Source: a virus. From it: DNA of 64,000 nucleotides. The translations under genes and the position numbers were made by a program. Positions 1 through 64,000 of this stretch are shown piece after piece. The notes beneath the pieces are model-generated. The model saw nothing but the letters and a program-made list of their open reading frames with translations. It had not been told where the DNA came from and searched no databases. Numbering within the stretch: position 1 is the first letter of the stretch; each line of letters opens with the position of its first letter. The stretch covers positions 64,001 to 128,000 of the IMG/VR virus record IMGVR_UViG_3300030329_006012; one strand, 5' to 3'.

Positions 1-1
1 G

Positions 2-70
2 GTTGAGCCGACAGACTCTGGCGTGGACATATCGTCCATTCTCAATCCTTCTTGGGGAAAGATGATTTAG
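2..70 (+). CDS. 3' end of a hypothetical phage protein (partial, runs off window start)
   Basis: Open frame VEPTDSGVDISSILNPSWGKMI ending TAG at 68-70, just before the RBS of the next gene. Confidence 0.55.
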   Translation, partial: VEPTDSGVDISSILNPSWGKMI

Positions 71-83
71 AAAGGTATTTATT

Positions 84-305
84 ATGGCAACCAACGTAAC
101 CGTTAAGCAGAGATCAGGAGAGTCATCAGAGAAGCTGATAAAGAGATTTATGAAGCAGGTGAAGAAGTTTAAAATCATCGAACAAGTTCGTGATAGAAGG
201 TATTACAAGAAGAAGTCAGATGTGGAAAGATTGGCCCGACAAAAAGCCCACCGTGACATGCAAAAAAAGAATGCTAAGAAAAAGGCACTGGAGAAGAACG
301 TATGA
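84..305 (+). CDS. rpsU: phage-encoded ribosomal protein bS21-like
   Basis: 73 aa, basic; V-V..GES.E..IKRF.K.V.K..II..VRDRRYY.K.S pattern aligns by eye to bS21 (VRENE.F..ALRRFKR..EK.G...EVRRREFYEKP). Confidence 0.8.
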   Translation: MATNVTVKQRSGESSEKLIKRFMKQVKKFKIIEQVRDRRYYKKKSDVERLARQKAHRDMQKKNAKKKALEKNV

Positions 306-661
306 GCAACTATTATATAAGAAAGCCGGGGATTAATGAAACTTCCCCGTATCAAGTTAGCGGAAAGCCATTTGCCACAGGCTCTTTTGGCACCGACGGA
401 TCCACTGGCACCCCAACGGTGATTGAGTTTCCTACCGTTACGAGATGGATTTATATTGTCAACGCCGGCGCCCGCCCTATTAAATACGCCTTTCATGCGG
501 ACGACTTGGCTAGTGATTATGCTGTAGTAGACACCGGCAAGCAGAGTGAGGTACTAGAAGTTAGGGCTAAAGAAATTCATTTGATTGGCGCAGGAGTTTC
601 TGCCACCACGGATATTTCAATCTGTGCTGGCCTAACGTCCATTGCGACAGGATCACTTTAG
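302..661 (+). CDS. hypothetical beta-rich virion-associated protein (paralog of next gene)
   Basis: 119 aa ORF, ATGA-type overlap with bS21 stop; YQVSG.P and F..VT.WI motifs shared with 670..1086. Confidence 0.7.
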   Translation: MSNYYIRKPGINETSPYQVSGKPFATGSFGTDGSTGTPTVIEFPTVTRWIYIVNAGARPIKYAFHADDLASDYAVVDTGKQSEVLEVRAKEIHLIGAGVSATTDISICAGLTSIATGSL

Positions 662-669
662 GAGTTATT

Positions 670-1086
670 ATGGCAAACTACTACATCTATAAAAGCAGCC
701 TCGGCTCAGTAGCCGCATACCAAGTTAGCGGAACACCGCAACTTAAGACAGATGCTCCACTTGCGATGCCCCTCGTTGGAGATGCTGATGTTACGTCCAT
801 AGACTTCAATTCGGTCACAAACTGGATTCAAATTACAAACAATAGTCTTGCAGATGTTCGAATTGGTTTTTCTGCCAATGGCACGAAACCTGCCACTGCA
901 GTGGCAAACTACTTTATAGTCCCATCTTTTACCCAAACACCAAAACTTCCGCTAAAGGTCAGGCAGATATGGACAACCTCAGATACAACGATATTGGCCA
1001 AAACAATTTCTGTTGTTGCTTCGTTAACTTCCATATCTTCTGGATCGATAGAGAGCAATTGGTCGGGATCTGTAGGCGTTGGCTAA
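670..1086 (+). CDS. hypothetical beta-rich virion-associated protein (paralog of previous gene)
   Basis: 138 aa ORF with AGGAG RBS; YQVSGTP, FNSVTNWI, ASLTSI motifs match 302..661. Confidence 0.75.
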   Translation: MANYYIYKSSLGSVAAYQVSGTPQLKTDAPLAMPLVGDADVTSIDFNSVTNWIQITNNSLADVRIGFSANGTKPATAVANYFIVPSFTQTPKLPLKVRQIWTTSDTTILAKTISVVASLTSISSGSIESNWSGSVGVG

Positions 1087-1224
1087 TTCTTTTGGATCTG
1101 TGAAAAATTTTCATTCTTCAAAGAAACTGGCCCCCGTAAATTAAATAAACCTTAGAATAACCCTTTTTTTTCGCATACTTAGGTTCGTGAGCGAACAAGT
1201 TTGCTTACAATGGAGGGTTAATTT

Positions 1225-1629
1225 ATGACTACGAAGAAAAAAGGCATTGCTGTCATAGCTGACAGCGGCGACGTCGCATTCAAATTCCTCGATGATGGTA
1301 CAAGTATTATAGGTAAAGATGAAAACAGTGTTCATTCTTTTACCGGGACTGTCAATGTAGAAGGCAAGATGGACATCAAAGGATCTCTATCTATGTCTGA
1401 GCGCATTGGCGGCTATAAATTTGGCCTACCATCCTTGAACGAAGACGGCACTGATGATTCAGTTGCACTTGAAGAATTACGTACTAACGAAAATGGAAAG
1501 TACAACGGTTTTATGTTTTATCTAAATGCTTCGTCGTCAGCCCCATTTGATCAGGAAAAGAAGATTTACTTTTGTGAGAACGGTGTTTGGTTTCCAAGCC
1601 CCTTTGTTGCTTTTAATAGTGAAGAATAA
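1225..1629 (+). CDS. small virion accessory protein made of the two shared fibre modules
   Basis: 134 aa, GGAGG RBS; N-terminal KGI...FKF..DG.S.IG and C-terminal YFCENGVW.PSPF modules. Confidence 0.75.
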   Translation: MTTKKKGIAVIADSGDVAFKFLDDGTSIIGKDENSVHSFTGTVNVEGKMDIKGSLSMSERIGGYKFGLPSLNEDGTDDSVALEELRTNENGKYNGFMFYLNASSSAPFDQEKKIYFCENGVWFPSPFVAFNSEE

Positions 1630-1816
1630 TTTTCTGATTTTTGAAAATTAGGTGTTGGGTTTCGTGGCGTAGGGGAGGTACTTGTGGGTACCCACGCCCG
1701 GAGAGGCAGGAGAGTTGATGAGGTGAAAAAAAATTTAAATATATATTTGAAACATCAATTGGCCAATCCCGTACCGTGCCGACTAATTAAATACACGAAT
1801 TCAGGAGGACCATATC

Positions 1817-4800
1817 ATGGCCATTAAAAAAGTAAAAGGAATAAAAGTATCCAAGTCCCTGTCGGACAAGTTTAAGTTTGACAAAGAGGGAGAATCTCAA
1901 ATAGGCTCCGGCGGCGAAGACGTGCATGTCATTGTCGGAGAGTCGGACATTGGTAATGATATGTCTCTAACCGGACAGGCCCATTTTGAAAAAAGAATAG
2001 CAGAAACACTCTTTGGAGTCCCGCAGCTCAACGGCGCCACACAAACCGCCGAATTACAAGATCTGATAGACAATGCTGCCGACCACGAGGGTTTTATTAT
2101 TTATTTAACGGCCCCATCGACGACTGCCCCTTTTACCCAGGGAGAGAAGTTTTATTTTTGCGAAAATGGTGTTTGGCACCAAAGCCCGTTCACTTCTAGT
2201 GATTCTGATGAGCCAGATCCCGACGACACCGACGGCGACGGAATAGATGATGTTGAAGATCCGCAGGTTACAGAAACGGTATCCACCACAGGAGCCACTG
2301 TTCAGGCCAGCGCCGCCGCACTGGAAATCCCCCCAAATGCATTGCCCGCCGCAGTGGACATATCAGTTGAAGTTGTTGATCCGGCCACAGTCTCAGACGC
2401 CGTTCTTGATGAGAAAACATTAACATCAGACGTGATCACCTTAACTCCTCACGGACAACAGTTCGCTGAACCAGTGAAGGTCACGATTAATGTTTCTAAA
2501 TTCATATGGAACCCAGACATTTATATACAAAGCTCGCCCGGTGCCACTTGGGAGCTTCACGAAACCCCAGTAGATGTGGACGGGAACAAGGTTTCTTTTG
2601 AGGTAACTTCATTCAGCTCTTATGCTGTTGTGGAGCCACCCCCCTCTCAGTACATTGTACTTGTTTACGAGGGCGACGGGAACTATTCTTTCAGGGCCAA
2701 TTTCGGCGAGGCCATCGGCGGCTTTCAATTCACGTTCGACGCCGGCTCTGCAGGAACCATTACACCTACCGCCGGCGCCCAAGTCGCCGAAGCAGGATGG
2801 TACTTTACCGCAAGCCCATCCTCAAAGACGGTATTGGCGTTCCCGTTTGACGGCAGGGAAATCGGGGCTGGTGAAGTCGAGCTCATTAGGTTCCATGCCT
2901 CGTCTAATTACTTGCCAACACCTCACTCCAATCTTCTTGAACCAATAGTACTCTCAAGGATCGACGGCACTCGAATTGATATGTCCGGTTTTGATTTTGA
3001 CGTTACACAATTGGACAATGCAGGTAGTTTCTCCGGAGTGGGAGATGCTGACGGCGACGGCGCGAATGATAATGTTGACGCATTCCCGAATGATCCATCT
3101 GAAACCCAAGACACCGACGGCGACGGAGTAGGCGATAATGCAGACGACCTCCCCAATGATCCCAGTGAGACTGTAGATAGCGATGGCGATGGTGTTGGAG
3201 ACAATTCAGATTGGAAACCAAACGATCCCGCTGAATCTGCTGACACCGACGGTGACGGAGTTGGTGACAATGCCGACGCCTTCCCAAATGATGCATCTGA
3301 AACAGTAGATTCCGACAATGACGGAGTTGGAGACAATTCAGATTGGAAACCAAACGATCCCGCTGAATCTGCTGATAGTGATGGTGACGGAGTTGGAGAC
3401 AACGCCGACGCTTTCCCGAATGATGCTTTGGAGACTGTTGACACCGATGGCGATGGCACAGGCGACAATGCCGATGTCTTCCCCAACGATGCCACCGAAG
3501 ACACCGACACCGATGGCGATGGAGTTGGCGATAATCTCGACTACGCTCCAAGCGATCCGGCAATCACAATACCCCCACAGCCCCCAGCCGGCTCAACGTT
3601 CGTTCTTAGAGTCTACACAGATGATGAAGTCCACGTTCCGGGCTCCACATCCTGGGATCGGTGGGGAGGACAACTTGTTGTTGACGGAACTGATTACAGC
3701 GACCTTCTTTCTACAGAAAGTGAGGAAACCATAACACTACCATATGATGCTAATCAGGTTGGGTATAGCACTGTTGATATCAATGACATAGGCGGCGACG
3801 GGGGGATAAAAGTAGAATTTCTTCACCCCGTATATGGCTGGCAATTCCCCGTTTACAGCATGGGCTCCATGAACCAGTCCGGCTGGCCAAATGGTGCTCC
3901 CGCCGGGGCACAAAACTTTTCTGATCCAGCACACTGGGAGGGCCCCCTGCCTGTCACGTTTCAATACTTAAGCACAGACGCAACGGACTTCGTGGTCAGG
4001 GATCAGCAGAATAACGTAATGGTCTCTACCGATGATCTCGGATCTGTTCCGGCCCCCCCGATGGTATTCTTTGATAATGCCGATCTAGTTGTAAACGAGA
4101 CTCACCCCCATAACTCCAATCAGGAGGCGTATGCCGGCTGGCGCCTGATGACAGCACTGGCAGGCGATGTTTTGTCCATTGATACATCAAAGTTCACTAT
4201 TGAAGATCTAGATGATCTTCCCGCTAACACTACTGTTAAATTCTACTGGCGGATGAGAGAGGACAACGAGTCAGGAGGCAAAGATGATAAATACATTACA
4301 CCCGATGGCGACACTTCGTGGGGTCGGAATTCCGGTACCGCTACGAACACCATTACAATTCCCCAAGAATTTGCAGCGGCGAGTTGGTATGAGAAGCCGG
4401 CGAGCTCCTTTATTTATCTGGAGATGGATTTGGAAGACGCGGATGGAAATATAAAACAGATCAAAAACAACTCCGTCGGTGACACTGTGATCTACGCTTT
4501 AAATGAGAACGAAGTTGAAATGTGGAGCCGCTTAAATGACGGCCTTACAGTAGATACTCCTGTTGATTCAAGCCACATATCCCTCAGTCGTGAAAAGAAG
4601 TATGATAGCGAAGGTAGACTGTTTGTTGTGGAAGGAGACACTGTAACATTCACTCCACCAGAGCCAGTTGCCACAGTCAAGGATCCTTACGGAAACGATA
4701 TTTCAGGGCCCTTTGAAGCACAGTGGAGATCACGCGCCATCGTCGACAATGAATATGTTTATCATCTTTCTTCTGCACCTTGGATTGCCAATTTTTATTC

Positions 4801-5755
4801 CGCCTCTGACAAGCCGTCGTTCTCCATACCGGAGCTCCCAAGCCCTTCTTCTTGGTATGAGTTCTTCTATATTCAACAAAAATGGTCGAATGGAGATCAT
4901 CTTTTCCCCACCTATGGCGCCGCGTACTCACAAATACTGCGGCAGACAAAGAATGAAATGGACTATATGTGGCTCACCGAGCCGTTAGCAAGCTTCGATG
5001 CCCTGTGGGAAACAACAGAACCATCTTGGTTCGACGATGAAGATAGCCTTACCAACTCGGCCAGCATGCACCTGCGCCAACTTTATGATCTGTATTACGT
5101 CGCTGCAGCCAACAATGGCTCACTCGACGTCAGCCATTACGATGTGCACTTTGAACACCGCATCGGAGACTTGAATTCTCAAATTGCTGTAGTAGATAAA
5201 TACTTTCCTGATACCTCGACAAGTGAGCATCACGAGAAATATCAGGAACTCGTGGCATGGGCATCGACATATGAAAATCCCCTCACCCCCATGATGGAAG
5301 TTCTTCACGATGCATCAATTATAAAAGAGGAGCTCGTCGCCGACTACACCATCCACGCCCTCAGAGACTACGGAATGTATTTCCCAGAAAACATCTATGG
5401 TCTGTGGCAACACGCTTTAGACGCTGAACCGAGCGATCAAGGCACTTGGCGCTGGTGGGCCCACAACGATGACGGCACAGACCCCACAAGGTTGAATGTT
5501 GATTTTTCTTCTGTGCTGTCTGAATATCCGAACCCTGCAGACTGGGCAACAGCACAACTTAACGCACTCAGCGAGATGAGAGAAGACATATCGAACGAGT
5601 TTGGTGGTTATGATGAGGCTGCCTTCGAGTCGGCAGATTATGGAGACTACTACTGCTACTCCGGGTGGAGTAACTATGAGCAAAAAAAACCTATCTCTTA
5701 CAATTCAGTCATTGATTTTCTCACTGAAGTGAGTGAGCTAACACCACCTGAGTAA
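1817..5755 (+). CDS. large mosaic virion surface/fibre protein (ZU5-like, cohesin-like, thrombospondin type-3 Ca-binding repeats)
   Basis: 1312 aa, AGGAGG RBS; LEIPPNAL...SDVITLTPHGQQFAEPVKVTI (ZU5-like), GEAIGGFQFTF (cohesin-like), DxDGDGVGDNxDxFPND repeats. Confidence 0.75.
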   Translation: MAIKKVKGIKVSKSLSDKFKFDKEGESQIGSGGEDVHVIVGESDIGNDMSLTGQAHFEKRIAETLFGVPQLNGATQTAELQDLIDNAADHEGFIIYLTAPSTTAPFTQGEKFYFCENGVWHQSPFTSSDSDEPDPDDTDGDGIDDVEDPQVTETVSTTGATVQASAAALEIPPNALPAAVDISVEVVDPATVSDAVLDEKTLTSDVITLTPHGQQFAEPVKVTINVSKFIWNPDIYIQSSPGATWELHETPVDVDGNKVSFEVTSFSSYAVVEPPPSQYIVLVYEGDGNYSFRANFGEAIGGFQFTFDAGSAGTITPTAGAQVAEAGWYFTASPSSKTVLAFPFDGREIGAGEVELIRFHASSNYLPTPHSNLLEPIVLSRIDGTRIDMSGFDFDVTQLDNAGSFSGVGDADGDGANDNVDAFPNDPSETQDTDGDGVGDNADDLPNDPSETVDSDGDGVGDNSDWKPNDPAESADTDGDGVGDNADAFPNDASETVDSDNDGVGDNSDWKPNDPAESADSDGDGVGDNADAFPNDALETVDTDGDGTGDNADVFPNDATEDTDTDGDGVGDNLDYAPSDPAITIPPQPPAGSTFVLRVYTDDEVHVPGSTSWDRWGGQLVVDGTDYSDLLSTESEETITLPYDANQVGYSTVDINDIGGDGGIKVEFLHPVYGWQFPVYSMGSMNQSGWPNGAPAGAQNFSDPAHWEGPLPVTFQYLSTDATDFVVRDQQNNVMVSTDDLGSVPAPPMVFFDNADLVVNETHPHNSNQEAYAGWRLMTALAGDVLSIDTSKFTIEDLDDLPANTTVKFYWRMREDNESGGKDDKYITPDGDTSWGRNSGTATNTITIPQEFAAASWYEKPASSFIYLEMDLEDADGNIKQIKNNSVGDTVIYALNENEVEMWSRLNDGLTVDTPVDSSHISLSREKKYDSEGRLFVVEGDTVTFTPPEPVATVKDPYGNDISGPFEAQWRSRAIVDNEYVYHLSSAPWIANFYSASDKPSFSIPELPSPSSWYEFFYIQQKWSNGDHLFPTYGAAYSQILRQTKNEMDYMWLTEPLASFDALWETTEPSWFDDEDSLTNSASMHLRQLYDLYYVAAANNGSLDVSHYDVHFEHRIGDLNSQIAVVDKYFPDTSTSEHHEKYQELVAWASTYENPLTPMMEVLHDASIIKEELVADYTIHALRDYGMYFPENIYGLWQHALDAEPSDQGTWRWWAHNDDGTDPTRLNVDFSSVLSEYPNPADWATAQLNALSEMREDISNEFGGYDEAAFESADYGDYYCYSGWSNYEQKKPISYNSVIDFLTEVSELTPPE
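3040..3560 (+). repeat. coding tandem repeat, ~66-bp unit (22-aa TSP3-like Ca-binding repeat), about 8 copies
   Basis: DTDGDGVGDNADAFPND-type units; near-identical 132-bp period (ggagacaattcagattggaaaccaaacgatcccgctgaatctgctga at 3197 and 3329). Confidence 0.9.
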
Positions 5756-5767
5756 AGGTTTGCCTAC

Positions 5768-5787
5768 GGCGCCCCTTGAGGGGCGCC
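5768..5787. terminator. perfect GC hairpin after the 1312-aa gene (possible terminator or RNA stabiliser)
   Basis: GGCGCCCC-TTGA-GGGGCGCC; no U-tract on + strand. Confidence 0.4.
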
Positions 5788-6028
5788 AACAATCCGCCTA
5801 AGCGCCAAAATGCGGCCGCCTTTGCTAATTCTTTTGAGATCTAATTTATTATCGCCCCTTAAAAATCGGGAACAAAACAAATAAAATTAGATCAGATTTA
5901 CCCAACATTTACAGCTACTTACTGGCACGAGAGTGTGCCATTTTTTATAATGCATACTCTCTACTTGTACTCCGTAGGCGGAGTGCAGGTGTTAACTTAA
6001 AATTTAATTCCTTGGAGGGAAAAATATT

Positions 6029-8479
6029 ATGCCAGATAATAATAATAAAGTGAAGGGTTTGGCCGTTTTTAGCGGCACAAGCACCGTACACAAATTTACA
6101 GAAGACGGCAAAGCTAACCTTAATGATCTACTTGTTGTAGGTGAAGGTGAAACTAAGGACGTCGTTGAACTTAAAGGTCGTGTCTTTTTGAACGATCTTG
6201 ATAAAGATAAGCCACTGCACGAAGCCATTAACAAGATGGTCAGTGACGAGCAGAAAACACGTGGCGAAGAAGTTGCGAGATTAGACGCAGAAGATTCTCT
6301 GATCAAAGCCGAACTCGCAGGTGAAGCTAAAGCAATCCGACAAGAGCTCGCAGGTGAAGCTAAAGCAATCCGTGGAGAACTCGAAGGTGAAGCTAACGCA
6401 ATCCGTGGAGAACTCGCAGGTGAAGCTAAAGCAATCCGTGGAGAACTCGCAGGTGAAGCTAAAGCAATCCGCGAAGAACTGAAAGACGCTCGCGGCGAAC
6501 TCGGTGGCGAAGTTGCCGATGTTAGACGTGATCTCGTTGGCGAAATGGACTCAATGAAAAACGATATCGGTGGGGACATTGATCACGTCAAAGGTGAGTT
6601 GGAAACAAAGATCGACAATACCAAAAGTTCGTTGCAAACTAAAATTGATGAAAACAAAGATGCAGCCGCAAACGCTCGCTCTTTGTTGGCTCAAGACATT
6701 GCTGATAACACCGCCGCAATTGATTTTGTTAAAGATAATGCAAATCCAGACGCTATCGATTCCTTAACTGAAATCATTAAAGCGTATTCAGATGCTGACG
6801 GTGAATTGACCAATGCATTTGTTGCTTTGCTCGGTGAAGAGAAGAAAGCACGTGGCGAAGATTACATACGCCTGAAAGACAACCTTGCCAAAGAAGCCAG
6901 CATGCGCCAAGCCGACGTTCAGTACTTGGTGGGTGAAGATAACTTCTTTTTCCAAATGGGCATGGATGCTCTCAGCCAGGTTGATAAAAAGGTCGATGCC
7001 AACAACCAAATCATTGGCCAAAATGCCGTGAGTATCATCCAACAAAGCCAAAACTTTGATGGTTACGTGGTGGTTAACGACGCCAAGGTTGATGCGAATG
7101 CGACCGACATAGCCAGCCTCCAGCAATTCGCTGGTGCCGCAGTCGCGGATATCAATAATCAACAAGTGATTCAAGATAACGCCATCGCCGCTAACACCAC
7201 GTCGATTGGTCAAAATGCTCAAGATATTGCAAACAACACCGACAAAATCACTCTTGATGTTCAAACATTGGAAAATACCATCAACACCTCTTTTGGTGAA
7301 TTCAAAGATGAGATGAGTGCTGAACATGGTAAAATTCGCGATGATGTGAATGCTGAATTCGTCCGAGCGAGAGGTGAAGAAGACGCCATTCGCGCCGAAC
7401 TCGCAGGTGAAGCTAAAGCAATCCGTGGAGAACTCGCAGGTGAAGCTAACGCAATCCGCGATGAACTCAAAGGTGAAGCTAGTGCAATCCGCGAAGAACT
7501 CGCAGGTGAAGCTGATGCAATCCGTGGAGAGCTCGCAGGTGAATCTGCTTTTCTCCTTATGAGGCTCGAAGGTGAAGTAATGTCAGTCCGCGATGAACTC
7601 GCAGGTGAAACAGCATTGATTCACAGTCGCATGGGAGATCATCAGGCAACTGGTCATCCGACCCTCGCTGATGCTATCGTTGCTAATAAGAGCGCAATTG
7701 ATTTTGTTAAAGATAATGCAGATAAAGACGCTATCGATTCCTTAACTGAAATCATCAAGGCGTATTCGGATGCTGACGGTGAATTGAACAATGCATTTGT
7801 TGCTTTGCTCGGTGAAGAGACGAAAGCACGTGAAAAGGATGTCAAAAACCTGAAATCTGCACTCGAAGGTGAAACTAGAGCAATCCGCGAACAACTCGCA
7901 GGTGAAGCTAAAGCAATCCGTGGAGAACTCGCAGGTGAAGCTAAAGCAATCCGTGGAGAACTCAAAGGTGAAATCAACAACCTACAGGGTGAATTAAGCA
8001 GTGATCTTGGCGAGTTCAAAACAAAGACTGGTGAAGATCTCACATCTTTGATGAACTATTCAGACGGCCGCGATAATACTATCACGGATCATGTTAACAA
8101 CCTTACAGAAAAGACCTTTGATGGAAACAACATGAGTCTTTCTGGTTTTGCTCAATTGAATTCGGTTGAAGCAGCTTCAGTAGCTGTTACTTCTGCTTTT
8201 AGAATTCCACACATCACCACTGTTCAACAGTTGACTGATATGCAGGATACCTACACAAAAGCAAACGGTATGATGTTCTATTTGGACATGGCTGATGATG
8301 CTGGTCGTACTGGCTTCGAAGAAGGGTATAAATTATACTTCTGCGAAGGCAACGAGTGGTATCCTTCCCCGTTCCACAGTGAACCACAAAGTGAAGACTC
8401 TGAACGAACTGGCTCTACTTGGGGAGAAATCCTCACTGCTGCCGGCGAAGAACTGGAGTCCTTTGACCCTTTAGCGTAG
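6029..8479 (+). CDS. long coiled-coil fibre/stalk protein with 11-residue repeats
   Basis: 816 aa, GGAGG RBS; ELAGEAKAIRG repeats, duplicated DAIDSLTEIIKAYSDADGEL segment, C-terminal YFCEGNEWYPSPF module. Confidence 0.85.
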   Translation: MPDNNNKVKGLAVFSGTSTVHKFTEDGKANLNDLLVVGEGETKDVVELKGRVFLNDLDKDKPLHEAINKMVSDEQKTRGEEVARLDAEDSLIKAELAGEAKAIRQELAGEAKAIRGELEGEANAIRGELAGEAKAIRGELAGEAKAIREELKDARGELGGEVADVRRDLVGEMDSMKNDIGGDIDHVKGELETKIDNTKSSLQTKIDENKDAAANARSLLAQDIADNTAAIDFVKDNANPDAIDSLTEIIKAYSDADGELTNAFVALLGEEKKARGEDYIRLKDNLAKEASMRQADVQYLVGEDNFFFQMGMDALSQVDKKVDANNQIIGQNAVSIIQQSQNFDGYVVVNDAKVDANATDIASLQQFAGAAVADINNQQVIQDNAIAANTTSIGQNAQDIANNTDKITLDVQTLENTINTSFGEFKDEMSAEHGKIRDDVNAEFVRARGEEDAIRAELAGEAKAIRGELAGEANAIRDELKGEASAIREELAGEADAIRGELAGESAFLLMRLEGEVMSVRDELAGETALIHSRMGDHQATGHPTLADAIVANKSAIDFVKDNADKDAIDSLTEIIKAYSDADGELNNAFVALLGEETKAREKDVKNLKSALEGETRAIREQLAGEAKAIRGELAGEAKAIRGELKGEINNLQGELSSDLGEFKTKTGEDLTSLMNYSDGRDNTITDHVNNLTEKTFDGNNMSLSGFAQLNSVEAASVAVTSAFRIPHITTVQQLTDMQDTYTKANGMMFYLDMADDAGRTGFEEGYKLYFCEGNEWYPSPFHSEPQSEDSERTGSTWGEILTAAGEELESFDPLA
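6310..7975 (+). repeat. 33-bp coding repeat (gaactcgcaggtgaagctaaagcaatccgtgga) in three clusters plus a ~140-bp direct repeat
   Basis: Clusters near 6310-6485, 7395-7620, 7860-7975; near-identical segments at ~6715-6850 and ~7695-7830. Confidence 0.9.
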
Positions 8480-8529
8480 AGGGATCTAGTGGAAGTAAGC
8501 CTGATTTTTCAGGCAACTTCCCTGATCCC
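8467..8529 (+). promoter_or_regulatory. candidate -1 programmed ribosomal frameshift signal
   Basis: In-frame heptamer C CCT TTA (8467-8473), 7-nt spacer, hairpin GGGATC-T-AG-T-GGAAGT-AA-GCCTGA-TTTT-TCAGGC-A-ACTTCC-CT-GATCCC (8481-8529). Confidence 0.8.
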
Positions 8530-10329
8530 GGAGTAAATCCATTTGCTGGATACTCTTGGTCTGCCAGTGTTAGGAGCATGGTTGAGCCCGACGGCTTTAT
8601 CTCTCCTTCTGCATGGGCTGCCCTTCCGGCTTCAAATGTTGAACCGTGGGACGCTATTAAGGACAATGCTGAATGGCTTGGCCTATGGAACACCTATGCA
8701 TCTGCCCAGATAGAGCATGCTCGCCAATATTGGGAGTGGCTCGCTCTTTGGGAGGGTGGCAAACCACCTTCTTCAGTAGAGGCACTGGCTGATGCTGCAA
8801 AAGATGCCCAAACCGCGCTGCAAAACGCCATCAATGATGGAGAAGTCGGCCGCGCTGTAGCTGGAGCATATTTAGCAGCAGGCGTCCAAGATAAGAGAGA
8901 TATAGACTCTTACTCTACTGATATGATGGATGAGGCGAAAAAATCATATGACGCGGAGCGAAAAGTCATGTTTGGTCAACTGAAAGACTTTGAAAGGCTT
9001 GTCGTGGATATGAGAAGAAAGTTCACTATTGGTGTCCGAGAAATGCTCATCGAAGCAGCTAAGTCTAGTTCCGGAGTAATTAATGATCATCCGGTCATTT
9101 CTTATACTGGAAGTTACACCATCAACGTGCTTCAGGGCGATGCCGCACCAGACCTTTTGGCTGGCGTGACTGCTACTGATGACCAAGACGGTGATTTGAC
9201 AGCTTCAATTGTCGTAGATGACGATGGCCTCGACATGAGTGAGGTTGGGTCATACACTATCGTTTATAGTGTTACAGATTCCAACGGCTCTGAGTCGTCC
9301 AATAATCGAATGGTTCAGGTTGAGCCAGATGTCAACTCTTTGTTGGCTTCTGATCTTCCGGTACCAACCCTTGACGGGTTTGATTCTGAAGGACGAGCTG
9401 TTATCTCAACAGGAGAAATAAGTCTCCCATTTAATCCTAATCATTTTTATTATGCGGATTCAAATGGAGATAGGTACTTCCTAGAGCTCAAGACCGGATG
9501 GTATCGCTTTGGCGACACTTCCAATGTTGTGTGGGGATCCAGTGTCCTTCTTAATGCAAATGCATCGCAATGGACAGAAGACGAGAATGGCAGATTTGTC
9601 AGTCCCGGCTGGACCTATGCGATGTCGTGTCAAGACGGTACTCCAGAGAACTACACGAATTCTTCGGCCTATGGCAAGAAAATATATGACGGTGACACCT
9701 ACTGGTACAAGTTAGATTGGAGGAAGTATAACCAGAACACATATCAATATACCGATGTGCACAATTCTGGTGATACACTTTCCGTCTCGCTTCCATCAAG
9801 GCCGGCTCCAACATTTCCTGCAATTGTGACAACGGATGTTTCATTTGTTCCTGACAACTTGCGAGACAATCCCCACAATGTAGCTGGAATTTTGGATTTT
9901 GAAATGCCTTGGAGGTTTACGCAAGATCCAAGTTCATACATGGACAGTGGCAACAGAGTAGTTCTGGATAATGGAGATACGCTATATGCTCAAGCCCACA
10001 CCAGAACCAAGGTTTTCCGCGATGGAGAGCAGATAGCGTGGTCTGGCTGGTCTCAGCGTTGGGGATCCGATTATACTTATGTCGATTTAGTCGATGACGG
10101 AAACGGATTGTATCAGATCACCAATGGTGGTACAGACACAAGAACACTTAACTTCTGGAATCACAGCACTCAAGAACTATCTTACGAAATGCAGTGGGGC
10201 GATACAGTACGCTTGACTCATGGTATGGTTCTTTATTTGTACGATGCCGATGGCAACTATGTTGCGTCGCTGGACAACTTTGGTGTAACACCAATGGTTA
10301 GCGAATTTGTTCTAGAAGAAGACGAATAA
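8473..10329 (+). CDS. C-terminal extension of the coiled-coil fibre (reached by -1 frameshift) or standalone protein from ATG 8578; contains Ig-like domain
   Basis: Frame open from 8467 to 10326; PVISYTG...GVTATDDQDGDLT.SIVV...D.SEVGSYTIVYSVTDSNG Ig-like (DUF5011/HYR-type) motif; AGGAG lies only 1 nt before ATG 8578. Confidence 0.8.
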   Translation, partial: SVEGSSGSKPDFSGNFPDPGVNPFAGYSWSASVRSMVEPDGFISPSAWAALPASNVEPWDAIKDNAEWLGLWNTYASAQIEHARQYWEWLALWEGGKPPSSVEALADAAKDAQTALQNAINDGEVGRAVAGAYLAAGVQDKRDIDSYSTDMMDEAKKSYDAERKVMFGQLKDFERLVVDMRRKFTIGVREMLIEAAKSSSGVINDHPVISYTGSYTINVLQGDAAPDLLAGVTATDDQDGDLTASIVVDDDGLDMSEVGSYTIVYSVTDSNGSESSNNRMVQVEPDVNSLLASDLPVPTLDGFDSEGRAVISTGEISLPFNPNHFYYADSNGDRYFLELKTGWYRFGDTSNVVWGSSVLLNANASQWTEDENGRFVSPGWTYAMSCQDGTPENYTNSSAYGKKIYDGDTYWYKLDWRKYNQNTYQYTDVHNSGDTLSVSLPSRPAPTFPAIVTTDVSFVPDNLRDNPHNVAGILDFEMPWRFTQDPSSYMDSGNRVVLDNGDTLYAQAHTRTKVFRDGEQIAWSGWSQRWGSDYTYVDLVDDGNGLYQITNGGTDTRTLNFWNHSTQELSYEMQWGDTVRLTHGMVLYLYDADGNYVASLDNFGVTPMVSEFVLEEDE

Positions 10330-10383
10330 TAATTTTACAAATGGGGCCCTCTCTGCGGAGAGCGAACCATAATAATAATTTCC

Positions 10384-10413
10384 AAAGCACCCCCCTTGCG
10401 GGGGTGCTTTTTT
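10384..10413 (+). terminator. rho-independent terminator
   Basis: AAAGCACCCCC-CTTGC-GGGGGTGCTTT followed by T run. Confidence 0.85.
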
Positions 10414-10481
10414 ATGTAAACTGTAGTGGGGGCCCCAAAGTGATGTTTTTTTTGAAAAAATGGTGTTTACGGAATATAAGC

Positions 10482-10489
10482 ACTATTTA
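10482..10489 (+). promoter_or_regulatory. candidate late promoter motif ACTAHTTA upstream of scaffold/MCP operon
   Basis: ACTATTTA, preceded by TTTAC 11 nt upstream; motif recurs intergenically ten times. Confidence 0.55.
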
Positions 10490-10546
10490 TATTAGATAAA
10501 AGCCCCATTCTGGCTCTAAAATAAAGATTTTAACAGGAGTAATCAC

Positions 10547-11578
10547 ATGTCAAATATGTTCGAACAAGCAATCATCGATGCGACAGCCCTTAAAGAAGCG
10601 GCATTAAAGAATGCAGAAGCAGAAATTGTTGAAAAGTATGCACCCGAAGTAAAAAAGGTTATGGAAAGTATTCTTGAAGCAGAAGATGAAGATCTTGCTG
10701 ATGAGGACGCCCTTGATATGGGTATGCCAATGGACGCCTCCGTGGAAGATCCTACGGCTATGGAATTGCCACTGGGCGCTGCAGCCGGCGAGAACGCTTG
10801 CCCGTGCCCAGACGAAGATGAGGAGGTCGTATTAGACCTGCCTGGCTTGGCTGCCATCGTAGCGGCCGAAGAACCAGCAATCGATGATCTAGAAAACACC
10901 GAAACTGCACTGGATCTTGATAATGCCGAGGAAGAGCTTCCACTTGAAGAGGAAGACGTGCTGTCCACGGTAGTGGCAGAACTCCTTGGTGAAGAAGAAA
11001 TTGAAGAAAATACCGAAACCCTTGAAGAAGAGGAAACTGTAGAAGAAGTATCTCTCGAAGAAGGGTGCTCTGACGAAGAAAAAGTCTCAGAAGAAAAGCA
11101 GACGAACGAATCAGTCGATTTAAGTAAAATCGCGGGAAAAACAAAAGAACTTTTAGGAACTATCAAGGCCCTCCAAGAGCAGAATGATAATTTCAAAGAA
11201 GGTAACACGAAACTGTTATCTAAAATGAACGAGCAAAAGGATTCTATCCAGAAGCTCACCACGACGTTGGAAGAACTTAGTCTCCAAAATGCAAAACTAC
11301 TTTATGTTAACGAAGTATTAAAGACCGACTCCCTGAATGAGCGACAGAAGCAAATTGCTGTCGAGGCACTTCAAGAAGCAAAGTCAGTTGAGCATGCAAA
11401 GACTGTTTTCGACACACTTCAAAGCACAGTGGTGTCCACCAAGAGGCAAACCGGACGACCTGAATCACTAAGCGAAGTAGTTAGCAACAAGACGTCGATT
11501 AAAATGCCTCGACGCAAAGAACAAAAAATATCTAATCCTCATGAAAACCGTTGGAAACTTCTGGCGGGGATTAAATAA
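10547..11578 (+). CDS. prohead scaffolding/core protein (T4 gp22-like)
   Basis: 343 aa, very acidic middle, coiled-coil C-half, RWKLLAGIK end, directly upstream of MCP. Confidence 0.75.
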   Translation: MSNMFEQAIIDATALKEAALKNAEAEIVEKYAPEVKKVMESILEAEDEDLADEDALDMGMPMDASVEDPTAMELPLGAAAGENACPCPDEDEEVVLDLPGLAAIVAAEEPAIDDLENTETALDLDNAEEELPLEEEDVLSTVVAELLGEEEIEENTETLEEEETVEEVSLEEGCSDEEKVSEEKQTNESVDLSKIAGKTKELLGTIKALQEQNDNFKEGNTKLLSKMNEQKDSIQKLTTTLEELSLQNAKLLYVNEVLKTDSLNERQKQIAVEALQEAKSVEHAKTVFDTLQSTVVSTKRQTGRPESLSEVVSNKTSIKMPRRKEQKISNPHENRWKLLAGIK

Positions 11579-11608
11579 TCTAACTACAAGAAAAAGGAGA
11601 CTTTAAAA

Positions 11609-13297
11609 ATGTCTATTTTAGGAAAACTTACTGAAGGTATTGTTGACCGTGATCTCTCCAAAGAAGGAACAGCCCTCTTAAACAAGTGGGAACAAACTGG
11701 CCTATTGGAAGGTCTTGGCAGCGACCGAGATAAAAATTATATGAGCCGCTTACTCGAAAACCAAGCAAAAGAACTTCTTCGTGAAGCTTCATCTATGGCC
11801 GGTGGCGATGTCGAAGGTTTTGCAGCTGTTGCATTCCCTATCGTTCGTCGTGTATTCGGTGGATTGATTGCTAACGATTTAGTTTCAGTTCAGCCCATGA
11901 GCTTGCCTTCTGGTCTGATCTTCTTCATGGATTTTACTTTAGGTACAGATCGTGGAGAGCAAGACGACCTTAAGGGAACGTCCGTATATGGCGGTGGAAA
12001 AGTCGCTTCGGAAATCACCGGAGGCGTATCTTTGACTGGCGCAAACGCTGATGAGAGTTTTTATAACTTGAACAGTGGTTACAGCTCACCTACTGGTTCT
12101 GTTTCAGTCGCTTTGGGAACTTCCACTACTCAGCTATCCGCTGCAGTGGATAATGCCGACTTGAATGTACCCCAAAAAGCTGCATTGCGTTTCGACCCTG
12201 ATGCTATCGCCAATACTGGTGCCGCGTATATTCAGCTTACTGCCGCTCTCGGCGCAACGATGAACTCTGTTAACTTAGAGAACCTTATCGATGTTGCTTG
12301 TGATGGCTTGGGTACTGACCGAATGATTCGTCGCTTGACTACTCGTGATGGGAACAACCTTATCATTACTCTGATTGCAGACAATGGTACGATTGCCTTC
12401 ACACCAGGAACTTCTGTAAATCTCAGCTATCCCTTGAAGGATGCATTTACTGATAGTGGCATTGCTTTAGGTGCTGTTGCAGGTACTGACCCTTGGGGTC
12501 TTGAAGGTGCAGGCGACGCAGGTTCAGTATATGACGGTTTAGCTCGTGATGAGATTCCAGAAATCGACATCAAAGTTGACAGTGTTGCTGTGACCGCAGT
12601 TACCAAAAAGTTGAAAGCAAAGTGGAGCCCTGAATTGGGTCAAGACTTGAACGCTTATCACAACCTCGACGCCGAAGTTGAATTGACAAGTATTCTCTCT
12701 GAGCAAATTGCTTTAGAAATCGATCAGGAAATCCTGAACGACTTGGTAAAAGGCGCTACTGCCAGCACTTATTACTGGAGCCGACGTCCTGGCAACTTTG
12801 TTGACCGTGACTCTGGCTTGTCTGTAACTGCCGACTTTACCGGTACTGTTTCTGAATGGTACGAGACACTTCTCGAAGTTGTCAACGACGTATCAGCTCA
12901 GATTCACCGCAAAGTGCTTCGCGGCGGAGCTACCTTCTTGGTTTGTTCCCCTGAAGTTGCGAACATCCTCGAATTCACTGCTGGCTTCCGTGCCAAAGTG
13001 ACTCACGATGATGACAAAGGTACTGCCGGTACTGTTAATGTTGGTACTTTGAGTGGAAAATGGGACGTCATGGTTGATCCTTACTTCCCACGTAACGTAA
13101 TTTTGGTTGGCCGCAAGGGCACCAACTTTCTCGAAAGTGGTTACGTTTACTCCCCATATGTTCCGTTGCAAGTCACTCCTACCATTTTTGGTCCCGAAGA
13201 CTTCACCCCTCGCAAGGGCGTGATGACTCGCTATGCCAAGAAGATGGTGCGTCCTGACATGTACGGCTTGGTTATCGTCGAAGATTTACTCGGCTAA
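11609..13297 (+). CDS. gp23: major capsid protein (T4 gp23-like)
   Basis: FPIVRRVFGGLIANDLVSVQPMSLPSGLIF, KLKAKWSPELGQDLNAYH.LDAEVEL, EIDQEIL, YSPYVPL, KGVMTRY motifs. Confidence 0.97.
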   Translation: MSILGKLTEGIVDRDLSKEGTALLNKWEQTGLLEGLGSDRDKNYMSRLLENQAKELLREASSMAGGDVEGFAAVAFPIVRRVFGGLIANDLVSVQPMSLPSGLIFFMDFTLGTDRGEQDDLKGTSVYGGGKVASEITGGVSLTGANADESFYNLNSGYSSPTGSVSVALGTSTTQLSAAVDNADLNVPQKAALRFDPDAIANTGAAYIQLTAALGATMNSVNLENLIDVACDGLGTDRMIRRLTTRDGNNLIITLIADNGTIAFTPGTSVNLSYPLKDAFTDSGIALGAVAGTDPWGLEGAGDAGSVYDGLARDEIPEIDIKVDSVAVTAVTKKLKAKWSPELGQDLNAYHNLDAEVELTSILSEQIALEIDQEILNDLVKGATASTYYWSRRPGNFVDRDSGLSVTADFTGTVSEWYETLLEVVNDVSAQIHRKVLRGGATFLVCSPEVANILEFTAGFRAKVTHDDDKGTAGTVNVGTLSGKWDVMVDPYFPRNVILVGRKGTNFLESGYVYSPYVPLQVTPTIFGPEDFTPRKGVMTRYAKKMVRPDMYGLVIVEDLLG

Positions 13298-13323
13298 TCA
13301 AAACCAATACATAATATATGAAG

Positions 13324-13348
13324 AACCCGTCCTTGTGGCGGGTTTTTT
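13324..13348 (+). terminator. rho-independent terminator after MCP
   Basis: AACCCG...CGGGTT stem followed by T run. Confidence 0.8.
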
Positions 13349-13419
13349 ATTTGTGCTTCCTTTACTTGGAAAATATACTACTTACTAAATGAATTATAAT
13401 ATCTTATGAGGTATCCCGC

Positions 13420-14673
13420 ATGGCAGCTCCCGTCTTAACTCCAAAAAGCAATTCCAGCGTCTCCGTTCTTCCTGTAACGGGAACACAAGGAAACGTCTTA
13501 CCGGCTCTTGCCACAAAAGTATACAAAACCAGCGATTTCGTCTCTGGCGCACTAGACCAGGTCACCTACACTTACCGCAAATTAGGCGGTGATGTACTTG
13601 ACCTTGAAATCAAAGAAGAGAGTGTCTATGCTGCGTATGAGGAAGCTTGCCTAGAGTATTCGTACCTCATCAACATCCATCAGTCGAAGAACATCCTCTC
13701 TGATGTCCTCGGCGCCCAGACCGGAACTTTCGATCACAAGGGCGAGATGAAAGCTGGCGTCCTGAGCTCATCTCTTGGCGGCGACCATGTTAGCTTAAAA
13801 TATCCACTGTTTGATTATGCATATGCTCGCCGAGTTGCAGACGGTATTTCACAAGAAGCTAATGTCGGCGGCAGCGCCACTGTGTATTCGGCATCTTTTG
13901 ACATTAAAAATCAAGTGCAGGATTATGATCTGCAGGAGATTATCATGGCTAGTGGCTCCTCATTTAGCGGCAGCGTAGATAATAAAAAGATCCTAATTAA
14001 GAAGGTGTTTTATAAGACTCCAAGGGTTATGTGGAGGTTCTTTGGGTATCAGGGCGGCCTAAATGTTATTGGCAATCTAACGTCTTATGGGCAGTATGCA
14101 GATGACAGTACATTCCAAGTCGTTCCGGTGTGGGAGAACAAACTTCAGGCAATGGCCTATGAGGATGCCCTTTATACCAGAACATCTCAGTGTTCTTATG
14201 AATTAAGAAACAATAAGTTAAGGATTTTTCCAAACCCATCTGCATACAACATTGAGAAGATGTGGTTTGAATTTACGATACCTGGAAACAACTGGGAAGC
14301 CGAAGGCGACACCGATATTGGTATAGATGGCATCAACAACATGAACACCCTTCCTCTGGATAATATCCCCTATGAGAACATCAACTCTATTGGTAAGCAG
14401 TGGATTCGAAGATTCGCATTGTCACTGAGCAAGGAAACACTCGGCCTTACGAGAAGCAAGTTTGCCACAATACCGATTCCTGGCGAGTCTGTTACATTAA
14501 ACGGTGAGCAACTGGCTTCGCAGGCAAGAGAAGAACAAGAAAAACTTCGAGAAGAGCTCAAGACGATCTTAGACGAAATGACCTATGGTCAGTTGATGTC
14601 TAGTGATGCTGAGTTGATTGAGAACGCAAACAAGATACAACAGAAAATCCCCTTACTTATCTTTGTGGGATAA
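13420..14673 (+). CDS. neck / head-tail adaptor protein (T4 gp13-like)
   Basis: 417 aa; YRKLGGDVLDLEI, WIRRFALSLSKETLG..RSKF..IPIPG..VTLNG..L pattern; position after MCP. Confidence 0.75.
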   Translation: MAAPVLTPKSNSSVSVLPVTGTQGNVLPALATKVYKTSDFVSGALDQVTYTYRKLGGDVLDLEIKEESVYAAYEEACLEYSYLINIHQSKNILSDVLGAQTGTFDHKGEMKAGVLSSSLGGDHVSLKYPLFDYAYARRVADGISQEANVGGSATVYSASFDIKNQVQDYDLQEIIMASGSSFSGSVDNKKILIKKVFYKTPRVMWRFFGYQGGLNVIGNLTSYGQYADDSTFQVVPVWENKLQAMAYEDALYTRTSQCSYELRNNKLRIFPNPSAYNIEKMWFEFTIPGNNWEAEGDTDIGIDGINNMNTLPLDNIPYENINSIGKQWIRRFALSLSKETLGLTRSKFATIPIPGESVTLNGEQLASQAREEQEKLREELKTILDEMTYGQLMSSDAELIENANKIQQKIPLLIFVG

Positions 14674-14684
14674 GGAGGCGATAA

Positions 14685-17600
14685 GTGTCAGATAACGACA
14701 ACAAATGGGAACAACCGGCAGCTCCTCCTCCCCCTCTGTTTACGGGTAAGAAAGAAAAAGACCTCGTAAAACAGGTGACTGATGAGGTCATTGAACGTGT
14801 TATTGGCACGTCCATACTTTACTACCCCATCAGCCTTGCACATTCAGATTACCATCCGCTCTATGGCGAGGCCATAAAGAAGACCTATCTGCCTCCCGTC
14901 CACGTAGAAGTGCTTGCAGAGTGGGAGGGCGAAGAGACAACCACTACGGGATTTGGCATAGATAAGAAATCTTCTGTGACCATTCACTTCCACAAGCGCC
15001 GCCTGACGGAAGATCAGAATTTATTCGTCCGAGAGGGAGATTTCATCCAATATGGCGAGCAGAAGTACGAGATCATCACCCTTGGGCAACCAAAGCAGCT
15101 ATTTGGCCAGCCAGACTCTAAGATAGAGATTTCGGCCAAGTGTATTCGCGCCAGAGACGGCACTTTCCCATCGGAAGCATACCCCAATCCGGAAGAAGAT
15201 GATCCGCGATTCACCGCACCACCAGCCTGCGATCCAGTTCATGAAATACGAGTTTTAACGGGAGATACCACATCTACTGGCGGCGCCGGAGAGCAGCCAT
15301 GCGAACAGGTCTACGAGAGACCCGGCACCCCGCCACCACCACTCTTTACAGGCAAGAAAGAGTCGAACTTGGTGAAGCAGGTCGGAGATGAACTACTAGA
15401 GAGGGTCATTGGCCAGCAAATAGTTTATTTTCCAATCTCTCTAGGAAACTCAGATTATCACGAGCTCTACGGAGAGTCAATAAATAAGACTTTTTTGCCA
15501 CCCATTAGGGTTTTCGCCGCCGTAGACTGGAAGGGCAGCGATACAACCACCACTAATTTTGGGATTGACAGGAAGTCCGAGATTGAGGTGAAGTTTCACA
15601 AGAGGCGCCTCACAGAAGACCAAAATCTCTTTGTCCGCGAAGGTGATTTTGTCCTCTATGGTAAAATATTGTATGAGATCGTTACAGTCGGCCAACCCAG
15701 ACTTCTTTTCGGAAAGATAGATGAGAAGTATGAGGTTGTTGCAAGCTGCATTAGGGCTAGAGAAGGAACTTTCAGGCTATCAGAGGTGCAGGGTACAGTT
15801 AGTGAGTTTGATCTTGATTCTGTAACGGCATGCGAAAATGCCAATCTCGTAATTCCCGACGGCGTTGATAATACCATGTCAAATGTTGGCGCTGGAGCAG
15901 GGGTATTTAAGAATAAGACAGGCATCAACTTTAACATGAAAACTTTGGTGGAGGGGGACAACATAACCCTCACTTCCACTGCAGATGAGATAACCATCAA
16001 TTCTGTTGGTGCAGGCGGTGATTGGGATGGACAGAGAGATGGCGACGCAGCGATTACGGGGTCTCTTGTAGTGACCGACTCCACCTTTTTTGGAGACGCC
16101 CTTAGCGACACTCACACGTTTACAGGCTCAATCCTCCAAACAGGCTCAGGTGGGACATCTATATTTAATGATGAAGTCCGCGTTGCGGGAAATTTTTCTG
16201 CATCGTATCTTTCTGGCGACGGCTCCGGCCTTACCGGAGTAACAGGAGATTGGGATGGTCAACACATTGGCAACGCAGCAATTACAGGTAGCTTAGAGGT
16301 CTTAAATTCAACCACTTTCGGGGCCCTCTCAACAGACGTACACAAATTCACAGGATCTCTTCAAATCGGTAGCGCATCGGCCCAACACGCATCTAACTTA
16401 TCTCACGGAGGCGTACCAGCCTTCGAGGTTAGAAACAATGGACAACTTAGAACTAAAAACGACGGCGCCAAAGGATTTGAATTCGTGTCCGAGAATACCC
16501 CCAACGGCGGCGGCGGCAATGTTGCCACATTTTATATGGGCGACACCGATCCCGAAAACCCGAAAGAGGTTATGCGATTGGACAGAGCCGGCGGCTTTTA
16601 TGGCAAAGAAGCTCTGCATCTTACGTCACAGGGCTCTGGAGACAACAGGGATGTCCGCATCGCCGGCGCCTTTGATGAGGCGGGCGGCCATGCCGGCATC
16701 TCTCCCTATTATGACGCTACTGACGACGGATTAACCGGCTCCATGCTTGGGAGAGCTCACAAGAGGTGGAAAGAGGTCCACGCGAGAACAGCGTCTTTTG
16801 AAGAAGCCCGAAAGGTGGTTCCAACCACCTCCATCAATCATCACGGCTACGAACCCTACCTGGCAAACCACAACTATCTAACAAACTTTACAGCATGGGG
16901 GAACCCTAGTGTCTATGACCCGCTTACCAACAACATACTGGCGCGAGGAGATATCAAATTTGATATAAGTAGAACAGTGTATGACTCGGCCGGAGTGGAG
17001 ATTGCAAGTGATGCCTCTGGCAATATTGCCTATCCCGCAGGTCCACTTAGCAATACTGGGCTTGGGCTCCCATTCGATGGGGTCTATCAACAGTTGTGCT
17101 GGAACCCGCTAACGGCGAGCACCGTCATTAAGACAAACATTGATTTCACTACTAACGAATACTATGGCCCGGCAACCTCATCTATAGTCTACTCTCTTGG
17201 GAAGGTGGTGGTCCACTATGCCTCTAACGCAACCGGATCGTCCGTATCGGGGAGAATAAGGAGATACGACAAGAACCTCAGCTCCTCATTTTGGCATCCA
17301 CTGGATAACCTGCAAGATATTTCCACAGATCCCAGATACACAATTCATATGCTGGATATCCCCAATTACAACTATATGGAGGAGCTAGAAATCTCTATAA
17401 CAGCATCTGAAAATGGCTACAATCTGGGCGGCGCCCCCTCTTATATGGCTATCTCGGAAATTGAGTGCTTCCTTGACAATCTCATTCCCTATAATCACAA
17501 TCTGCCCAAAATTGATGGATATAGCGACAATGCTATGTACGGCGACTTGGATATGCGAGGAGGGAATGATCAAAAGAATATCGTTTTAGATGCCAGCACC

Positions 17601-18464
17601 GGAGATATTACGATGTCTGGCACTCTTTCAACTCATGGGGTGACAATGAGGGGCCACATCCTGCCAGATGAGGACGACGTTTATGACATAGGATCGCCAT
17701 CTAAGCAGATTAGAGATATCTATGTGTCCACCGGATCGATCATTTTTGGCGGCACTCACGCGATAAGTATTGATCCCGAATCCAACGGCTTTTCCTTTGG
17801 TGTGGTGGACGGCGTAGATGTTCCAGCCGCTGGCTTTACTATACCGCAATTAACTAACGAAGAACTCTCCTCTTTGCAGCCCAAAAACGGAACAATGGTC
17901 TATGACACCACTCAGGAAAAATTCCTTTTTTGTCAAGGCGGAGAATGGCTCTCGCTGGGATCTCAATCCGGAGGAGGAGAACAACCTACGATTCCACGAG
18001 GATCGGGAATCCTCAGCCTGACGGATGATGGCGACGGCCCCAATCGTCAGCTGCTGGAGGAGTATGCGGAGAATTCTGTTAGTTATTCTGGGAAGAGTTT
18101 ATATTTGGCCAATGTATCGGGAATACCACTAGAAGCATTCAGCCAAGGTGCCAAGTTCTACTTTAATGAAGGTGGTGTGTGGCACCCATCCCACTTTTTC
18201 AGCAATGATAAGGTTGAGTATCAAGGCGATCCGATTTATCCTGATATGCAAGATATATTATCTCTCAATGGTGCATCCGCTGCAGATCGGGCAATTCTCA
18301 CCGGATTGGATCAAAATGCGTCATCTTACGGCGGCCGAGCTATTTACTTAGGTGCAACCGGAAGTGCTCCCATTGGAGTGTTTTCCCAAGAGAATAAATA
18401 CTACTTTAATGAAGGTGGGGTTTGGCATGCCAGCAGCTTCTATACACTGAAGGATGAGGATTAA
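14685..18464 (+). CDS. neck/head-closure protein (two tandem T4 gp14-like domains) fused to a fibre-like region
   Basis: 1259 aa; two copies of PPPLFTGKKE...FGID.KS....FHKRRLTEDQNLFVREGDF; then GDWDGQ..G.AAITGSL repeats and two YFNEGGVWH modules. Confidence 0.75.
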   Translation: MSDNDNKWEQPAAPPPPLFTGKKEKDLVKQVTDEVIERVIGTSILYYPISLAHSDYHPLYGEAIKKTYLPPVHVEVLAEWEGEETTTTGFGIDKKSSVTIHFHKRRLTEDQNLFVREGDFIQYGEQKYEIITLGQPKQLFGQPDSKIEISAKCIRARDGTFPSEAYPNPEEDDPRFTAPPACDPVHEIRVLTGDTTSTGGAGEQPCEQVYERPGTPPPPLFTGKKESNLVKQVGDELLERVIGQQIVYFPISLGNSDYHELYGESINKTFLPPIRVFAAVDWKGSDTTTTNFGIDRKSEIEVKFHKRRLTEDQNLFVREGDFVLYGKILYEIVTVGQPRLLFGKIDEKYEVVASCIRAREGTFRLSEVQGTVSEFDLDSVTACENANLVIPDGVDNTMSNVGAGAGVFKNKTGINFNMKTLVEGDNITLTSTADEITINSVGAGGDWDGQRDGDAAITGSLVVTDSTFFGDALSDTHTFTGSILQTGSGGTSIFNDEVRVAGNFSASYLSGDGSGLTGVTGDWDGQHIGNAAITGSLEVLNSTTFGALSTDVHKFTGSLQIGSASAQHASNLSHGGVPAFEVRNNGQLRTKNDGAKGFEFVSENTPNGGGGNVATFYMGDTDPENPKEVMRLDRAGGFYGKEALHLTSQGSGDNRDVRIAGAFDEAGGHAGISPYYDATDDGLTGSMLGRAHKRWKEVHARTASFEEARKVVPTTSINHHGYEPYLANHNYLTNFTAWGNPSVYDPLTNNILARGDIKFDISRTVYDSAGVEIASDASGNIAYPAGPLSNTGLGLPFDGVYQQLCWNPLTASTVIKTNIDFTTNEYYGPATSSIVYSLGKVVVHYASNATGSSVSGRIRRYDKNLSSSFWHPLDNLQDISTDPRYTIHMLDIPNYNYMEELEISITASENGYNLGGAPSYMAISEIECFLDNLIPYNHNLPKIDGYSDNAMYGDLDMRGGNDQKNIVLDASTGDITMSGTLSTHGVTMRGHILPDEDDVYDIGSPSKQIRDIYVSTGSIIFGGTHAISIDPESNGFSFGVVDGVDVPAAGFTIPQLTNEELSSLQPKNGTMVYDTTQEKFLFCQGGEWLSLGSQSGGGEQPTIPRGSGILSLTDDGDGPNRQLLEEYAENSVSYSGKSLYLANVSGIPLEAFSQGAKFYFNEGGVWHPSHFFSNDKVEYQGDPIYPDMQDILSLNGASAADRAILTGLDQNASSYGGRAIYLGATGSAPIGVFSQENKYYFNEGGVWHASSFYTLKDED

Positions 18465-18466
18465 TA

Positions 18467-19288
18467 ATGGCAGAAGAAAAAGATAATAATAACGTTGTTG
18501 CTCTGGAGCCATCAACCATAGAGACTGTTGACTTGGCTATGTTTGAGTGGTTGAACGAGAACATGGATTTACATACCACTTCTAATCGCGGCTACAACAA
18601 GGTTCCGGTAATCTGGGTGTCTGCAGAGAGAGCCTTTCAGTCAAAGCGAAGCAGGGACATGAGGGACAAGGAAGGCGCCCTGATCCTGCCGCTGATCTCG
18701 CTAGAAAGAAACGGATTCCAGAAGGATCCGGCCATCAAAGGGGTTGCCTGGGCAAATGTGCCCCCAAATCCAGATGTTAAGGGCGGCGCCTTTACAATTA
18801 CTAGAGAAATTAAACAAAACAAAACGGCCAATTTTGCTAATGCCGACGCTAAAAAGCAAACTGGTCAAATAAATTTTCCGAGGAAGAACAAAAAAATTGT
18901 TTACGAAACCATTTCAATTCCTTTTCCCGTCTCTATTAATGTTAATTACGCCATTAAGATTCGTACAGAATACCAGCAGCAGATGAACGACTTGTTGCAA
19001 CCCTTTATGACTCGCACTGGAAATATCGACTATTTTAAGATCAAAAAAGACGGCCATGTTTATGAGGCGTTTATAGATGGAGATTTCACCTCCGAGAGCA
19101 ATGTTGAGGATATGGGCGAGGACGAGAGAATGTATGAGGCCGAAGTGGGGGTCCGAGTTTTAGCATATCTCGTCGGAGAAGGCTCTAATCAGGAGAAACC
19201 CTTTGTGGTTCGTCGAGAAAACGCTGTTGAGATCAAAATTCCTCGTGAAAGAGCCATGCTTGGTGAAGACGATTTTGATCTTTTGTAG
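18467..19288 (+). CDS. tail terminator / tail completion protein (gp15-like)
   Basis: 273 aa between neck and sheath genes; VPVIWVSAER, LPLISLER, Y.IKIRTEYQQQMNDL motifs. Confidence 0.6.
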   Translation: MAEEKDNNNVVALEPSTIETVDLAMFEWLNENMDLHTTSNRGYNKVPVIWVSAERAFQSKRSRDMRDKEGALILPLISLERNGFQKDPAIKGVAWANVPPNPDVKGGAFTITREIKQNKTANFANADAKKQTGQINFPRKNKKIVYETISIPFPVSINVNYAIKIRTEYQQQMNDLLQPFMTRTGNIDYFKIKKDGHVYEAFIDGDFTSESNVEDMGEDERMYEAEVGVRVLAYLVGEGSNQEKPFVVRRENAVEIKIPRERAMLGEDDFDLL

Positions 19289-19415
19289 AAAAAACCCACC
19301 TAATACTCATAAAAAACACTTTTTCGGCTTTTGAAACTATTAAACACTAATTAATATGGTATATAATAGTGTCATGGTTGTATCTGCAATCAGACCCAAA
19401 GAGGAGAACTCAAAG

Positions 19416-22229
19416 ATGTCAGCAAAAAAGTTTAGATTCGTATCCCCTGGAATTTTCTTGAATGAGATTGATAAATCTCTTTTACCAAAAGAGGGAGCCC
19501 CAGTTGGGCCCGTCGTTATTGGACGTACTGAGCGAGGTCCTGGCCTCCGACCCGTCACCGTTAACTCATTTTTGGAATTTACCCAGATTTTTGGAAACCC
19601 AATCCCCGGTGGCAACACCAGCGATGTTTGGAGAAATGGCAACCGGACGAGTCCGACTTATGCTTCCTATGCCGCACGTGCATGGTTGAAGAACGGCACC
19701 CCCCTGACTGTTGTTCGGGTTCTCGGAGCAGCCAGTCCAGATGCCGACCCGACCACTGGAGTAGCCGGCTGGAAAACAGAGAATTCACCAAACGTATTAG
19801 CTTCCGACAACGGAGGCGCCTTCGGCCTTTTCGTTTCCCCGCAAGTCCCATCAGGCGCAGACCCCATCAACGGAACATTGGCAGCCATCTGGTATCTTGA
19901 TCAAGGATCAATCAGGCTCGCTGGCGAAGGACAGAGCGGTAGCACTGTCGGTGCCTCCGGCTCCGGCGCTGGCCAACTGGTCAAGTGCAACGGTTCAGAT
20001 TTCCAGTTTAAGGCGATTATCACAAATGCTGAAGATAATTCAGTCTTAACCTCATCTTTTAATTTCGATGCATCTTCCGACAAGTATATCAGAAAAGTGT
20101 TTAGCACGAACCCAACTCTTTTGGGCTCAGATAATGGCTCTCCGATTGAATATTTTCTTGGAGAGAGCTTCGACTCTAGTTTGAAAAAGACCCTTCCTGC
20201 CAGCGCCGCTGGAGCAGAAGGATCAATGGCGTTTATTGTCGCCCTTAAAGGTGCAGACGACCGCCAAAAGGATTCCCAACCCGCAGAGAGCGGGATGGTG
20301 ATTTCCCAAACGACAGGAGATCCAGGCGAGGCTCTTGAGCCAAAAGACCTTTTTAAATTTGTCGCCTTAGACAGCGGAGAGTGGATTAACTCTAACGTGA
20401 AGGTTTCGATTCGAGACATCGCCCCCTCGACAAACCCCGACTTCTCCCCCTTCGGGACTTTTACTGTCGAGGTGAGAGACGCAAGAGACACTGATGCAAA
20501 GAAGGTTGTACTGGAGACATTTTCCGGATGTAATCTTGATCCTGATTCCACGAACTATATCGGCGCCAAGATTGGCAACAAATATGCTACTTGGAATTCC
20601 ACTGATCGCCGCTTCACTGAGTTTGGAGATTACGACAACAAATCCGCCTATATTTATGTTGATACATCCATTCTAGACAACAAGCATCCGGGCGAAACAC
20701 TTTTGCCTTTCGGATTTAAAGGTCCGTCGACCTACGCTGACTTAACGGGCGTCATCAACACAAGTCTTGGGGATTTCGGCGAAGTAGATATTCCACACGC
20801 ACCGAGCAACACTTTTGTGTCCGGCGGTGGTGGAGCAAACAATCCACTTACCATGTCAGGCCCTCAGATGTCGCTTCGATTAAGCAGTTCAACGGGCGGC
20901 TTTTCCGATCCTACGGACGCTTATTGGGGTGTCACCACCGATGCCCCAGGTACTACAGTGTTTGACGGCTCCTACGCAGACATGGCAGGAATGCTGCCGA
21001 GCGTTAATGATGACTACATAAAAGCGGATACTTTTACGTTTTCGCTGGACAATGTTACATATGTTTCTAGTTCAACTACTGGTATTGTAGAGTGGCAGGC
21101 TCGGTATGGTTCCGATCTCTATGAAAATGACCTCTCTATTAATGCAGGGGGCGACACACCAGACGGACCACTCAGTGCCAGTTACGAGAATGTTCTTAAC
21201 GCCGGCCTGAATCGCTTTACGATGCCAATGGTTGGCGGATTCGATGGTCTCGACATCAAACACCGCGACCCACTTTCCAATGCTATCCTCAGCGAGAAGG
21301 ACGAATTAACGAGCTATGCCTTTAACTCGATTAAGAGATCTATTGACAGCGTTTCAGACCCAGAGGTGGTAGAGATGAATGTTGCCACCGTTCCTGGTGT
21401 CACCAACGAGTCACTAACCAACCATCTTGTGCAGGTTTGTGAAACCAGAGCAGATTGCTTAGCCATCATTGACCTACCAGGAGGCTACGAGACAGAATAT
21501 GAGTCATCCGCAGAAGCCTCAGAAAGAGTAGGCAGTGTTGATGCTACTGTCACAGCCCTCAAAAACAGAGCCATGAATAGCAGTTATGCATGCTCTTACT
21601 ATCCTTGGGTACAGTCAAAGGATGAATTCGGCTCAGGAAAGGTACTGTGGCTTCCACCGTCAGTGGCAGCTTTGGGTACTTTCGCCAGCAATGACCGAAA
21701 GTCAGCCCCTTGGTTTGCTCCCGCAGGATTCACTCGCGGCGGACTTTCCGACGGTGCAGCAGGTATTCCGGTAATTGGAGTACGTGAACACTTAACTCGC
21801 AAAATGCGAGATAAACTGTATGACAACAATGTTAACCCAATTGCTAAATTTCCAGCAGAAGGGATTGTTATTTTTGGACAAAAGACGATGCAGGCAGTTC
21901 CATCTGCCCTTGATCGCGTGAATGTTCGACGTATGCTCTTGCACGTCAAGAAGGGAATCTCAAACATTTCCTCTACCCTATTATTTGACCAGAACGTTAA
22001 AACAACCTGGGCAAGATTCTTGGGCGAAGCAGAGCCTTTCTTGAGAGATGTTCAGGCCCAACTGGGTTTGACTGAATACAAGATTGTTTTGGATGAAACC
22101 ACTACCACTCCAGACTTAATAGATCGCAACATTATGTATGCAAAAATCTTCTTGAAGCCTGCACGATCAATCGAGTTTATCGCAATTGATTTTGTAATTC
22201 AAAGAACTGGAGCATCTTTTGAAGATTAA
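19416..22229 (+). CDS. gp18: contractile tail sheath protein (gp18-like)
   Basis: FVSPGIFLNEIDKS, WFAPAGFTRG, LYDNNVNPIAKFP, IFGQKT, LDRVNVRRML, IFLKPARSIEFIAIDF; start moved to ATG 19416 behind AGGAG. Confidence 0.97.
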   Translation: MSAKKFRFVSPGIFLNEIDKSLLPKEGAPVGPVVIGRTERGPGLRPVTVNSFLEFTQIFGNPIPGGNTSDVWRNGNRTSPTYASYAARAWLKNGTPLTVVRVLGAASPDADPTTGVAGWKTENSPNVLASDNGGAFGLFVSPQVPSGADPINGTLAAIWYLDQGSIRLAGEGQSGSTVGASGSGAGQLVKCNGSDFQFKAIITNAEDNSVLTSSFNFDASSDKYIRKVFSTNPTLLGSDNGSPIEYFLGESFDSSLKKTLPASAAGAEGSMAFIVALKGADDRQKDSQPAESGMVISQTTGDPGEALEPKDLFKFVALDSGEWINSNVKVSIRDIAPSTNPDFSPFGTFTVEVRDARDTDAKKVVLETFSGCNLDPDSTNYIGAKIGNKYATWNSTDRRFTEFGDYDNKSAYIYVDTSILDNKHPGETLLPFGFKGPSTYADLTGVINTSLGDFGEVDIPHAPSNTFVSGGGGANNPLTMSGPQMSLRLSSSTGGFSDPTDAYWGVTTDAPGTTVFDGSYADMAGMLPSVNDDYIKADTFTFSLDNVTYVSSSTTGIVEWQARYGSDLYENDLSINAGGDTPDGPLSASYENVLNAGLNRFTMPMVGGFDGLDIKHRDPLSNAILSEKDELTSYAFNSIKRSIDSVSDPEVVEMNVATVPGVTNESLTNHLVQVCETRADCLAIIDLPGGYETEYESSAEASERVGSVDATVTALKNRAMNSSYACSYYPWVQSKDEFGSGKVLWLPPSVAALGTFASNDRKSAPWFAPAGFTRGGLSDGAAGIPVIGVREHLTRKMRDKLYDNNVNPIAKFPAEGIVIFGQKTMQAVPSALDRVNVRRMLLHVKKGISNISSTLLFDQNVKTTWARFLGEAEPFLRDVQAQLGLTEYKIVLDETTTTPDLIDRNIMYAKIFLKPARSIEFIAIDFVIQRTGASFED

Positions 22230-22284
22230 AGGTTAAATGGTACTATTTATTTGTGAAGAATAATTCATAAGGAGAACTTAAAAA

Positions 22285-22854
22285 ATGGCAAACTTTTGGA
22301 CAAGCCCCAACCGAGACCCGAAAAGGGCATATAGATTTTTAGTCAACTTGGCAGCATTTGACGGAGGCGCACAGTGGTACGCTAAGTCAGCAACGAAGCC
22401 AAAGTTCACCGTTACGAATCAAGAGCACAAATACATCAATCATACGTTTAATTATCCTGGCCGAGTAACGTGGGAGCCGATCACCATTACAATTGTTGAT
22501 CCTGTCGATCCCAACGCCGCTCGCCAAGCCGCAGAAATCCTCCAAGCATCCGGCTATTATATTCCGGGTAATGAAAACGCACCTATTACAACCATTAATA
22601 AGAAAGACGCCACCGAAGCCATGAAGCGTGTAGAAATCATGCAGATTGGAGAAAATGGCGACGATATTTTGGAAAAATGGGTGTTAAACAATGCTTGGAT
22701 TGAGACAATCAATTTCAGCGACTTGGACTATGAGTCTGATGAACTGACCACTATTGAGCTCACTATCCGCTATGACTGGGCAGAGTTAGAAGTTACCGAC
22801 GCAGACGGCACCACGACTCCTTATTTTACGACCAACAATAATCCCGGCGCATAA
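22285..22854 (+). CDS. gp19: tail tube protein (gp19-like)
   Basis: Follows sheath; YPGRVTWEPITIT, EKWVLNNAWI, LDYESDELTTIELTIRYDWA. Confidence 0.9.
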   Translation: MANFWTSPNRDPKRAYRFLVNLAAFDGGAQWYAKSATKPKFTVTNQEHKYINHTFNYPGRVTWEPITITIVDPVDPNAARQAAEILQASGYYIPGNENAPITTINKKDATEAMKRVEIMQIGENGDDILEKWVLNNAWIETINFSDLDYESDELTTIELTIRYDWAELEVTDADGTTTPYFTTNNNPGA

Positions 22855-22870
22855 GAGAAAGGGGTGACTA

Positions 22871-23770
22871 ATGTCATCAACTAGAAATAACCAAGCGAGG
22901 CTCGACACTACTTCAGTGGACGAGGCTCCGCAACCCGCTAAAGAAACGAAAAAAGAACAGGCAGCATCGTTGAGCTTTGCTGTACCTACTGAATTTGTTG
23001 ACTTACCATCTCGCGGCCTGTACTATCCGGAAGGCCACCCACTTCACGGTGTGGAGAGTATTGAGATCAAACATATGACTGCCAAAGAAGAAGATATCCT
23101 GTCTTCTGAGACGCTGATCAAAAAAGGCGTCGCAATAGACAGGATGTTACAAAGTGTAATGATTGATAAGGCCATTAAAATTTCCGACATGTTGATCGGT
23201 GATAAGAACGCCCTCACAGTCGCCGCTCGCGTTACTGGCTATGGTGCCGAGTATGAAACTCGCCTTGCATGCCCATCTTGCGATTCTGAGCAGGAGTTCG
23301 AATTTGACTTGGGCGATCTTGAATTTGTTGGGGCATCTTTTGACGATAGAAGTGAATTAAACAATCTTCTCGACGGGGTGGAAATCACCGACGACAACAC
23401 ATTCATTATCACGCTACCAAAAAGTAATCACAGTGTGGAATTAAAAATGCTCACAGGAGCAGACGAAGATAAACTTAATAAATTCCAAAATAAAAAGATT
23501 AAATCCCAGAAGGACAAGCTTCTTCCGACTACCTTGTTGACAGATACCTTAAAAATGGTCATCATCAGTGTCTCCGGGGTTAAGAGCCGAGATCAGATCA
23601 ACCAGTTTGTTGATAATATGCCGGCGATGGACTCTCGGTATCTGAGAGGGGTATACCAGAAGTTGGCGCCAAACATTGACATGACCCAGACGTTTGTCTG
23701 TGGAGATTGTGGACACGAGCAGGACCTGGAGGTTCCTGTTACTACGGACTTTTTTTGGCCTAGACAGTGA
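22871..23770 (+). CDS. tail/baseplate assembly chaperone (T4 gp26-like)
   Basis: LPSRGLYY, IKHMTAKEEDIL, CPSC and CGDC pairs, FFWP end. Confidence 0.75.
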   Translation: MSSTRNNQARLDTTSVDEAPQPAKETKKEQAASLSFAVPTEFVDLPSRGLYYPEGHPLHGVESIEIKHMTAKEEDILSSETLIKKGVAIDRMLQSVMIDKAIKISDMLIGDKNALTVAARVTGYGAEYETRLACPSCDSEQEFEFDLGDLEFVGASFDDRSELNNLLDGVEITDDNTFIITLPKSNHSVELKMLTGADEDKLNKFQNKKIKSQKDKLLPTTLLTDTLKMVIISVSGVKSRDQINQFVDNMPAMDSRYLRGVYQKLAPNIDMTQTFVCGDCGHEQDLEVPVTTDFFWPRQ

Positions 23771-23945
23771 GTATATTGAATCTGTTTATGAGGAAATTTT
23801 CGCTCTAAAGTATCACGGTAATTGGGCATTTGCTGAAGCTTACACACTTCCTGTCCAGATCCGCCGATGGTTCCTCAGAAGACTTCAGAAGCAAAAAGTT
23901 ATGGAAAACGAGGCCGCTGAGAATGCGTCCAGGGGAAGAAGATAG
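23757..23945 (+). CDS. gp51-like/tail-assembly chaperone extension, probably reached by frameshift from 22871..23770
   Basis: YEEIFALKYHGNW.F.EAYTLPVQIRRWFLRRL motif; no ATG/GTG/TTG in the conserved part; T7 run at 23750-23756. Confidence 0.6.
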   Translation, partial: GLDSEYIESVYEEIFALKYHGNWAFAEAYTLPVQIRRWFLRRLQKQKVMENEAAENASRGRR

Positions 23946-24023
23946 AGAGAGATTTTATAAGTCCTCTCTATTTTGCTTTATATACTAATTATTAAGTGTT
24001 ATAATACCATTGGAGGTTTTACA

Positions 24024-24350
24024 ATGGACAAGGAACTACAAGAATATACAATCGATTTGGGCGCCGCAAAGCGAGGAGAGGTAAATGAGAGTTATCTAAC
24101 CATGTTTGGGTGGGCCATTAAATCTATTATGGGCGCTATGTTTGGGGGCTCCAAAATCCCCGTCACTGTCAAAGGATCTCAGAGCCAAGTGCGCGATTTC
24201 GCCAAAGTCTTGGGGAAAGAGAAAAAATATCTCAATAACTATAAGAAGTTTGGGCTGGACAACCCACAGACGTACAAGAGCAGATATGCGCTAGACTCGG
24301 CTGTCAAGAAGTTCGAGAGAACCACTGGCTTAAAGTGGCCCTTCAAATAA
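24024..24350 (+). CDS. hypothetical late protein
   Basis: ATG 24024 behind GGAGG and ACTAATTA motif; ends TGLKWPFK. Confidence 0.75.
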   Translation: MDKELQEYTIDLGAAKRGEVNESYLTMFGWAIKSIMGAMFGGSKIPVTVKGSQSQVRDFAKVLGKEKKYLNNYKKFGLDNPQTYKSRYALDSAVKKFERTTGLKWPFK

Positions 24351-24364
24351 TCGGAGGATAGCGA

Positions 24365-26554
24365 GTGGCAGACCGCCTAATAAATGCACAAATAACCAAC
24401 TTAGCAAAGGCCATCAATGCCCTCAAGGAACAGCTGCATGTCGATTCAGACACGAACAAGTCGAACTTGACGGAGTTGACGGAGATCGTCTCAGATCTCA
24501 ATGCGGAATACAAAGAGCTTGTCGACACTCAGGCTGATGCAAAAGATATACAGGCCGCTGAAACAAAGGTGAAAGAGGCATATCTTGAGCAAGAGAGGGA
24601 ACACCTCAGAGTACTTGAACGCACCAAAGATGCAAAAAAAGAGGATATAGAGGCCAGCAGGGAAATTATTGCAGGCTTAAAGAAAGATCTCAGAGCCAGA
24701 AAGAAGGCCACCAAAGCTCAAGAGGACTACGCCGATGCGGTAGCGAGTACAACAGATAACTTAGGCGAAATGCTCGGTATTACGAACCGCACGAATACGG
24801 GCCTAATCAAGAACATCAAGGCCATCACCAAAAGTGCTGAAGCAACAAAGTCTTTTGGAGAAAGCTTGCAAAAGACCTTTTCAGGTGCGAATATAGCCAT
24901 CGGAACGGGCCTGAAGTCCATTCAAGCCCTCGCCGTGGGTTTTGGAGCAGCCTTTTCAGAAACTGACGAGGGCCTAGCCTCTCTCAGTAAATTAACGGGG
25001 ATGAGCGCAAAACTTGGCTCAGCAATCACCACCGCCGCCGCCGGCGTTCGTGAGTATGGCGTCACAGTGACAGATATTGCCCATGCCCAGAATGAGCTCA
25101 TGAGGAGCATCCCTCTCAGTGAGCTTAAAGATCAGGGGGTGGAGGTCTCCAAGCAGTTTGCCACGTGGCAGAAGTTTGGTGTAGGCGTTGGCGCCTCAAC
25201 ACAGGCTTTTACAGCATTGGTGAGATCTTTTAAAAGATCAGATGAAGACGCGCTCAGCCTCCAGAAGAGGATAATGAACCTTGGCGATGAACTGGGCATC
25301 GGTGCCCCAAAGATGATGGAATCTTTTGCCCAAGCAGCACCCAGATTGTCGATTTACGGAAACCAGGTGGAAAAGGTATTTGCAAATATGGCGACTGCCT
25401 CGGCCAAGCTCGGTCTGGAGGTCGAGGACGTGATGTCTCTCGCGGAAGGCTTTCAAACTTTTGAAGGCTCAGCTAAAGCTGCAGGCCAACTAAATTCTAT
25501 TTTAGGAAGCGGCCTCATTGACAATATAGAGTTGATGAACGCTTCATTCGAAGACCCAGCTAAAGCCGCTCTTATGATTAAGAACGCATTTAAAGATGCA
25601 GGACAGACAGTTCAAACTCTCGGACCAGCCGGAGTCAAAGCCGCAGCCGCTGCTGCTGGTTTTAGTGATGTTGGTAAATTTACAGCATTTTTGAACGGAA
25701 CATTATCTGCCGCTGAGCTCACTGGCAAAGAGCAGCTCGATAACGAAAAGGAAACCCTGAAGGCAGCCCAAGAAAGCATGAGTTTTCTGGATGACTTGAA
25801 GGCAGCCTCTGTTAAGTATTTCCATGAGATGACAGAAAAATGGCTGCCGAAGGTCATAAATGGTTTTAAATCACTTAGCACAGGGTTCAAGGCCGCCGTT
25901 ATGCTTGTTGGGCCGATATTGGGCACCGCCATCGTGGGCGGCATCATGAACGCCATCGGCGGCCGCTTCGCCACAAACGTCGGCCGCACGATTGCATCGC
26001 AAATGAGGATGGGCCAATCTATTTCGGGACAGGCCAACCCATTGGCACCCCGCCGTCAATTTAATTCTAATAATGCTGGCCAATTTAGCAATTTAACTCT
26101 TCAAAACAATAGCAGCCGGGCACCTAGAATGTCTAATATGAAAGTCGCCGGCATGGGACTCGGTGGTGCCCTTGTTGGAGGTGCCATCGGCGCAGCAACA
26201 TCGGGTTCTGCTGCAGCAGCCGGCAGTGCCTTTGGCGGAGCTATTGGATCATTAGGATATCTCGCTGGTCCCTGGGCGATGGTTCTGGGCCCACTCGGTC
26301 AAGCGGCCGGAGCCGCCATCGGCGGAATCGCTGGAAAATGGATCGGAGAAACATTCAAGGACGAGAAAAAGAAAGTAGATTCGTCAATGCCAACTAAAAA
26401 GACGCCCACCGACGTGAGGCTCGATACACTTACTGATAACATCGCAGCCCTTGCCAAAAAGTCGCAAGACATGAAGGTCAAACTTGAGGTTGATGAATAC
26501 GCATACAAGAAGGGCTTTAAGCTCTCCACTGCAGAGGTGGTGAGCGGTGGATAG
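24365..26554 (+). CDS. tail tape measure protein
   Basis: 729 aa, GTG start behind GGAGG, Ala/Gly-rich helical sequence, Gly-rich hydrophobic C-terminal stretch, downstream of tube and chaperone genes. Confidence 0.8.
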   Translation: MADRLINAQITNLAKAINALKEQLHVDSDTNKSNLTELTEIVSDLNAEYKELVDTQADAKDIQAAETKVKEAYLEQEREHLRVLERTKDAKKEDIEASREIIAGLKKDLRARKKATKAQEDYADAVASTTDNLGEMLGITNRTNTGLIKNIKAITKSAEATKSFGESLQKTFSGANIAIGTGLKSIQALAVGFGAAFSETDEGLASLSKLTGMSAKLGSAITTAAAGVREYGVTVTDIAHAQNELMRSIPLSELKDQGVEVSKQFATWQKFGVGVGASTQAFTALVRSFKRSDEDALSLQKRIMNLGDELGIGAPKMMESFAQAAPRLSIYGNQVEKVFANMATASAKLGLEVEDVMSLAEGFQTFEGSAKAAGQLNSILGSGLIDNIELMNASFEDPAKAALMIKNAFKDAGQTVQTLGPAGVKAAAAAAGFSDVGKFTAFLNGTLSAAELTGKEQLDNEKETLKAAQESMSFLDDLKAASVKYFHEMTEKWLPKVINGFKSLSTGFKAAVMLVGPILGTAIVGGIMNAIGGRFATNVGRTIASQMRMGQSISGQANPLAPRRQFNSNNAGQFSNLTLQNNSSRAPRMSNMKVAGMGLGGALVGGAIGAATSGSAAAAGSAFGGAIGSLGYLAGPWAMVLGPLGQAAGAAIGGIAGKWIGETFKDEKKKVDSSMPTKKTPTDVRLDTLTDNIAALAKKSQDMKVKLEVDEYAYKKGFKLSTAEVVSGG

Positions 26555-26565
26555 GAGATTGAAAA

Positions 26566-27315
26566 ATGGTAAAACCTAAAACTATTCCAGACATATCATC
26601 AGCAGAGGCCGCACTCTATAACAAGTTTCATATACAGCTGCAACACCTGCCCAGCGAAAAAAGCGTTTACTTTAAGGCGATGGTTACTCAGTTCGAAGAT
26701 CAATATACTTCTGATTGGGCGCTGGAGCATGTTTTTGGGAGAATGGATCCTGTTCGCACCTTCAGGGGAACACAGAGGATAATAACTCTTGGTTGGGACG
26801 TTGTAGCCGGCAGTCTAGAAGAGGCTCGTCATAATCTGGCAGAATGTTCCACTCTACTCTCTATGCTTTATCCATCTTATGAAGGCGGCGCTCCAAATGT
26901 AGCCGACGCCACAGCGCCGGAACCCGGTACCCCGACCCAAGAGGCCAATGAAGCCGCCACCACTGAGCCACAGCAGGGCCCAACCACCACCGGTGGTAAC
27001 GCAGCAACTATCAAATCAGCACCACTTTTCAGGATAAAGTTTGCCAATCTCATTCAAGACACAAAAAATCCCACCCCGACGCTCGCCATTAACGATGGCT
27101 TGATTGGTAGCATCGATGGGCTAACTTATGCACCAGATGTGGAGCAAGGGTTTTTCGACCCAAAGGACGAAAAGGGAGTCCTATACCCCCAGACTATAAA
27201 ACTTTCTTTTGGGTTCTATGTTGCACACGATCACCCACTTGGTTGGAGTAGCGAAAACAAAGGCGCCCTCCGATCAGGTACGGTATTCCCGTATCCAAAA
27301 AAGGGAGGCAGCTAG
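26566..27315 (+). CDS. baseplate / tail-tube initiator protein (gp48/gp54-like)
   Basis: FEDQYTSDW...VFGRMDPV.TF.GT.R.I.LGWDV pattern; position after tape measure. Confidence 0.6.
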   Translation: MVKPKTIPDISSAEAALYNKFHIQLQHLPSEKSVYFKAMVTQFEDQYTSDWALEHVFGRMDPVRTFRGTQRIITLGWDVVAGSLEEARHNLAECSTLLSMLYPSYEGGAPNVADATAPEPGTPTQEANEAATTEPQQGPTTTGGNAATIKSAPLFRIKFANLIQDTKNPTPTLAINDGLIGSIDGLTYAPDVEQGFFDPKDEKGVLYPQTIKLSFGFYVAHDHPLGWSSENKGALRSGTVFPYPKKGGS

Positions 27316-27318
27316 TAA

Positions 27319-27657
27319 ATGTCGAGATATAAAAACACAACCATCAAAGTGAACAATTGGGAACTATATAAGAAACTGCGGAAGGAAAGAGGGATCCCAG
27401 GCGGAATCACTCAATACAACTTAACAAAACTTCCCAAACTCACCGTAGAGGACGTCTCCACCGTCAATTCTGTTGGCCACGTATGGTCAACTGGAGACAG
27501 ACTATATAAACTTGCATCTCAGCACTATGGGGATCCTAAGCTCTGGTGGATTATCGCCTGGTACAACAACAAGCCCACAGAGGGGCATCTGGCCATCGGA
27601 GAGATCATTCAAATACCGCTCCCTCTTGAGCATATTTATAGCTTCTTGAGGATGTAA
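27319..27657 (+). CDS. LysM-like baseplate protein (gp53/tail X-like)
   Basis: HVWSTGDRLYKLASQHYGDPKLWWIIAWYN....E....GE.I.IP. Confidence 0.8.
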   Translation: MSRYKNTTIKVNNWELYKKLRKERGIPGGITQYNLTKLPKLTVEDVSTVNSVGHVWSTGDRLYKLASQHYGDPKLWWIIAWYNNKPTEGHLAIGEIIQIPLPLEHIYSFLRM

Positions 27658-27659
27658 CG

Positions 27660-30600
27660 ATGCGCTTTGTAACAGCCAGAGACAGCAGTTCTTCCTATTA
27701 TCTGTTTGCTTTCAAGGAAGTTGATCAAGACCCGAACTCTTGGGCGGTTGAAGTTAGCCACATAATAACAACCTACGGCTCCGTCGACGACACTGGTGCC
27801 AACATAGACGGCGCAAGCGAGATCATACAGGTCATGACGTCAGATGCGTATGTGACCGACACCGCCGGAACCGATGCCATCGAGTTTCTTTATACTAAAA
27901 ACTTCCTTGAACAGTGGCTCACAGCACCACAAGCTCAGCTCGTGAACACTCTTCAGGGCGCAGATACACCAGATGCATTTGTAGAGTTTTTTATACCAAA
28001 AAACATTACGGTTCAGATGAGTCCGTATATAGAGTCGCCCACTACCCCCAAGTTGAAAGATGACCTTGATATCGGCGCAGAGATGATAGGATATGAACTT
28101 AAGCAGATTGATACACTTGGGATCAACGTACCACTGAGCGACGTTAATAAGAATTCCCACGTCTACTATCACCAAGGAGAGACAGATGAGGTAGTAGAGA
28201 GCCCCTATGCTGATGAGTTCATGCCAGATGAGATAACTGTTAAAAGGGCCGCAATCATCGGCGCCAACATTCCAAGGATATTTGTAGGGCCAAACCAGAC
28301 TCTAGACCCCAGCATTGACAATTTCGACCCCGAAGAGGATGTATTGGAAGGCGGCCTCACTGACGAACAGCGCAAAAACTCTCTTCCACTGAATGAGCAG
28401 GCCATTTTATTGTATCGTCTCGGCGAATTGATGCCCCGAAATAGGAAAAAGAGGAATTCTAAAGATTATGATCGCTTTGCATGTCTGGAGTGTAAGACTG
28501 CCGACGAAATCGCTAACCTAGTCAACTCGGTCACATCACCGCCAAACCGCGCACCTCTTTTTGATCTGGTGAGACCAATCCACCTTAGTGCTGTCATCCC
28601 CAGAGTTAGGTTATTTAAGATGTATGACCCATCCGCGAAGAGAATGAAGAATACCAAGAAGCCTGCGAACACACCAAAGATACCAGTGGAATATGAGTTC
28701 GAAGAATTCTCAAACAGGGATTTGTTGAAGGAGACTCTCAGCACAAACACTGGTGTTGGTATCGAGTCATTTAACTTTGATTTCAACGGAACAAATAAAT
28801 TTTCTGCTGAGAGGCTCATAAGTGCTGAATTGAAGATACGGGCAAGAAGCATTGATGAGCTTGAACGCCTGCGCGTAAGTTCAGCAACAAAGCGGCCATA
28901 CAGGTTTTCGGATCTTTTTATACCCGAAATGATCCAGCAAGACAATGCCAACAAGCGCCCCAATAACCTCAATTATATTGAATATAAGGCAAAGCACTTT
29001 GAGAGCCGAATGGTGGTGGAGTATGGCATCGACACCGAAAGTGCCGTTTTCACCAGCCGAGAGGGAAAACAAATTGCAGATGCATTTTATGAATCGAAAC
29101 TCGAAATCAACCTTAGTGTCACAAGTCACTCAATAGATCTAAAAGATGATGGGTCTATGGTGGTCACTATCAACTTCGTCGGACGCCTCGATGCACTTGC
29201 CAAGGATCCAAATAGTGGCAACATCCTCATGGACACGAACTTGAGTGATAAAATGCGCTTAGAACTTCTCACGGAGAGGAATGCGGCACAAGAGGCGGTG
29301 GATCTGGCAAGAGAAACGAAGGACGAGGCCGAAATAGACAACGTGACAGAAGATGATAGAGTGCGCGATGGCCAAACGCGGCAGACGAAAGAGGAGACAA
29401 ACGCTATTGCAGACGAAACTATCGCTACGAACACCGAAACATACAACCTTGGCCAAAAAGATGGCGAAAGAAAATTTCTTGAAAAGAACGGTGACAACTT
29501 GTCTAAGTTGAGACTTTACCGCTCCATCCTTAATGGTCTCATTCGCAAAGAAGCAGTCAATATCGTGGAGATTGATCCCTCCAACATTGCCCTGACAACT
29601 CAATCAACTGAGGAGCAGGCACTTTCCGCATCTGAAGATGGTGGAAAAGCCGGCAAAGAAATAGCCAATATCGAGACGCTGAATACAAAAGAGCAAATTG
29701 ACGAACAATTTAAAATCCTATCAGACCGCATGAAGAAGGGCATTGTTCCCATGTTCACATCCAATGCTTATTACATAAGATTCTTTTATTTTGGCGATCT
29801 CATGGACGTGGTTCTTGATCACATGTATGAAGGCCGTGAAGATGCGGCACTTGATATAAGAACGGTTTTGGGCCCAATCGAGATCAGGAGAAATTTGTTT
29901 GACTCATACCAATTCTCAGGAGAGGGTGTAAGTTTTCAACATAACGGCGCCATCGTCGTTACCGATAAATATGGGACTTTCGATCCCAAGGCCACAAGAA
30001 GGCGCAAAGCAGCAGTAGAGCAGGTTGAGGAGGGACTCAATAATGGAAAAAAGGCACCCTCTGCAGGCATTGAAGAGCAGACTCTGCTTGCATCCCTAGC
30101 AGATGTGCCGATCTCCCTCAATCTATTTTTGAGGTGGTTTGCAGACAACATCTCCAACAAGGGAGCTTTTGGGTACTCCTTTAAGCAGTTTTTGGTCGAC
30201 GCGACACAGGGCTTGATTGTTGCATCTTTAGAGGCGGATAGTTCTCGAATCTTGCTTCCGAAGCAACAGAGGATTGTAAGAACTGTTACTTGGGATTCTG
30301 CCACAGACCTGTCCACACCGGACGTTTTTGGCTTTACACACAAAGATGGCCAAGAATTGAAGATCGAGCTCCCCACTCAACAACGAAATTTGGTAGCAAA
30401 AGAGGGGCTTCAGATCTCTCGCCTTAGAGATGAATTCAACATAGCTCACACCCTCTCAACGGCTCCATACATGAGTGACTACCTTATGGTATACGCAGAG
30501 GCCCCTCGATATAATAGGGCGTTCGAAGGAACGCCCACGCAGTATAAAAGGGATCTGAAAGACGGTATCTATCACTTGAGCGTCGGAAGGGATGTTGGCA

Positions 30601-30905
30601 TGGTGAAAGATGTTAAGCTTTCCGCTGTCACTGTTCCCTATTACGAGGAGATGCAGATTCAGAGGGCAGCCAAAAATGGTGTGCGCCCAACAAAGAGGAT
30701 CTATGAAGCCACAGTAACACTTTTTGGGGTTACGTTCTTTCGACCGGGCCAAACAGTATATCTTAACGCAGCTGCTTTCGGCAGCCGCGAGAACTTGAAG
30801 GCCCACGGCTTGTGCGGGTATTATTCTATTCGAACAGTGTCCACAAACTTTTCGTCTGGCAATTTCGAAACCACATTGATATGTGACTTTAAGCATGCGG
30901 GGTAA
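27660..30905 (+). CDS. baseplate hub protein (gp27/late-control D-like)
   Basis: 1081 aa; C-terminal YEATVTLFG..FFRPGQ.VYL...GYYSI..V....SSG.FET.L.C typical of hub proteins. Confidence 0.6.
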   Translation: MRFVTARDSSSSYYLFAFKEVDQDPNSWAVEVSHIITTYGSVDDTGANIDGASEIIQVMTSDAYVTDTAGTDAIEFLYTKNFLEQWLTAPQAQLVNTLQGADTPDAFVEFFIPKNITVQMSPYIESPTTPKLKDDLDIGAEMIGYELKQIDTLGINVPLSDVNKNSHVYYHQGETDEVVESPYADEFMPDEITVKRAAIIGANIPRIFVGPNQTLDPSIDNFDPEEDVLEGGLTDEQRKNSLPLNEQAILLYRLGELMPRNRKKRNSKDYDRFACLECKTADEIANLVNSVTSPPNRAPLFDLVRPIHLSAVIPRVRLFKMYDPSAKRMKNTKKPANTPKIPVEYEFEEFSNRDLLKETLSTNTGVGIESFNFDFNGTNKFSAERLISAELKIRARSIDELERLRVSSATKRPYRFSDLFIPEMIQQDNANKRPNNLNYIEYKAKHFESRMVVEYGIDTESAVFTSREGKQIADAFYESKLEINLSVTSHSIDLKDDGSMVVTINFVGRLDALAKDPNSGNILMDTNLSDKMRLELLTERNAAQEAVDLARETKDEAEIDNVTEDDRVRDGQTRQTKEETNAIADETIATNTETYNLGQKDGERKFLEKNGDNLSKLRLYRSILNGLIRKEAVNIVEIDPSNIALTTQSTEEQALSASEDGGKAGKEIANIETLNTKEQIDEQFKILSDRMKKGIVPMFTSNAYYIRFFYFGDLMDVVLDHMYEGREDAALDIRTVLGPIEIRRNLFDSYQFSGEGVSFQHNGAIVVTDKYGTFDPKATRRRKAAVEQVEEGLNNGKKAPSAGIEEQTLLASLADVPISLNLFLRWFADNISNKGAFGYSFKQFLVDATQGLIVASLEADSSRILLPKQQRIVRTVTWDSATDLSTPDVFGFTHKDGQELKIELPTQQRNLVAKEGLQISRLRDEFNIAHTLSTAPYMSDYLMVYAEAPRYNRAFEGTPTQYKRDLKDGIYHLSVGRDVGMVKDVKLSAVTVPYYEEMQIQRAAKNGVRPTKRIYEATVTLFGVTFFRPGQTVYLNAAAFGSRENLKAHGLCGYYSIRTVSTNFSSGNFETTLICDFKHAG

Positions 30906-30908
30906 AAT

Positions 30909-32093
30909 ATGAAACCAACAAGAGGCAACAACAGTTTAAGTTCAAAATATTCATACATACAGAGAGAGATGTACGAGGGAGAGGTAGATAAACTACTGGA
31001 GGCCAAGGAAGGGCTTACGCTTATCGACCTCAGAAAGAAAAGTCTGTATGGGAAAATAGATCTCAAGAACAAGGTGGTGGTTCCAAGACTGGAGAACCTG
31101 TCCTCCTTTCAGGGCGTCGCAAATGTGTTTCCCTTTGTCCGAGATGCCCTTGACGACCTCTCCTCCAAATTAAAAAAGAGGTCAGATCGGGGAACGATCA
31201 AAAAACGCGGCCCATACTCCACCCTCAGTGCAACCCCGCGCCCGAAGACGTGGCAAGATGAGTACGCCAACTATTTGAAGGATATCAAGGAATCATATCA
31301 GGATAGAATTCGCTCAACACCTGGCCTTAAAGATAGTGTGGCAGATTTCAAGCAGTATGTTTTTAATTTTCTTGAGTTCTCTACAATAGCTAATCCCCGC
31401 TACCCGCTTACTTTCTCGAAATTTTACCTATCATCTCACAGCTCTACTTTCGCCACAGGTATTACAGTGGACTTGAATTCAGAAGAGTACGGCGATGATT
31501 ATGTTTCTTTTTCAAAATATTTTGGAGATGTAAATTTTGACATTTTCTACCAAGAGGCCCAAAACCACGGCTTTCTTCTTGACCGCTATGCTCCTTGGCG
31601 CCTTGTGGCCAACCTAACATCGCAGCCGATGATTAGTTATATGAAAAAGTCTGGATATGCCAATATGCAGGACGTGTTCTCTGAACTAACCTTTAACCCC
31701 CTCTCGCCAGAGTTCTATGAACTCGTGAAAATGATAAACTTCTCTTACAGCGAGGTGTTTAAGCCCAATTCAACTGTGGCCGATGTGTGTTACCGAGAGG
31801 GCAAGACTTCTTATTCCCTCAAGCCGAGGGAAATGTTTGATCCTTCCCAATTTAAATCTCTAGAAGAAATGGTGGATTACATGGGATATGCGTTCTGGCT
31901 CCGAGCATACGCTTTTATCAAAGCGCGGGAGATAAATAAGAACTTGACACAGAAAGAGTTTGATGATATAGTAAAAGAATCTATAGCTATACAAAAACAT
32001 GTTGACACGGAGGCATCTTTGAGTTATATTAATGATAAATTTAATCCACTGATGAATTCTGATTTTAACAGGAAACCAACTTTTACTTTTTAG
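30909..32093 (+). CDS. hypothetical protein at the end of the tail module
   Basis: 394 aa ORF, no motif recognised. Confidence 0.7.
   Translation: MKPTRGNNSLSSKYSYIQREMYEGEVDKLLEAKEGLTLIDLRKKSLYGKIDLKNKVVVPRLENLSSFQGVANVFPFVRDALDDLSSKLKKRSDRGTIKKRGPYSTLSATPRPKTWQDEYANYLKDIKESYQDRIRSTPGLKDSVADFKQYVFNFLEFSTIANPRYPLTFSKFYLSSHSSTFATGITVDLNSEEYGDDYVSFSKYFGDVNFDIFYQEAQNHGFLLDRYAPWRLVANLTSQPMISYMKKSGYANMQDVFSELTFNPLSPEFYELVKMINFSYSEVFKPNSTVADVCYREGKTSYSLKPREMFDPSQFKSLEEMVDYMGYAFWLRAYAFIKAREINKNLTQKEFDDIVKESIAIQKHVDTEASLSYINDKFNPLMNSDFNRKPTFTF
32002..32030 (+). promoter_or_regulatory. sigma70-type promoter upstream of the family A polymerase
   Basis: TTGACA-17 nt-TATATT. Confidence 0.55.
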
Positions 32094-32100
32094 GTGATAC

Positions 32101-33309
32101 ATGAAGTGTTTCGTTACACTGGACGACAAAGAAGAATGCGTAGGCGTATTCAGCAACGGTGAACTTTCTTTTTCGCATATTCCCGCTGGGTTAACTCACA
32201 CTTGGGAGTACAGCCGCTCTCTGCTATCTGCTGACGTTAATGATGCCGAGCTGGCCATCATATACGCCAACGGTGCAACGCTGACTGATGTCTGCCCACC
32301 GCACCTTCAAAAAGAGTGGTCAGCGATAATGAAGCGCATGAAGGCTTATCAAAATTCCTTTATAGAGGCAAAGGTTGATTTGGGAGAGAACTGCATCTTT
32401 GATCTTATTCCGCTGAGCTACTTGACCAAGTTTTGCCACCTGAAAACGGAGATCACTAAGCACGTTTTTAAAACGGCAGATAAGCCGGAAAATTATGATT
32501 TCATGAAAGGGTTGGTGCACCTGTTGGCCGAGATATCTCAAAGGAAAATTAAGCTCAATCTCGACTCCATAGAACGGAATATTTTAACCAAAAGGGCCAG
32601 AGACTTTTGCGCCGACATTCGCTCTGGGAAAAAGGACTCTTTTGTCAGGTACGATCCCTTTAAGACGAGGACTGGTAGACTTTCGGTTAAAAAGGGATCC
32701 TTCCCGATACTTAACTTAGACAAGGAATTCCGCTGCGCCGTGGAACCAACGAACGACTGGATAATGGAGCTGGATTATAATGCAGCTGAACTGAGAACAC
32801 TTCTGGCTCTCGCAGGAAAGGAGCAGCCCACAGAGGATATTCATAAATGGAATTCAGACATTCTGAGCGTATCAAGAGACGAAGCGAAAAAGTCCGTCAT
32901 ATCTTGGCTGTATGGCTCGAAGACATCCGATATTGGCGAAAAGCTTTCGCAGATGTACGCAAAAGAGGAAGTTCTAAATAAATTTTATGATCCCGAAAAA
33001 GGGATCGTCACAACCCCTTTCGGGAGAAAGATCTCAGCAGACGATCACCACGCACTGAATTATCTGGTTCAGAGCACCACTGCAGATCTGGTGTTTGACC
33101 GAATGTTGGAGATCCGGGATCTATTAAAGGACAAAAAAAGCTTCATCAAATTCTGTCTCCACGATTCAGTGGTGATCGATTTGGCCCACGAGGAGAGGGA
33201 TGTAATTAAAGAGGTTTTTAATATTTTTGCAGACACCAAGCTGGGGGCATTCAAGCCCTCGATTAGTGCGGGAACCAATTTCGGCTCCTTAAAGGATTTT
33301 AACATTTAG
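32101..33309 (+). CDS. minimal family A DNA polymerase (polymerase domain only)
   Basis: KTRTGRLS, motif A ELDYNAAELR, motif B RDEAKKSVISWLYG, NYLVQSTTAD, motif C LHDS. Confidence 0.85.
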   Translation: MKCFVTLDDKEECVGVFSNGELSFSHIPAGLTHTWEYSRSLLSADVNDAELAIIYANGATLTDVCPPHLQKEWSAIMKRMKAYQNSFIEAKVDLGENCIFDLIPLSYLTKFCHLKTEITKHVFKTADKPENYDFMKGLVHLLAEISQRKIKLNLDSIERNILTKRARDFCADIRSGKKDSFVRYDPFKTRTGRLSVKKGSFPILNLDKEFRCAVEPTNDWIMELDYNAAELRTLLALAGKEQPTEDIHKWNSDILSVSRDEAKKSVISWLYGSKTSDIGEKLSQMYAKEEVLNKFYDPEKGIVTTPFGRKISADDHHALNYLVQSTTADLVFDRMLEIRDLLKDKKSFIKFCLHDSVVIDLAHEERDVIKEVFNIFADTKLGAFKPSISAGTNFGSLKDFNI

Positions 33310-33326
33310 GTGATCTGTGCTATAAT
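33298..33326 (+). promoter_or_regulatory. sigma70-type promoter upstream of tubulin-like gene
   Basis: TTTAAC/TTAACA with extended TGc-TATAAT at 33321-33326. Confidence 0.5.
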
Positions 33327-33344
33327 AGATCTTCAGGAGAATGT

Positions 33345-34190
33345 ATGATTAACATTATTGGACTTGGCAAAACAGGCTGTAGTTTAGCTGACGAATTTTC
33401 CAAACATGGTCAATATGACATCTATCGTATTGGCATTGACTTACCAAAGAATAAAAGGTCCAGGGGTATGAAAAAACAAAAGACGCCTGAAGCCTATGAA
33501 GAGAAGTGTCCAACAATGAGGCATTTTTTCAAGGAGCTGACGGGCCGAAGTATCTTGTTGGTGAACGGTGGAGAACCCATTGCAGCTGCTACGCTGAGGG
33601 TTCTGGAGCATTGCCGCCCGTGGTCAACCTCTGTTGTCTACATCCAGCCAGATGAGTCCTCTCTCAATGAGACCCTGCAGGCTTCCGAGAAAGTCATCTT
33701 CAATGTTTTGCAAGAATATGCTCGTTCCGGCGCCATTTCAAAAATGATTCTTGTAGACACCAAAAATGTTGAAGAGGCGATGGGAGACGTTCCAATTATC
33801 GGCTACGAAGAAGTCTTTAATCAATATATCGCATCTTCTCTTAATTTAATAAATTATTTTGAACATTCGGAGCCTGTTTTGAGTGTCGATTCTGAAGGCG
33901 TTGATTGGTCGAGAATCATGACCATAAGTATGATCTCTCTGGAGGAAAAGAAGGAGCACCTTTTCTTCAACCTGGACAACATTCGAGAGAAAATGTATTT
34001 TTGCGGAATTAACGAAGATCAGCTTAGAAACGACAATAAGCTGCTTTCCAAATTAAAGAGCTTTATAGATTCCCAGCGTGAAGGGGATCAAAGAACTTCA
34101 TATAGGGTGTACTCTACAACCTATGAAGAGCCACACGTTTTCTGTGTTCAATCATCGGCGATGATACAGAAGAGATCAAAAGGTGCTTGA
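33345..34190 (+). CDS. tubulin/FtsZ (PhuZ)-like protein, degenerate
   Basis: N-terminal IIGLGKTGCSLA nucleotide-binding loop; GGGTGS/TG signature replaced by NGGEPIAAAT. Confidence 0.6.
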   Translation: MINIIGLGKTGCSLADEFSKHGQYDIYRIGIDLPKNKRSRGMKKQKTPEAYEEKCPTMRHFFKELTGRSILLVNGGEPIAAATLRVLEHCRPWSTSVVYIQPDESSLNETLQASEKVIFNVLQEYARSGAISKMILVDTKNVEEAMGDVPIIGYEEVFNQYIASSLNLINYFEHSEPVLSVDSEGVDWSRIMTISMISLEEKKEHLFFNLDNIREKMYFCGINEDQLRNDNKLLSKLKSFIDSQREGDQRTSYRVYSTTYEEPHVFCVQSSAMIQKRSKGA

Positions 34191-34215
34191 CACCAAAGTG
34201 ATCCCGTGGTATAAT
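34187..34215 (+). promoter_or_regulatory. consensus sigma70 promoter upstream of SSB
   Basis: TTGACA-17 nt-TATAAT with TG extension. Confidence 0.85.
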
Positions 34216-34276
34216 AATAACAACGAACCAGCACTAGGGGAGATTTGCCCTGGTGACTTTAACAGGAGATAATAAT

Positions 34277-35038
34277 ATGGCAATTGATATGAGCAAAATG
34301 CGGGATAGACTAAATACCCTGCAAGCTAAGGGCAACGGTGGCGGATCTTCCGCTTTTTGGCGCCCAAGCGATGGTAGTCAAACTATTCGAATTGTGACAC
34401 CGAAAGACGGAGATCCTTTCAAGGATTTTTATTTCCACTATAATGTGGGCAATAACTCTGGCTTTCTCTGTCCGAAGAAGAACTTTGGCGAAGAGTGTGC
34501 AGTCTGCGATTTCTCTCGCAAATTGTATAAGGCCGGCGATGATGACAGTGTGAAGTCCGCTAAGGAATTGACTGCTCGTCAGCGTTTCTTTTCACCCGTA
34601 ATAGTTCGCGGTGAGGAGAATTTGGGAGTCAAGATTTGGGGCTATGGAAAAATGGCTTACGAAACCTTGTTGAACCTTGTTTTAAACCCAGAGTATGGAG
34701 ATATTACAGATGTGGAGTCGGGAACAGACTTAGACTTACACTACGGTAAGGCTCCAGGCCAATCCTTCCCTCAGACCAAGTTGACGCCAAAGCGTTCTAC
34801 ATCACCGGTCTGTGTAGAGGCTACTCCAGAAGCATGCCAAGAAATCTTGGATTCGGTCCCTGATATTGATTCTCTTTTTGAGAAGAAATCATCCAAGGAA
34901 GTTGCTGGATATCTTGCGGAGTTCATGGAGAGTGGATCTTCGGCCGAAGAAGCCTCTAGGGAGGCGACTAAGTTTGCGCCACCAGCCGGTGCCGAGTCTG
35001 TTGACAAGTCTTTCACTGACTTGTTGGGCAGTGCCTAA
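34277..35038 (+). CDS. single-stranded DNA-binding protein (T4 gp32-like)
   Basis: FWRP..G.QTIRIV, FHY, CPK...GEECAVCD zinc site, KIWGYGK, DITD..SG.D; ATG 34277 behind AGGAG. Confidence 0.85.
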   Translation: MAIDMSKMRDRLNTLQAKGNGGGSSAFWRPSDGSQTIRIVTPKDGDPFKDFYFHYNVGNNSGFLCPKKNFGEECAVCDFSRKLYKAGDDDSVKSAKELTARQRFFSPVIVRGEENLGVKIWGYGKMAYETLLNLVLNPEYGDITDVESGTDLDLHYGKAPGQSFPQTKLTPKRSTSPVCVEATPEACQEILDSVPDIDSLFEKKSSKEVAGYLAEFMESGSSAEEASREATKFAPPAGAESVDKSFTDLLGSA

Positions 35039-35056
35039 TAAAAACATAACCCCAAT

Positions 35057-35090
35057 AGGCGACGGGCATTTGCCCGTCGTCTTTATTTTC
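35057..35090 (+). terminator. rho-independent terminator after SSB
   Basis: AGGCGACGGGCA-TTT-GCCCGTCGTCT then TTTATTTT. Confidence 0.7.
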
Positions 35091-35109
35091 TATTTACAGG
35101 AGGTGTCCT

Positions 35110-36240
35110 TTGGCCACAAATTTGAAAAGTAATAAGAGCAAGCTTGGCATCAAGGGCATCGCTGCAGCTTTGAATAAAAAGAGCGGCATGACCGTTGCAC
35201 ATACAATGGGGGACGATAACCCATCGGCCGTCACTGATTGGATACCTACTGGGTGTACATGGCTCGACGGCATCATTTGTCGAGGAAAAATTGCCGGCAT
35301 CCCCGTCGGCCGCGTAACAGAAATAGCTGGTCTTGAGGGTTCTGGAAAATCGTATATGGCCGCACAAATTGCAGCAGGAGCTACGCAAAAGGGCTTCGAG
35401 GTTGTCTATTTTGATTCGGAAGCTGCATTGGACTTTGACTTCTTAAAAGATGCCGGCGTAATTGAGTCCCTATTCTTGAGGGTCACACCACAATCGGTTG
35501 AAGATATGTTCGAGACAATAGATCTTATTCTTTCTCAGGGCGCAGAGAACACTTTATTTATTTGGGATAGTCTGGCCAATACGCCAACTAAATCTGACAA
35601 TGCAGGTACGTTTAATCCTCAAGAAACAATGGCTTTAAAGGCTAGGATCATCTCCAAGGCGATGCAAAAGTTAACCGTTCCACTGAATGAGTCAAACAGT
35701 ACATTTTTGGTCTTAAACCAGTTAAAAGTACACATCCCAAAGCCCGGAGATCACATCTCTGCGATGATCGACCCTTATGTAACTCCCGGCGGCAAGAGTA
35801 TGCAATATGCGTCATCACTGAGAATTTATTTAACGGGCAGGAAATCTAAAGCCTCTTACATAACCGATGAAAAGGGATTCCGAATCGGCTCAGAGGTTAA
35901 GGCTCGCATTAAGAAATCTCGCTTCGCATCCGAGGGCCGAGAGTGTATTTTTAAGATTCTGTGGGGTGATGAAGTCCGCATCCAAAATGATGAGAGCATC
36001 TTTGAGGCCATCAAGGGCTCCGAGAGGTTAAAAAACGCTGGAGCATGGTATACCCTCATCCACTCAGATGGCTCCGAAGAGAAGTTCCAGTCAAAAATGT
36101 GGCTGGACAAGATGCAAGAAGAGAAGTTTCGTGCTTCGGCAATGGAGGTTTTTGAAAACGAGATTGTCCTAAAGTTCGCGAACAGAGAAGGCGCGGCTTC
36201 TGATTTTTATGACATTGAAGCCGAATCGGACAAGCAGTAG
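35110..36240 (+). CDS. recA: RecA/UvsX recombinase
   Basis: GIPVGRVTEIAGLEGSGKS Walker A, YFDSE, FIWDS Walker B, FLVLNQL, TPGGKSMQYASSLRI. Confidence 0.95.
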   Translation: MATNLKSNKSKLGIKGIAAALNKKSGMTVAHTMGDDNPSAVTDWIPTGCTWLDGIICRGKIAGIPVGRVTEIAGLEGSGKSYMAAQIAAGATQKGFEVVYFDSEAALDFDFLKDAGVIESLFLRVTPQSVEDMFETIDLILSQGAENTLFIWDSLANTPTKSDNAGTFNPQETMALKARIISKAMQKLTVPLNESNSTFLVLNQLKVHIPKPGDHISAMIDPYVTPGGKSMQYASSLRIYLTGRKSKASYITDEKGFRIGSEVKARIKKSRFASEGRECIFKILWGDEVRIQNDESIFEAIKGSERLKNAGAWYTLIHSDGSEEKFQSKMWLDKMQEEKFRASAMEVFENEIVLKFANREGAASDFYDIEAESDKQ

Positions 36241-36251
36241 CGGAGATTCCC

Positions 36252-37259
36252 TTGGAAAAGAAAAAAAGATTATTAATAGTAGATGGCATGAACATCTACA
36301 TGCGGAACTATAACGCAAACCCCAGCATCTCGACAAATGGTGATCCAATTGGCGGATGCAAAGGATTCCTGATGTCCTTGCAAAAGATCTGTCGGGAGAT
36401 CGACGAGGATATAAGTGCGATTGGGAAAATCGTAGTGGTTTGGGATGGCGTGGATGGAAGTGTCCGCAAGAGAAAGATGAATCCAGCCTACAAAGACGGC
36501 CGCAAACCAGTTCGCCTTAATCGAATGGTGCGAGGTCTTCTCACTGAGGAGCAGGAGATAGCCAACAGAGCGTGGCAGTTCGACAATGTTGTTCATTATT
36601 TGGACTTTTTATCGGTGCACCAGATAAGGATCGATGGGTTCGAGGCTGATGACATTATCTCTTATGTAAACAACCTCCCTCAGTTTGAGGACTGGGATAG
36701 AATAATTGTCTCGACAGACAAGGACTTCTACCAATGTACTTTTTCGTGCGGACATGGGAAGACTGTTATTTATAGGCCCAAAGAAAAAGGTGCCTTTGAG
36801 CTTATTGGGGAAAAGACAATACTTGACTCCTTTGGGATCCACCCCCTAAACTTTGCTATAGCGAGAGCCATCGAGGGAGATAAATCAGACAACCTCAAGG
36901 GCGTCCCCGGAGTTGGCCTAAAGACACTCGCGAAGAGGTTCCCTTGGCTGGCTAACAGCGAGGAATATATGGTTCAGGACATTTTGGCAGATTGCGAGAA
37001 GAACGCTGGCAAATTAAAGATGTACGATAACATAATAGAGAATAAAGAATTGATTTTAAAAAATTACCAGATTATGCAACTCTCTATGCCGAACCTATCC
37101 CCGCAAGCCACTCGACAAATAAGATCACAATTGGAAGACGAGCCGCTATTTAATAAGACGGCCATCACTACCATGATGATCAAGGATGGCTTTGGAAGCG
37201 GAAATTGGGACGTCCTATTTCAGATCATGAAACGACTTACGGCTAATTCTTTATTCTAG
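36252..37259 (+). CDS. 5'-3' exonuclease / RNase H (FEN/T4 rnh family)
   Basis: LIVDGMN, VVWDG, YKDGR, FEADDII, STDKDF, GDKSDNLKGVPGVGLKT. Confidence 0.93.
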   Translation: MEKKKRLLIVDGMNIYMRNYNANPSISTNGDPIGGCKGFLMSLQKICREIDEDISAIGKIVVVWDGVDGSVRKRKMNPAYKDGRKPVRLNRMVRGLLTEEQEIANRAWQFDNVVHYLDFLSVHQIRIDGFEADDIISYVNNLPQFEDWDRIIVSTDKDFYQCTFSCGHGKTVIYRPKEKGAFELIGEKTILDSFGIHPLNFAIARAIEGDKSDNLKGVPGVGLKTLAKRFPWLANSEEYMVQDILADCEKNAGKLKMYDNIIENKELILKNYQIMQLSMPNLSPQATRQIRSQLEDEPLFNKTAITTMMIKDGFGSGNWDVLFQIMKRLTANSLF

Positions 37260-37267
37260 GAGAGACG

Positions 37268-38644
37268 ATGAAGAGAGAGACACCAACTTTCGCCCACTTT
37301 GGAAAGACCTTTCAGGAAGGTCTGGCTCGGCTCATCATGGATGAAAGAGTTTTTTCGGATCAGATCAGTGATGTGCTGGATGTGGAATTTTTCGAACACC
37401 AGTATCTGAGAGTGTTCACGCGCCAAATCCTGCAGTATAAAGAAAAGTATGATTCCCATCCTACCCGATCCACAATTGCCTCTGTCCTCAATATAGACCT
37501 GAAGGATGAGCCCGAAGTGGTGGTAGAACAGGTCAAGAGCTTTTTTGCAAGAGCGACTGCCACTCACGATGAGGTGGAAAATTCACAGTTCATTAAGGAC
37601 CACTCTTTGGACTTCTGCAAGAGGCAGAAAGTCAAAGAAGCAATGTTGAAGAGCGTTAGTCTTGTAGATAAGTGCAGTTTTGAGGAAGTTGAAAAGACCC
37701 TTACGGATGCCCTTAAACTTGGGGTGGACAATGATCACGGCCACGACTACAAGAGGGACAAGGAAGATAGATATGTTGTTCGGTCAAGAAACCCAGTTTC
37801 AACTGGCTGGTCAGAAATCGACTCTCTCCTTCGCGGCGGACTTGGGAGGGGAGAATTGGGTGTCATAATTGCCCCAACTGGCGTTGGTAAGTCAATGGCC
37901 CTCGTTCACCTTGGAGCACAAGCAGTTCAGCAGGGACTTAGTGTGATTCACTATACACTAGAAATGCCAGCCGAAGATATTGGCCTCCGCTATGATGCGT
38001 GTATAACCCAGACACCGCTGCGCTCTCTGCATGGACTGAAGGATGATATTCTAGAGGAGGTAGATAAGGTTCCTGGAAGTTTGGTTGTCAAAGAATATCC
38101 CACTAAGTCGGCCTCTTCCCTGACCTTGAAGGCCCACCTTGATAAGCTCCGACGCAGAGAAGTTCCGATTGATATGATTATTGTAGACTACGGAGACCTT
38201 CTGAGAGCAAAATCTACCCAGCGTGAAAAGAGGCATGAGTTAGAATCAATATACGAAGAGATCAGGGCCCTTGGGATGGAGCATAAGTGTCCGGTATGGA
38301 CGGCATCTCAGACCAACAGGTCGGGAGTAGAGGCAGATCTCGTTGGAACCGAAACAATTGCAGAGGCTTTTAGCAAGTGCCACGTGGCAGACTTCATTTG
38401 CGGCCTGTCTCGCACCACCACCCAAAAGAACAACAATCAGGCGACCATGAATGTTTGCAAGAATCGCGGCGGCCAAGACGGTCGCATTTTTCCAATGCTT
38501 ATGGATACCTCTCGCGTCCGGCTAGAAGTGCTCCCATACCAGGGCGACACCCCAGAAGGAATCAGGGCCATCAACGCAAAAGAACAACACGAACACCTTC
38601 AGTCTCAATACAAAGAGTTGATGGGAAGTCAAAAAAGGTCTTAA
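37268..38644 (+). CDS. replicative DNA helicase (DnaB/gp41-like)
   Basis: APTGVGKS Walker A, YTLEM, IIVDYGDL, WTASQTNR, KNRGG. Confidence 0.93.
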   Translation: MKRETPTFAHFGKTFQEGLARLIMDERVFSDQISDVLDVEFFEHQYLRVFTRQILQYKEKYDSHPTRSTIASVLNIDLKDEPEVVVEQVKSFFARATATHDEVENSQFIKDHSLDFCKRQKVKEAMLKSVSLVDKCSFEEVEKTLTDALKLGVDNDHGHDYKRDKEDRYVVRSRNPVSTGWSEIDSLLRGGLGRGELGVIIAPTGVGKSMALVHLGAQAVQQGLSVIHYTLEMPAEDIGLRYDACITQTPLRSLHGLKDDILEEVDKVPGSLVVKEYPTKSASSLTLKAHLDKLRRREVPIDMIIVDYGDLLRAKSTQREKRHELESIYEEIRALGMEHKCPVWTASQTNRSGVEADLVGTETIAEAFSKCHVADFICGLSRTTTQKNNNQATMNVCKNRGGQDGRIFPMLMDTSRVRLEVLPYQGDTPEGIRAINAKEQHEHLQSQYKELMGSQKRS

Positions 38645-38709
38645 TTAAATTTTAAAAGTGAGATATGATGAACGTAGAAGCAACTGACATAACTAAAGAG
38701 GAGAACAAT

Positions 38710-41136
38710 ATGTCTAAGGTCGAAACAGCAACGAGAGAGACTAGAGAATATTTCAATGGAGACGATTTAGCTACCAATGTGTTTATCACCAAGTACGCTC
38801 TACGTGACAAGGAGGGAAATTTCCGTGAAACAAATCCAAACGATATGCACATAAGGCTTGCTACTGAGTTCGCTAGGGTTGAAGATAAGTTTGGCGGCAA
38901 AAAGATGTCGAAGGAGACCATCTTCGATAGTATAAAGGGATTCAAGAAAGTGGTGCCGCAGGGTTCGCCCATGTATGGTATCGGAAATAACTTTGTCAAT
39001 GTTTCTCTCTCGAACTGCGTTGTGGTTGACTCCCCCAAAGATAATATCTCCTCCATTATGGACTCCGGAAAAGACCTCGCAAACCTCTTTAAGCGCAGAT
39101 GCGGGGTCGGCCTAGACATCTCAGGCTTACGCCCCGAAGGGGCTCCTGTAAGCAATAGCGCAGGCACCACCACCGGAGCGTGGTCTTTCTCTGACTTCTA
39201 CTCCTATGTGTGTCGAATGGTCGGCCAGAATGGAAGACGCGGTGCGCTCATGATCACGATGGATGTGCGACACCCCGATATTGAAAAATTTATCACAATG
39301 AAGCACGACTTGACCAAAGTGACGGGAGCCAATGTCTCAGTGAAGATTAGTGATGATTTCATGCAGGCGGTGGAGAATGATGAGGAATTCACGTTGACCT
39401 ACCCCATCGGCCGTGCACGACCTAAGATCTCCAAGACAGTTCGTGCGACGGAGGTTTGGAGTCGGATTGTTGAGTCAGCAACAACGACTGCCGAGCCTGG
39501 TATTTTGATGTGGGACAACATCACCAAGAGCCTGCCAGCCCATGAATATCCGGCATACAAGACTATTTGCACCAACCCATGCGCCGAAATCCCACTCTCA
39601 GCTTATGATAGTTGCCGACTGATCTCAATTAATCTCAAGAACTTTGTGACAGACCCTTTTACTGGTTCTGCATCTTTTGATTTTGACGATTTTAGTGCCA
39701 CTGTCCGCGAGGCCATGCGTATGTCTGACGACTTGGTGGAGCTAGAGATTGAAAAGATTGAGTCCATCATTGGTTCGTGCGATACCAAAGACGAGAAGGA
39801 ACTATGGCGCAAGCTGCGAGATGCTGCAAAGAATGGCAGACGCACTGGCCTTGGCACTCACGGACTGGCCGACACTCTTGCATGTCTGCGCCTGCGATAT
39901 GACAGCGACGAAGCACTGGGTGTCATTGATATGATTTACAATACCCTCAAGGTGGAAGCATACCGCGAGTCTTGCAATCTTGCAAAAGAGCGAGGAGCTT
40001 TCCCGCACTTCTCTTGGCAGCTGGAGAAGGACAACGCCTTCATTAAATCCCTCCCAGAAGAAATCAGGGAGATGATAAAAAAACATGGAAGAAGAAACAT
40101 TTCCATCCTCACCAACGCTCCCACTGGCTCGGTCTCAATCATGAGCCAGACAAGCTCAGGACTCGAACCAGTTTTTAGAAACTTCTACACCCGTCGCCGC
40201 AAAATTAGTCACAATGACACCCACACCAAGGTTGACTTTGTGGACGACGTAGGCGACAAGTGGCAGGAATATAAAGTGTTCCACCACAATGTTCAAGACT
40301 GGCGCGAAGAGAATGACTTCCACACAGGAGAAATGTCCGACGATATTCCAGACTTTTTTGTGGAATCAGATCAAATAGACTGGATGCGACGAGTAGAAAT
40401 TCAAGAGACAATCCAGAAACACATTGATCACGCAATTTCTTCCACGATTAACCTTCCAGCTGGCACCAAGCCTGAAGTGGTTGGCGAACTTTATAAAGAG
40501 GGTTGGAAACGTGGCCTCAAAGGAATTACCGTTTACGTGGATGGCTCTCGAACCGGCGTCTTGGTCTCGGATGCTCCCGAAGAAGATGCTTTTGTTCAGA
40601 GAGATGCCGCCCAGCGCCCGGAGCTTGTGGAGTGCGAGATCCATCGCCCCACCATCAAGGGCGAGAAGTGGGTTGCCCTGATTGGCCTTGTTGAAGGAAA
40701 ACCTTATGAGTTGTTCGCTGGCCTTTCTTCAAAAATAACCTTGCCAAACAAGTATACTCATGGTATAATAGTAAAGCACCCCCGCAAAACAACCAGATCA
40801 ATTTATGATTTGGTTCTTGGCGAGGGCGACGATCAGTTGGTTATTAATGATATTATTAACATCTTCGATAACCCAAACAATGCGATTATGACTCGCATGA
40901 TCTCTCTTTCGTTGCGCCACGGTGCAAATGTGAAGTTTGTGGTTGAGCAGATGCAAAAGGATCAGGACACCGACTTCACCTCCTTCAACAAGGTTTTGTC
41001 GAGGGTGTTAAAGAAATACATTTCTGACGGTGAAAGAGCGTCAGATAAGAGGTGCCCAAGCTGTGAATCAGAAGGGTTAATTTACCAAGATGGGTGTGTA
41101 ACTTGCACTCATTGCGGTTATGCCAAGTGTGGTTAA
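38710..41136 (+). CDS. nrdJ: class II (adenosylcobalamin-dependent) ribonucleotide reductase with C-terminal TSCPD/zinc-ribbon region
   Basis: SNCVV, GRRGALM, TNPCAEIP, CRLISINL, APTGSVS, SSTINLP, VYVDGSR, CP.C...C..C tail; no small subunit nearby; ATG 38710 behind AGGAG. Confidence 0.9.
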   Translation: MSKVETATRETREYFNGDDLATNVFITKYALRDKEGNFRETNPNDMHIRLATEFARVEDKFGGKKMSKETIFDSIKGFKKVVPQGSPMYGIGNNFVNVSLSNCVVVDSPKDNISSIMDSGKDLANLFKRRCGVGLDISGLRPEGAPVSNSAGTTTGAWSFSDFYSYVCRMVGQNGRRGALMITMDVRHPDIEKFITMKHDLTKVTGANVSVKISDDFMQAVENDEEFTLTYPIGRARPKISKTVRATEVWSRIVESATTTAEPGILMWDNITKSLPAHEYPAYKTICTNPCAEIPLSAYDSCRLISINLKNFVTDPFTGSASFDFDDFSATVREAMRMSDDLVELEIEKIESIIGSCDTKDEKELWRKLRDAAKNGRRTGLGTHGLADTLACLRLRYDSDEALGVIDMIYNTLKVEAYRESCNLAKERGAFPHFSWQLEKDNAFIKSLPEEIREMIKKHGRRNISILTNAPTGSVSIMSQTSSGLEPVFRNFYTRRRKISHNDTHTKVDFVDDVGDKWQEYKVFHHNVQDWREENDFHTGEMSDDIPDFFVESDQIDWMRRVEIQETIQKHIDHAISSTINLPAGTKPEVVGELYKEGWKRGLKGITVYVDGSRTGVLVSDAPEEDAFVQRDAAQRPELVECEIHRPTIKGEKWVALIGLVEGKPYELFAGLSSKITLPNKYTHGIIVKHPRKTTRSIYDLVLGEGDDQLVINDIINIFDNPNNAIMTRMISLSLRHGANVKFVVEQMQKDQDTDFTSFNKVLSRVLKKYISDGERASDKRCPSCESEGLIYQDGCVTCTHCGYAKCG

Positions 41137-41146
41137 AGGAGAAAAC

Positions 41147-41404
41147 ATGACTACAGATAATAATGAACCAAAAGTAACCAAAGAAGAGCGCATCGTCGAT
41201 TACATTAAGTCGGTCGCTGCTATTGACGAGGCCCTTGAGCCATTTAAGGAGCAAAAGAAAGCCTTGAAGACCAACTATGTTGAAAACAACTGGCTTGATA
41301 AAGAAGAGATTAAGATGGCCATGAAAGCGTACAAGATGATTAAGGACGATGTTGACTTAGACCAGCTTATGGATTTTTATGAAACTGTTGGAAGGAGCGT
41401 CTAA
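41147..41404 (+). CDS. small dsDNA-binding protein (T4 DsbA/GapR-like)
   Basis: 85 aa helical; Y..S...ID.....KEQKK.LK..Y pattern. Confidence 0.45.
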   Translation: MTTDNNEPKVTKEERIVDYIKSVAAIDEALEPFKEQKKALKTNYVENNWLDKEEIKMAMKAYKMIKDDVDLDQLMDFYETVGRSV

Positions 41405-41676
41405 TGGAGGTTCTCCCAAAGAATAAAAACATACTGGTGGCACCACTGGATACAAAACCAGAAGATCCTCCTGCAGTCTTACTGCCCGTCGACTACCAAA
41501 AGAAGGGTAAGTACGTTGTGGCGAGGGTTCTAAAGGTCCATGAATCAGTTAAAAGCGAGATCTCCGAAGGGTCTCTCGTTGTTGCAGAGCCGAATATGGT
41601 GAGGGAAGTTTCCATTGAGGGGAACACTCACTATTTAATTCAAGCAAATTATATACTTTGCGAAGTAAAGCTCTGA
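41404..41676 (+). CDS. groES: GroES-like co-chaperonin, divergent
   Basis: 90 aa; LP.NK.ILV.P, loop PAVLLP, V..VL.V, G..VV, V.IEG..HYLI...ILC pattern. Confidence 0.65.
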   Translation: MEVLPKNKNILVAPLDTKPEDPPAVLLPVDYQKKGKYVVARVLKVHESVKSEISEGSLVVAEPNMVREVSIEGNTHYLIQANYILCEVKL

Positions 41677-41753
41677 AACTGTGGAGGTTATGCCAATGGC
41701 AGCAGAGCTTTATGACGATGTAATAAGGGTCGTCAGCAATTCCCAAATGTCTT

Positions 41754-41999
41754 TTGGGAGCTGTTGTAATGAGTCAGGCAAACCCAACCATAAGTCAATT
41801 CGTGAAACAGGTGTTCAGGGAATATGTGCTTCCACTTTTCTGGTTAGCTGTACTCCCGGCGTTTTTGATGCTGGTTTGCATCTCATCGGAATCCGTTAGC
41901 AACTTTATATATGAGAGCTTTCACATAATTGTTTCGACCGGAACCACTCTTTTTGAATCCGCCGCAACCTGTATTGTTTTTTTACTTCACAGGGCATAG
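41754..41999 (+). CDS. possible small membrane protein
   Basis: Hydrophobic stretch YVLPLFWLAVLPAFLMLVCI; competing overlapping ORFs. Confidence 0.35.
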   Translation: MGAVVMSQANPTISQFVKQVFREYVLPLFWLAVLPAFLMLVCISSESVSNFIYESFHIIVSTGTTLFESAATCIVFLLHRA

Positions 42000-42778
42000 A
42001 AAGGGATCTAGACATCAGATATGAAGGAATCATTATTGGCGGCACTCTTGCTGCTTTAGAGAGGGCCTTTAGTTCTGGGCTCCCCCTGATCGGGATCCCA
42101 GAGGAGCCCCCCTTTATATTCCCTGAAGAACTTGAGAGATATCGTGAGCTATCATTTTCCCTCTCTCTTTCTGGGCAGCTGCCGTTTTATAACAATTTGG
42201 TGGGCATCCGGATCGACGAGGAGAAGAGGGAGCTCCTTTGCTTCACTCGCAACTCCAAAATAGTTAAGGTAGCCTTCTCCTCCCTCATTGTTGTGGACGA
42301 TCTTGAAGTTTCAGGTCTCCCCGTCGCCACATCTTCCGTGGCTACAGAATATCTTGTGTTGGACTGGATAAACGTCCGACGAGGAGGGAGCCACCCCTAT
42401 AACTATATTGAAGATGAAGATAGCGATTTTGTTAAGAAGATTGTCTTTTACCCTAGCGAGAGGATTATGGGGCGCCGAACAACCGTCAAGGATGCGTGTG
42501 CAGTCTCGATCCTGACGGAGAAACAACTAAAGAACAAAGACTATTCAGAGTCATATTCTTTCTTAAAGGCGCGAGACATGATGACCAACGCTGGCATCGT
42601 GGGGAGCAAAAATGGAACACAAGCATACAACGGCAAGCCGGCCTATCTGTCTTTGAAGATAGAGGTTTCACATCGACAGACCTTTAAAATACACAAGAGC
42701 ACATATGAAGACACAGCTTGTGTTGAGTTTGATACTCTTTCGCGCAATGAATACCTAAGCAGATTTTCGGGACTATAG
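41996..42778 (+). CDS. degenerate FAD/NAD-binding (Rossmann-like) protein
   Basis: Frame is stop-free from 41957; reads IERDLDIRYEGIIIGGTLAAL, longer than the ORF track; start uncertain (ATA 41996). Confidence 0.55.
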   Translation: MERDLDIRYEGIIIGGTLAALERAFSSGLPLIGIPEEPPFIFPEELERYRELSFSLSLSGQLPFYNNLVGIRIDEEKRELLCFTRNSKIVKVAFSSLIVVDDLEVSGLPVATSSVATEYLVLDWINVRRGGSHPYNYIEDEDSDFVKKIVFYPSERIMGRRTTVKDACAVSILTEKQLKNKDYSESYSFLKARDMMTNAGIVGSKNGTQAYNGKPAYLSLKIEVSHRQTFKIHKSTYEDTACVEFDTLSRNEYLSRFSGL

Positions 42779-42780
42779 GA

Positions 42781-43674
42781 ATGGAAAAAGAACTAGAAGG
42801 AGTGAGAATCCTTCGTGAAAAAAGAAAGTCAAAGAAGGGAAAGTACGCAGTTGGCGACTTTCACCTTGCCGGCATTGTGCCTGTAACTGGCGAGAAGCTA
42901 GATTTCAATTTGCCGTGGCACGATTCTCTCTTACCCTTGGCCAAGGATTACTTGGCGGTGGAGCATGCTGTCTATGAGTGTGCCTGTGCAGGTGTTAGTA
43001 CCATATGGGTAGTATGCAAAGAGGGGACGACGCCCCTAATTCGACACCGGCTAGGAGACTGGATTCACGATCCAGTAGAGATTGACCGGATCGCAAAGAA
43101 CCCAAGATCTATTCAGCGCGACAATATTCGACGAATACCCATTTACTATGTCAAGATAAAGCCCATTGATTTCGAACGCCGCGAAAGCCTTGGCTGGAGT
43201 ACTCTTGTCGGAGCTATCACCTCTTTCCGCATGTCCTTCAGGATCAGCAAGTGGCTTGTCCCGGACAAGTATTTTGTGTCCTTTCCTTATGGCGTTTATG
43301 ATGCAAATATTCTCCGTAAGAAGAGGAATGTGCTGCGCTCTAGCAGCTCTTATGTTATCACCCATCATGGGCAGAGCGTTGCAGACGGCTTGCACACTGC
43401 GTTCACTTTTGATAGGGATGTATTTGTCTACGCCCGTCGGGAAGTAAGGAAGTACAAAACCGGCCTTGACGAAATTTTTAAATCTGTTATAATGGATGAG
43501 CCAAAGCAGATTGAAGTTCCCTGGTATCACCAAGTCGATACATGGGATAACTACAGGGGGTATTTAGCCTCCGACAATGAGGTGCAAAAGCACGTGGAGA
43601 GCGCAAATGGCATCGTCACCTTCCAGAAAAAAGAAGGCCAAAGATCTTATAGACTCGTTGGAGCAGAAAATTGA
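42781..43674 (+). CDS. nucleotidyltransferase-like protein (MobA/sugar-NTP transferase fold)
   Basis: LAGIVPV.G, LLPL......AVEHAVYECA.AGV.TIWVV, acidic VDTWD near C-terminus. Confidence 0.6.
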   Translation: MEKELEGVRILREKRKSKKGKYAVGDFHLAGIVPVTGEKLDFNLPWHDSLLPLAKDYLAVEHAVYECACAGVSTIWVVCKEGTTPLIRHRLGDWIHDPVEIDRIAKNPRSIQRDNIRRIPIYYVKIKPIDFERRESLGWSTLVGAITSFRMSFRISKWLVPDKYFVSFPYGVYDANILRKKRNVLRSSSSYVITHHGQSVADGLHTAFTFDRDVFVYARREVRKYKTGLDEIFKSVIMDEPKQIEVPWYHQVDTWDNYRGYLASDNEVQKHVESANGIVTFQKKEGQRSYRLVGAEN

Positions 43675-43888
43675 GCTCGCCAATTATGAGCTGAAGGTGG
43701 GAGATTTAGTGAAGGTCAACATCCCAGTTGATTTCGAAGATCCCGACACCACGTTCACTACTTATCCCGGCATCGTTCTCAAAGACAGCGACGGCATAGC
43801 ATGTTTTGTCCACGTCTTTTACGATAACCAGAGCTACTATGTTCACTGGCAGCAGGTGGAGAAGATAAGCAATGCCGCAGAGATTTAG
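43607..43888 (+). CDS. small KOW/SH3-like hypothetical protein
   Basis: LKVGDLVKV ... GIVL motif; GGAGA before ATG 43607. Confidence 0.6.
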   Translation: MASSPSRKKKAKDLIDSLEQKIELANYELKVGDLVKVNIPVDFEDPDTTFTTYPGIVLKDSDGIACFVHVFYDNQSYYVHWQQVEKISNAAEI

Positions 43889-44060
43889 CGTTGGCGATCT
43901 TGTGGAGTTAAGAACTCCAGTCGAGTACTCCCTACCAGACGTTGAGATAGGGATTGTTGTGCAGGTGATCGAATCAGAGCCCAATCAAGCACTAAGGGTT
44001 GGTCTCTGTTCCGGCGTAAAAGTTTGGGTGGTAGCCTACCGGCTGAAGAAAATAGGTTGA
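43872..44060 (+). CDS. small KOW/SH3-like hypothetical protein
   Basis: FSVGDLVEL ... GIVV motif. Confidence 0.6.
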   Translation: MPQRFSVGDLVELRTPVEYSLPDVEIGIVVQVIESEPNQALRVGLCSGVKVWVVAYRLKKIG

Positions 44061-44085
44061 CAACTAGATGGTTTTCGATTATAAT
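44057..44085 (+). promoter_or_regulatory. consensus sigma70 promoter upstream of dnaE
   Basis: TTGACA-17 nt-TATAAT. Confidence 0.85.
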
Positions 44086-44118
44086 AAGAAGATGCTACAA
44101 AAAACCCCAGGAGAAAAA

Positions 44119-47100
44119 ATGACAGAAGTTAAGCGAGAAACACCGAAAGTAAAATACGTGGGACTCCACGCACACAGCGTGGCAGGCTCACCCTTCGATG
44201 CATTGGGCTACCCCAACGAGCACATGGAGTCTGCCTATAATAATGGCATGGACGCGCTCGCGCTGACAGACCACGGCAACATGAATGGTCTCGCCTATCA
44301 GGTCCTCCACGCAAAAAAGATGCACTCCCAAGGGAAGGATTTTAAGCCGATCTATGGTTGTGAGGCATATTTTGTACCTAGTTTGAAGGAATGGCATGAA
44401 GAAAAGGAAGCGGCGGTACTAGATAAGAAAAGGGCCAAAAAAGATGCCGAAGCAACAGGGACAACCGTCGAAGACGAAGAAGCTAGTAAGAGTGCTGTTA
44501 AAGACATTCTTTCTCGGCGTAGTCATCTTGTTCTTGTTGCCGCTAATCAGACGGGCCTAAATAACTTATTCGAGATGATTTCGAAGTCTTATACGCCCGA
44601 AAATTTTTATAGATACCCTCGCATTGATTTCGATACACTAGCAGAGCATAGCGAGGGTATTATTGTATCAAGTGCATGTATGGGCGGCGTTTTCGCCAGT
44701 GACTATTGGAAGAACCGAGAAGAAGGTGAAGAGGCAGTTTTGGAAGCCATGCGGAAAACCGCAACCCGATTCAAAGAAATCTTCGGAGGCAACTTCTACG
44801 GAGAGATTCAGTGGAACGCAATCCCCGATCAACATGCCATTAACAAATTTGTGATTAAGGTCTGTGGCGAGTTGGGAATCGAGCTTGTCTCCACTTCTGA
44901 CAGCCACTACCCTAATAAGGAAGTGTGGAAAGACAGAGAACTCTATAGAAAACTTGGCTGGCTCCGCACAGGACTCGAAGAGGCCACGCTTCCCGAAACC
45001 ATCGATGAGACCCGATGCGAACTCTACCCCAAGAATGGCGATGAGATGGTGGAGGCAATTCGCAAATACTCCAATCCAGACAATTGGATTTACCGCGAAC
45101 GAGATACGCCTGTATTTCCTAGCGACGTCGAGTATGACGAGCAGCTCATGATAGAGAGTGTTGAGCGCACATACGAGATCGCACATGAGAAGATAGATTC
45201 CTTTTTCCCAGACAACACTGTACGACTACCAGAATTTGTTGTGCCAGAAAACATGAACGAGGATGATGCCCTCTATATATATGCCAAGAATGGCATGAAG
45301 GCCCGTGGCCTTGTGGGGAACAAACAATACGAAGAGAGGATGGAGAAAGAGTTCGATGTCATTTCTTCTCGCGGCTTTAGTAAATACTTTCTGACCATGA
45401 AGGCCATCTCTGACAAGGCTCAAGAGGTCCAGCTCGTCGGTGCCGGACGTGGCTCTGCTGCAGGGTCTCTCATCGCCTATTGCCTTAACATCACTCAGAT
45501 TGATCCCATCAAGTATAATCTTCAGTTCGAGAGATTCCTCCGCAAAGACGCCGTGGATTATCCCGATATCGATTATGATGTCGCTGATCCGATGGAGCTC
45601 AAGGATATGCTTATCGATGAGTGGGGAGACAACGTGGTGGTCCCAATTTCGAACTGGAACACACTACAGCTTCGCTCACTCATCAAGGACATTTCCAAGT
45701 TCTACAACATCGACTTCTCAGAGGTGAACACGGTCACAGGCCGCATGCTCAGCGAGGCAACGCCAAGGGCGAAGGAGGCCAATGGCATCGCAGCTGGTGT
45801 CTACACCCCCACCTTCGAGGAGGTGATGGAGTATTCAGATAGTCTAAAGAATTTTCTAATCAAATACCCGCACGTCAAGACGCATGTTATGCGTATCTTT
45901 GGCAGTGTTCGGTCGTGCTCTCGACACGCAGGCGGAGTCTTGGTCGGCGAGGACTTGGACAAATATATGCCCCTCATCGCTTCCGGTGGTGTGCGTCAAA
46001 CACCGTGGAGCGAGGGCCAGAACGTGCGGCACTTAGAGCCAATGGGTTTTATTAAGTTTGATATCCTTGGTCTCGCTTCTTTGCGAATGATCGAAGGCGC
46101 CATACGCCACATCTTAAAGCGCAAGTATAAGGTGGAAGAGCCAAGCTTTGACGATGTAAAGGAATATTACAATAAACACCTTGACCCAAGTGTGATTGAT
46201 TTTGATGATCAGTCGATCTGGGAGGGAATATTCCACAAGGGCAAATGGGCCGGCGTATTTCAGTTCACGCAGCAAGGCGCACAGAAATTCTGTACGGAAG
46301 TCAAGCCAACGAACTTGGTCGACCTCGCAGCCATTACTGCAATCTACCGTCCGGGGCCCTTATCTGCAGGCGTCGCAAAGGACTATACGGCAGCAAAGCG
46401 AAGTCCAGAAAATATTGAGTACGGCCACCCCGTTATCAAGGAGTGCCTTGAGGAGACTTGCGGGTTTATTGTTTTTCAGGAGCAACTGGCTCTTCTGGCA
46501 CACAAGCTCGGTCGCGACGTCTCTCTTGATGAGGGCAACATGCTTCGTAAGCTTCTAACCAAGAAGGGTACCGGCAAAGGAGCCGAGACTCTTGAGGTGA
46601 TTCGCCTTAAGTTTGTCGATGGTTGTGTGGACAAGGGAATAACCGAACAACAGGCAATGGAAATATGGGAAAAGATGGAGTACTTCTCTGGGTATGGCTT
46701 TAACGCCTCTCATGCGGTTTCCTATGCGACCCTATCTTATCAGTGCGCGTGGCTTCTCCACTACTACCCAGTGGAGTGGGTTGCAGCCTTCTTGGACAAG
46801 GAACCCGAAGGCCGCAAAGAGGCGGCCATCAATATGGCCAAGAGTCTAGGATTTAGAATCGAGGCACTGAACGTCAACACTTCGGGAAAGGTTTGGGAAA
46901 TCTCAGAAGATGGCCAAGCCCTAATTCAGCCACTCACTTCGGTGAAGGGTTTGGGTGATGCAGCAATTGACCAAATCTTCAATGGCAGACCTTTTAACAA
47001 GATTGAGGATTTCCTTTTCAATGAGGAAATTACATACAGCAAGCTGAACAAAAAGGCGCTGGATGTATTGGTTAGGAGTCAGGCTCTCAACTCCCTTATG

Positions 47101-47586
47101 GATAGCAGGTTCTCAGGCTTGAAGCACTATTGGTCGTGTGTTGCCGTTAACAGACCTCGCAAGGAGAAGGACCTGGAGGACAACATTGCTGTTTATACGC
47201 CGGAGGGAGACTTCTCCATCGAGGAAAAGATAGAGTATCTAACGGACCTGACAGGCGTGTTTCCAATGCACTTGGTGATGGACGACGTGATCAAAGAGAG
47301 ATTAGGCGACCACTGCGTTCCGCCCATCTCTGAGTATGATCCGGATCTTGGCCTTGTTTGGTTCATCCCTCGAAAGGTCATCCCTCGAAAAACCAAAAAT
47401 GGCAAGACGTACTGGGTAGTTGAGGTGATTGATGATAATAGTGTTTTGACAAAGATAAAGTGTTGGGGCGTGAAGCCAAGGGATACTTTACAACTCAACA
47501 GGCCATACATGGCCAAGCTTGATCACAGCGATCAGTGGGGATTTTCATCGCGCAGCATTTACCACAACTTTAGGATTCTTGGATGA
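44119..47586 (+). CDS. dnaE: DNA polymerase III alpha subunit (family C)
   Basis: PHP motifs LHAHS, ALTDHGNM, PIYGCEAY, TSDSHY; GAGRGSAAGSL, PDIDYD, SRHAGG, KFDILGL, YGFNASHA; ATG 44119 behind AGGAG. Confidence 0.97.
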   Translation: MTEVKRETPKVKYVGLHAHSVAGSPFDALGYPNEHMESAYNNGMDALALTDHGNMNGLAYQVLHAKKMHSQGKDFKPIYGCEAYFVPSLKEWHEEKEAAVLDKKRAKKDAEATGTTVEDEEASKSAVKDILSRRSHLVLVAANQTGLNNLFEMISKSYTPENFYRYPRIDFDTLAEHSEGIIVSSACMGGVFASDYWKNREEGEEAVLEAMRKTATRFKEIFGGNFYGEIQWNAIPDQHAINKFVIKVCGELGIELVSTSDSHYPNKEVWKDRELYRKLGWLRTGLEEATLPETIDETRCELYPKNGDEMVEAIRKYSNPDNWIYRERDTPVFPSDVEYDEQLMIESVERTYEIAHEKIDSFFPDNTVRLPEFVVPENMNEDDALYIYAKNGMKARGLVGNKQYEERMEKEFDVISSRGFSKYFLTMKAISDKAQEVQLVGAGRGSAAGSLIAYCLNITQIDPIKYNLQFERFLRKDAVDYPDIDYDVADPMELKDMLIDEWGDNVVVPISNWNTLQLRSLIKDISKFYNIDFSEVNTVTGRMLSEATPRAKEANGIAAGVYTPTFEEVMEYSDSLKNFLIKYPHVKTHVMRIFGSVRSCSRHAGGVLVGEDLDKYMPLIASGGVRQTPWSEGQNVRHLEPMGFIKFDILGLASLRMIEGAIRHILKRKYKVEEPSFDDVKEYYNKHLDPSVIDFDDQSIWEGIFHKGKWAGVFQFTQQGAQKFCTEVKPTNLVDLAAITAIYRPGPLSAGVAKDYTAAKRSPENIEYGHPVIKECLEETCGFIVFQEQLALLAHKLGRDVSLDEGNMLRKLLTKKGTGKGAETLEVIRLKFVDGCVDKGITEQQAMEIWEKMEYFSGYGFNASHAVSYATLSYQCAWLLHYYPVEWVAAFLDKEPEGRKEAAINMAKSLGFRIEALNVNTSGKVWEISEDGQALIQPLTSVKGLGDAAIDQIFNGRPFNKIEDFLFNEEITYSKLNKKALDVLVRSQALNSLMDSRFSGLKHYWSCVAVNRPRKEKDLEDNIAVYTPEGDFSIEEKIEYLTDLTGVFPMHLVMDDVIKERLGDHCVPPISEYDPDLGLVWFIPRKVIPRKTKNGKTYWVVEVIDDNSVLTKIKCWGVKPRDTLQLNRPYMAKLDHSDQWGFSSRSIYHNFRILG

Positions 47587-47804
47587 CAAAAAGATTCAAT
47601 TCTCTTGTGGTGATCCACAAGAACAAATTGAAGATTACGGAGAGGAGAACTCTGCGAGGCAGAGAGGAGACGGAGGCAGCTCGTGAGGAGCTGTGCAAGA
47701 AGTACGAAGATAGCGAATACGATGTTTTTGTTACCTATGGTGGCCCATTCGATGTATTAGGGTGGATGCTTCTTAGGGGACTAGAAAAAACAGAACTTAA
47801 CTAA
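47583..47804 (+). CDS. hypothetical protein
   Basis: 73 aa, ATGA overlap with dnaE stop. Confidence 0.55.
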   Translation: MTKRFNSLVVIHKNKLKITERRTLRGREETEAAREELCKKYEDSEYDVFVTYGGPFDVLGWMLLRGLEKTELN

Positions 47805-47814
47805 GGAGAACAAT

Positions 47815-48291
47815 ATGATGTTAGAATATGCTAGAGTTAGAAAGGGTGCTCACCCACCAGAAAGAGCAAACCCATCCGATGCCGGATTGGATTTATACTT
47901 TAACCCAGAGGACGCAAAGGATGTCACAATTGAACCGGGAACCAGCGCGGTTTTGGCAACGGGTTGTCGCTTTGGCGTCCCTCACGGATATATGCTTGAG
48001 ATAAAGAATCGAAGCTCGGTTGCTGCTAAGAGAAGTCTTATCGTAGGCGCCTGTGTGGTCGACTCCGGTTACGATGGTGAGGTTTTTGTGAATCTCCACA
48101 ACATTGGACGAGAGCCTCAAACATTAAGCCCTCAAGATAAAATCGCCCAAGCCGTGATGGTTCCGGTGGTGCATTTCCGAGCACTGGAAACACACAGCGG
48201 CGATCTTTATGGCTGGTATCCCATCACAATGAGTGGTCGAGGCGATGGTGCCTTGGGCTCCACTGACGGAGGAAAAAATGAAAAAGCATGA
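47815..48291 (+). CDS. dut: trimeric dUTPase
   Basis: DAGLDL, KNRSS, GACVVDSGYDGE, KIAQ, RGDGALGSTD. Confidence 0.95.
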   Translation: MMLEYARVRKGAHPPERANPSDAGLDLYFNPEDAKDVTIEPGTSAVLATGCRFGVPHGYMLEIKNRSSVAAKRSLIVGACVVDSGYDGEVFVNLHNIGREPQTLSPQDKIAQAVMVPVVHFRALETHSGDLYGWYPITMSGRGDGALGSTDGGKNEKA

Positions 48292-48757
48292 TATGAATAC
48301 GCTCTTCAGCAGCAAAAGCATGGAGTGGGCAACCCCTAGAGACTTTTTTCGTAAACTAGACAAGGAATTCGGATTCGATCTAGACCCTTGTGCACAAAGC
48401 CACAACGCAGTGTGTTCTGCATTTTTTACACCAGAAGAAGATGGCCTCCTTCAGAGTTGGGAGGGGAAGACAGTTTTCGTCAACCCTCCTTATGGTCGGT
48501 CCATTGGCAAGTGGATCAAAAAGGCATACGAAGAGGGGTGCAAGGAAAACACTACTGTCGTGATGCTTATCCCAAGCCGTACCGATACTAAGTATTGGCA
48601 TGATTATGTGATGAGGGCATCAGAAGTTCGCTTGATTAAGGGGCGCCTCAAATTTGGCGGAGGCAACAATTCTGCCCCATTCCCATCAGCCGTTGTTATC
48701 TTTAGAGATGAGACCGGGAACGCAATTGAGAACCCACCCAGCTTGACGGTGATGTAA
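48278..48757 (+). CDS. phage DNA N6-adenine methyltransferase (Dam-type, phage family)
   Basis: EWATP..FF..LD.EF.FDLDPCA, DGL..SW....VFVNPPYG, LIPSRTDT.YW, LIKGRLKF, APFPS. Confidence 0.9.
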   Translation: MKKHDMNTLFSSKSMEWATPRDFFRKLDKEFGFDLDPCAQSHNAVCSAFFTPEEDGLLQSWEGKTVFVNPPYGRSIGKWIKKAYEEGCKENTTVVMLIPSRTDTKYWHDYVMRASEVRLIKGRLKFGGGNNSAPFPSAVVIFRDETGNAIENPPSLTVM

Positions 48758-49029
48758 TGGTGAGAAAAGTTAAGAACAAAAAGAAGCACAAGGACATTCA
48801 AAAGGACTTGAAGCAGAAAATGGGCCTCTTTGATCAGTTGCCAACTGAGTGTCTGGCATGTCAGGAGCCATTTGATCGAAGCGACCGAGAGCAGGTCATG
48901 TCTTGGAATGTGGTTGTTAAGAGGGAGCCAGACTTGGTTCGCCTTTATTGCCCCGTGTGCTGGACAAAGGCACAGGAGGTGGTGAGGGACTTTGAAAAGA
49001 GGCTGAGGGATCGAGATGTCGGACAGTAA
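48757..49029 (+). CDS. hypothetical zinc-finger protein
   Basis: CLAC and CPVC pairs. Confidence 0.7.
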   Translation: MVRKVKNKKKHKDIQKDLKQKMGLFDQLPTECLACQEPFDRSDREQVMSWNVVVKREPDLVRLYCPVCWTKAQEVVRDFEKRLRDRDVGQ

Positions 49030-49372
49030 GATAGAAGAGTATGGTTGGTTGAACAGGAGGGTCTATCCTAGTCTCTACTATGACAGTACCGATACGGTGT
49101 ACGTGAATCTGATCATGAAGCTTGAATATGAAAAGCTAACTAAGACGGAGTTTTTCCGTGCCATTGTCGACGGGTTTGTGGGCGATGATGAAAACATTAA
49201 TAATTTTATTAAAGAATATAAGGAGAAGAAGTTGGTGGATAGTAAAAGAGGGCGCCGCCTGATGGCAAAAGAAAGGCAAGAGGCTGAAGAAATAAATAGA
49301 AAGTTTGCGCTATCTCCGGAGGACATTGAGAACATTTTCGATCTCATTGGCGATGGTGACGCCGATGTTTAA
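49016..49372 (+). CDS. hypothetical protein (possible ribbon-helix-helix DNA binder)
   Basis: 118 aa, overlapping start/stop with neighbours. Confidence 0.65.
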   Translation: MSDSKIEEYGWLNRRVYPSLYYDSTDTVYVNLIMKLEYEKLTKTEFFRAIVDGFVGDDENINNFIKEYKEKKLVDSKRGRRLMAKERQEAEEINRKFALSPEDIENIFDLIGDGDADV

Positions 49373-49685
49373 AGACCCTCTCAGCATATATACCGAACAG
49401 GATGCTGCTACGGCCCACATCGATGGCGATCCTCACAAGAGAGAGTGCGTGGCTGCTTGTGAGTCGGCACAAGTTTCTTGCCCCAACAAGGAGTGCAGGT
49501 ATTGGATAGATTATGCCGATGACCTGAATTGCACTTTCGTAACAGTTGATAAAAATGAGGGCGGCCTAACTTTGCGGGAGATAGGAGAGCGCCTCGGAGT
49601 CAGCTTTGTCCGGGTTTGTCAGATTGAAAAGGGTGTTTTGGAGAAGTTGAAAAAGAAAATCCAAAATACCGTTTTAGGCAAATAA
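49353..49685 (+). CDS. sigma-70 region 4-like HTH protein with Cys-rich N-terminus
   Basis: LTLREIGERLGVSFVRVCQIEKGVLEKLK; C..AC....SC...ECRYW......NC. Confidence 0.75.
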   Translation: MVTPMFKDPLSIYTEQDAATAHIDGDPHKRECVAACESAQVSCPNKECRYWIDYADDLNCTFVTVDKNEGGLTLREIGERLGVSFVRVCQIEKGVLEKLKKKIQNTVLGK

Positions 49686-49790
49686 AAGGGGTTTTTACAA
49701 ATAACCACACTAATTATAGGAGTTATTCTGCATTTCGCAGAGTATATCTTGAAAAAATCGATTTAAACTACATCAAGAGGAGATAGTACT

Positions 49791-50594
49791 ATGAGTAAGA
49801 AACTTTTAAACGAATCAACAGTTCGTCGTTTCATGGGATTAGCTAACCTCGCTCCACTTTCGGAATCCTTCCTGGATAACCAAGTGAACGAGGAAGAAGA
49901 GATTGCCGAAAACGAAGAAGTAGTTGAAGAAGCAATTGAAGAAGGTGGCGCAGCCGCTCGAACCGGAAACGAGGGCCACGACGTGGGCAAAGGTCGCATG
50001 ACTGCTGATCGCATCCACGAAGACGAAGCTGTCGAAGAAGAAGTTAAAGCCGAAGGCTTGGTAAACATCCAAGAAGACGAGCTTGAAGACGAAGAAGAAG
50101 CCGCAATGGACGATGAGGTCGCTATGGACGCAGCTGTCGACTTAGGCGCTGAAGAAGATGAGCTTGAAGCTGAAGCCGGAGATGACTTGGCCTCAAAAGC
50201 ACAGGCAATTTTAGCTGATTTAGCTGACTTGCTGACTCAAGCTGGCATCGAAACAACTGTTACTTCTGACGAAGAAGAAGCAGCTGCAGACGACATGGCA
50301 GACGCATCCGACGATATGATGGACGCTGCTGACGACATGGAAGACGCCGAAGAAGACTTGATGCAAGAGACTGGTGCTAAAGACACCGGCGCCTCTGCAG
50401 GCGACGACTCTAAAACTCATCCTGGCGAAAAAGACTACACCACCAAAAAGGGTAGTGATCTTAAGCACGATGATGACGACGGAACATGGGGAGACAAGAA
50501 GGGTGAAAAAGCCTACAATGAATCCCAAACTACAGCAGTTGACGCTTTAGTTGCTGAAATTACTTCCAAAGTAATCAGCCGCTTAAACAAGTAA
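49791..50594 (+). CDS. highly acidic late protein (possible internal head protein)
   Basis: 267 aa, AGGAG RBS, ACTAATTA motif at 49709, E/D-rich. Confidence 0.8.
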   Translation: MSKKLLNESTVRRFMGLANLAPLSESFLDNQVNEEEEIAENEEVVEEAIEEGGAAARTGNEGHDVGKGRMTADRIHEDEAVEEEVKAEGLVNIQEDELEDEEEAAMDDEVAMDAAVDLGAEEDELEAEAGDDLASKAQAILADLADLLTQAGIETTVTSDEEEAAADDMADASDDMMDAADDMEDAEEDLMQETGAKDTGASAGDDSKTHPGEKDYTTKKGSDLKHDDDDGTWGDKKGEKAYNESQTTAVDALVAEITSKVISRLNK

Positions 50595-50608
50595 TCTTGT
50601 TTTAATAC

Positions 50609-50658
50609 TTTACAAAAGCACTGTAATGTTATATAATGTAACAAAGCAGTGCTTTTTT
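50609..50658 (+). terminator. terminator hairpin overlapping a sigma70-type promoter
   Basis: AAAGCACTG...TGTTA-TATAATG-TAACA...CAGTGCTTT + T run; TTTACA-17 nt-TATAAT inside. Confidence 0.6.
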
Positions 50659-50672
50659 GTATGGAGTAGAAA

Positions 50673-51083
50673 ATGACAATACTATATGTTATCGGAGCCT
50701 TTATTGCTGGAATGCTTTTTTACAAAGTATGCAGCGCCTTGGCAATTATCTTTGGCTTAAAGAGCCAGCTTTTGCATGTGGTGGAAAACGAAATCATCGA
50801 GTTTGCCTTGACTGTCTACAGTCGCCTAATCATGTCCCTCGAAACTGGTTACATCACAATGCGAACTTCCGGCGTTTCGGAGGAAGCAATAAAAAGAATC
50901 AGAAACGAAGACGAGCACGATTTGCGAGAGTGGAAAAAAGAGGTAATGGAGAAGTTCGTCGACTCGTACCCCAATGTCTACAAGGACATGTTGTCGGTAA
51001 GGACATGGGAAGACGCAATGAAGCAGCTCACCGCGTATAAAGAATTCCCAGAGGAGGCATCCCGTGATGAAAATTCTGCTTGA
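50673..51083 (+). CDS. hypothetical protein with N-terminal transmembrane helix
   Basis: 136 aa, GGAG RBS, hydrophobic N-terminus. Confidence 0.7.
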   Translation: MTILYVIGAFIAGMLFYKVCSALAIIFGLKSQLLHVVENEIIEFALTVYSRLIMSLETGYITMRTSGVSEEAIKRIRNEDEHDLREWKKEVMEKFVDSYPNVYKDMLSVRTWEDAMKQLTAYKEFPEEASRDENSA

Positions 51084-51918
51084 AATTGTTGAGGCCATCT
51101 TTTCTCTTTTCAGGGGCGTAACTAAGAAAAAAGTATTGACGACTAATCTGGACTACCAGAAGCTTGGTGTTGACATCAACGGACACGAGATGGGCACAAC
51201 TGCCGATTTAAGCGAGGAGGATCTGGAACACGCAAGACATCAGTTTCAGATAGACTTTCAGCCAGAGAAGAATATAATCTGCAATAATCACGAAGTCTCT
51301 ATCGATTGGGAAGATACGCTACTTTGGACGGAGCCTGGTGCGCTGATGTGCAAGTCTAACCAATACAAAACCATCTCCGGAAATCGTGGACAGTCCATTG
51401 ACAAGATTGTGGTTCACTGGGATGGTTGCCTCAACTCCGCACAATGTGCCAAGGTGCTTGGACAGAGAGGGCTCTCGGCGCATTTCTGCATCGACAACGA
51501 CGGCACGATCCACCAGCTGATGGACACAAACCACGTCGGCTGGCATGCCAGAGGTGTCAATTCGAAGAGTATTGGAATCGAGATCTCTAATGCAGTCTTC
51601 ATGAAATATGCCGAAAAATATGATCCACCACGGCCCGTTACACCCGCCAGCACTCTGCACGGAAAACCATTTCCAGAGCATCTCGGCTTCTATGATGTTC
51701 AGGTCGACGCACTCAAGGCGCTATTAAAAACCCTTTGTGGGTTCTATAATGTGCCTTTAGAGTGTCCAAACCAAAATGGCGAACTAATTAAGGGTGTCAT
51801 TAAGGCATCTTCGTTCAAAGGCATCATCTGCCACTATCATGTAACGGAGAACAAGAGCGATCCTGCGTGTCTGGACTTGGCAAAGGTTATCGAGGAGATT
51901 AAAGATGAAACAGATTGA
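51064..51918 (+). CDS. N-acetylmuramoyl-L-alanine amidase (Amidase_2 type endolysin)
   Basis: IVVHWD, SAHFCIDNDGTIHQL, WHARGVNSKSIGIEI, ICHYHV...KSDP. Confidence 0.9.
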   Translation: MMKILLEIVEAIFSLFRGVTKKKVLTTNLDYQKLGVDINGHEMGTTADLSEEDLEHARHQFQIDFQPEKNIICNNHEVSIDWEDTLLWTEPGALMCKSNQYKTISGNRGQSIDKIVVHWDGCLNSAQCAKVLGQRGLSAHFCIDNDGTIHQLMDTNHVGWHARGVNSKSIGIEISNAVFMKYAEKYDPPRPVTPASTLHGKPFPEHLGFYDVQVDALKALLKTLCGFYNVPLECPNQNGELIKGVIKASSFKGIICHYHVTENKSDPACLDLAKVIEEIKDETD

Positions 51919-53764
51919 TGAATTGGTAGAAGAAGTGATGAATGAAATCATAGAGGGATACAGTCCAGCCGGCTCGGTAGGACACCCCATCGGCGCATCT
52001 GCATCCGCAAATGGACCCTACACTCCTGATTCCCAGAAATTTAAAGGCATCGATCCCGACGAAGAGGGGATGGAGCGATTCTTGGCCGAGGTAAAGAAAG
52101 ATTTAAAAGTTACCTGGGAAACCCTCCCGCAACCAAGCGTAACAGAATTGCAGTGGGCAGATCCCACAAGTGCTGAGCGAGCCGAACTGGAGGCATTTCT
52201 TAACAAGGTTGCCCCCGGAAAGAATCTTGGCGAAAAGCTAGGAAAGATACAGGACGTCATAGAAAAGGGGTTCACTAAAAAAACGGCCATGTCGACGGTG
52301 CTATCTTACTTGGTGTTCCTGAAGACGCTCACCTACATTATTACTTCCTTTAACAGTGCGAGCGCCGGATTTACTTTTGAATCCTTTCTTGGCGTCTTGC
52401 TCGGAGGAAAGCAGATTCCTGCTGGCGGCAACACCATCGCCGACTACATTGACGGAGAAGGTGAGTTCGTCTCCCTTAAGTTACTAGGAGTCAGAGGTTC
52501 CGAAGGAACGGACAGCGCCTCCACAATTGATGGTTCGTTTACACAACTTATTGACGACCTCTCTGGGAGCAGTGTTCCTGCAGGCGGTAAGATGAAATAT
52601 ATTATTGCCCTCAAGGACTTGCAAGGAGAGGGAGATAAGCTCGGTGGCGTTATAACTGTTTATGAGTTTACATTTAGTCGCGACAATCTTGCTGACTTGA
52701 TGGAGCTTACTCCAAAATCACGAGCAGCTTTTTCCCTGATCAAGCCTGAATACCGCGACCGCTGGAGCGAAGAAGATTACAAGATGGAGTTTGAAGATTG
52801 GCTAGAAAGGGCAGTTGTACAGGATGAGGGCGATGCTCCCGATGAGACAATTGTAGCTGCCGCAATGAGCCGCCTTCTAAACGCCCCCATTGATACCATC
52901 GTCGCTCATCTAGGAGCCCTTGGCCTCGAACTTTCGGATGACATCACGCGCACTCCACCAGAAGGCAAAAGCCTCTACAGTAACGCCAAAAGCAGCAACA
53001 CTGGTGTAAGAGAGACAGCACTAGGCCAAATCCGCAAAGAGTTGGCAGAGGACGATGACTTTATCACAGCGGTCTCTAAATATATCTACGAGAAGGCATA
53101 TACCACCGTGAAGGCCAAGAGAGATTTCGAAGATTGGAAAGGGCTTTCGGCACAAAAGAGGGAGGATCCAAAAACAAACAAGCCAGATCCAAGCTCTGGC
53201 GACTGGTCGCGAGGCAAAAAGCTCGACAAAACGGGCAAGGCAATAAAGGGCGCCCTTACAAGTCTGTGGGACAAGCAAACAGCAGATCTTCCAACTCGCA
53301 AAGATTCAACCGATGCCAAGAAGGGAGAACTAAAGAAAGCCAAAGAAGAGATGATTATGTCTTTTGACGATTCTGTCGCTGAACTAAGTAAATTCCCCAA
53401 AGGCAAAAAAGGCGATGCAGAATACTATGACCATATCAAGAAGTATTCTATGGGCTACGGAGGAAAGGGAGAGCCACAGTTCCAGCTAACGCAGAATGAC
53501 GTGATGACTGGCAGGGCCGGCTCCGGCGTACCAATCGGGAAGCTAACCGTTGGCCGAGAAGCAGTTGAACGCGCCCTCAAGCAATCTGTAAACGATATCA
53601 ACGAGAAAATGTTTGCAGCTTTCAACAAGATGAGTGAGCTCTCCAAGAGCTTGCAAAACTTCTTCTTGAAGGGGCTTCGAAGCAAAGAAGGCACAGACGC
53701 TATCTCCGCCTCAAGGGGAATTGCCAAAGATACCGGCGACCTCATGAAGCAAAAAAACAAATAA
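51905..53764 (+). CDS. large hypothetical protein
   Basis: 619 aa ORF; SAGFTFESFL...IAD...SLK weakly resembles a PD-(D/E)XK arrangement. Confidence 0.75.
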   Translation: MKQIDELVEEVMNEIIEGYSPAGSVGHPIGASASANGPYTPDSQKFKGIDPDEEGMERFLAEVKKDLKVTWETLPQPSVTELQWADPTSAERAELEAFLNKVAPGKNLGEKLGKIQDVIEKGFTKKTAMSTVLSYLVFLKTLTYIITSFNSASAGFTFESFLGVLLGGKQIPAGGNTIADYIDGEGEFVSLKLLGVRGSEGTDSASTIDGSFTQLIDDLSGSSVPAGGKMKYIIALKDLQGEGDKLGGVITVYEFTFSRDNLADLMELTPKSRAAFSLIKPEYRDRWSEEDYKMEFEDWLERAVVQDEGDAPDETIVAAAMSRLLNAPIDTIVAHLGALGLELSDDITRTPPEGKSLYSNAKSSNTGVRETALGQIRKELAEDDDFITAVSKYIYEKAYTTVKAKRDFEDWKGLSAQKREDPKTNKPDPSSGDWSRGKKLDKTGKAIKGALTSLWDKQTADLPTRKDSTDAKKGELKKAKEEMIMSFDDSVAELSKFPKGKKGDAEYYDHIKKYSMGYGGKGEPQFQLTQNDVMTGRAGSGVPIGKLTVGREAVERALKQSVNDINEKMFAAFNKMSELSKSLQNFFLKGLRSKEGTDAISASRGIAKDTGDLMKQKNK

Positions 53765-53769
53765 AACAC

Positions 53770-53797
53770 TTTACAAATTCCGATAATTGGTTATAAT
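53770..53797 (+). promoter_or_regulatory. sigma70-type promoter upstream of groEL
   Basis: TTTACA-16 nt-TATAAT. Confidence 0.6.
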
Positions 53798-53830
53798 ATA
53801 TATAGGTAACAATTTTTAGCGGGAGTTTCA

Positions 53831-55402
53831 ATGAAGAAATACAATAATGGCAACGACTTAGCCGAAAGAATTCTTTCTGGCGTGAACAAGCTTGCGGACA
53901 ACGTGGCATCAACAATGGGCCCCGGAGGTCGTAATGTTATTTTGCACCAAAAGGGTGGCAACCCCATTATCACCAAAGACGGTGTAACGGTCGCCAAGTT
54001 CGTGGAGTTTGAAGATCCCTTTGAGAACGCGGCCGCGCAAATTATTAAGCAAGCATCCGAAAAAACGAATTCACTCGCCGGCGATGGCACCACCACCGCC
54101 ACTGTTCTGGCACGTGCCATTCTCACTAACGCACAAAAATACTTAAAGGCCGGTTCTAACCCCGTTGACCTTAAGCGAGGCATAGACCAAGCGGTTGAGT
54201 CCGTAGTTGACTCTGTGTCTGAGCAGTCAAGGCCCATCTCCAGCGAGGAAGACATTGCAAACATTGCGACCATTTCTGCCAATGGAGATACTTCCATTGG
54301 AGACTTGGTAGCCAAGGCAGTAGACTTGGTTGGGAAAGATGGGGCCATCACTATACAAGAGGCTCGCTCTCATGAGACCACGCTGGATGTGGTCGAGGGC
54401 TTTAGATTCGACAGCGGGATCTGTGCCAATGCTCTTATCACCGACGAGCGTCGAGGGATATCTAAGCATGAGGATGCACTGGTTCTTGTTACCGACTCTT
54501 CGATTGAAACTGTAGAACAAATTTTCCCACTTCTTGAGGTCGCGGCCAGAGAGAGTCGGCCACTCGTGATTGTTGCAGAGAACGTAGAGGGGCAGGCCCT
54601 TGCCGCACTTATCATGAACGCCGTCCGTGGCACCATGAAGGTGTGTGCAATAAAAGCCCCACGTTATGGCGAAGAGCGCAGAAACATATTGAGCGACTTG
54701 GCCCTGTCCGTCGGTGCCACCTTTGTATGCCGGGAAAGCGGCATGAGACTGCAGGATGCAAACCTTGAACATTTGGGGAGAGCCAAGACCGTAGAGGCAA
54801 GTAAGTATAACACTACGATTGTCGGTGGGAACGGAAACCAAGAAGATATTGATCACCGCATCGGAACCCTAAAATCATCCATGACTGAAGTTGAGGATTT
54901 GCGAGAGTGTGAAAAAATACAAGAAAGAATCACGAGACTCTCCAGCGGCATCGCCATAATCAACGTCGGTGGCGCCACAGAAGTAGAGATGATCGAGAAG
55001 AGGCATCGTATCGAGGATGCCCTATCCGCAGTAGACTCAGCGCAGGTTGAAGGCATCGTTGCCGGCGGCGGAACTGCTTTAGTAAATGCCTCCAGATCTC
55101 TTGACCGCTTGTCATCTCGCAACGAGGATCAGGGACTTGGAATTGAGATAGTCCGCAAAGCTTTAGAGGAGCCATTGCGACAAATGGTCAAGAACTCAGG
55201 CAAGTCTGCAGATGTAGTACTCGAAAAGGTGAAGTCTTTCAAATCTCCCCACAAGGGTTACAACGTCGCCACCTCCAGGTACGAAGATCTGGTATCTACT
55301 GGTGTTCTAGATCCAGCCAAGGTCACAAAAACCGCCCTTCGGAACGCAGCTTCAGCCTCCTCAGTTTTGCTGACAGCCGACTTCGCTATTATCGAAAGTT
55401 AG
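53831..55402 (+). CDS. groEL: chaperonin GroEL (lacks the GGM tail)
   Basis: TMGPGGRNV, ITKDGVTVAK, AGDGTTTATVLA, ATISANGD, GFRFDSG, KAPRYG, GIVAGGG, GVLDPAKV. Confidence 0.97.
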   Translation: MKKYNNGNDLAERILSGVNKLADNVASTMGPGGRNVILHQKGGNPIITKDGVTVAKFVEFEDPFENAAAQIIKQASEKTNSLAGDGTTTATVLARAILTNAQKYLKAGSNPVDLKRGIDQAVESVVDSVSEQSRPISSEEDIANIATISANGDTSIGDLVAKAVDLVGKDGAITIQEARSHETTLDVVEGFRFDSGICANALITDERRGISKHEDALVLVTDSSIETVEQIFPLLEVAARESRPLVIVAENVEGQALAALIMNAVRGTMKVCAIKAPRYGEERRNILSDLALSVGATFVCRESGMRLQDANLEHLGRAKTVEASKYNTTIVGGNGNQEDIDHRIGTLKSSMTEVEDLRECEKIQERITRLSSGIAIINVGGATEVEMIEKRHRIEDALSAVDSAQVEGIVAGGGTALVNASRSLDRLSSRNEDQGLGIEIVRKALEEPLRQMVKNSGKSADVVLEKVKSFKSPHKGYNVATSRYEDLVSTGVLDPAKVTKTALRNAASASSVLLTADFAIIES

Positions 55403-55445
55403 GCATACAAAATACTACTTACTGTTATGGGTGAGGAAATATATT

Positions 55446-55730
55446 ATGGATGAAAACCAATATCAACTTTTGGCTACCGAAGTTAAAGCTTCTCTTGATG
55501 TCCTTTCTGTAAAGATGGATGATCTAAAAGAAAAACAAGAAGAGGTCGCGGCCATTGTCAATCGAGTAGAGAAGTCCCTCTATGAACCGGATCAGGGATT
55601 ATATGCTCGCGTCCGAGATCTGGAGCAGTGGAAGAAAAACCAATCCAAGATGATGGCAATGGTGGGTACCGCAACTTTATCGATGGTTGTTTATTTTATA
55701 AAAACGGCTATTGAGTATATCGTATCGTAG
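55446..55730 (+). CDS. coiled-coil protein with C-terminal transmembrane helix (holin/spanin-like, uncertain)
   Basis: LYEPDQGLYARVRDLEQW followed by hydrophobic helix; ACTACTTA at 55414. Confidence 0.65.
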   Translation: MDENQYQLLATEVKASLDVLSVKMDDLKEKQEEVAAIVNRVEKSLYEPDQGLYARVRDLEQWKKNQSKMMAMVGTATLSMVVYFIKTAIEYIVS

Positions 55731-55741
55731 GAGAAGATAGA

Positions 55742-56095
55742 GTGGCCGAAGAGACACAGAGAGTATCAATTCGCTATAGTGTAGATCTGGCGGAGGTCCC
55801 CACAAGGGTAAAGATTATGCTTGTGGAGCTGGCCCAGGCTTGCGGTGGACTTTCCAAGTCTATTAGGGAGACCGGCAATATGGCCGAAGAGGATCCACAC
55901 ACGTGCAACCAAAGAATGACGAAGTTGATTAGCGTTTTAGAGAAAATGATAGTGCGCGTAGAAGACTGTCTTGAGATTTCAAACGGATTTCTTCAGTTGA
56001 CAGAGGAGCCAGAGGAAGAGCCCCAGCCTAGTGGTTCGGGCGATTCACCGCCCGTGACTCCATACAAGCAAGTGACGACGCTTGTTAGAAAGTAA
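55742..56095 (+). CDS. hypothetical protein
   Basis: 117 aa, GTG start with GGAG RBS. Confidence 0.65.
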   Translation: MAEETQRVSIRYSVDLAEVPTRVKIMLVELAQACGGLSKSIRETGNMAEEDPHTCNQRMTKLISVLEKMIVRVEDCLEISNGFLQLTEEPEEEPQPSGSGDSPPVTPYKQVTTLVRK

Positions 56096-56099
56096 TCTT

Positions 56100-56528
56100 A
56101 TGCAAATAGAGTGTAATTTTCGAAGTATCCCAAAAACATCTTTTGGAAAGAGCGGCGCCCCTCTCAAGCAGGGAAGATATCTATCCTCGGTATTCAAGGT
56201 AAGTGGCTATGGGGAGAGTAAATGGATTGTGGGGTGTTATTTAGACATTGACTATGAGCCATATCTTAGGAAAATGTCAGAACAAGAATTTATGCAGGGA
56301 TGCGTAGAGTTTTTGAATCAGCCGCCCAAGAGAAAAAGATATGAGAAGAGGAGAAAAACACCCCTCTACGGGACTCTGGAACTCTATGACTACACCTTTC
56401 GTACTAGCGGAGAGGATCGTTTTGTAGAGATTATGCTAATTACTGACGACCCCAATAATGAGAACTTCTGGGGAAAGGGAATTAGCTATGGAGTCCAGAA
56501 GAGAAGCCGCCGCAAAAGAAGGGCTTGA
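56100..56528 (+). CDS. hypothetical protein
   Basis: ATG 56100 immediately after previous stop. Confidence 0.65.
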   Translation: MQIECNFRSIPKTSFGKSGAPLKQGRYLSSVFKVSGYGESKWIVGCYLDIDYEPYLRKMSEQEFMQGCVEFLNQPPKRKRYEKRRKTPLYGTLELYDYTFRTSGEDRFVEIMLITDDPNNENFWGKGISYGVQKRSRRKRRA

Positions 56529-56853
56529 GAAAATAAAAACATTCCTCCGCGATAACGGAATTAAGCTCACAATGTCTTCGGGCGAGGAGAACTACCTCGA
56601 TCACGCCGAGGGAGAAATTGTAGTTTCCAGCGCACAATCATCTGAGAACGTCCTCTATACCATACTCCACGAGGTGGGCCACTATTTTCTGGAAACGGAA
56701 TTTTATAGCAATACGCGCATCGGCCTGTTGGTTGCCGAGGTCTTGGCCTGGGATCGGGGGCATGATGTGGCAGCTGTACTACAGATAGATATCCACCATG
56801 AGGCGTGGCAAGCTCTGATGGAGTCTTGCTTGAGCGAATACCTCCAGCAATAA
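56488..56853 (+). CDS. HExxH metallopeptidase-like protein
   Basis: LYTILHEVGHY ... E..AW..G pattern (ImmA/IrrE-like zincin). Confidence 0.65.
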   Translation: MESRREAAAKEGLEKIKTFLRDNGIKLTMSSGEENYLDHAEGEIVVSSAQSSENVLYTILHEVGHYFLETEFYSNTRIGLLVAEVLAWDRGHDVAAVLQIDIHHEAWQALMESCLSEYLQQ

Positions 56854-56897
56854 ACATCCTCCTTTATATAAAATAATCCACTACTTACTTATGTTAA

Positions 56898-57095
56898 ATG
56901 GAAAACAAGCTATACATCAAGGTGAAGTGCTCCATCTGTCGAGGGCAGAAGCCTCTTTCCTGTGTGTATTGTGATACTTTGGGAGAAACATATATTCAGG
57001 CTTCTGATAAAACCATTATGAGAATATCTAAGGCCATAATACCAGATTATGAAATAGAGAGTTTTTTTAAAGAGGAGCCAGACGACGATGTTTGA
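56898..57095 (+). CDS. small zinc-finger protein
   Basis: CSICRG.....CVYCD (DnaJ-type Zn finger pattern); ACTACTTA at 56880. Confidence 0.65.
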   Translation: MENKLYIKVKCSICRGQKPLSCVYCDTLGETYIQASDKTIMRISKAIIPDYEIESFFKEEPDDDV

Positions 57096-57381
57096 TGATA
57101 AATATGAAAAAGATGCGCTAATGGATGAAGCCTACAAGGTTTATTCCCAGATCTTATCTTCCGCAATAAGGGATGGATACATCGATGACCCTTTTAAGAT
57201 GGTGAGCCTCTTCCTTGGACTCAACATCGCAGAAAATATCATGTACCAAAAACTTCTGGACAGTGGGTGCACAATTGAGAGCGTTGAACTTTCAAAAAAG
57301 AAAATAACAGATATTAGTCAGAAAATAATCTCTCAAGTGAAGGGAAAAATGATGATTCCGGACCAAGACGGCGACATTTAA
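57088..57381 (+). CDS. hypothetical protein
   Basis: 97 aa with AGGAG RBS. Confidence 0.65.
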   Translation: MFDDKYEKDALMDEAYKVYSQILSSAIRDGYIDDPFKMVSLFLGLNIAENIMYQKLLDSGCTIESVELSKKKITDISQKIISQVKGKMMIPDQDGDI

Positions 57382-57426
57382 ACAAATCGCTGTACAAACT
57401 TTTGAATTTGTGATATAGTTATATAT

Positions 57427-59358
57427 ATGGCAAGAATTAAATTTTTATTTATTTTATTACTTCTTCCTGCCACAATTTCCTGTCAGGGGTGTGATGAGGA
57501 GTTGGTGCGCGTTTGTCCACCACCTGTTGATTGCATCGTTGACGAAGACGGGAACGTAGAGACCCTCACCTCCATCGTCAAGATGCACACTGACGTTGGC
57601 GAGTGCAACATCGGCCGCACCGAATGTGATGAGGACACCAACCTCGTTTGCGTCGGCTATGTCACTCCCGCACTGGAAGAGTGCAACTCCAAAGACGACG
57701 ACTGTGATGGCCTCATCGACAATGGTATTTCTTGGGACAAAGATGGCGATGGTTTTAATTCTCTCACATCCTGTCTCAATCCTTCTGATTGTGATGACGA
57801 CAATGCGTACATCAATCCAGGACATAATGAGATCTGTGATGGGCTCGACAACAACTGCGACAGCGTGGTAGATGACATCAGCCCCGTGGAGTGCTGGACA
57901 GGCAGCGTAGATGCTATCCTTGACGGAACAACCCCTTGCGAGACTGGCACGATGGAGTGTACCAATGGCACATGGACCAACTGCCAGAACCAAACCCTTG
58001 ACGAACTAGAGCACTGTGATGGCTTAGATAATGATTGCGATGGCACCATTGATGAAGACCCCGTTGAATTATCGACAGCCATCCAGAGGATGTGCGGCTA
58101 TAATGATGTGGGTATCTGTGCTTATGGCACCAAGTATTGTGTCGAGGGAGATGTCAAGTGCTTCGATGCGATTATGCCAGAGAACGAAATCTGCAACAAC
58201 ATCGATGATGACTGCGATGGCTCCAAAGATGAGAATTTATATCAACCATGTGAAAGCATATGCGGAGAAGGCATGGAAGTTTGCCATGCAGGAAGCTGGG
58301 AAAACTGTACAGCACCACTCCCTCAAGTTGAGTTGTGCGATAACATCGACAACGATTGCGACGGAGAGATTGACGAGGGGTGTTTGTGCATCAAGGACGA
58401 TGTTCAGGTATGCCGCGAAGACATTTACGACGCTGACGGCAACCTTGTGAACTGCGGCTATGGCATGCAGGTCTGTGATGAGTGGGGAATCTGGGGGCCA
58501 TGCATCTACCAAGGCATTGAGCCAGAAATTTGCGACAACTGGGACAACGACTGCGATGGCAACATCGATGGTATCGTTTCCATGTGTGGCAACAACCCGA
58601 ACCTCCACGGAATTGGGCAGTGTCAGATGGGCACAACCACCTGCGAAGAAGGTACATGGGGCAACTGCGAAGGCGAAGTTCTCCCCGAAGAAGAGATCTG
58701 TGATCAAATCGATAATGATTGTGACGGAGAGATTGATGAGGAGCTTAACGCTCACGAGAAAGTGGATATGGTTTTTATCATCGACACCTCTGGCTCTATG
58801 TGTCCGTACATCGAGGCACTCCATCAGGGCATCGCTGCATACGTTGCCGACTTCGAGGAAACCGAACACCGCTTCGGACTCATTATACATCCCAGTCAGT
58901 GGCACTCAAATATCCACGGAAACGCCGTACTCATGACATCAGCAGGTATGGTAGACGCTGCAGGACTCTCAAGCCTTCTGGCCGCCCTTGGCTGCAATGG
59001 CGGAGGATGGGAGAGGACGACAGATGTTGTGATGGCAGTTGTTGATCCTGCAAACCCACTTGGAATTCCCTGGAGAAGCGACGCTTATCCTTATGTTATC
59101 AGCATTAGTGACGAAGGTCCACAAACATCTTACAGCAATTACCCTTATGACGTTGGCGCGTTTGCATCTAGTTGTCAAATCGCCGGATGCCAATCAGGAG
59201 ATGAGGTGGAGATTTACTTTATTGACCAGTTGAGCTCGCTTACCTCTTGGATGGATGCAGCGTTTTTTGATCCCGCAAGAACAATAGATATTCACCCGCC
59301 TTCTGGGTCTCGCTATACAGAAATTTTAAGAAATATTTTTCAAGATGTTTGCTTTTAA
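57427..59358 (+). CDS. lipoprotein with Cys-rich E-C-x-x-x-D-x-D-C-D-G repeats and C-terminal von Willebrand factor A domain
   Basis: Signal peptide ending ISCQGC; about 9 repeats; VDMVFIIDTSGSM MIDAS motif, ISISDE. Confidence 0.85.
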   Translation: MARIKFLFILLLLPATISCQGCDEELVRVCPPPVDCIVDEDGNVETLTSIVKMHTDVGECNIGRTECDEDTNLVCVGYVTPALEECNSKDDDCDGLIDNGISWDKDGDGFNSLTSCLNPSDCDDDNAYINPGHNEICDGLDNNCDSVVDDISPVECWTGSVDAILDGTTPCETGTMECTNGTWTNCQNQTLDELEHCDGLDNDCDGTIDEDPVELSTAIQRMCGYNDVGICAYGTKYCVEGDVKCFDAIMPENEICNNIDDDCDGSKDENLYQPCESICGEGMEVCHAGSWENCTAPLPQVELCDNIDNDCDGEIDEGCLCIKDDVQVCREDIYDADGNLVNCGYGMQVCDEWGIWGPCIYQGIEPEICDNWDNDCDGNIDGIVSMCGNNPNLHGIGQCQMGTTTCEEGTWGNCEGEVLPEEEICDQIDNDCDGEIDEELNAHEKVDMVFIIDTSGSMCPYIEALHQGIAAYVADFEETEHRFGLIIHPSQWHSNIHGNAVLMTSAGMVDAAGLSSLLAALGCNGGGWERTTDVVMAVVDPANPLGIPWRSDAYPYVISISDEGPQTSYSNYPYDVGAFASSCQIAGCQSGDEVEIYFIDQLSSLTSWMDAAFFDPARTIDIHPPSGSRYTEILRNIFQDVCF

Positions 59359-59407
59359 TATTCAGACAAACCAATACTTTACAGGTTATTCTACTCTAGT
59401 TAGTGAT

Positions 59408-59737
59408 ATGACTAAATTGACCAAAGGAGACCTTGTTTGTTTTGATGGTGATGAGGAGGATTTGCTTCTTGGAGTGGGCCTTGTCATGCAAACAAAGGGT
59501 GATGTGGAGGACTTGGAGTACTTTGAAGACTCAATAAGGGACTTTTATGACGAGGAGGAGTATTGGAAGATATCCCACATTCTCCCGGATGCCCCGATGG
59601 TGCTGGTTTTATGGAGCCGCTCGGCCCCTCAAGAAGAGAGTGATTTTGATCTTTACAATATGGAAAAATTGGGTTATTCTTTTATGTGGGTGTATCCCAC
59701 TGAGGTCAAGGTGATCTCTCGAAGCAAGAAGGATTAG
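59408..59737 (+). CDS. small KOW/SH3-like hypothetical protein
   Basis: LTKGDLVCF...GVGLV; acidic. Confidence 0.6.
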   Translation: MTKLTKGDLVCFDGDEEDLLLGVGLVMQTKGDVEDLEYFEDSIRDFYDEEEYWKISHILPDAPMVLVLWSRSAPQEESDFDLYNMEKLGYSFMWVYPTEVKVISRSKKD

Positions 59738-59739
59738 AG

Positions 59740-59979
59740 ATGGAAGAGAAGGAACAACAACCGATCATCGAAAGAAAAATGATGAATACTTTACAGCTCA
59801 TGGCCCTCGTGGCTATGTTGTTGACGCTGCTGACGGGCGAAAGCCGCGCTTTTGCAGTGGCAACAGCCATGATGTGCTCTCTTAAGTTGGTATCGATGGT
59901 TATCTATGAAGACTCTAAGGAGGCCATTTTTGCAACCATCTACGCTGGTTTCGCAATTATGTTCTTTTTTAATCTTTGA
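59740..59979 (+). CDS. small membrane protein
   Basis: 79 aa with two to three hydrophobic helices. Confidence 0.65.
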   Translation: MEEKEQQPIIERKMMNTLQLMALVAMLLTLLTGESRAFAVATAMMCSLKLVSMVIYEDSKEAIFATIYAGFAIMFFFNL

Positions 59980-59994
59980 GGAGTAATTATCAGT

Positions 59995-60630
59995 ATGATT
60001 AGATCTTTTATTAGAGTTGCGGCATTGTTGTGTATACCGTTTTCTATTCCCGCAAGCAGCACCGAGGTTGGTTCCTTGTGGCAGCCAACCGCAATTTTTC
60101 ACAAACAGATAACCAACAAGACCTGTGCCACCATCCCAGCTAATAAGCTCCACAGGGTGCCCGGATATAAATTTACATATCAGCAGACAGATGATTGTGA
60201 TTATTTCTATCCTTCGCACACTTCTTTGGCAATGCACGTCTTTTATGTGGAGTGGATGAATAAGTTTGGGGACAATGATGGGCTCCTCTTATCAGCCCTC
60301 AACGAACTCATCATTGAGTATGGCACGTATCAGAGGCTGGTTGCTCGCATTTATGGCATGGATGGGGATTTCCGTGCCGGCCAGAGTGTGGTCAACGGTC
60401 TCACCGGCAACCGGGGGAAATATATTTTTGTCTGGATTGGCAAAGGAAGTCATCCTAAGTTGGCTAAAACTTCGTTCGTCCACGAGCTCGTTCACGTCGC
60501 CATCTATGCGGCCAACTTTGGCGAGCATGGGGATCCCGATCATCTTGGAGACAAGTACAAGGGCTGGACACACATGCACACTAAATTTATTGAAGATACT
60601 AACGAAATCCTAAAAAGCATGGATTTATAA
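59995..60630 (+). CDS. secreted HExxH metallopeptidase-like protein
   Basis: N-terminal signal peptide, SFVHELVH, GDPDH. Confidence 0.65.
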   Translation: MIRSFIRVAALLCIPFSIPASSTEVGSLWQPTAIFHKQITNKTCATIPANKLHRVPGYKFTYQQTDDCDYFYPSHTSLAMHVFYVEWMNKFGDNDGLLLSALNELIIEYGTYQRLVARIYGMDGDFRAGQSVVNGLTGNRGKYIFVWIGKGSHPKLAKTSFVHELVHVAIYAANFGEHGDPDHLGDKYKGWTHMHTKFIEDTNEILKSMDL

Positions 60631-60647
60631 ACTAAGGAGACGAGAAA

Positions 60648-60911
60648 ATGCAGAAAAATATTGTCATGGGAGTCAATGCGGCAATGGCGGCTGAAAACTC
60701 ATCTGAAGAAAAGATTACCGTAAGTGCCCATCTTAGAGAGGCATTTAATGCAATGAAGAGCGATATTGAGGCCCTAAAGAGGGAGAACAGCCTGTTTGCT
60801 GCCAAGGTAGAGGAAATGAGGGCCGAAAGCGAAGATCTTAAGGCTAAAATCAATGCCCTCCTTTCAAAGCCGGCCAAGAAATCGAAGGCCAAGAAGAAGG
60901 CAACTAAATAA
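60648..60911 (+). CDS. hypothetical coiled-coil protein with basic tail
   Basis: 87 aa, AGGAG RBS, KPAKKSKAKKKATK end. Confidence 0.7.
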   Translation: MQKNIVMGVNAAMAAENSSEEKITVSAHLREAFNAMKSDIEALKRENSLFAAKVEEMRAESEDLKAKINALLSKPAKKSKAKKKATK

Positions 60912-60914
60912 ATA

Positions 60915-61229
60915 ATGAATAATGTGGGTGTGGAAATGAGTATTAAAAAACAATTGTTTGATAAGGCGCAGGACTCCTTAAAGCGTCAGCGCGAAGCAGA
61001 GGGTCATTCGGGCGATGTGCCAGCAGAATGCGAGGCTCTCGCCGAGGAGTACTGCAGCGACGTTTTTGCACGTGCTTCTCGTGGTGAGCTGAAGGTGTCT
61101 TTTGAGATGCAGGGCCACAGCATGGAGACGATTAAGGTTGTTTCTATTTTGATGAAAGAGAAGCTGGGCGATGTGCTCATATCCTTTTCTCCTCGCGGCA
61201 TCGAAGCAAACTGGAAGATGAATGATTAG
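60915..61229 (+). CDS. hypothetical protein
   Basis: 104 aa ORF in tightly packed operon. Confidence 0.6.
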   Translation: MNNVGVEMSIKKQLFDKAQDSLKRQREAEGHSGDVPAECEALAEEYCSDVFARASRGELKVSFEMQGHSMETIKVVSILMKEKLGDVLISFSPRGIEANWKMND

Positions 61230-61238
61230 GTTCGTTTT

Positions 61239-61445
61239 ATGAATTTGAGTGTTGGTGATTTGGTGCAGGGTCTTAGGCCCTGGAATAGAGATGCGCTACT
61301 AGGGGTTGTTATAGCTGAAGGCACAGAGGAGACCCATACCTTTCAGGTCCACTGGGTTAATTCGGGGAAGAGCTCCTTTGGTTCAGCCATGCCGGTGACG
61401 TGGGAAGTGAAAGACTCCCTTGTGAGATTGAACAATGAACAGTAA
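61239..61445 (+). CDS. small KOW/SH3-like hypothetical protein
   Basis: LSVGDLVQG...LGVVI...V.W. Confidence 0.6.
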   Translation: MNLSVGDLVQGLRPWNRDALLGVVIAEGTEETHTFQVHWVNSGKSSFGSAMPVTWEVKDSLVRLNNEQ

Positions 61446-61731
61446 GAAGAGATACGACGAGATTTTGAGACTAAATGTTGAGAGTGTTGCAAATGAGCCA
61501 GGTGACTGGATCTCTCCACCGGAGAACGACCTCCTTATTTTACAAAATGCCATTTTCCAATCACTTTTCAGCTACTTCAGCATTTGTGCTGAGGACTCCA
61601 AGCTAGATCTGCAGTACGAAATAGGCCCAGAGAGGATCATTAATGCAATGCTAAAGAGGACAGAGATCGAGATCGTGGATGCCCTCATAAAGTCCTATAA
61701 TAAAAGGATTTATGGCGACAGCGCAGAATAG
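61435..61731 (+). CDS. hypothetical protein
   Basis: 98 aa, overlapping previous stop. Confidence 0.6.
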   Translation: MNSKKRYDEILRLNVESVANEPGDWISPPENDLLILQNAIFQSLFSYFSICAEDSKLDLQYEIGPERIINAMLKRTEIEIVDALIKSYNKRIYGDSAE

Positions 61732-61733
61732 AC

Positions 61734-61762
61734 TTGACAAATGATCCCACCTGTGATAGAAT
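61734..61762 (+). promoter_or_regulatory. sigma70-type promoter
   Basis: TTGACA-17 nt-TAGAAT. Confidence 0.7.
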
Positions 61763-61781
61763 AGCTTTTTTAGGAGTTTAT

Positions 61782-62432
61782 ATGACAAAAGACCGGCTAG
61801 ACAGTCTGATTGAGAAAAAACAAGAAGAAGAGGATGGGGACACCATCTCTTTCCTTGAGTCCCTTAAAGCTAATCTTGAGAAATGGGGGCGCCTTACTGA
61901 AAAACAAATGGCCGCATTTGAAAGGATCGAGTATCTTGCTTCTGATGAGGGAAAAAAATATGTTGAGGATTGGCGAAAAGAGTATGTAGAAAATCTAATG
62001 CCATCTGCCCTTATTTGCGCGAGGTATTATTTGGCTAACCCTCCATATTTTAATGATATTGCAAACAAAATCATTGCCAACCCATCATTTGTGCCTACTG
62101 AAAAACAATACCGAGCACTCTGCGAAAACAAGTATGCCACGAAGGTGCTGGCGGAAGCAAGAAGAGAGCCAAAATATGAAAATGGAGACATCGTACAAAT
62201 AAGAGAAGCACAGGCAATGCCTTATCACCTTTACCCGATTAAAGGCAAACCCTCAGTGGTTATCAGCAACAAGACGGGCATCGTAACTACGCATGCCCAA
62301 GGTGCAAAAGTTTATAAAATTCTACCATTTGGACAATCACAAATGTTTGAATGTCAAGAAAGATACCTGAAAGGCTTCAGGGATCCACAACGCTCCTCAC
62401 CGGGAGCAAAGGAGGAAGACAATGAACAGTGA
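61782..62432 (+). CDS. hypothetical protein with C-terminal SH3/KOW-like domain
   Basis: ATG 61782 behind AGGAG; YENGDIVQIR. Confidence 0.75.
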   Translation: MTKDRLDSLIEKKQEEEDGDTISFLESLKANLEKWGRLTEKQMAAFERIEYLASDEGKKYVEDWRKEYVENLMPSALICARYYLANPPYFNDIANKIIANPSFVPTEKQYRALCENKYATKVLAEARREPKYENGDIVQIREAQAMPYHLYPIKGKPSVVISNKTGIVTTHAQGAKVYKILPFGQSQMFECQERYLKGFRDPQRSSPGAKEEDNEQ

Positions 62433-62547
62433 AATGATGAAAGCTCTTAGAGAGTCTGCTATCACTACTTTGGCAAAAGGCGCCGATATCGCTTTTAAGA
62501 CTGCAGTTGTAGTTTTGACGTTAAAGTTTTTAGGCATTCTTCAATAA
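62422..62547 (+). CDS. small membrane peptide (41 aa, not in ORF track)
   Basis: GGAGG RBS; MNSEMMKALRESAITTLAKGADIAFKTAVVVLTLKFLGILQ. Confidence 0.55.
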   Translation: MNSEMMKALRESAITTLAKGADIAFKTAVVVLTLKFLGILQ

Positions 62548-62548
62548 G

Positions 62549-62797
62549 ATGAAGACAGTAATTCATGTCAACCAGAATAAGATTCGCCAGAACACTAAGG
62601 CTGATCTGTGCGATCTTGTTCCGGTTTTAACAGTAAAAACATATAAATCTAACGAATACGGTTACGAGGCCATAATTAAAGATGATGAGGGCAACCATGT
62701 TGCTAAGGTTATTTATTCCCCACATAAGCCACTCTCTTGTGGCGCACGAGTGTGGATTGAAACAAAAAATGAAGTGGAGGTGATTAAAGATGTCTGA
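62549..62797 (+). CDS. conserved small phage hypothetical protein
   Basis: IHVNQ..IR.N.K.....PVLTVK......Y......G...VIYSP.KPLSCGARVWIET. Confidence 0.75.
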   Translation: MKTVIHVNQNKIRQNTKADLCDLVPVLTVKTYKSNEYGYEAIIKDDEGNHVAKVIYSPHKPLSCGARVWIETKNEVEVIKDV

Positions 62798-62996
62798 GGA
62801 AAACAAAAAACTCTTTACGATAACAGCGGCTCGAAAATCAGAAGAGGGTGTAGAGCTTGATTTTGATTTGTCAGAGGAGTTTGTAGAGCGTTTCAAGAAA
62901 GAACAGAATTTAAAGAAATGGTCCAAGAAGAGGTTTGATGAATGGGTGACTCAAAATATTGATGTCCTCCTTAAGCTCTTAGAAGAGAACAAGTAG
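62790..62996 (+). CDS. hypothetical protein
   Basis: 68 aa, GGAGG RBS. Confidence 0.65.
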   Translation: MSEENKKLFTITAARKSEEGVELDFDLSEEFVERFKKEQNLKKWSKKRFDEWVTQNIDVLLKLLEENK

Positions 62997-62999
62997 AAG

Positions 63000-63233
63000 A
63001 TGACAAGACACCGCTTTAAAGTCGGCGATTTGATTCGGATGTGCACCACCACTGAGGAGACGAGTATTCAGCCAGAGGACATTGAGTGGTGCTATGGTAT
63101 TTATGTCGCCTCCGTCGAAGAGGAGCGTCCCTATGATGGTTTCTGTGGACACACAGAGAGGTACGACAGAATTTTACACAACGGCCGCTTTATGAATTTT
63201 GATCACTACTGGCACATAGAAAGGATATCCTAA
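63000..63233 (+). CDS. small KOW/SH3-like hypothetical protein
   Basis: FKVGDLIRM...YGIYV. Confidence 0.6.
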   Translation: MTRHRFKVGDLIRMCTTTEETSIQPEDIEWCYGIYVASVEEERPYDGFCGHTERYDRILHNGRFMNFDHYWHIERIS

Positions 63234-63403
63234 TGTCTGACGCCGAACGAAAAGCCTTCGATACCATGATTGGCCACCACATTAAATCTTTTACTCAAGA
63301 CGACGAGCACAAGCGGGAATTCCACCGCGAAATGTACGAAGTAACCAAGCATGTCTTATGGGACTTGCAGGAAGAAAAGAAGACAAATGATAAAAACCCT
63401 TGA
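63233..63403 (+). CDS. hypothetical protein (56 aa, not in ORF track)
   Basis: TAATG overlap; MSDAERKAFDTMIGHHIKSF... Confidence 0.5.
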   Translation: MSDAERKAFDTMIGHHIKSFTQDDEHKREFHREMYEVTKHVLWDLQEEKKTNDKNP

Positions 63404-63836
63404 ATATGGTGCTTTCACCATCATGCTTGCTTTCACCAGTGTGCAGGAGAAGATGATTGAGGAGGTGACACCTATCATCGTGGAAGAGTCCCTCGCCAAT
63501 GGCTTAGAGCCCGAACTCGTCGCTGCAGTTATTCAGGTGGAGAGCTCATGGTATCCGAAGGCCGAAAGCAAAGCTGGTGCATGCGGCTTGATGCAGGTGA
63601 TCCCCAAGTGGAATCCTAAGCCAGATGGCTCGCTCTACACTTGCGACGAATTAAAAGATCCGGCAACCAATATTAAGGCCGGAACAGCAGCACTGGCTCG
63701 GTGGATGCGAAGAGCGTCTGGAGACAAATACCTGGCCCTGTGTGCCTATAACGCAGGAAACACCTGCTTCAAGAAGTTGCGAATGAACTACGTCCGACGA
63801 GTGATGAATGTATATCACTCAATTGTGAGAAAATAA
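63387..63836 (+). CDS. soluble lytic transglycosylase (SLT family)
   Basis: LVAAVIQVESSW, AGACGLMQV, NIKAGT..L, ALCAYNAG. Confidence 0.92.
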   Translation: MIKTLEYGAFTIMLAFTSVQEKMIEEVTPIIVEESLANGLEPELVAAVIQVESSWYPKAESKAGACGLMQVIPKWNPKPDGSLYTCDELKDPATNIKAGTAALARWMRRASGDKYLALCAYNAGNTCFKKLRMNYVRRVMNVYHSIVRK

Positions 63837-63873
63837 AACTCTATACGATTGTCCATAACTACTTATTATTGTT

Positions 63874-64000
63874 ATGGAAAGTAGGTGGAGAACACTGGTA
63901 AAATCTATTAGCTGGAAAGCGTCCGCGTTTTTCAACCTTACGGCATTGACTTTTTACCAGACAGGATCTATAAAGAAGGCTTTAGGTACTTCGGCTGTTT
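63874..64000 (+). CDS. DUF2061-like small membrane protein (partial)
   Basis: MESRWRTLVKSISWK; ACTACTTA at 63858. Confidence 0.6.
   Translation, partial: MESRWRTLVKSISWKASAFFNLTALTFYQTGSIKKALGTSAV

What the first reader, a model, noticed from the sequence alone, without database searches (positions are those of the whole stretch)
14685..18464. Neck protein with two tandem gp14-like domains fused to a fibre: possible 6-fold/3-fold symmetry adaptor
Seen: residues ~8-160 and ~205-365 are clear duplicates (both PPPLFTGKKE...ERVIG...YG E.I.KT.LPP...FGID.KS...FHKRRLTEDQNLFVREGDF...FG...E..A.CIRAR.GTF), followed by ~900 aa of fibre-type sequence and two docking modules. Known: head-closure proteins of the gp14 type are normally single-domain and form hexameric rings, while fibres are trimers. 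Inference: three chains with two domains each could make a pseudo-hexameric neck ring with built-in collar/whisker fibres, or six chains could make a double ring. Either is an unusual neck architecture.
Basis: partly seen in the sequence, partly recalled or inferred. Interest (0 to 1): 0.72.

Follow-up and report, generated by a model that had tools for sequence, protein, structure and literature searches.

The report
Doubled neck-ring protein carrying a fibre
In this uncultured marine T4-like phage, the one protein that plugs the head after DNA packaging has its ring-forming domain duplicated in tandem and fused to a long fibre, a layout I found in no paper that probably lets three chains build a six-part ring, though the chain count is untested.

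Summary
ORF 14685-18464 (1259 aa) opens with two ungapped copies of a ~155-aa domain (66% identity, E 9e-81).

The domain is a head-closure/stopper fold:
- The AlphaFold model has pLDDT 91.5, and its best Foldseek match is T4 gp14.
- VIA-align gives Z 10-11.5 to phage stoppers.
- A profile comparison with T4 gp14 gives E 9.5e-5.

The gene lies between a gp13-type adaptor gene and a gp15-type terminator gene. Closely syntenic phages carry a stand-alone 162-aa stopper in that slot. The complete 190-kb genome has no other stopper domain.

The duplication is old and happened once in this clade. The first and second copies from 50 protein clusters form sister clades with equal conservation and almost no fixed differences, so both copies probably sit in equivalent ring positions.

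A second, fibre-less stopper domain arose at least four times (two fusions, two adjacent-gene pairs), always beside a fibre-bearing stopper. This fits a three-chain pseudo-hexamer that halves the number of fibre chains. A six-chain, twelve-domain assembly is not excluded. The complex predictor was closed, and the two-domain monomer model fixed no geometry (pTM 0.38).

I rate this a new variant of a known kind. First-stage notes of this scan report the same layout in other genomes.

The parts
13420..14673 (+). Upstream gene: gp13-type head-tail adaptor (417 aa). Expected dodecamer above the stopper ring.
   Evidence: BLASTP E 8e-50 to the 384-aa protein of L006, which carries precomputed PF26809 Phage_T4_gp13. 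E 8e-10 to T4 gp13 over the C-terminal 54 aa. Weak hit to phrog_211 Ad2.
14685..18464 (+). The whole ORF, 1259 aa with a GTG start: tandem stopper domains plus fibre.
   Evidence: The start matches the N-termini of homologues.
14706..15167 (+). Stopper (head-closure) domain 1, residues 8-161.
   Evidence: 66% identical to domain 2. HMM match E 8e-72. phrog_460 Hc2 E 4.8e-4 on the whole protein; one of the 51 members of alignment A1 scanned alone reaches E 2e-5.
15168..15311 (+). Inter-domain linker, residues 162-209. Fairly conserved, with Cys182 and Cys206. Predicted disordered in the monomer model.
   Evidence: Conservation 0.58-0.86 with almost no gaps across 50 homologues. pLDDT below 50 for residues 163-213.
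15312..15773 (+). Stopper (head-closure) domain 2, residues 210-363. This is the copy that continues into the fibre.
   Evidence: AF2 pLDDT 91.5. Foldseek top hit is T4 gp14, 9mkb_0, E 1.7e-6. VIA-align Z 10-11.5 to phage stoppers. BFVD hits to 'Neck protein' of cyanophage S-RIM32 and others.
15774..16010 (+). Conserved fibre base, residues 364-442. It includes a G-x-G-x-G-V-F ... N-I-T-L motif.
   Evidence: Aligned in 49 of 49 double-domain homologues up to about residue 442. 53% identity over 53 aa to the tail fibre protein of Pseudomonas phage Rollin.
15894..16373 (+). Two ~80-aa 'WDG' shaft repeats, residues 404-488 and 490-563.
   Evidence: Internal BLAST, 41-64% identity, E 1e-14.
16374..17561 (+). 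Variable shaft, residues 564-959.
   Evidence: Shared with only 1-3 of the 49 double-domain homologues; P0014 is the only one aligned end to end.
17562..18461 (+). Conserved tip unit, residues 960-1259. It holds the fibre motif at 965-1029 (nt 17577-17771) and the two terminal modules.
   Evidence: Present at 47-68% identity in about 40 of the double-domain proteins and nearly confined to them in this length class. The motif at 965-1029 is 55% identical to segments of fibre proteins that carry Peptidase_S74, Mtd_N or beta-helix domains.
17973..18203 (+). Terminal 'Y-F-N-E-G-G-V-W' module, copy 1, residues 1097-1173.
18210..18461 (+). Terminal 'Y-F-N-E-G-G-V-W' module, copy 2, residues 1176-1259.
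   Evidence: The same module occurs in ORFs 1222-1626, 1817-5755 and 6029-8479.
18467..19288 (+). Downstream gene: gp15-type tail terminator / sheath stabiliser (273 aa). Expected hexamer below the stopper ring.
   Evidence: Pfam PF16724 T4-gp15_tss, 26.2 bits against a cut-off of 25, E 5.3e-6. Followed by the sheath gene (19356-22229) and the tube gene (22285-22854).

Best explanation
The ORF encodes this phage's only head-closure (stopper) protein, the counterpart of T4 gp14. The stopper closes the portal-adaptor channel after packaging and offers the docking face for the tail terminator. An old in-frame tandem duplication gave the chain two stopper-fold domains, and the second continues into a fibre with a conserved base, a variable shaft and a conserved tip. 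Most likely three chains supply six quasi-equivalent stopper domains to one hexamer-like ring, which sits under the gp13-type dodecamer and on the gp15-type hexamer. Only every second ring position then carries a fibre chain, so the neck carries three fibre chains instead of six, either as one off-axis trimer or as three separate whiskers. Shown: the duplication, the fold, the gene position, the single-copy status, and the equal constraint on both domains. Inferred: the chain count, the ring arrangement, the oligomeric state of the fibre, and its function (probably surface or glycan contact, or a neck whisker role like that of T4 fibritin).
For: Fold and family: AF2 model pLDDT 91.5. The best PDB match is T4 gp14, followed by stoppers of NF5, Pam3, Pa193, lambda and SPP1. 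VIA-align Z 11.5 to 8.0 over 20 stopper chains. hhalign against T4 gp14 gives E 9.5e-5. Position: the gene order is gp13-type, this ORF, gp15-type, sheath, tube. Locus L018 has the same order with a 162-aa stopper in this slot. Single copy: the 190,225-bp genome, rated 100% complete, has only these two stopper domains. One old duplication: the first-domain (D1) and second-domain (D2) copies are sister clades (support 99/99, 98/100) with equal stems (0.24 and 0.28) and equal depths. There is no sign of gene conversion. Equivalent environments: within-clade conservation is 0.867 against 0.866. D1 keeps 22 and D2 keeps 25 of the 27 sites conserved across the family. There are 72 fixed-identical sites, and of the 11 fixed differences only 4 lie in the fold. 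The conserved N-terminal P-P-P-P-L-F arm is kept in both copies. Link between a second domain and a fibre: a second, fibre-less stopper domain arose at least 4 times, and every one of the 21 such rows carries a C-terminal extension. These are the window's fused clade, the distant fused P0213 sitting after a PF26809 gp13 gene, an 11-member clade of adjacent gene pairs, and L120. None of the 103 short stand-alone stopper loci has a second copy. T4 gp14 is a hexamer on a gp13 dodecamer (PMC12929587; PMC12929629).
Against: No structural test of the chain count was possible. The complex predictor was closed. The monomer model of residues 1-410 gives pTM 0.38 with a disordered linker, so it predicts no side-by-side packing. 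Single-domain stopper-fibre proteins without any partner exist, one of them in a complete 193,778-bp genome, so six fibre chains per ring are tolerated. Three chains leaving a ring 120 degrees apart cannot form a coaxial trimer at the neck, and the ~30-residue segment after domain 2 is barely long enough for them to meet off-axis (inference). phiKZ shows that one stopper sequence can fill 12 positions in two conformations (PMC13250141), so equal conservation also fits a 12-domain assembly. The link between duplication and fibre rests on 3-4 independent events and cannot reach significance. Sequence similarity to T4 gp14 is weak: Pfam gives nothing, hmmsearch against PDB sequences gives nothing, and hhalign probability is 58.6%.
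Confidence: 0.5

Rival explanations
1. Six chains assemble, giving twelve stopper domains. These form either one dodecameric ring matching the 12-fold adaptor, with the two domains in alternating conformations as in phiKZ gp99, or two stacked hexameric rings. The six fibre chains then form two off-axis trimers, as they would in the single-domain stopper-fibre phages.
For: phiKZ has a dodecameric stopper with two conformers, one of which contacts the whisker (PMC13250141). VIA-align gives Z 7.8 to the phiKZ neck chain 9xps_B. Single-domain stopper-fibre proteins with six chains per ring evidently work. Stopper, terminator and tube folds stack naturally; tube and hub hits reach Z 5-6. The fibre shares a motif with fibre proteins that carry Peptidase_S74; on established knowledge that domain is the chaperone of obligately trimeric fibres. 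Three adjacent chains can meet more easily than three chains 120 degrees apart (inference).
Against: Stacked rings would put the two domains against different partners. Yet only 4 core positions are fixed-different, both copies keep the N-terminal arm, and both keep nearly all family-conserved sites. Close syntenic relatives with near-identical neighbouring genes use a single 162-aa stopper. Twelve domains would need room that the conserved gp13-type and gp15-type partners are not known to provide. T4, the best structural match, uses six.
Confidence: 0.3
2. Only one of the two domains sits in the hexameric channel ring, with six chains in all. The other domain has left the ring and serves as a peripheral spacer or as the socket that holds the fibre bases or another collar component.
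For: The linker is conserved rather than a free tether. Slight co-variation between the two domains, for example at column 46 with 37 matches against 20 expected, could reflect contact between them.
Against: A domain released from the ring should lose constraint on its ring, adaptor and terminator faces. Both domains are equally conserved and evolve at equal rates.
Confidence: 0.12
3. The fusion is not functional as a single chain. It is either a recent read-through of two genes, or it is expressed as two products by internal initiation or processing, so the virion holds a separate short stopper and a stopper-fibre as in the two-gene phages.
For: An unfused two-gene version exists in related phages, with a 171-aa stopper ending about 15 nt before the stopper-fibre gene.
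Against: The open frame across the linker is kept without stops or frameshifts in 50 clusters down to 53-58% identity, with little length variation and a conserved linker. The window's linker contains no Met. Even if the chain were cleaved, the 1:1 ratio of the two domains would remain.
Confidence: 0.05

Closest known systems
T4 gp14 (head closure Hc2, neck stopper; PDB 9MKB, 9LU4-9LU7)
   Same: Same fold (Foldseek E 1.7e-6, TMq 0.67; VIA-align Z 10.2 over 134 residues). The profile alignment is colinear and shares the G-E, F-G, E-G-D and E-I motifs (E 9.5e-5). Same gene slot between gp13 and gp15.
   Different: T4 gp14 is a 256-aa single domain with a C-terminal hook that grips gp15, and it carries no fibre. 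T4 fibres (fibritin) are separate proteins bound to gp13. Here the domain is ~155 aa, present twice in one chain, and fused to ~900 aa of fibre.
Single-domain stopper-fibre proteins and extended 'neck proteins' of marine T4-like phages (for example the Neck protein of cyanophage S-RIM32, 372 aa, and the metagenomic proteins P0049-P0107)
   Same: Same stopper family (about 50% identity for the metagenomic set) with a long C-terminal extension. Some carry the same terminal module (P0113, P0115).
   Different: They have one stopper domain per chain. Some are accompanied by a separate short stopper gene immediately upstream. The window's clade has the two domains fused in frame.
T4 gp27 / Mu gp44 / T6SS VgrG baseplate hub (from my own knowledge of these structures)
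   Same: Two tandem homologous tube-fold domains per chain, so that a trimer mimics a hexameric ring and bridges 6-fold and 3-fold parts. The stopper fold is distantly like these hub domains (VIA-align Z 5-6 to hub chains).
   Different: In hubs the trimeric needle continues along the ring axis. At the neck the axis is occupied by head and tail, so any fibre must leave sideways. The trimeric state is not shown here.
phiKZ gp99 dodecameric stopper (PDB 9XPS)
   Same: Stopper fold (VIA-align Z 7.8). Twelve stopper domains in two states, one of them contacting whisker proteins.
   Different: gp99 is a single gene product in two conformations and carries no fused fibre. No duplication is involved.
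T4 fibritin (wac) collar and whiskers
   Same: Fibres anchored at the neck. The window's terminal module ends in a Y-F-x-E-G-x-x-W...F hairpin-like motif that resembles the foldon by eye, and the same module closes a coiled-coil fibre gene at 6029-8479.
   Different: Fibritin is a separate trimer bound to gp13, with 12 trimers per neck. No significant sequence match to fibritin was found.

Membership tests
Head-closure / stopper proteins of the T4 gp14 (Hc2) type | Stopper fold: N-terminal helix plus beta-sandwich with a long hairpin | tested here: met
   AF2 pLDDT 91.5. Foldseek probability 1.00 to T4 gp14 and to more than 20 stopper chains. VIA-align Z 8-11.5 for 20 stopper chains, well above unrelated rows.
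Head-closure / stopper proteins of the T4 gp14 (Hc2) type | Detectable sequence relationship to T4 gp14 or the Hc2 profile | tested here: inconclusive
   hhalign E 9.5e-5 but probability 58.6%. phrog_460 E 4.8e-4 on the whole protein, and only 1 of 51 family members matches it. Pfam gives no hit and hmmsearch against PDB sequences gives none.
Head-closure / stopper proteins of the T4 gp14 (Hc2) type | Gene placed between the gp13-type adaptor and the gp15-type terminator | tested here: met
   The same order is seen in L006/L007 and L018.
Head-closure / stopper proteins of the T4 gp14 (Hc2) type | Sole stopper of the genome | tested here: met
   Only two matches in the complete 190,225-bp record, both inside this ORF.
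Head-closure / stopper proteins of the T4 gp14 (Hc2) type | Assembles as a six-subunit ring on a dodecameric adaptor and gates the channel | not testable with these tools
No coordinates were available for measuring geometry.
Pseudo-hexameric trimers of tandem tube-fold domains (gp27 / VgrG logic) | Two homologous ring-forming domains in one chain | tested here: met
Pseudo-hexameric trimers of tandem tube-fold domains (gp27 / VgrG logic) | Both domains occupy quasi-equivalent positions in one ring built from three chains | tested here: inconclusive
   Indirect support comes from symmetric conservation and rates. The monomer model fixes no inter-domain geometry, pTM 0.38.
Trimeric phage fibres | A trimer-specific element such as a Peptidase_S74 chaperone, triple beta-helix, coiled coil or foldon | tested here: inconclusive
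   No such Pfam domain was found in the local library. The database's precomputed label PF26696 is named 'PTL_trimer' in the Atlas output, but I could not place or verify it. The motif at 965-1029 is shared with Peptidase_S74 fibres. The terminal module has no PDB sequence match.

The most novel reading that the evidence does not exclude
The neck ring of this phage clade is a trimer of two-domain chains: a pseudo-hexameric stopper that evolution reached at least four times, twice by fusion and twice by adjacent gene pairs, in order to halve the number of fibre chains attached to the head-tail joint. It would be the neck counterpart of the gp27/VgrG hub and would give the virion three whiskers, or one off-axis trimeric fibre, built directly into the genome gate.
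Probability: 0.45. Interest if true: 0.75.

Novelty: new variant of a known kind. Interest (0 to 1): 0.62.

Why it matters
Stopper rings are among the most uniform parts of tailed phages: small, single-domain and six-fold. Here the same ring subunit is duplicated within one chain and carries a fibre, in a widespread group of marine T4-like phages. Fused and unfused versions coexist in this group. If three chains build the ring, this is a second, independent use of the tandem-domain trick known from baseplate hubs. It would also be a natural series (one gene, two genes, fused gene) for studying how homo-oligomeric rings become hetero- or pseudo-symmetric. In addition, it shows that neck fibres can be an integral part of the genome gate rather than add-ons bound to the adaptor as in T4. 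That matters for how such phages might sense or hold on to surfaces.

Tried and rejected
- Complex prediction with three copies each of domain 1 (residues 8-163) and domain 2 (residues 208-365) was sent twice.
- AF2 of residues 1-410 gave pTM 0.38 and pLDDT below 50 for the linker. It is useless for judging side-by-side against stacked packing, so I did not search folds with it.
- Pfam on the whole protein, on its parts and on homologues returned nothing. The precomputed labels PF26696 and PF26708 are not in the local Pfam copy, and no paper mentions them.
- phmmer and hmmsearch against PDB sequences returned no stopper hit.
- The terminal-module profile against PDB sequences gave only chance-level hits: TcdB repeat E 0.6 and Sas-4. 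The choline-binding repeat scored E 0.075. The foldon resemblance is by eye only.
- ESM Atlas searches of the fibre and the tip scored 0.79-0.84, which is chance level.
- I tested whether the duplicated unit extends through the post-domain segments (162-209 against 364-411). hhalign picks the register that aligns the shared Cys but gives E 0.28, so this is not supported.
- The phylogenetically independent test of 'second domain goes with fibre' has only 3-4 pairs and cannot reach p 0.05.
- The search for related loci with the wide alignment A1 failed for lack of a conserved stretch. It was redone with A2.
- megablast of 10.6 kb against cultured phages found no match. tblastn found only a 28% match in Flavobacterium 'immuto' phages and a short fibre motif in Pseudomonas phage Rollin.
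- Literature searches for a tandem-duplicated or fibre-fused stopper found no paper.
Full report
**What is there.** The ORF at 14685-18464 on the + strand is open, starts with GTG and encodes 1259 aa. Residues 8-161 and 210-363 align without a gap at 66% identity, E 9e-81. The rest of the chain holds two ~80-aa repeats (404-488 and 490-563) and two terminal ~80-aa modules (1097-1173 and 1176-1259).

**What the repeated domain is.** Sequence libraries say little. Pfam gives nothing. PHROGs gives a weak hit to phrog_460 'head closure Hc2' at E 4.8e-4. Searches of PDB sequences give nothing. Structure is clear.
- An AlphaFold model of domain 2, built on 51 relatives, has mean pLDDT 91.5.
- Its best Foldseek match in the PDB is the 244-residue chain of the T4 portal-neck-tail complex (E 1.7e-6, TMq 0.67). 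From its length and the paper's description I take this chain to be gp14. Stoppers of NF5, Pam3, Pa193, T1, lambda and SPP1 follow.
- VIA-align, which does not depend on Foldseek, gives Z 11.5 to 8.0 for twenty stopper chains, including T4 gp14 at Z 10.2 over 134 residues.
- In the viral model library the hits include 'Neck protein' of cyanophage S-RIM32, Serratia phiMAM1 and others.
- A profile of the family aligns colinearly with T4 gp14 residues 55-164 at E 9.5e-5, probability 58.6%.

**Gene context.** The upstream 417-aa protein is related to a protein that carries the precomputed family Phage_T4_gp13 (E 8e-50) and to T4 gp13 itself (E 8e-10 over 54 aa). The downstream 273-aa protein passes the Pfam cut-off for T4-gp15_tss. 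The sheath, tube and hub genes follow. So the ORF sits in the gp14 slot. A related contig, L018, has the same gene order with a stand-alone 162-aa stopper in that slot. The window's genome is 190,225 bp and rated complete, and it has no other stopper domain. This protein must therefore be the working stopper.

**How common the layout is.** A search of 1.84 billion cluster representatives with domain 2 found 468 related clusters. Only four close ones and one distant one (P0213) have two domains. Among 5.8 billion proteins, about 48 clusters share the full two-domain N-terminus at 61-90% identity. Many more have one domain plus a long tail. Adding the representative-search set brings the two-domain clusters in hand to 50.

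I classified 154 IMG/VR and assembly loci:

| Locus type | Loci |
|---|---|
| Single short stopper (~163 aa) | 103 |
| Single stopper with a C-terminal extension | 31 |
| Short stopper gene immediately upstream of a stopper-fibre gene | 15 |
| Fused two-domain stopper-fibre | 5 |
| Two short stoppers | 0 |

One complete 193,778-bp genome has a single stopper domain inside a 1425-aa protein. A fibre on every ring subunit is therefore viable.

**History of the duplication.**
- In domain trees, the 50 first domains (D1) and the 50 second domains (D2) each form a clade with support 99. The two clades are sisters, with similar stems (0.24 and 0.28) and depths (0.41 and 0.37). A second tree gives 98 and 100.
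- Identity between D1 and D2 is the same within a protein (0.613) as between proteins (0.604), so there is no gene conversion.
- P0213 duplicated independently in a distant lineage and also sits right after a gp13-family gene.
- The two-gene pairs fall into one clade of eleven plus a separate case, L120.
- A second stopper domain therefore arose at least four times, each time next to a fibre-bearing copy. With only 3-4 independent contrasts this cannot be shown statistically.

**Are the two domains equivalent?** Within-clade conservation is 0.867 for D1 and 0.866 for D2. Of the 27 sites conserved at 80% or more in single-domain relatives, D1 keeps 22 and D2 keeps 25, and the changes are conservative. 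There are 72 positions fixed and identical in both, and 11 fixed but different; 4 of the 11 lie in the fold and the rest in the segments after it. Both copies keep the conserved proline-rich N-terminal arm. This is what one expects if both domains face the same neighbours: the adaptor above, the terminator below, the channel inside and a like domain on either side. It is not what one expects of two stacked rings, or of a domain that has left the ring.

**The fibre.**
- Across the two-domain proteins, residues 1-442 are always present.
- Residues 550-950 are shared with at most three of the 49 homologues; P0014 alone aligns end to end.
- Residues 970-1259 recur in about 40 of the 49 at roughly 50% identity and are almost confined to this clade.
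- A 65-residue motif at 965-1029 is 55% identical to segments of fibre proteins that carry Peptidase_S74, Mtd_N or beta-helix domains. On established knowledge these are trimeric, so this is circumstantial evidence for a trimeric fibre.
- The terminal module also occurs in three other virion genes of the window and directly behind the stopper domain in the short relatives P0113 and P0115. Its function is unknown, and no solved structure matches it by sequence.

**How it most likely works.** T4 gp14 forms a hexamer on a gp13 dodecamer and gates the channel (PMC12929587; PMC12929629). The simplest outcome of an in-frame duplication of such a subunit is that three chains fill the six ring positions. 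This needs no new interface, and the equal constraint on the two domains fits it. The ring would then carry three fibre chains rather than six.

I put this at about one in two. The main rival, at about three in ten, is six chains with twelve domains. phiKZ has a dodecameric stopper in two conformations (PMC13250141), so equal conservation alone does not exclude this.

At the neck the ring axis is taken by head and tail. A trimeric fibre would therefore have to form off-axis from chains leaving 120 degrees apart, with only about 30 linker residues. That is marginal. Three separate whiskers are equally possible.

**What could not be done.** The complex predictor was unavailable. The monomer model of residues 1-410 has pTM 0.38 and a disordered linker, so it says nothing about packing. 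No tool gave coordinates, so I could not map the few fixed differences onto ring interfaces.

**Novelty.** Stopper proteins, and neck proteins with extensions, are known. Full-text searches found no paper on a tandem-duplicated or fibre-fused stopper. I rate this a new variant of a known kind. First-stage notes of this scan report the same architecture in other genomes. My searches confirm independently that it is a clade-wide feature.

Noticed in passing
L004:5471-5983 and L004:6001-10260 (also L088, L092-L094, L099, L100, L102, L104, L105, L109, L111, L120): This is an unfused two-gene version. A 171-180-aa stand-alone stopper gene ends about 15 nt before a stopper-plus-fibre gene. It arose at least twice in a sister lineage where single stopper-fibre genes and single short stoppers also occur.
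   Followed up: yes
window 1222-1626, 1817-5755 (residues 84-139), 6029-8479 (residues 741-791): The terminal Y-F-(N/C)-E-G-x-x-W ... F module of this ORF recurs in three other virion genes (E 7e-11 to 5e-4). In the 816-aa coiled-coil fibre it lies near the C-terminal end, about where T4 fibritin has its foldon, and its last hairpin resembles the foldon by eye. No significant match to any solved structure was found.
   Followed up: partly
L169:5001-5381 (Flavobacterium phage vB_FspM_immuto_3-5A, record 133212-133592, + strand): The only cultured-phage match to the stopper domain (28.5% identity) lies just after the 'putative head completion protein' gene. No + strand gene is annotated there; two small opposite-strand hypothetical CDS cover the stretch. 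The stopper gene of this phage looks unannotated or split.
   Followed up: no
window 17577-17771 (residues 965-1029): A G-H-I-L-P-D ... Y-D-I-G-S-P ... I-R-D-I-Y-V-S motif is shared at about 55% identity with many metagenomic fibre proteins that carry Peptidase_S74, Mtd_N or beta-helix domains. It looks like a mobile fibre segment.
   Followed up: partly
window 15228-15230, 15300-15302, 15831-15833 (Cys182, Cys206, Cys383): Cysteines lie in the segments that follow each stopper domain. Cys182 and Cys383 fall in the same register of the two repeat units, and the segments around them are conserved. The similarity of the two segments is not significant (E 0.28). A disulfide or metal site is possible.
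   Followed up: partly
profile position 46 of the stopper domain (about residues 53-54 in domain 1 and 255-256 in domain 2; window about 14841-14846 and 15447-15452): Across 50 two-domain proteins, an Asp/Asn position changes in step in both domains (37 matches against 20 expected from shuffling). This hints at co-evolution or a shared partner, but it is not corrected for phylogeny.
   Followed up: partly
L006:6001-8262 (P0213, 753 aa): This is an independent, distant two-domain stopper with a ~400-aa tail, directly after a Phage_T4_gp13-family gene. It shows that the fused layout is not unique to the window's clade.
   Followed up: partly

Follow-up and report, generated by a model that had tools for sequence, protein, structure and literature searches.

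Long-tailed phages almost universally make short (G) and long (GT) tail assembly chaperones by frameshifting, and T4 is the named exception in a 2016 review of recoding (PMC5009743). The locus described here, in which a chaperone gene of T4 type ends at a run of seven T residues overlapped by a second open frame, raises the question of whether a relative of the T4 proteins makes both forms from one gene, and in which direction the reading frame would have to move. The window, the whole stretch of DNA that was analysed (64,000 nucleotides), comprises bases 64001-128000 of a 190,225-bp IMG/VR virus record rated 100% complete by CheckV. The phage, a marine T4-like one, is uncultured and known from metagenome assembly alone. 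A blastn search for DNA similarity against 50,697 phage records gave no match, and no tRNA genes were found in the window. The likely answer, judged by comparison of sequences, is a programmed +1 ribosomal frameshift in the sole gp26/gp51-family chaperone gene, which would yield a 299-aa gp26-like short form and a 357-aa gp51-like long form.

Genes on the + strand follow the order sheath, tube, ORF1/ORF2, small gene, tape measure (Table 1). The ORF1/ORF2 pair (22871-23945) sits between the tube and tape measure genes, the position of a G/GT-type chaperone gene. The hairpin over the end of ORF2 has a z score of -4.69, and none of 200 shuffled sequences (0/200) folded equally well. The hairpin and its U tract probably form the unit's intrinsic terminator; a terminator consensus scan did not call it. 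Because the hairpin and U tract stand at the ORF2 stop codon, with a promoter-like site behind them, the transcription unit appears to end past ORF2 and not past ORF1.

Table 1. Features of the chaperone locus, in window coordinates.
Feature	Position	Strand	Remarks
Tail sheath gene	19356-22229	+	
Tail tube gene	22285-22854	+	phrog_4542, 2.5e-33; Phage_T4_gp19 just under cut-off; directly 5' of ORF1
ORF1, tail assembly chaperone short form, 299 aa	22871-23770	+	PF12322, phrog_150
GGAC, possible Shine-Dalgarno-like stimulator	23746-23749	+	synonymous constraint; function inferred
Putative shift site UUU_UUU_UGG	23750-23758	+	T7 run at 23750-23756
ORF2, +1-frame extension, 62 codons and TAG	23757-23945	+	helical, probably distant DUF6760 kin, no usable start codon
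ORF1 0-frame stop TGA	23768-23770	+	four codons past the shift site
Hairpin over ORF2 stop codon, then U-rich tract	23936-23982	+	-16.4 kcal/mol
Promoter-like site (TTTATA, 17 nt, TATAAT, with TG)	23977-24005	+	consensus match only; precedes next gene
108-aa gene	24024-24350	+	no family match
Tape measure gene, 729 aa	24365-26554	+	phrog_167, 8e-18

By its profile match, ORF1 is a member of the T4 gp26/gp51 family. It matches PF12322 (T4_baseplate) at 1.7e-13 and 51.2 bits (cut-off 24.5) over profile positions 13-219, and also matches phrog_150, 'baseplate hub'. Two CxxC ribbons are present, C134/C137 and C277/C280. Structural matches in BFVD to T4-like 'baseplate hub' proteins are many, down to E 6e-21. 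Some of these proteins are 312-475 aa long and aligned over more than 320 columns, and for that reason they may be further in-frame long forms. In the 190-kb genome both the PF12322 gene and the ORF2-like domain are single-copy; the two-gene arrangement of T4, with short and long PF12322 paralogues, is absent.

ORF2 appears to be a helical domain distantly related to DUF6760 (PF20546). The copy in the window scores 17.3 bits (E 0.005) against a gathering score of 27 bits, and weak matches were found in 20 of 32 ORF2 family members, the best at 6.6e-5. Profile searches with ORF2 against solved structures gave chance-level matches only, to DNA polymerase III theta. An assignment of ORF2 as an Afp6/Alg6 plug was dropped, since no CIS plug chain (Alg6 or Pvc6) was matched at E values up to 1.

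The fused product was modelled with AlphaFold2 from a 22-row alignment (mean pLDDT 86.6, pTM 0.76). In the model the ORF2 part has three helices (299-315, 320-323 and 328-355), and over residues 291-357 the block-mean pLDDT is 77-95. Foldseek comparison of the fused-protein model with the PDB found nothing at E ≤0.001. In a wide VIA-align search with residues 25-133 the top entries were 3fgx (Z 6.7), YqbN 3klu (6.1) and the HK97 tail assembly chaperone 2ob9 (5.9), all with Z under the trust level of the tool. We take YqbN to be XkdN-like, and 3fgx presumably is as well. The modelled residues 25-133 of ORF1 are thus suggestive of a resemblance to HK97 and XkdN-type tail assembly chaperones.

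T4 provides a close point of reference. ORF1 and the T4 proteins belong to the same Pfam family, and T4 too makes two forms, the short gp26 (208 aa) and the long gp51 (249 aa). Both of these span the whole PF12322 model, gp51 with about 48 extra C-terminal residues, and because both match it end to end they are paralogues. On that basis ORF1 would correspond to the short form, and ORF1 plus ORF2 to a gp51-like long form. The short T4 protein ends just past CxxC...EFF, which aligns with CGDCG...DFF of ORF1. The difference lies in the genes: T4 has two separate paralogues, whereas here there is one gene and a proposed frameshift. That gp26 and gp51 are separate genes in T4, as the original prediction had it, is correct; they are divergently transcribed and not adjacent in one direction. 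The term 'gp26-gp51-like fusion' in that prediction is loose wording, since gp26 and gp51 are each full-length PF12322 proteins. The phage was also called a jumbo phage, a label that does not fit a genome of 190 kb, just below the usual threshold. BLASTP, an ORF2 HMM and a profile-profile comparison with a gp51 alignment found nothing significant between ORF2 and T4 gp51 or its C-terminal tail. By eye the ORF2 and gp51 tails have a D/E-E-I-F...H...P..R pattern in common; this is not evidence of kinship.

At the junction the 3' end of ORF1 reads GAC TTT TTT TGG CCT AGA CAG TGA. The +1 frame reads TTT TTT GGC CTA GAC AGT GAG TAT there and stays open until TAG at 23943-23945, and a single four-base step at the T run gives a product of 357 aa. 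The T run, the gene end, the open frame of 62 codons and the fusion length of about 357 aa all agree with the original prediction. Runs of seven T are not in excess (20 seen in the window against 29.6 expected); by itself the run is unremarkable, and it is the conservation of a +1 frame of 62 codons that goes beyond chance. The ORF as listed has 83 codons and starts, as had been described, at an internal TTG (23694) inside ORF1 with no Shine-Dalgarno-like sequence ahead; in this window that TTG is the sole start-type codon in the open +1 frame 5' of the slip. Most of ORF2 is indeed free of start codons. The first one 3' of the slip is ATG at codon 49, which leaves the last 14 codons and not the last 11 that had been given.

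The layout is conserved. A comparative set of 82 IMG/VR loci (80 fetched) was assembled with ORF1 alone as the query, blind to ORF2, at 42-73% identity to ORF1. In all 82 an ORF2 homologue lies in the +1 frame, with the alignment beginning at ORF2 residue 1, and all 82 have YTT_TGG at the junction. The junctions divide into TTTTTTTGGCCT (69 loci), TTCTTTTGGCCT (6), TTTTTTTGGTTT (3), TTTTTTTGGCCA (2), TTTCTTTGGCCT (1) and TTTTTTTGGTCT (1); an additional locus outside these counts has FFYPR. The full T7 run is found in 69 of the 82. Conservation of the FF overlap and T run across relatives had been named as a check on the prediction, and it bears the prediction out, completely for the layout and in large part for the run.

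Seven distant phages have the same +1 layout, each with UUU_Y at the aligned FF motif. Their junctions are AAC TTT TTT TGG in Microcystis phage Mel-JY01, AGC TTT CTT TGG in Flavobacterium phage immuto, AAC TTT CTA in megaphage LR756508, TTC TTT CGT in Bacillus phage HSE3 and Streptococcus phage GXN1, TTT TTT CAC in Bacillus phage SP-15, and TTT TTT AGT in Listeria phage LIS04. None of the seven records carries a frameshift annotation. A scan of bacterial genomes with the ORF1 alignment returned only 4 phage-like contigs, binned in metagenome-assembled genomes.

This distribution bears on one alternative, in which a homopolymer error of sequencing or assembly added a T, or the gene is a recent pseudogene, and the true gene is a single 357-aa ORF. 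Homopolymer runs are error-prone, a run of six T would restore one frame, and in-frame long forms do occur in other lineages (see below). Such an error would have to be repeated in 82 independent metagenome contigs and in no fewer than 7 phage genomes (isolates or complete), all of which have the out-of-frame layout at protein identities of 23-73%, as presumably do 4 more contigs from metagenome-assembled genomes fetched by ORF1 similarity alone. The in-frame forms, moreover, lack the FF slip motif. A sequencing error is excluded on these grounds, and the alternative as a whole is considered extremely improbable.

The two frames past the slip site differ in how they are conserved. Beyond W-P, the 0-frame tail differs among relatives both in its residues and in its length. 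In the +1 frame the conserved pattern is GL...Y.E.VYE.FF.LKYHGGWSF.EAYNLPVGLR.WF..RL, with conservation setting in at the slip site (G1-L2). A profile search of 1.8 billion proteins recovered 710 ORF2 homologues; nearly all of the top 150 have lengths of 37-165 aa, with scattered match starts, as would arise where gene callers were forced to guess a start.

ORF2 might instead be a separate small gene that is translated from its own start (TTG 23694 or a non-canonical codon), perhaps by re-initiation past the ORF1 stop, with no fusion made. TTG 23694 does open an 83-codon ORF, and in public records the homologues stand as hypothetical proteins in their own right. An ATG occurs at codon 7 of ORF2 in many relatives, and in megaphage LR756511 (L090) ORF2 seems to start separately at a TAATG that overlaps the ORF1 stop; from these two observations, independent expression of ORF2 is possible in some lineages. 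Across the family, however, the position of a start is not conserved. In 18 of the 82 loci no ATG, GTG or TTG occurs in the +1 frame 5' of the slip, and in eight of the 18 the next start-type codon is at least 39 codons downstream. The stretch from TTG 23694 to the slip is ORF1 read out of frame, that TTG has no Shine-Dalgarno-like sequence ahead of it, and conservation begins exactly at the slip site. Homologues fused in frame, found in phage-like loci and in those of extracellular contractile injection systems (eCIS), likewise argue for a joined product, and a separate gene is held to be very unlikely.

With a fused product favoured, the direction of the shift can be considered. The original prediction of a G/GT-type slip at the T run in a direction other than -1 is strongly supported by the comparative evidence, and of the two directions that it allowed, +1 is preferred to -2. 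In every +1 locus examined the P-site codon permits +1 re-pairing, as UUU_U here and as UUU_Y or CUU_U elsewhere. Among the 82 loci the layout is kept with TTC_TTT_TGG in six and TTT_CTT_TGG in one. Since these two sites and the TTC_TTT_CGT of Firmicute phages permit +1 re-pairing only, +1 is favoured over -2. No more than 3-4 T stand in a row at the sites TTC_TTT_T, TTT_CTT_T, TTC_TTT_C and TTT_CTA, and a +1 move of tRNA-Phe, from UUU to UUU or UUC, would fit all of them.

Codon constraint was examined in 58 unique junction contexts. The second Phe codon is TTT in 58/58, against a background of 74% (p 3e-8), and the A-site codon is TGG in all 58. The first Phe codon is TTT in 54 and enriched (p 2e-4), which suggests that a longer U run is favoured; the loci are related, and both p values overstate their independence. 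In efficient slippage by bacterial RNA polymerase about nine T are usually needed, more than the seven present here.

The enrichment of the first codon, above the prediction from codon usage, together with the prevalence of the full T7 run (69/82), can also be read in favour of a long form made by RNA polymerase stuttering on T7, with one U lost, or by a -2 ribosomal slip in place of a +1 slip. The junction DFFFGEL of a bacterial in-frame homologue resembles a -2 product, and Vladimirov et al. 2022, judging by the title, point to a mechanism other than translation in T4-like phages. Transcriptional slippage would call for a long homopolymer in every member of the family, and the layout is kept with TTCTTTT, TTTCTTT, TTCTTTC and TTTCTA, the last in LR756508. 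Runs of 3-4 T do not fit -2 re-pairing and make polymerase stuttering unlikely there, and both the invariant UGG in the A site and the constraint just 5' of the site point to the ribosome. Stuttering or a -2 slip as the source of the long form is unlikely on this evidence; where the run is T7, either could contribute.

The constraint 5' of the shift site concerns a synonymous position. The third base of the codon that precedes the D/E codon (23746) is G in 44 of the 58 contexts, against 15.5% G at the other four-fold sites of ORF1 (binomial p 2e-24, a value that overstates independence since the loci are not phylogenetically independent). This G yields GGAC or GGAG, ending 3 nt 5' of the slip codon, a possible Shine-Dalgarno-like stimulator by analogy with prfB. 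No downstream RNA structure that might act as a stimulator was predicted (z +1.2).

The prfB gene of E. coli, which encodes RF2, undergoes a +1 frameshift at CUU_UGA with a Shine-Dalgarno-like sequence 3 nt upstream. In both cases the P-site tRNA would move +1 onto UUU, and here GGA(C/G) is under synonymous constraint at the same 3-nt spacing. The A site differs, holding the sense codon UGG here and a stop codon in prfB; UGG is not a classical slow codon either. In addition, the Shine-Dalgarno-like element is only 3-4 nt long, and the chaperone gene has no autoregulatory logic of the kind found in prfB.

Under the +1 reading, the majority of ribosomes would read ...GAC UUU UUU UGG CCU AGA CAG UGA and release the short form of 299 aa. 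A minority would shift: with UGG waiting in the A site, peptidyl-tRNA-Phe on the second UUU (23753-23755) would slip +1 onto the UUU at 23754-23756. GGC (23757-23759) would then be decoded, followed by the rest of the 62 codons until UAG (23943-23945), and the outcome would be a 357-aa long form with a C-terminal three-helix domain. If lambda G/GT and the short and long T4 proteins, gp26 and gp51, are a guide, the tape measure protein may be coated by both forms. As the tail is assembled, the additional C-terminal domain of the long form may connect this coated complex with the tube or the hub.

Proteins in which the two parts are joined without any shift occur naturally. P0139, a metagenomic cluster (JGI, 313 aa), can be aligned across the junction with the predicted product of 357 aa (E 2e-32). 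P0152, another metagenomic cluster (ENA, 316 aa, 6 member sequences), is a single ORF, 50% identical to P0139 at 98% coverage, and its alignment is also collinear through the junction. At this point P0139 has ES-MLDLP and P0152 has ES-LLDLP; the FF slip motif is lost in both, as expected because no slip is needed in a fused ORF. A word-based search for fused forms with ORF2 alone gave no candidates; the profile search and P0139 revealed them.

PF12322 and DUF6760 are also joined in frame in Bacteroidota (L101, L102 and L103). L101, a bacterial in-frame homologue, scores 28.6 bits against DUF6760, and the junction of L103 reads ...DLQDFFFGELRTS.... The L103/L104 locus, an eCIS, has the order sheath, tube, fused gene, 429-aa gene, Pvc16_N, AAA ATPase and eCIS_core protein. 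In a bacterial sheath-tube locus (L100/L105) DUF6760 lies in the -1 frame at a classical heptamer, U_UUU_UUA (T_TTT_TTA). The eCIS proteins have the same two domains in the same order as the phage product, after sheath and tube genes, and differ from it in being joined in frame (L101, L103/L104) or through a -1 heptamer (L100/L105), not by +1. Since +1, -1, in-frame and apparent separate-start forms have all been found, the PF12322 and DUF6760-like parts make up a single module, put together in four ways or more.

A broader proposal can be put forward tentatively, with slightly more doubt than conviction. The PF12322 chaperone and its DUF6760-like tail may constitute a two-part module of ancient origin, common to the contractile systems of phages and to eCIS, whose short and long products are obtained by four interchangeable solutions: +1 at UUU_Y, -1 at U_UUU_UUA, in-frame fusion, or two paralogues as in T4. 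The +1 version might then be a shift at a sense codon, with an upstream stimulator like that of prfB, which is so far unannotated yet widespread, occurring in hundreds of genomes of marine phages.

Among known chaperone systems there is a close likeness to lambda gpG/gpGT (Levin et al. 1993; Xu, Hendrix and Duda 2004; PMC5009743). There too the genes lie between those for tube and tape measure, a short product is accompanied by one extended at the C terminus from an overlapping ORF without its own start, and the layout is kept despite sequence divergence. The lambda shift is -1 at a heptamer of the G_GGA_AAG type, whereas UUU_UGG here would direct +1; the lambda G-like protein is about 140 aa, as against a 299-aa PF12322 protein with two ribbons; and in place of a downstream stimulator there is possibly an upstream Shine-Dalgarno-like element. 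A +1 tail chaperone frameshift has been proposed for the archaeal myovirus HSTV-2 (cited in PMC5009743). As described, that virus is likewise a myovirus with a chaperone shift thought to be +1, and it differs in the domain of its host.

Part of the finding may already be in print, to go by how citing papers describe Vladimirov et al. 2022. As recounted in the PRFect paper (PMC10274946), some T4-like phages carry a short gene and a longer fusion gene, with no frameshifting. A 2025 paper on Pakpunavirus (PMC12846349) cites the same work on poly-T signals for frameshifting that T4-like phages have in their short-form (TAC-N) genes. In a literature search, neither PF12322 nor DUF6760 was found mentioned in connection with frameshifting.

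The locus suggests that the T4-type chaperone family obeys the G/GT rule in a large clade of environmental relatives, and that the rule is followed here in the rarer +1 direction, at a sense codon. Recognition of the shift would correct many annotations in which the extension now appears as an isolated hypothetical protein whose start is arbitrary, and it would link DUF6760, a domain of unknown function, to the assembly of tails and eCIS. Studies of mechanism would also gain a +1 shift site that is both compact and natural.

The short form of the tail assembly chaperone, ORF1 (22871-23770), appears to be internally duplicated. A CxxC ribbon occurs in it twice, at C134/C137 and at C277/C280, and two separate stretches, residues 25-133 and 175-267, each show weak structural similarity to small chaperone-like proteins of phages. 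Homologues of ORF2, the +1-frame extension of ORF1, are entered as separate hypothetical proteins in the public records of phages Mel-JY01, immuto, HSE3 and SP-15 (L002, L003, L086 and L088), with annotated starts that are arbitrary and differ from one record to another; these entries are probably mis-annotations. In the megaphage locus L090, ORF1 continues for ~20 residues past the FF motif, and its stop codon overlaps an ATG (TAATG) from which the ORF2-like peptide appears to be translated. There it would be a separately coupled gene, not a frameshift product.

Features around the tape measure gene and in comparison loci
Feature	Position	Description
108-aa gene	window 24024-24350	between chaperone and tape measure genes
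112-aa protein	window 27319-27657	best PHROG match phrog_7145, baseplate wedge subunit (1.1e-08)
L090 ORF2-like region	LR756511.1, 457390-463106, reverse complement; ~3150-3430 in locus	595-kb megaphage
L104	G156:C20:7000-26000	bacterial contractile-system locus
L105	G131:C1:2258000-2276000	bacterial contractile-system locus

Neither Pfam nor PHROG gave a match for the 108-aa gene; it is clearly conserved, sharing a C-terminal ...KWPFK with its homologue in comparison locus L092. The gene for the 112-aa protein is the second one downstream of the tape measure gene; a 249-aa gene (26566-27315) precedes it and a 1081-aa gene directly follows. The 112-aa protein also matches an endolysin family, phrog_380, much more weakly (0.001).

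The same chaperone module, the PF12322 part with the DUF6760-like part, follows sheath and tube genes in both bacterial loci. In one of the two the module is fused in frame. The junction in the other is a -1 heptamer, T_TTT_TTA, and this may be a case of -1 frameshifting on a bacterial chromosome that has so far escaped annotation.
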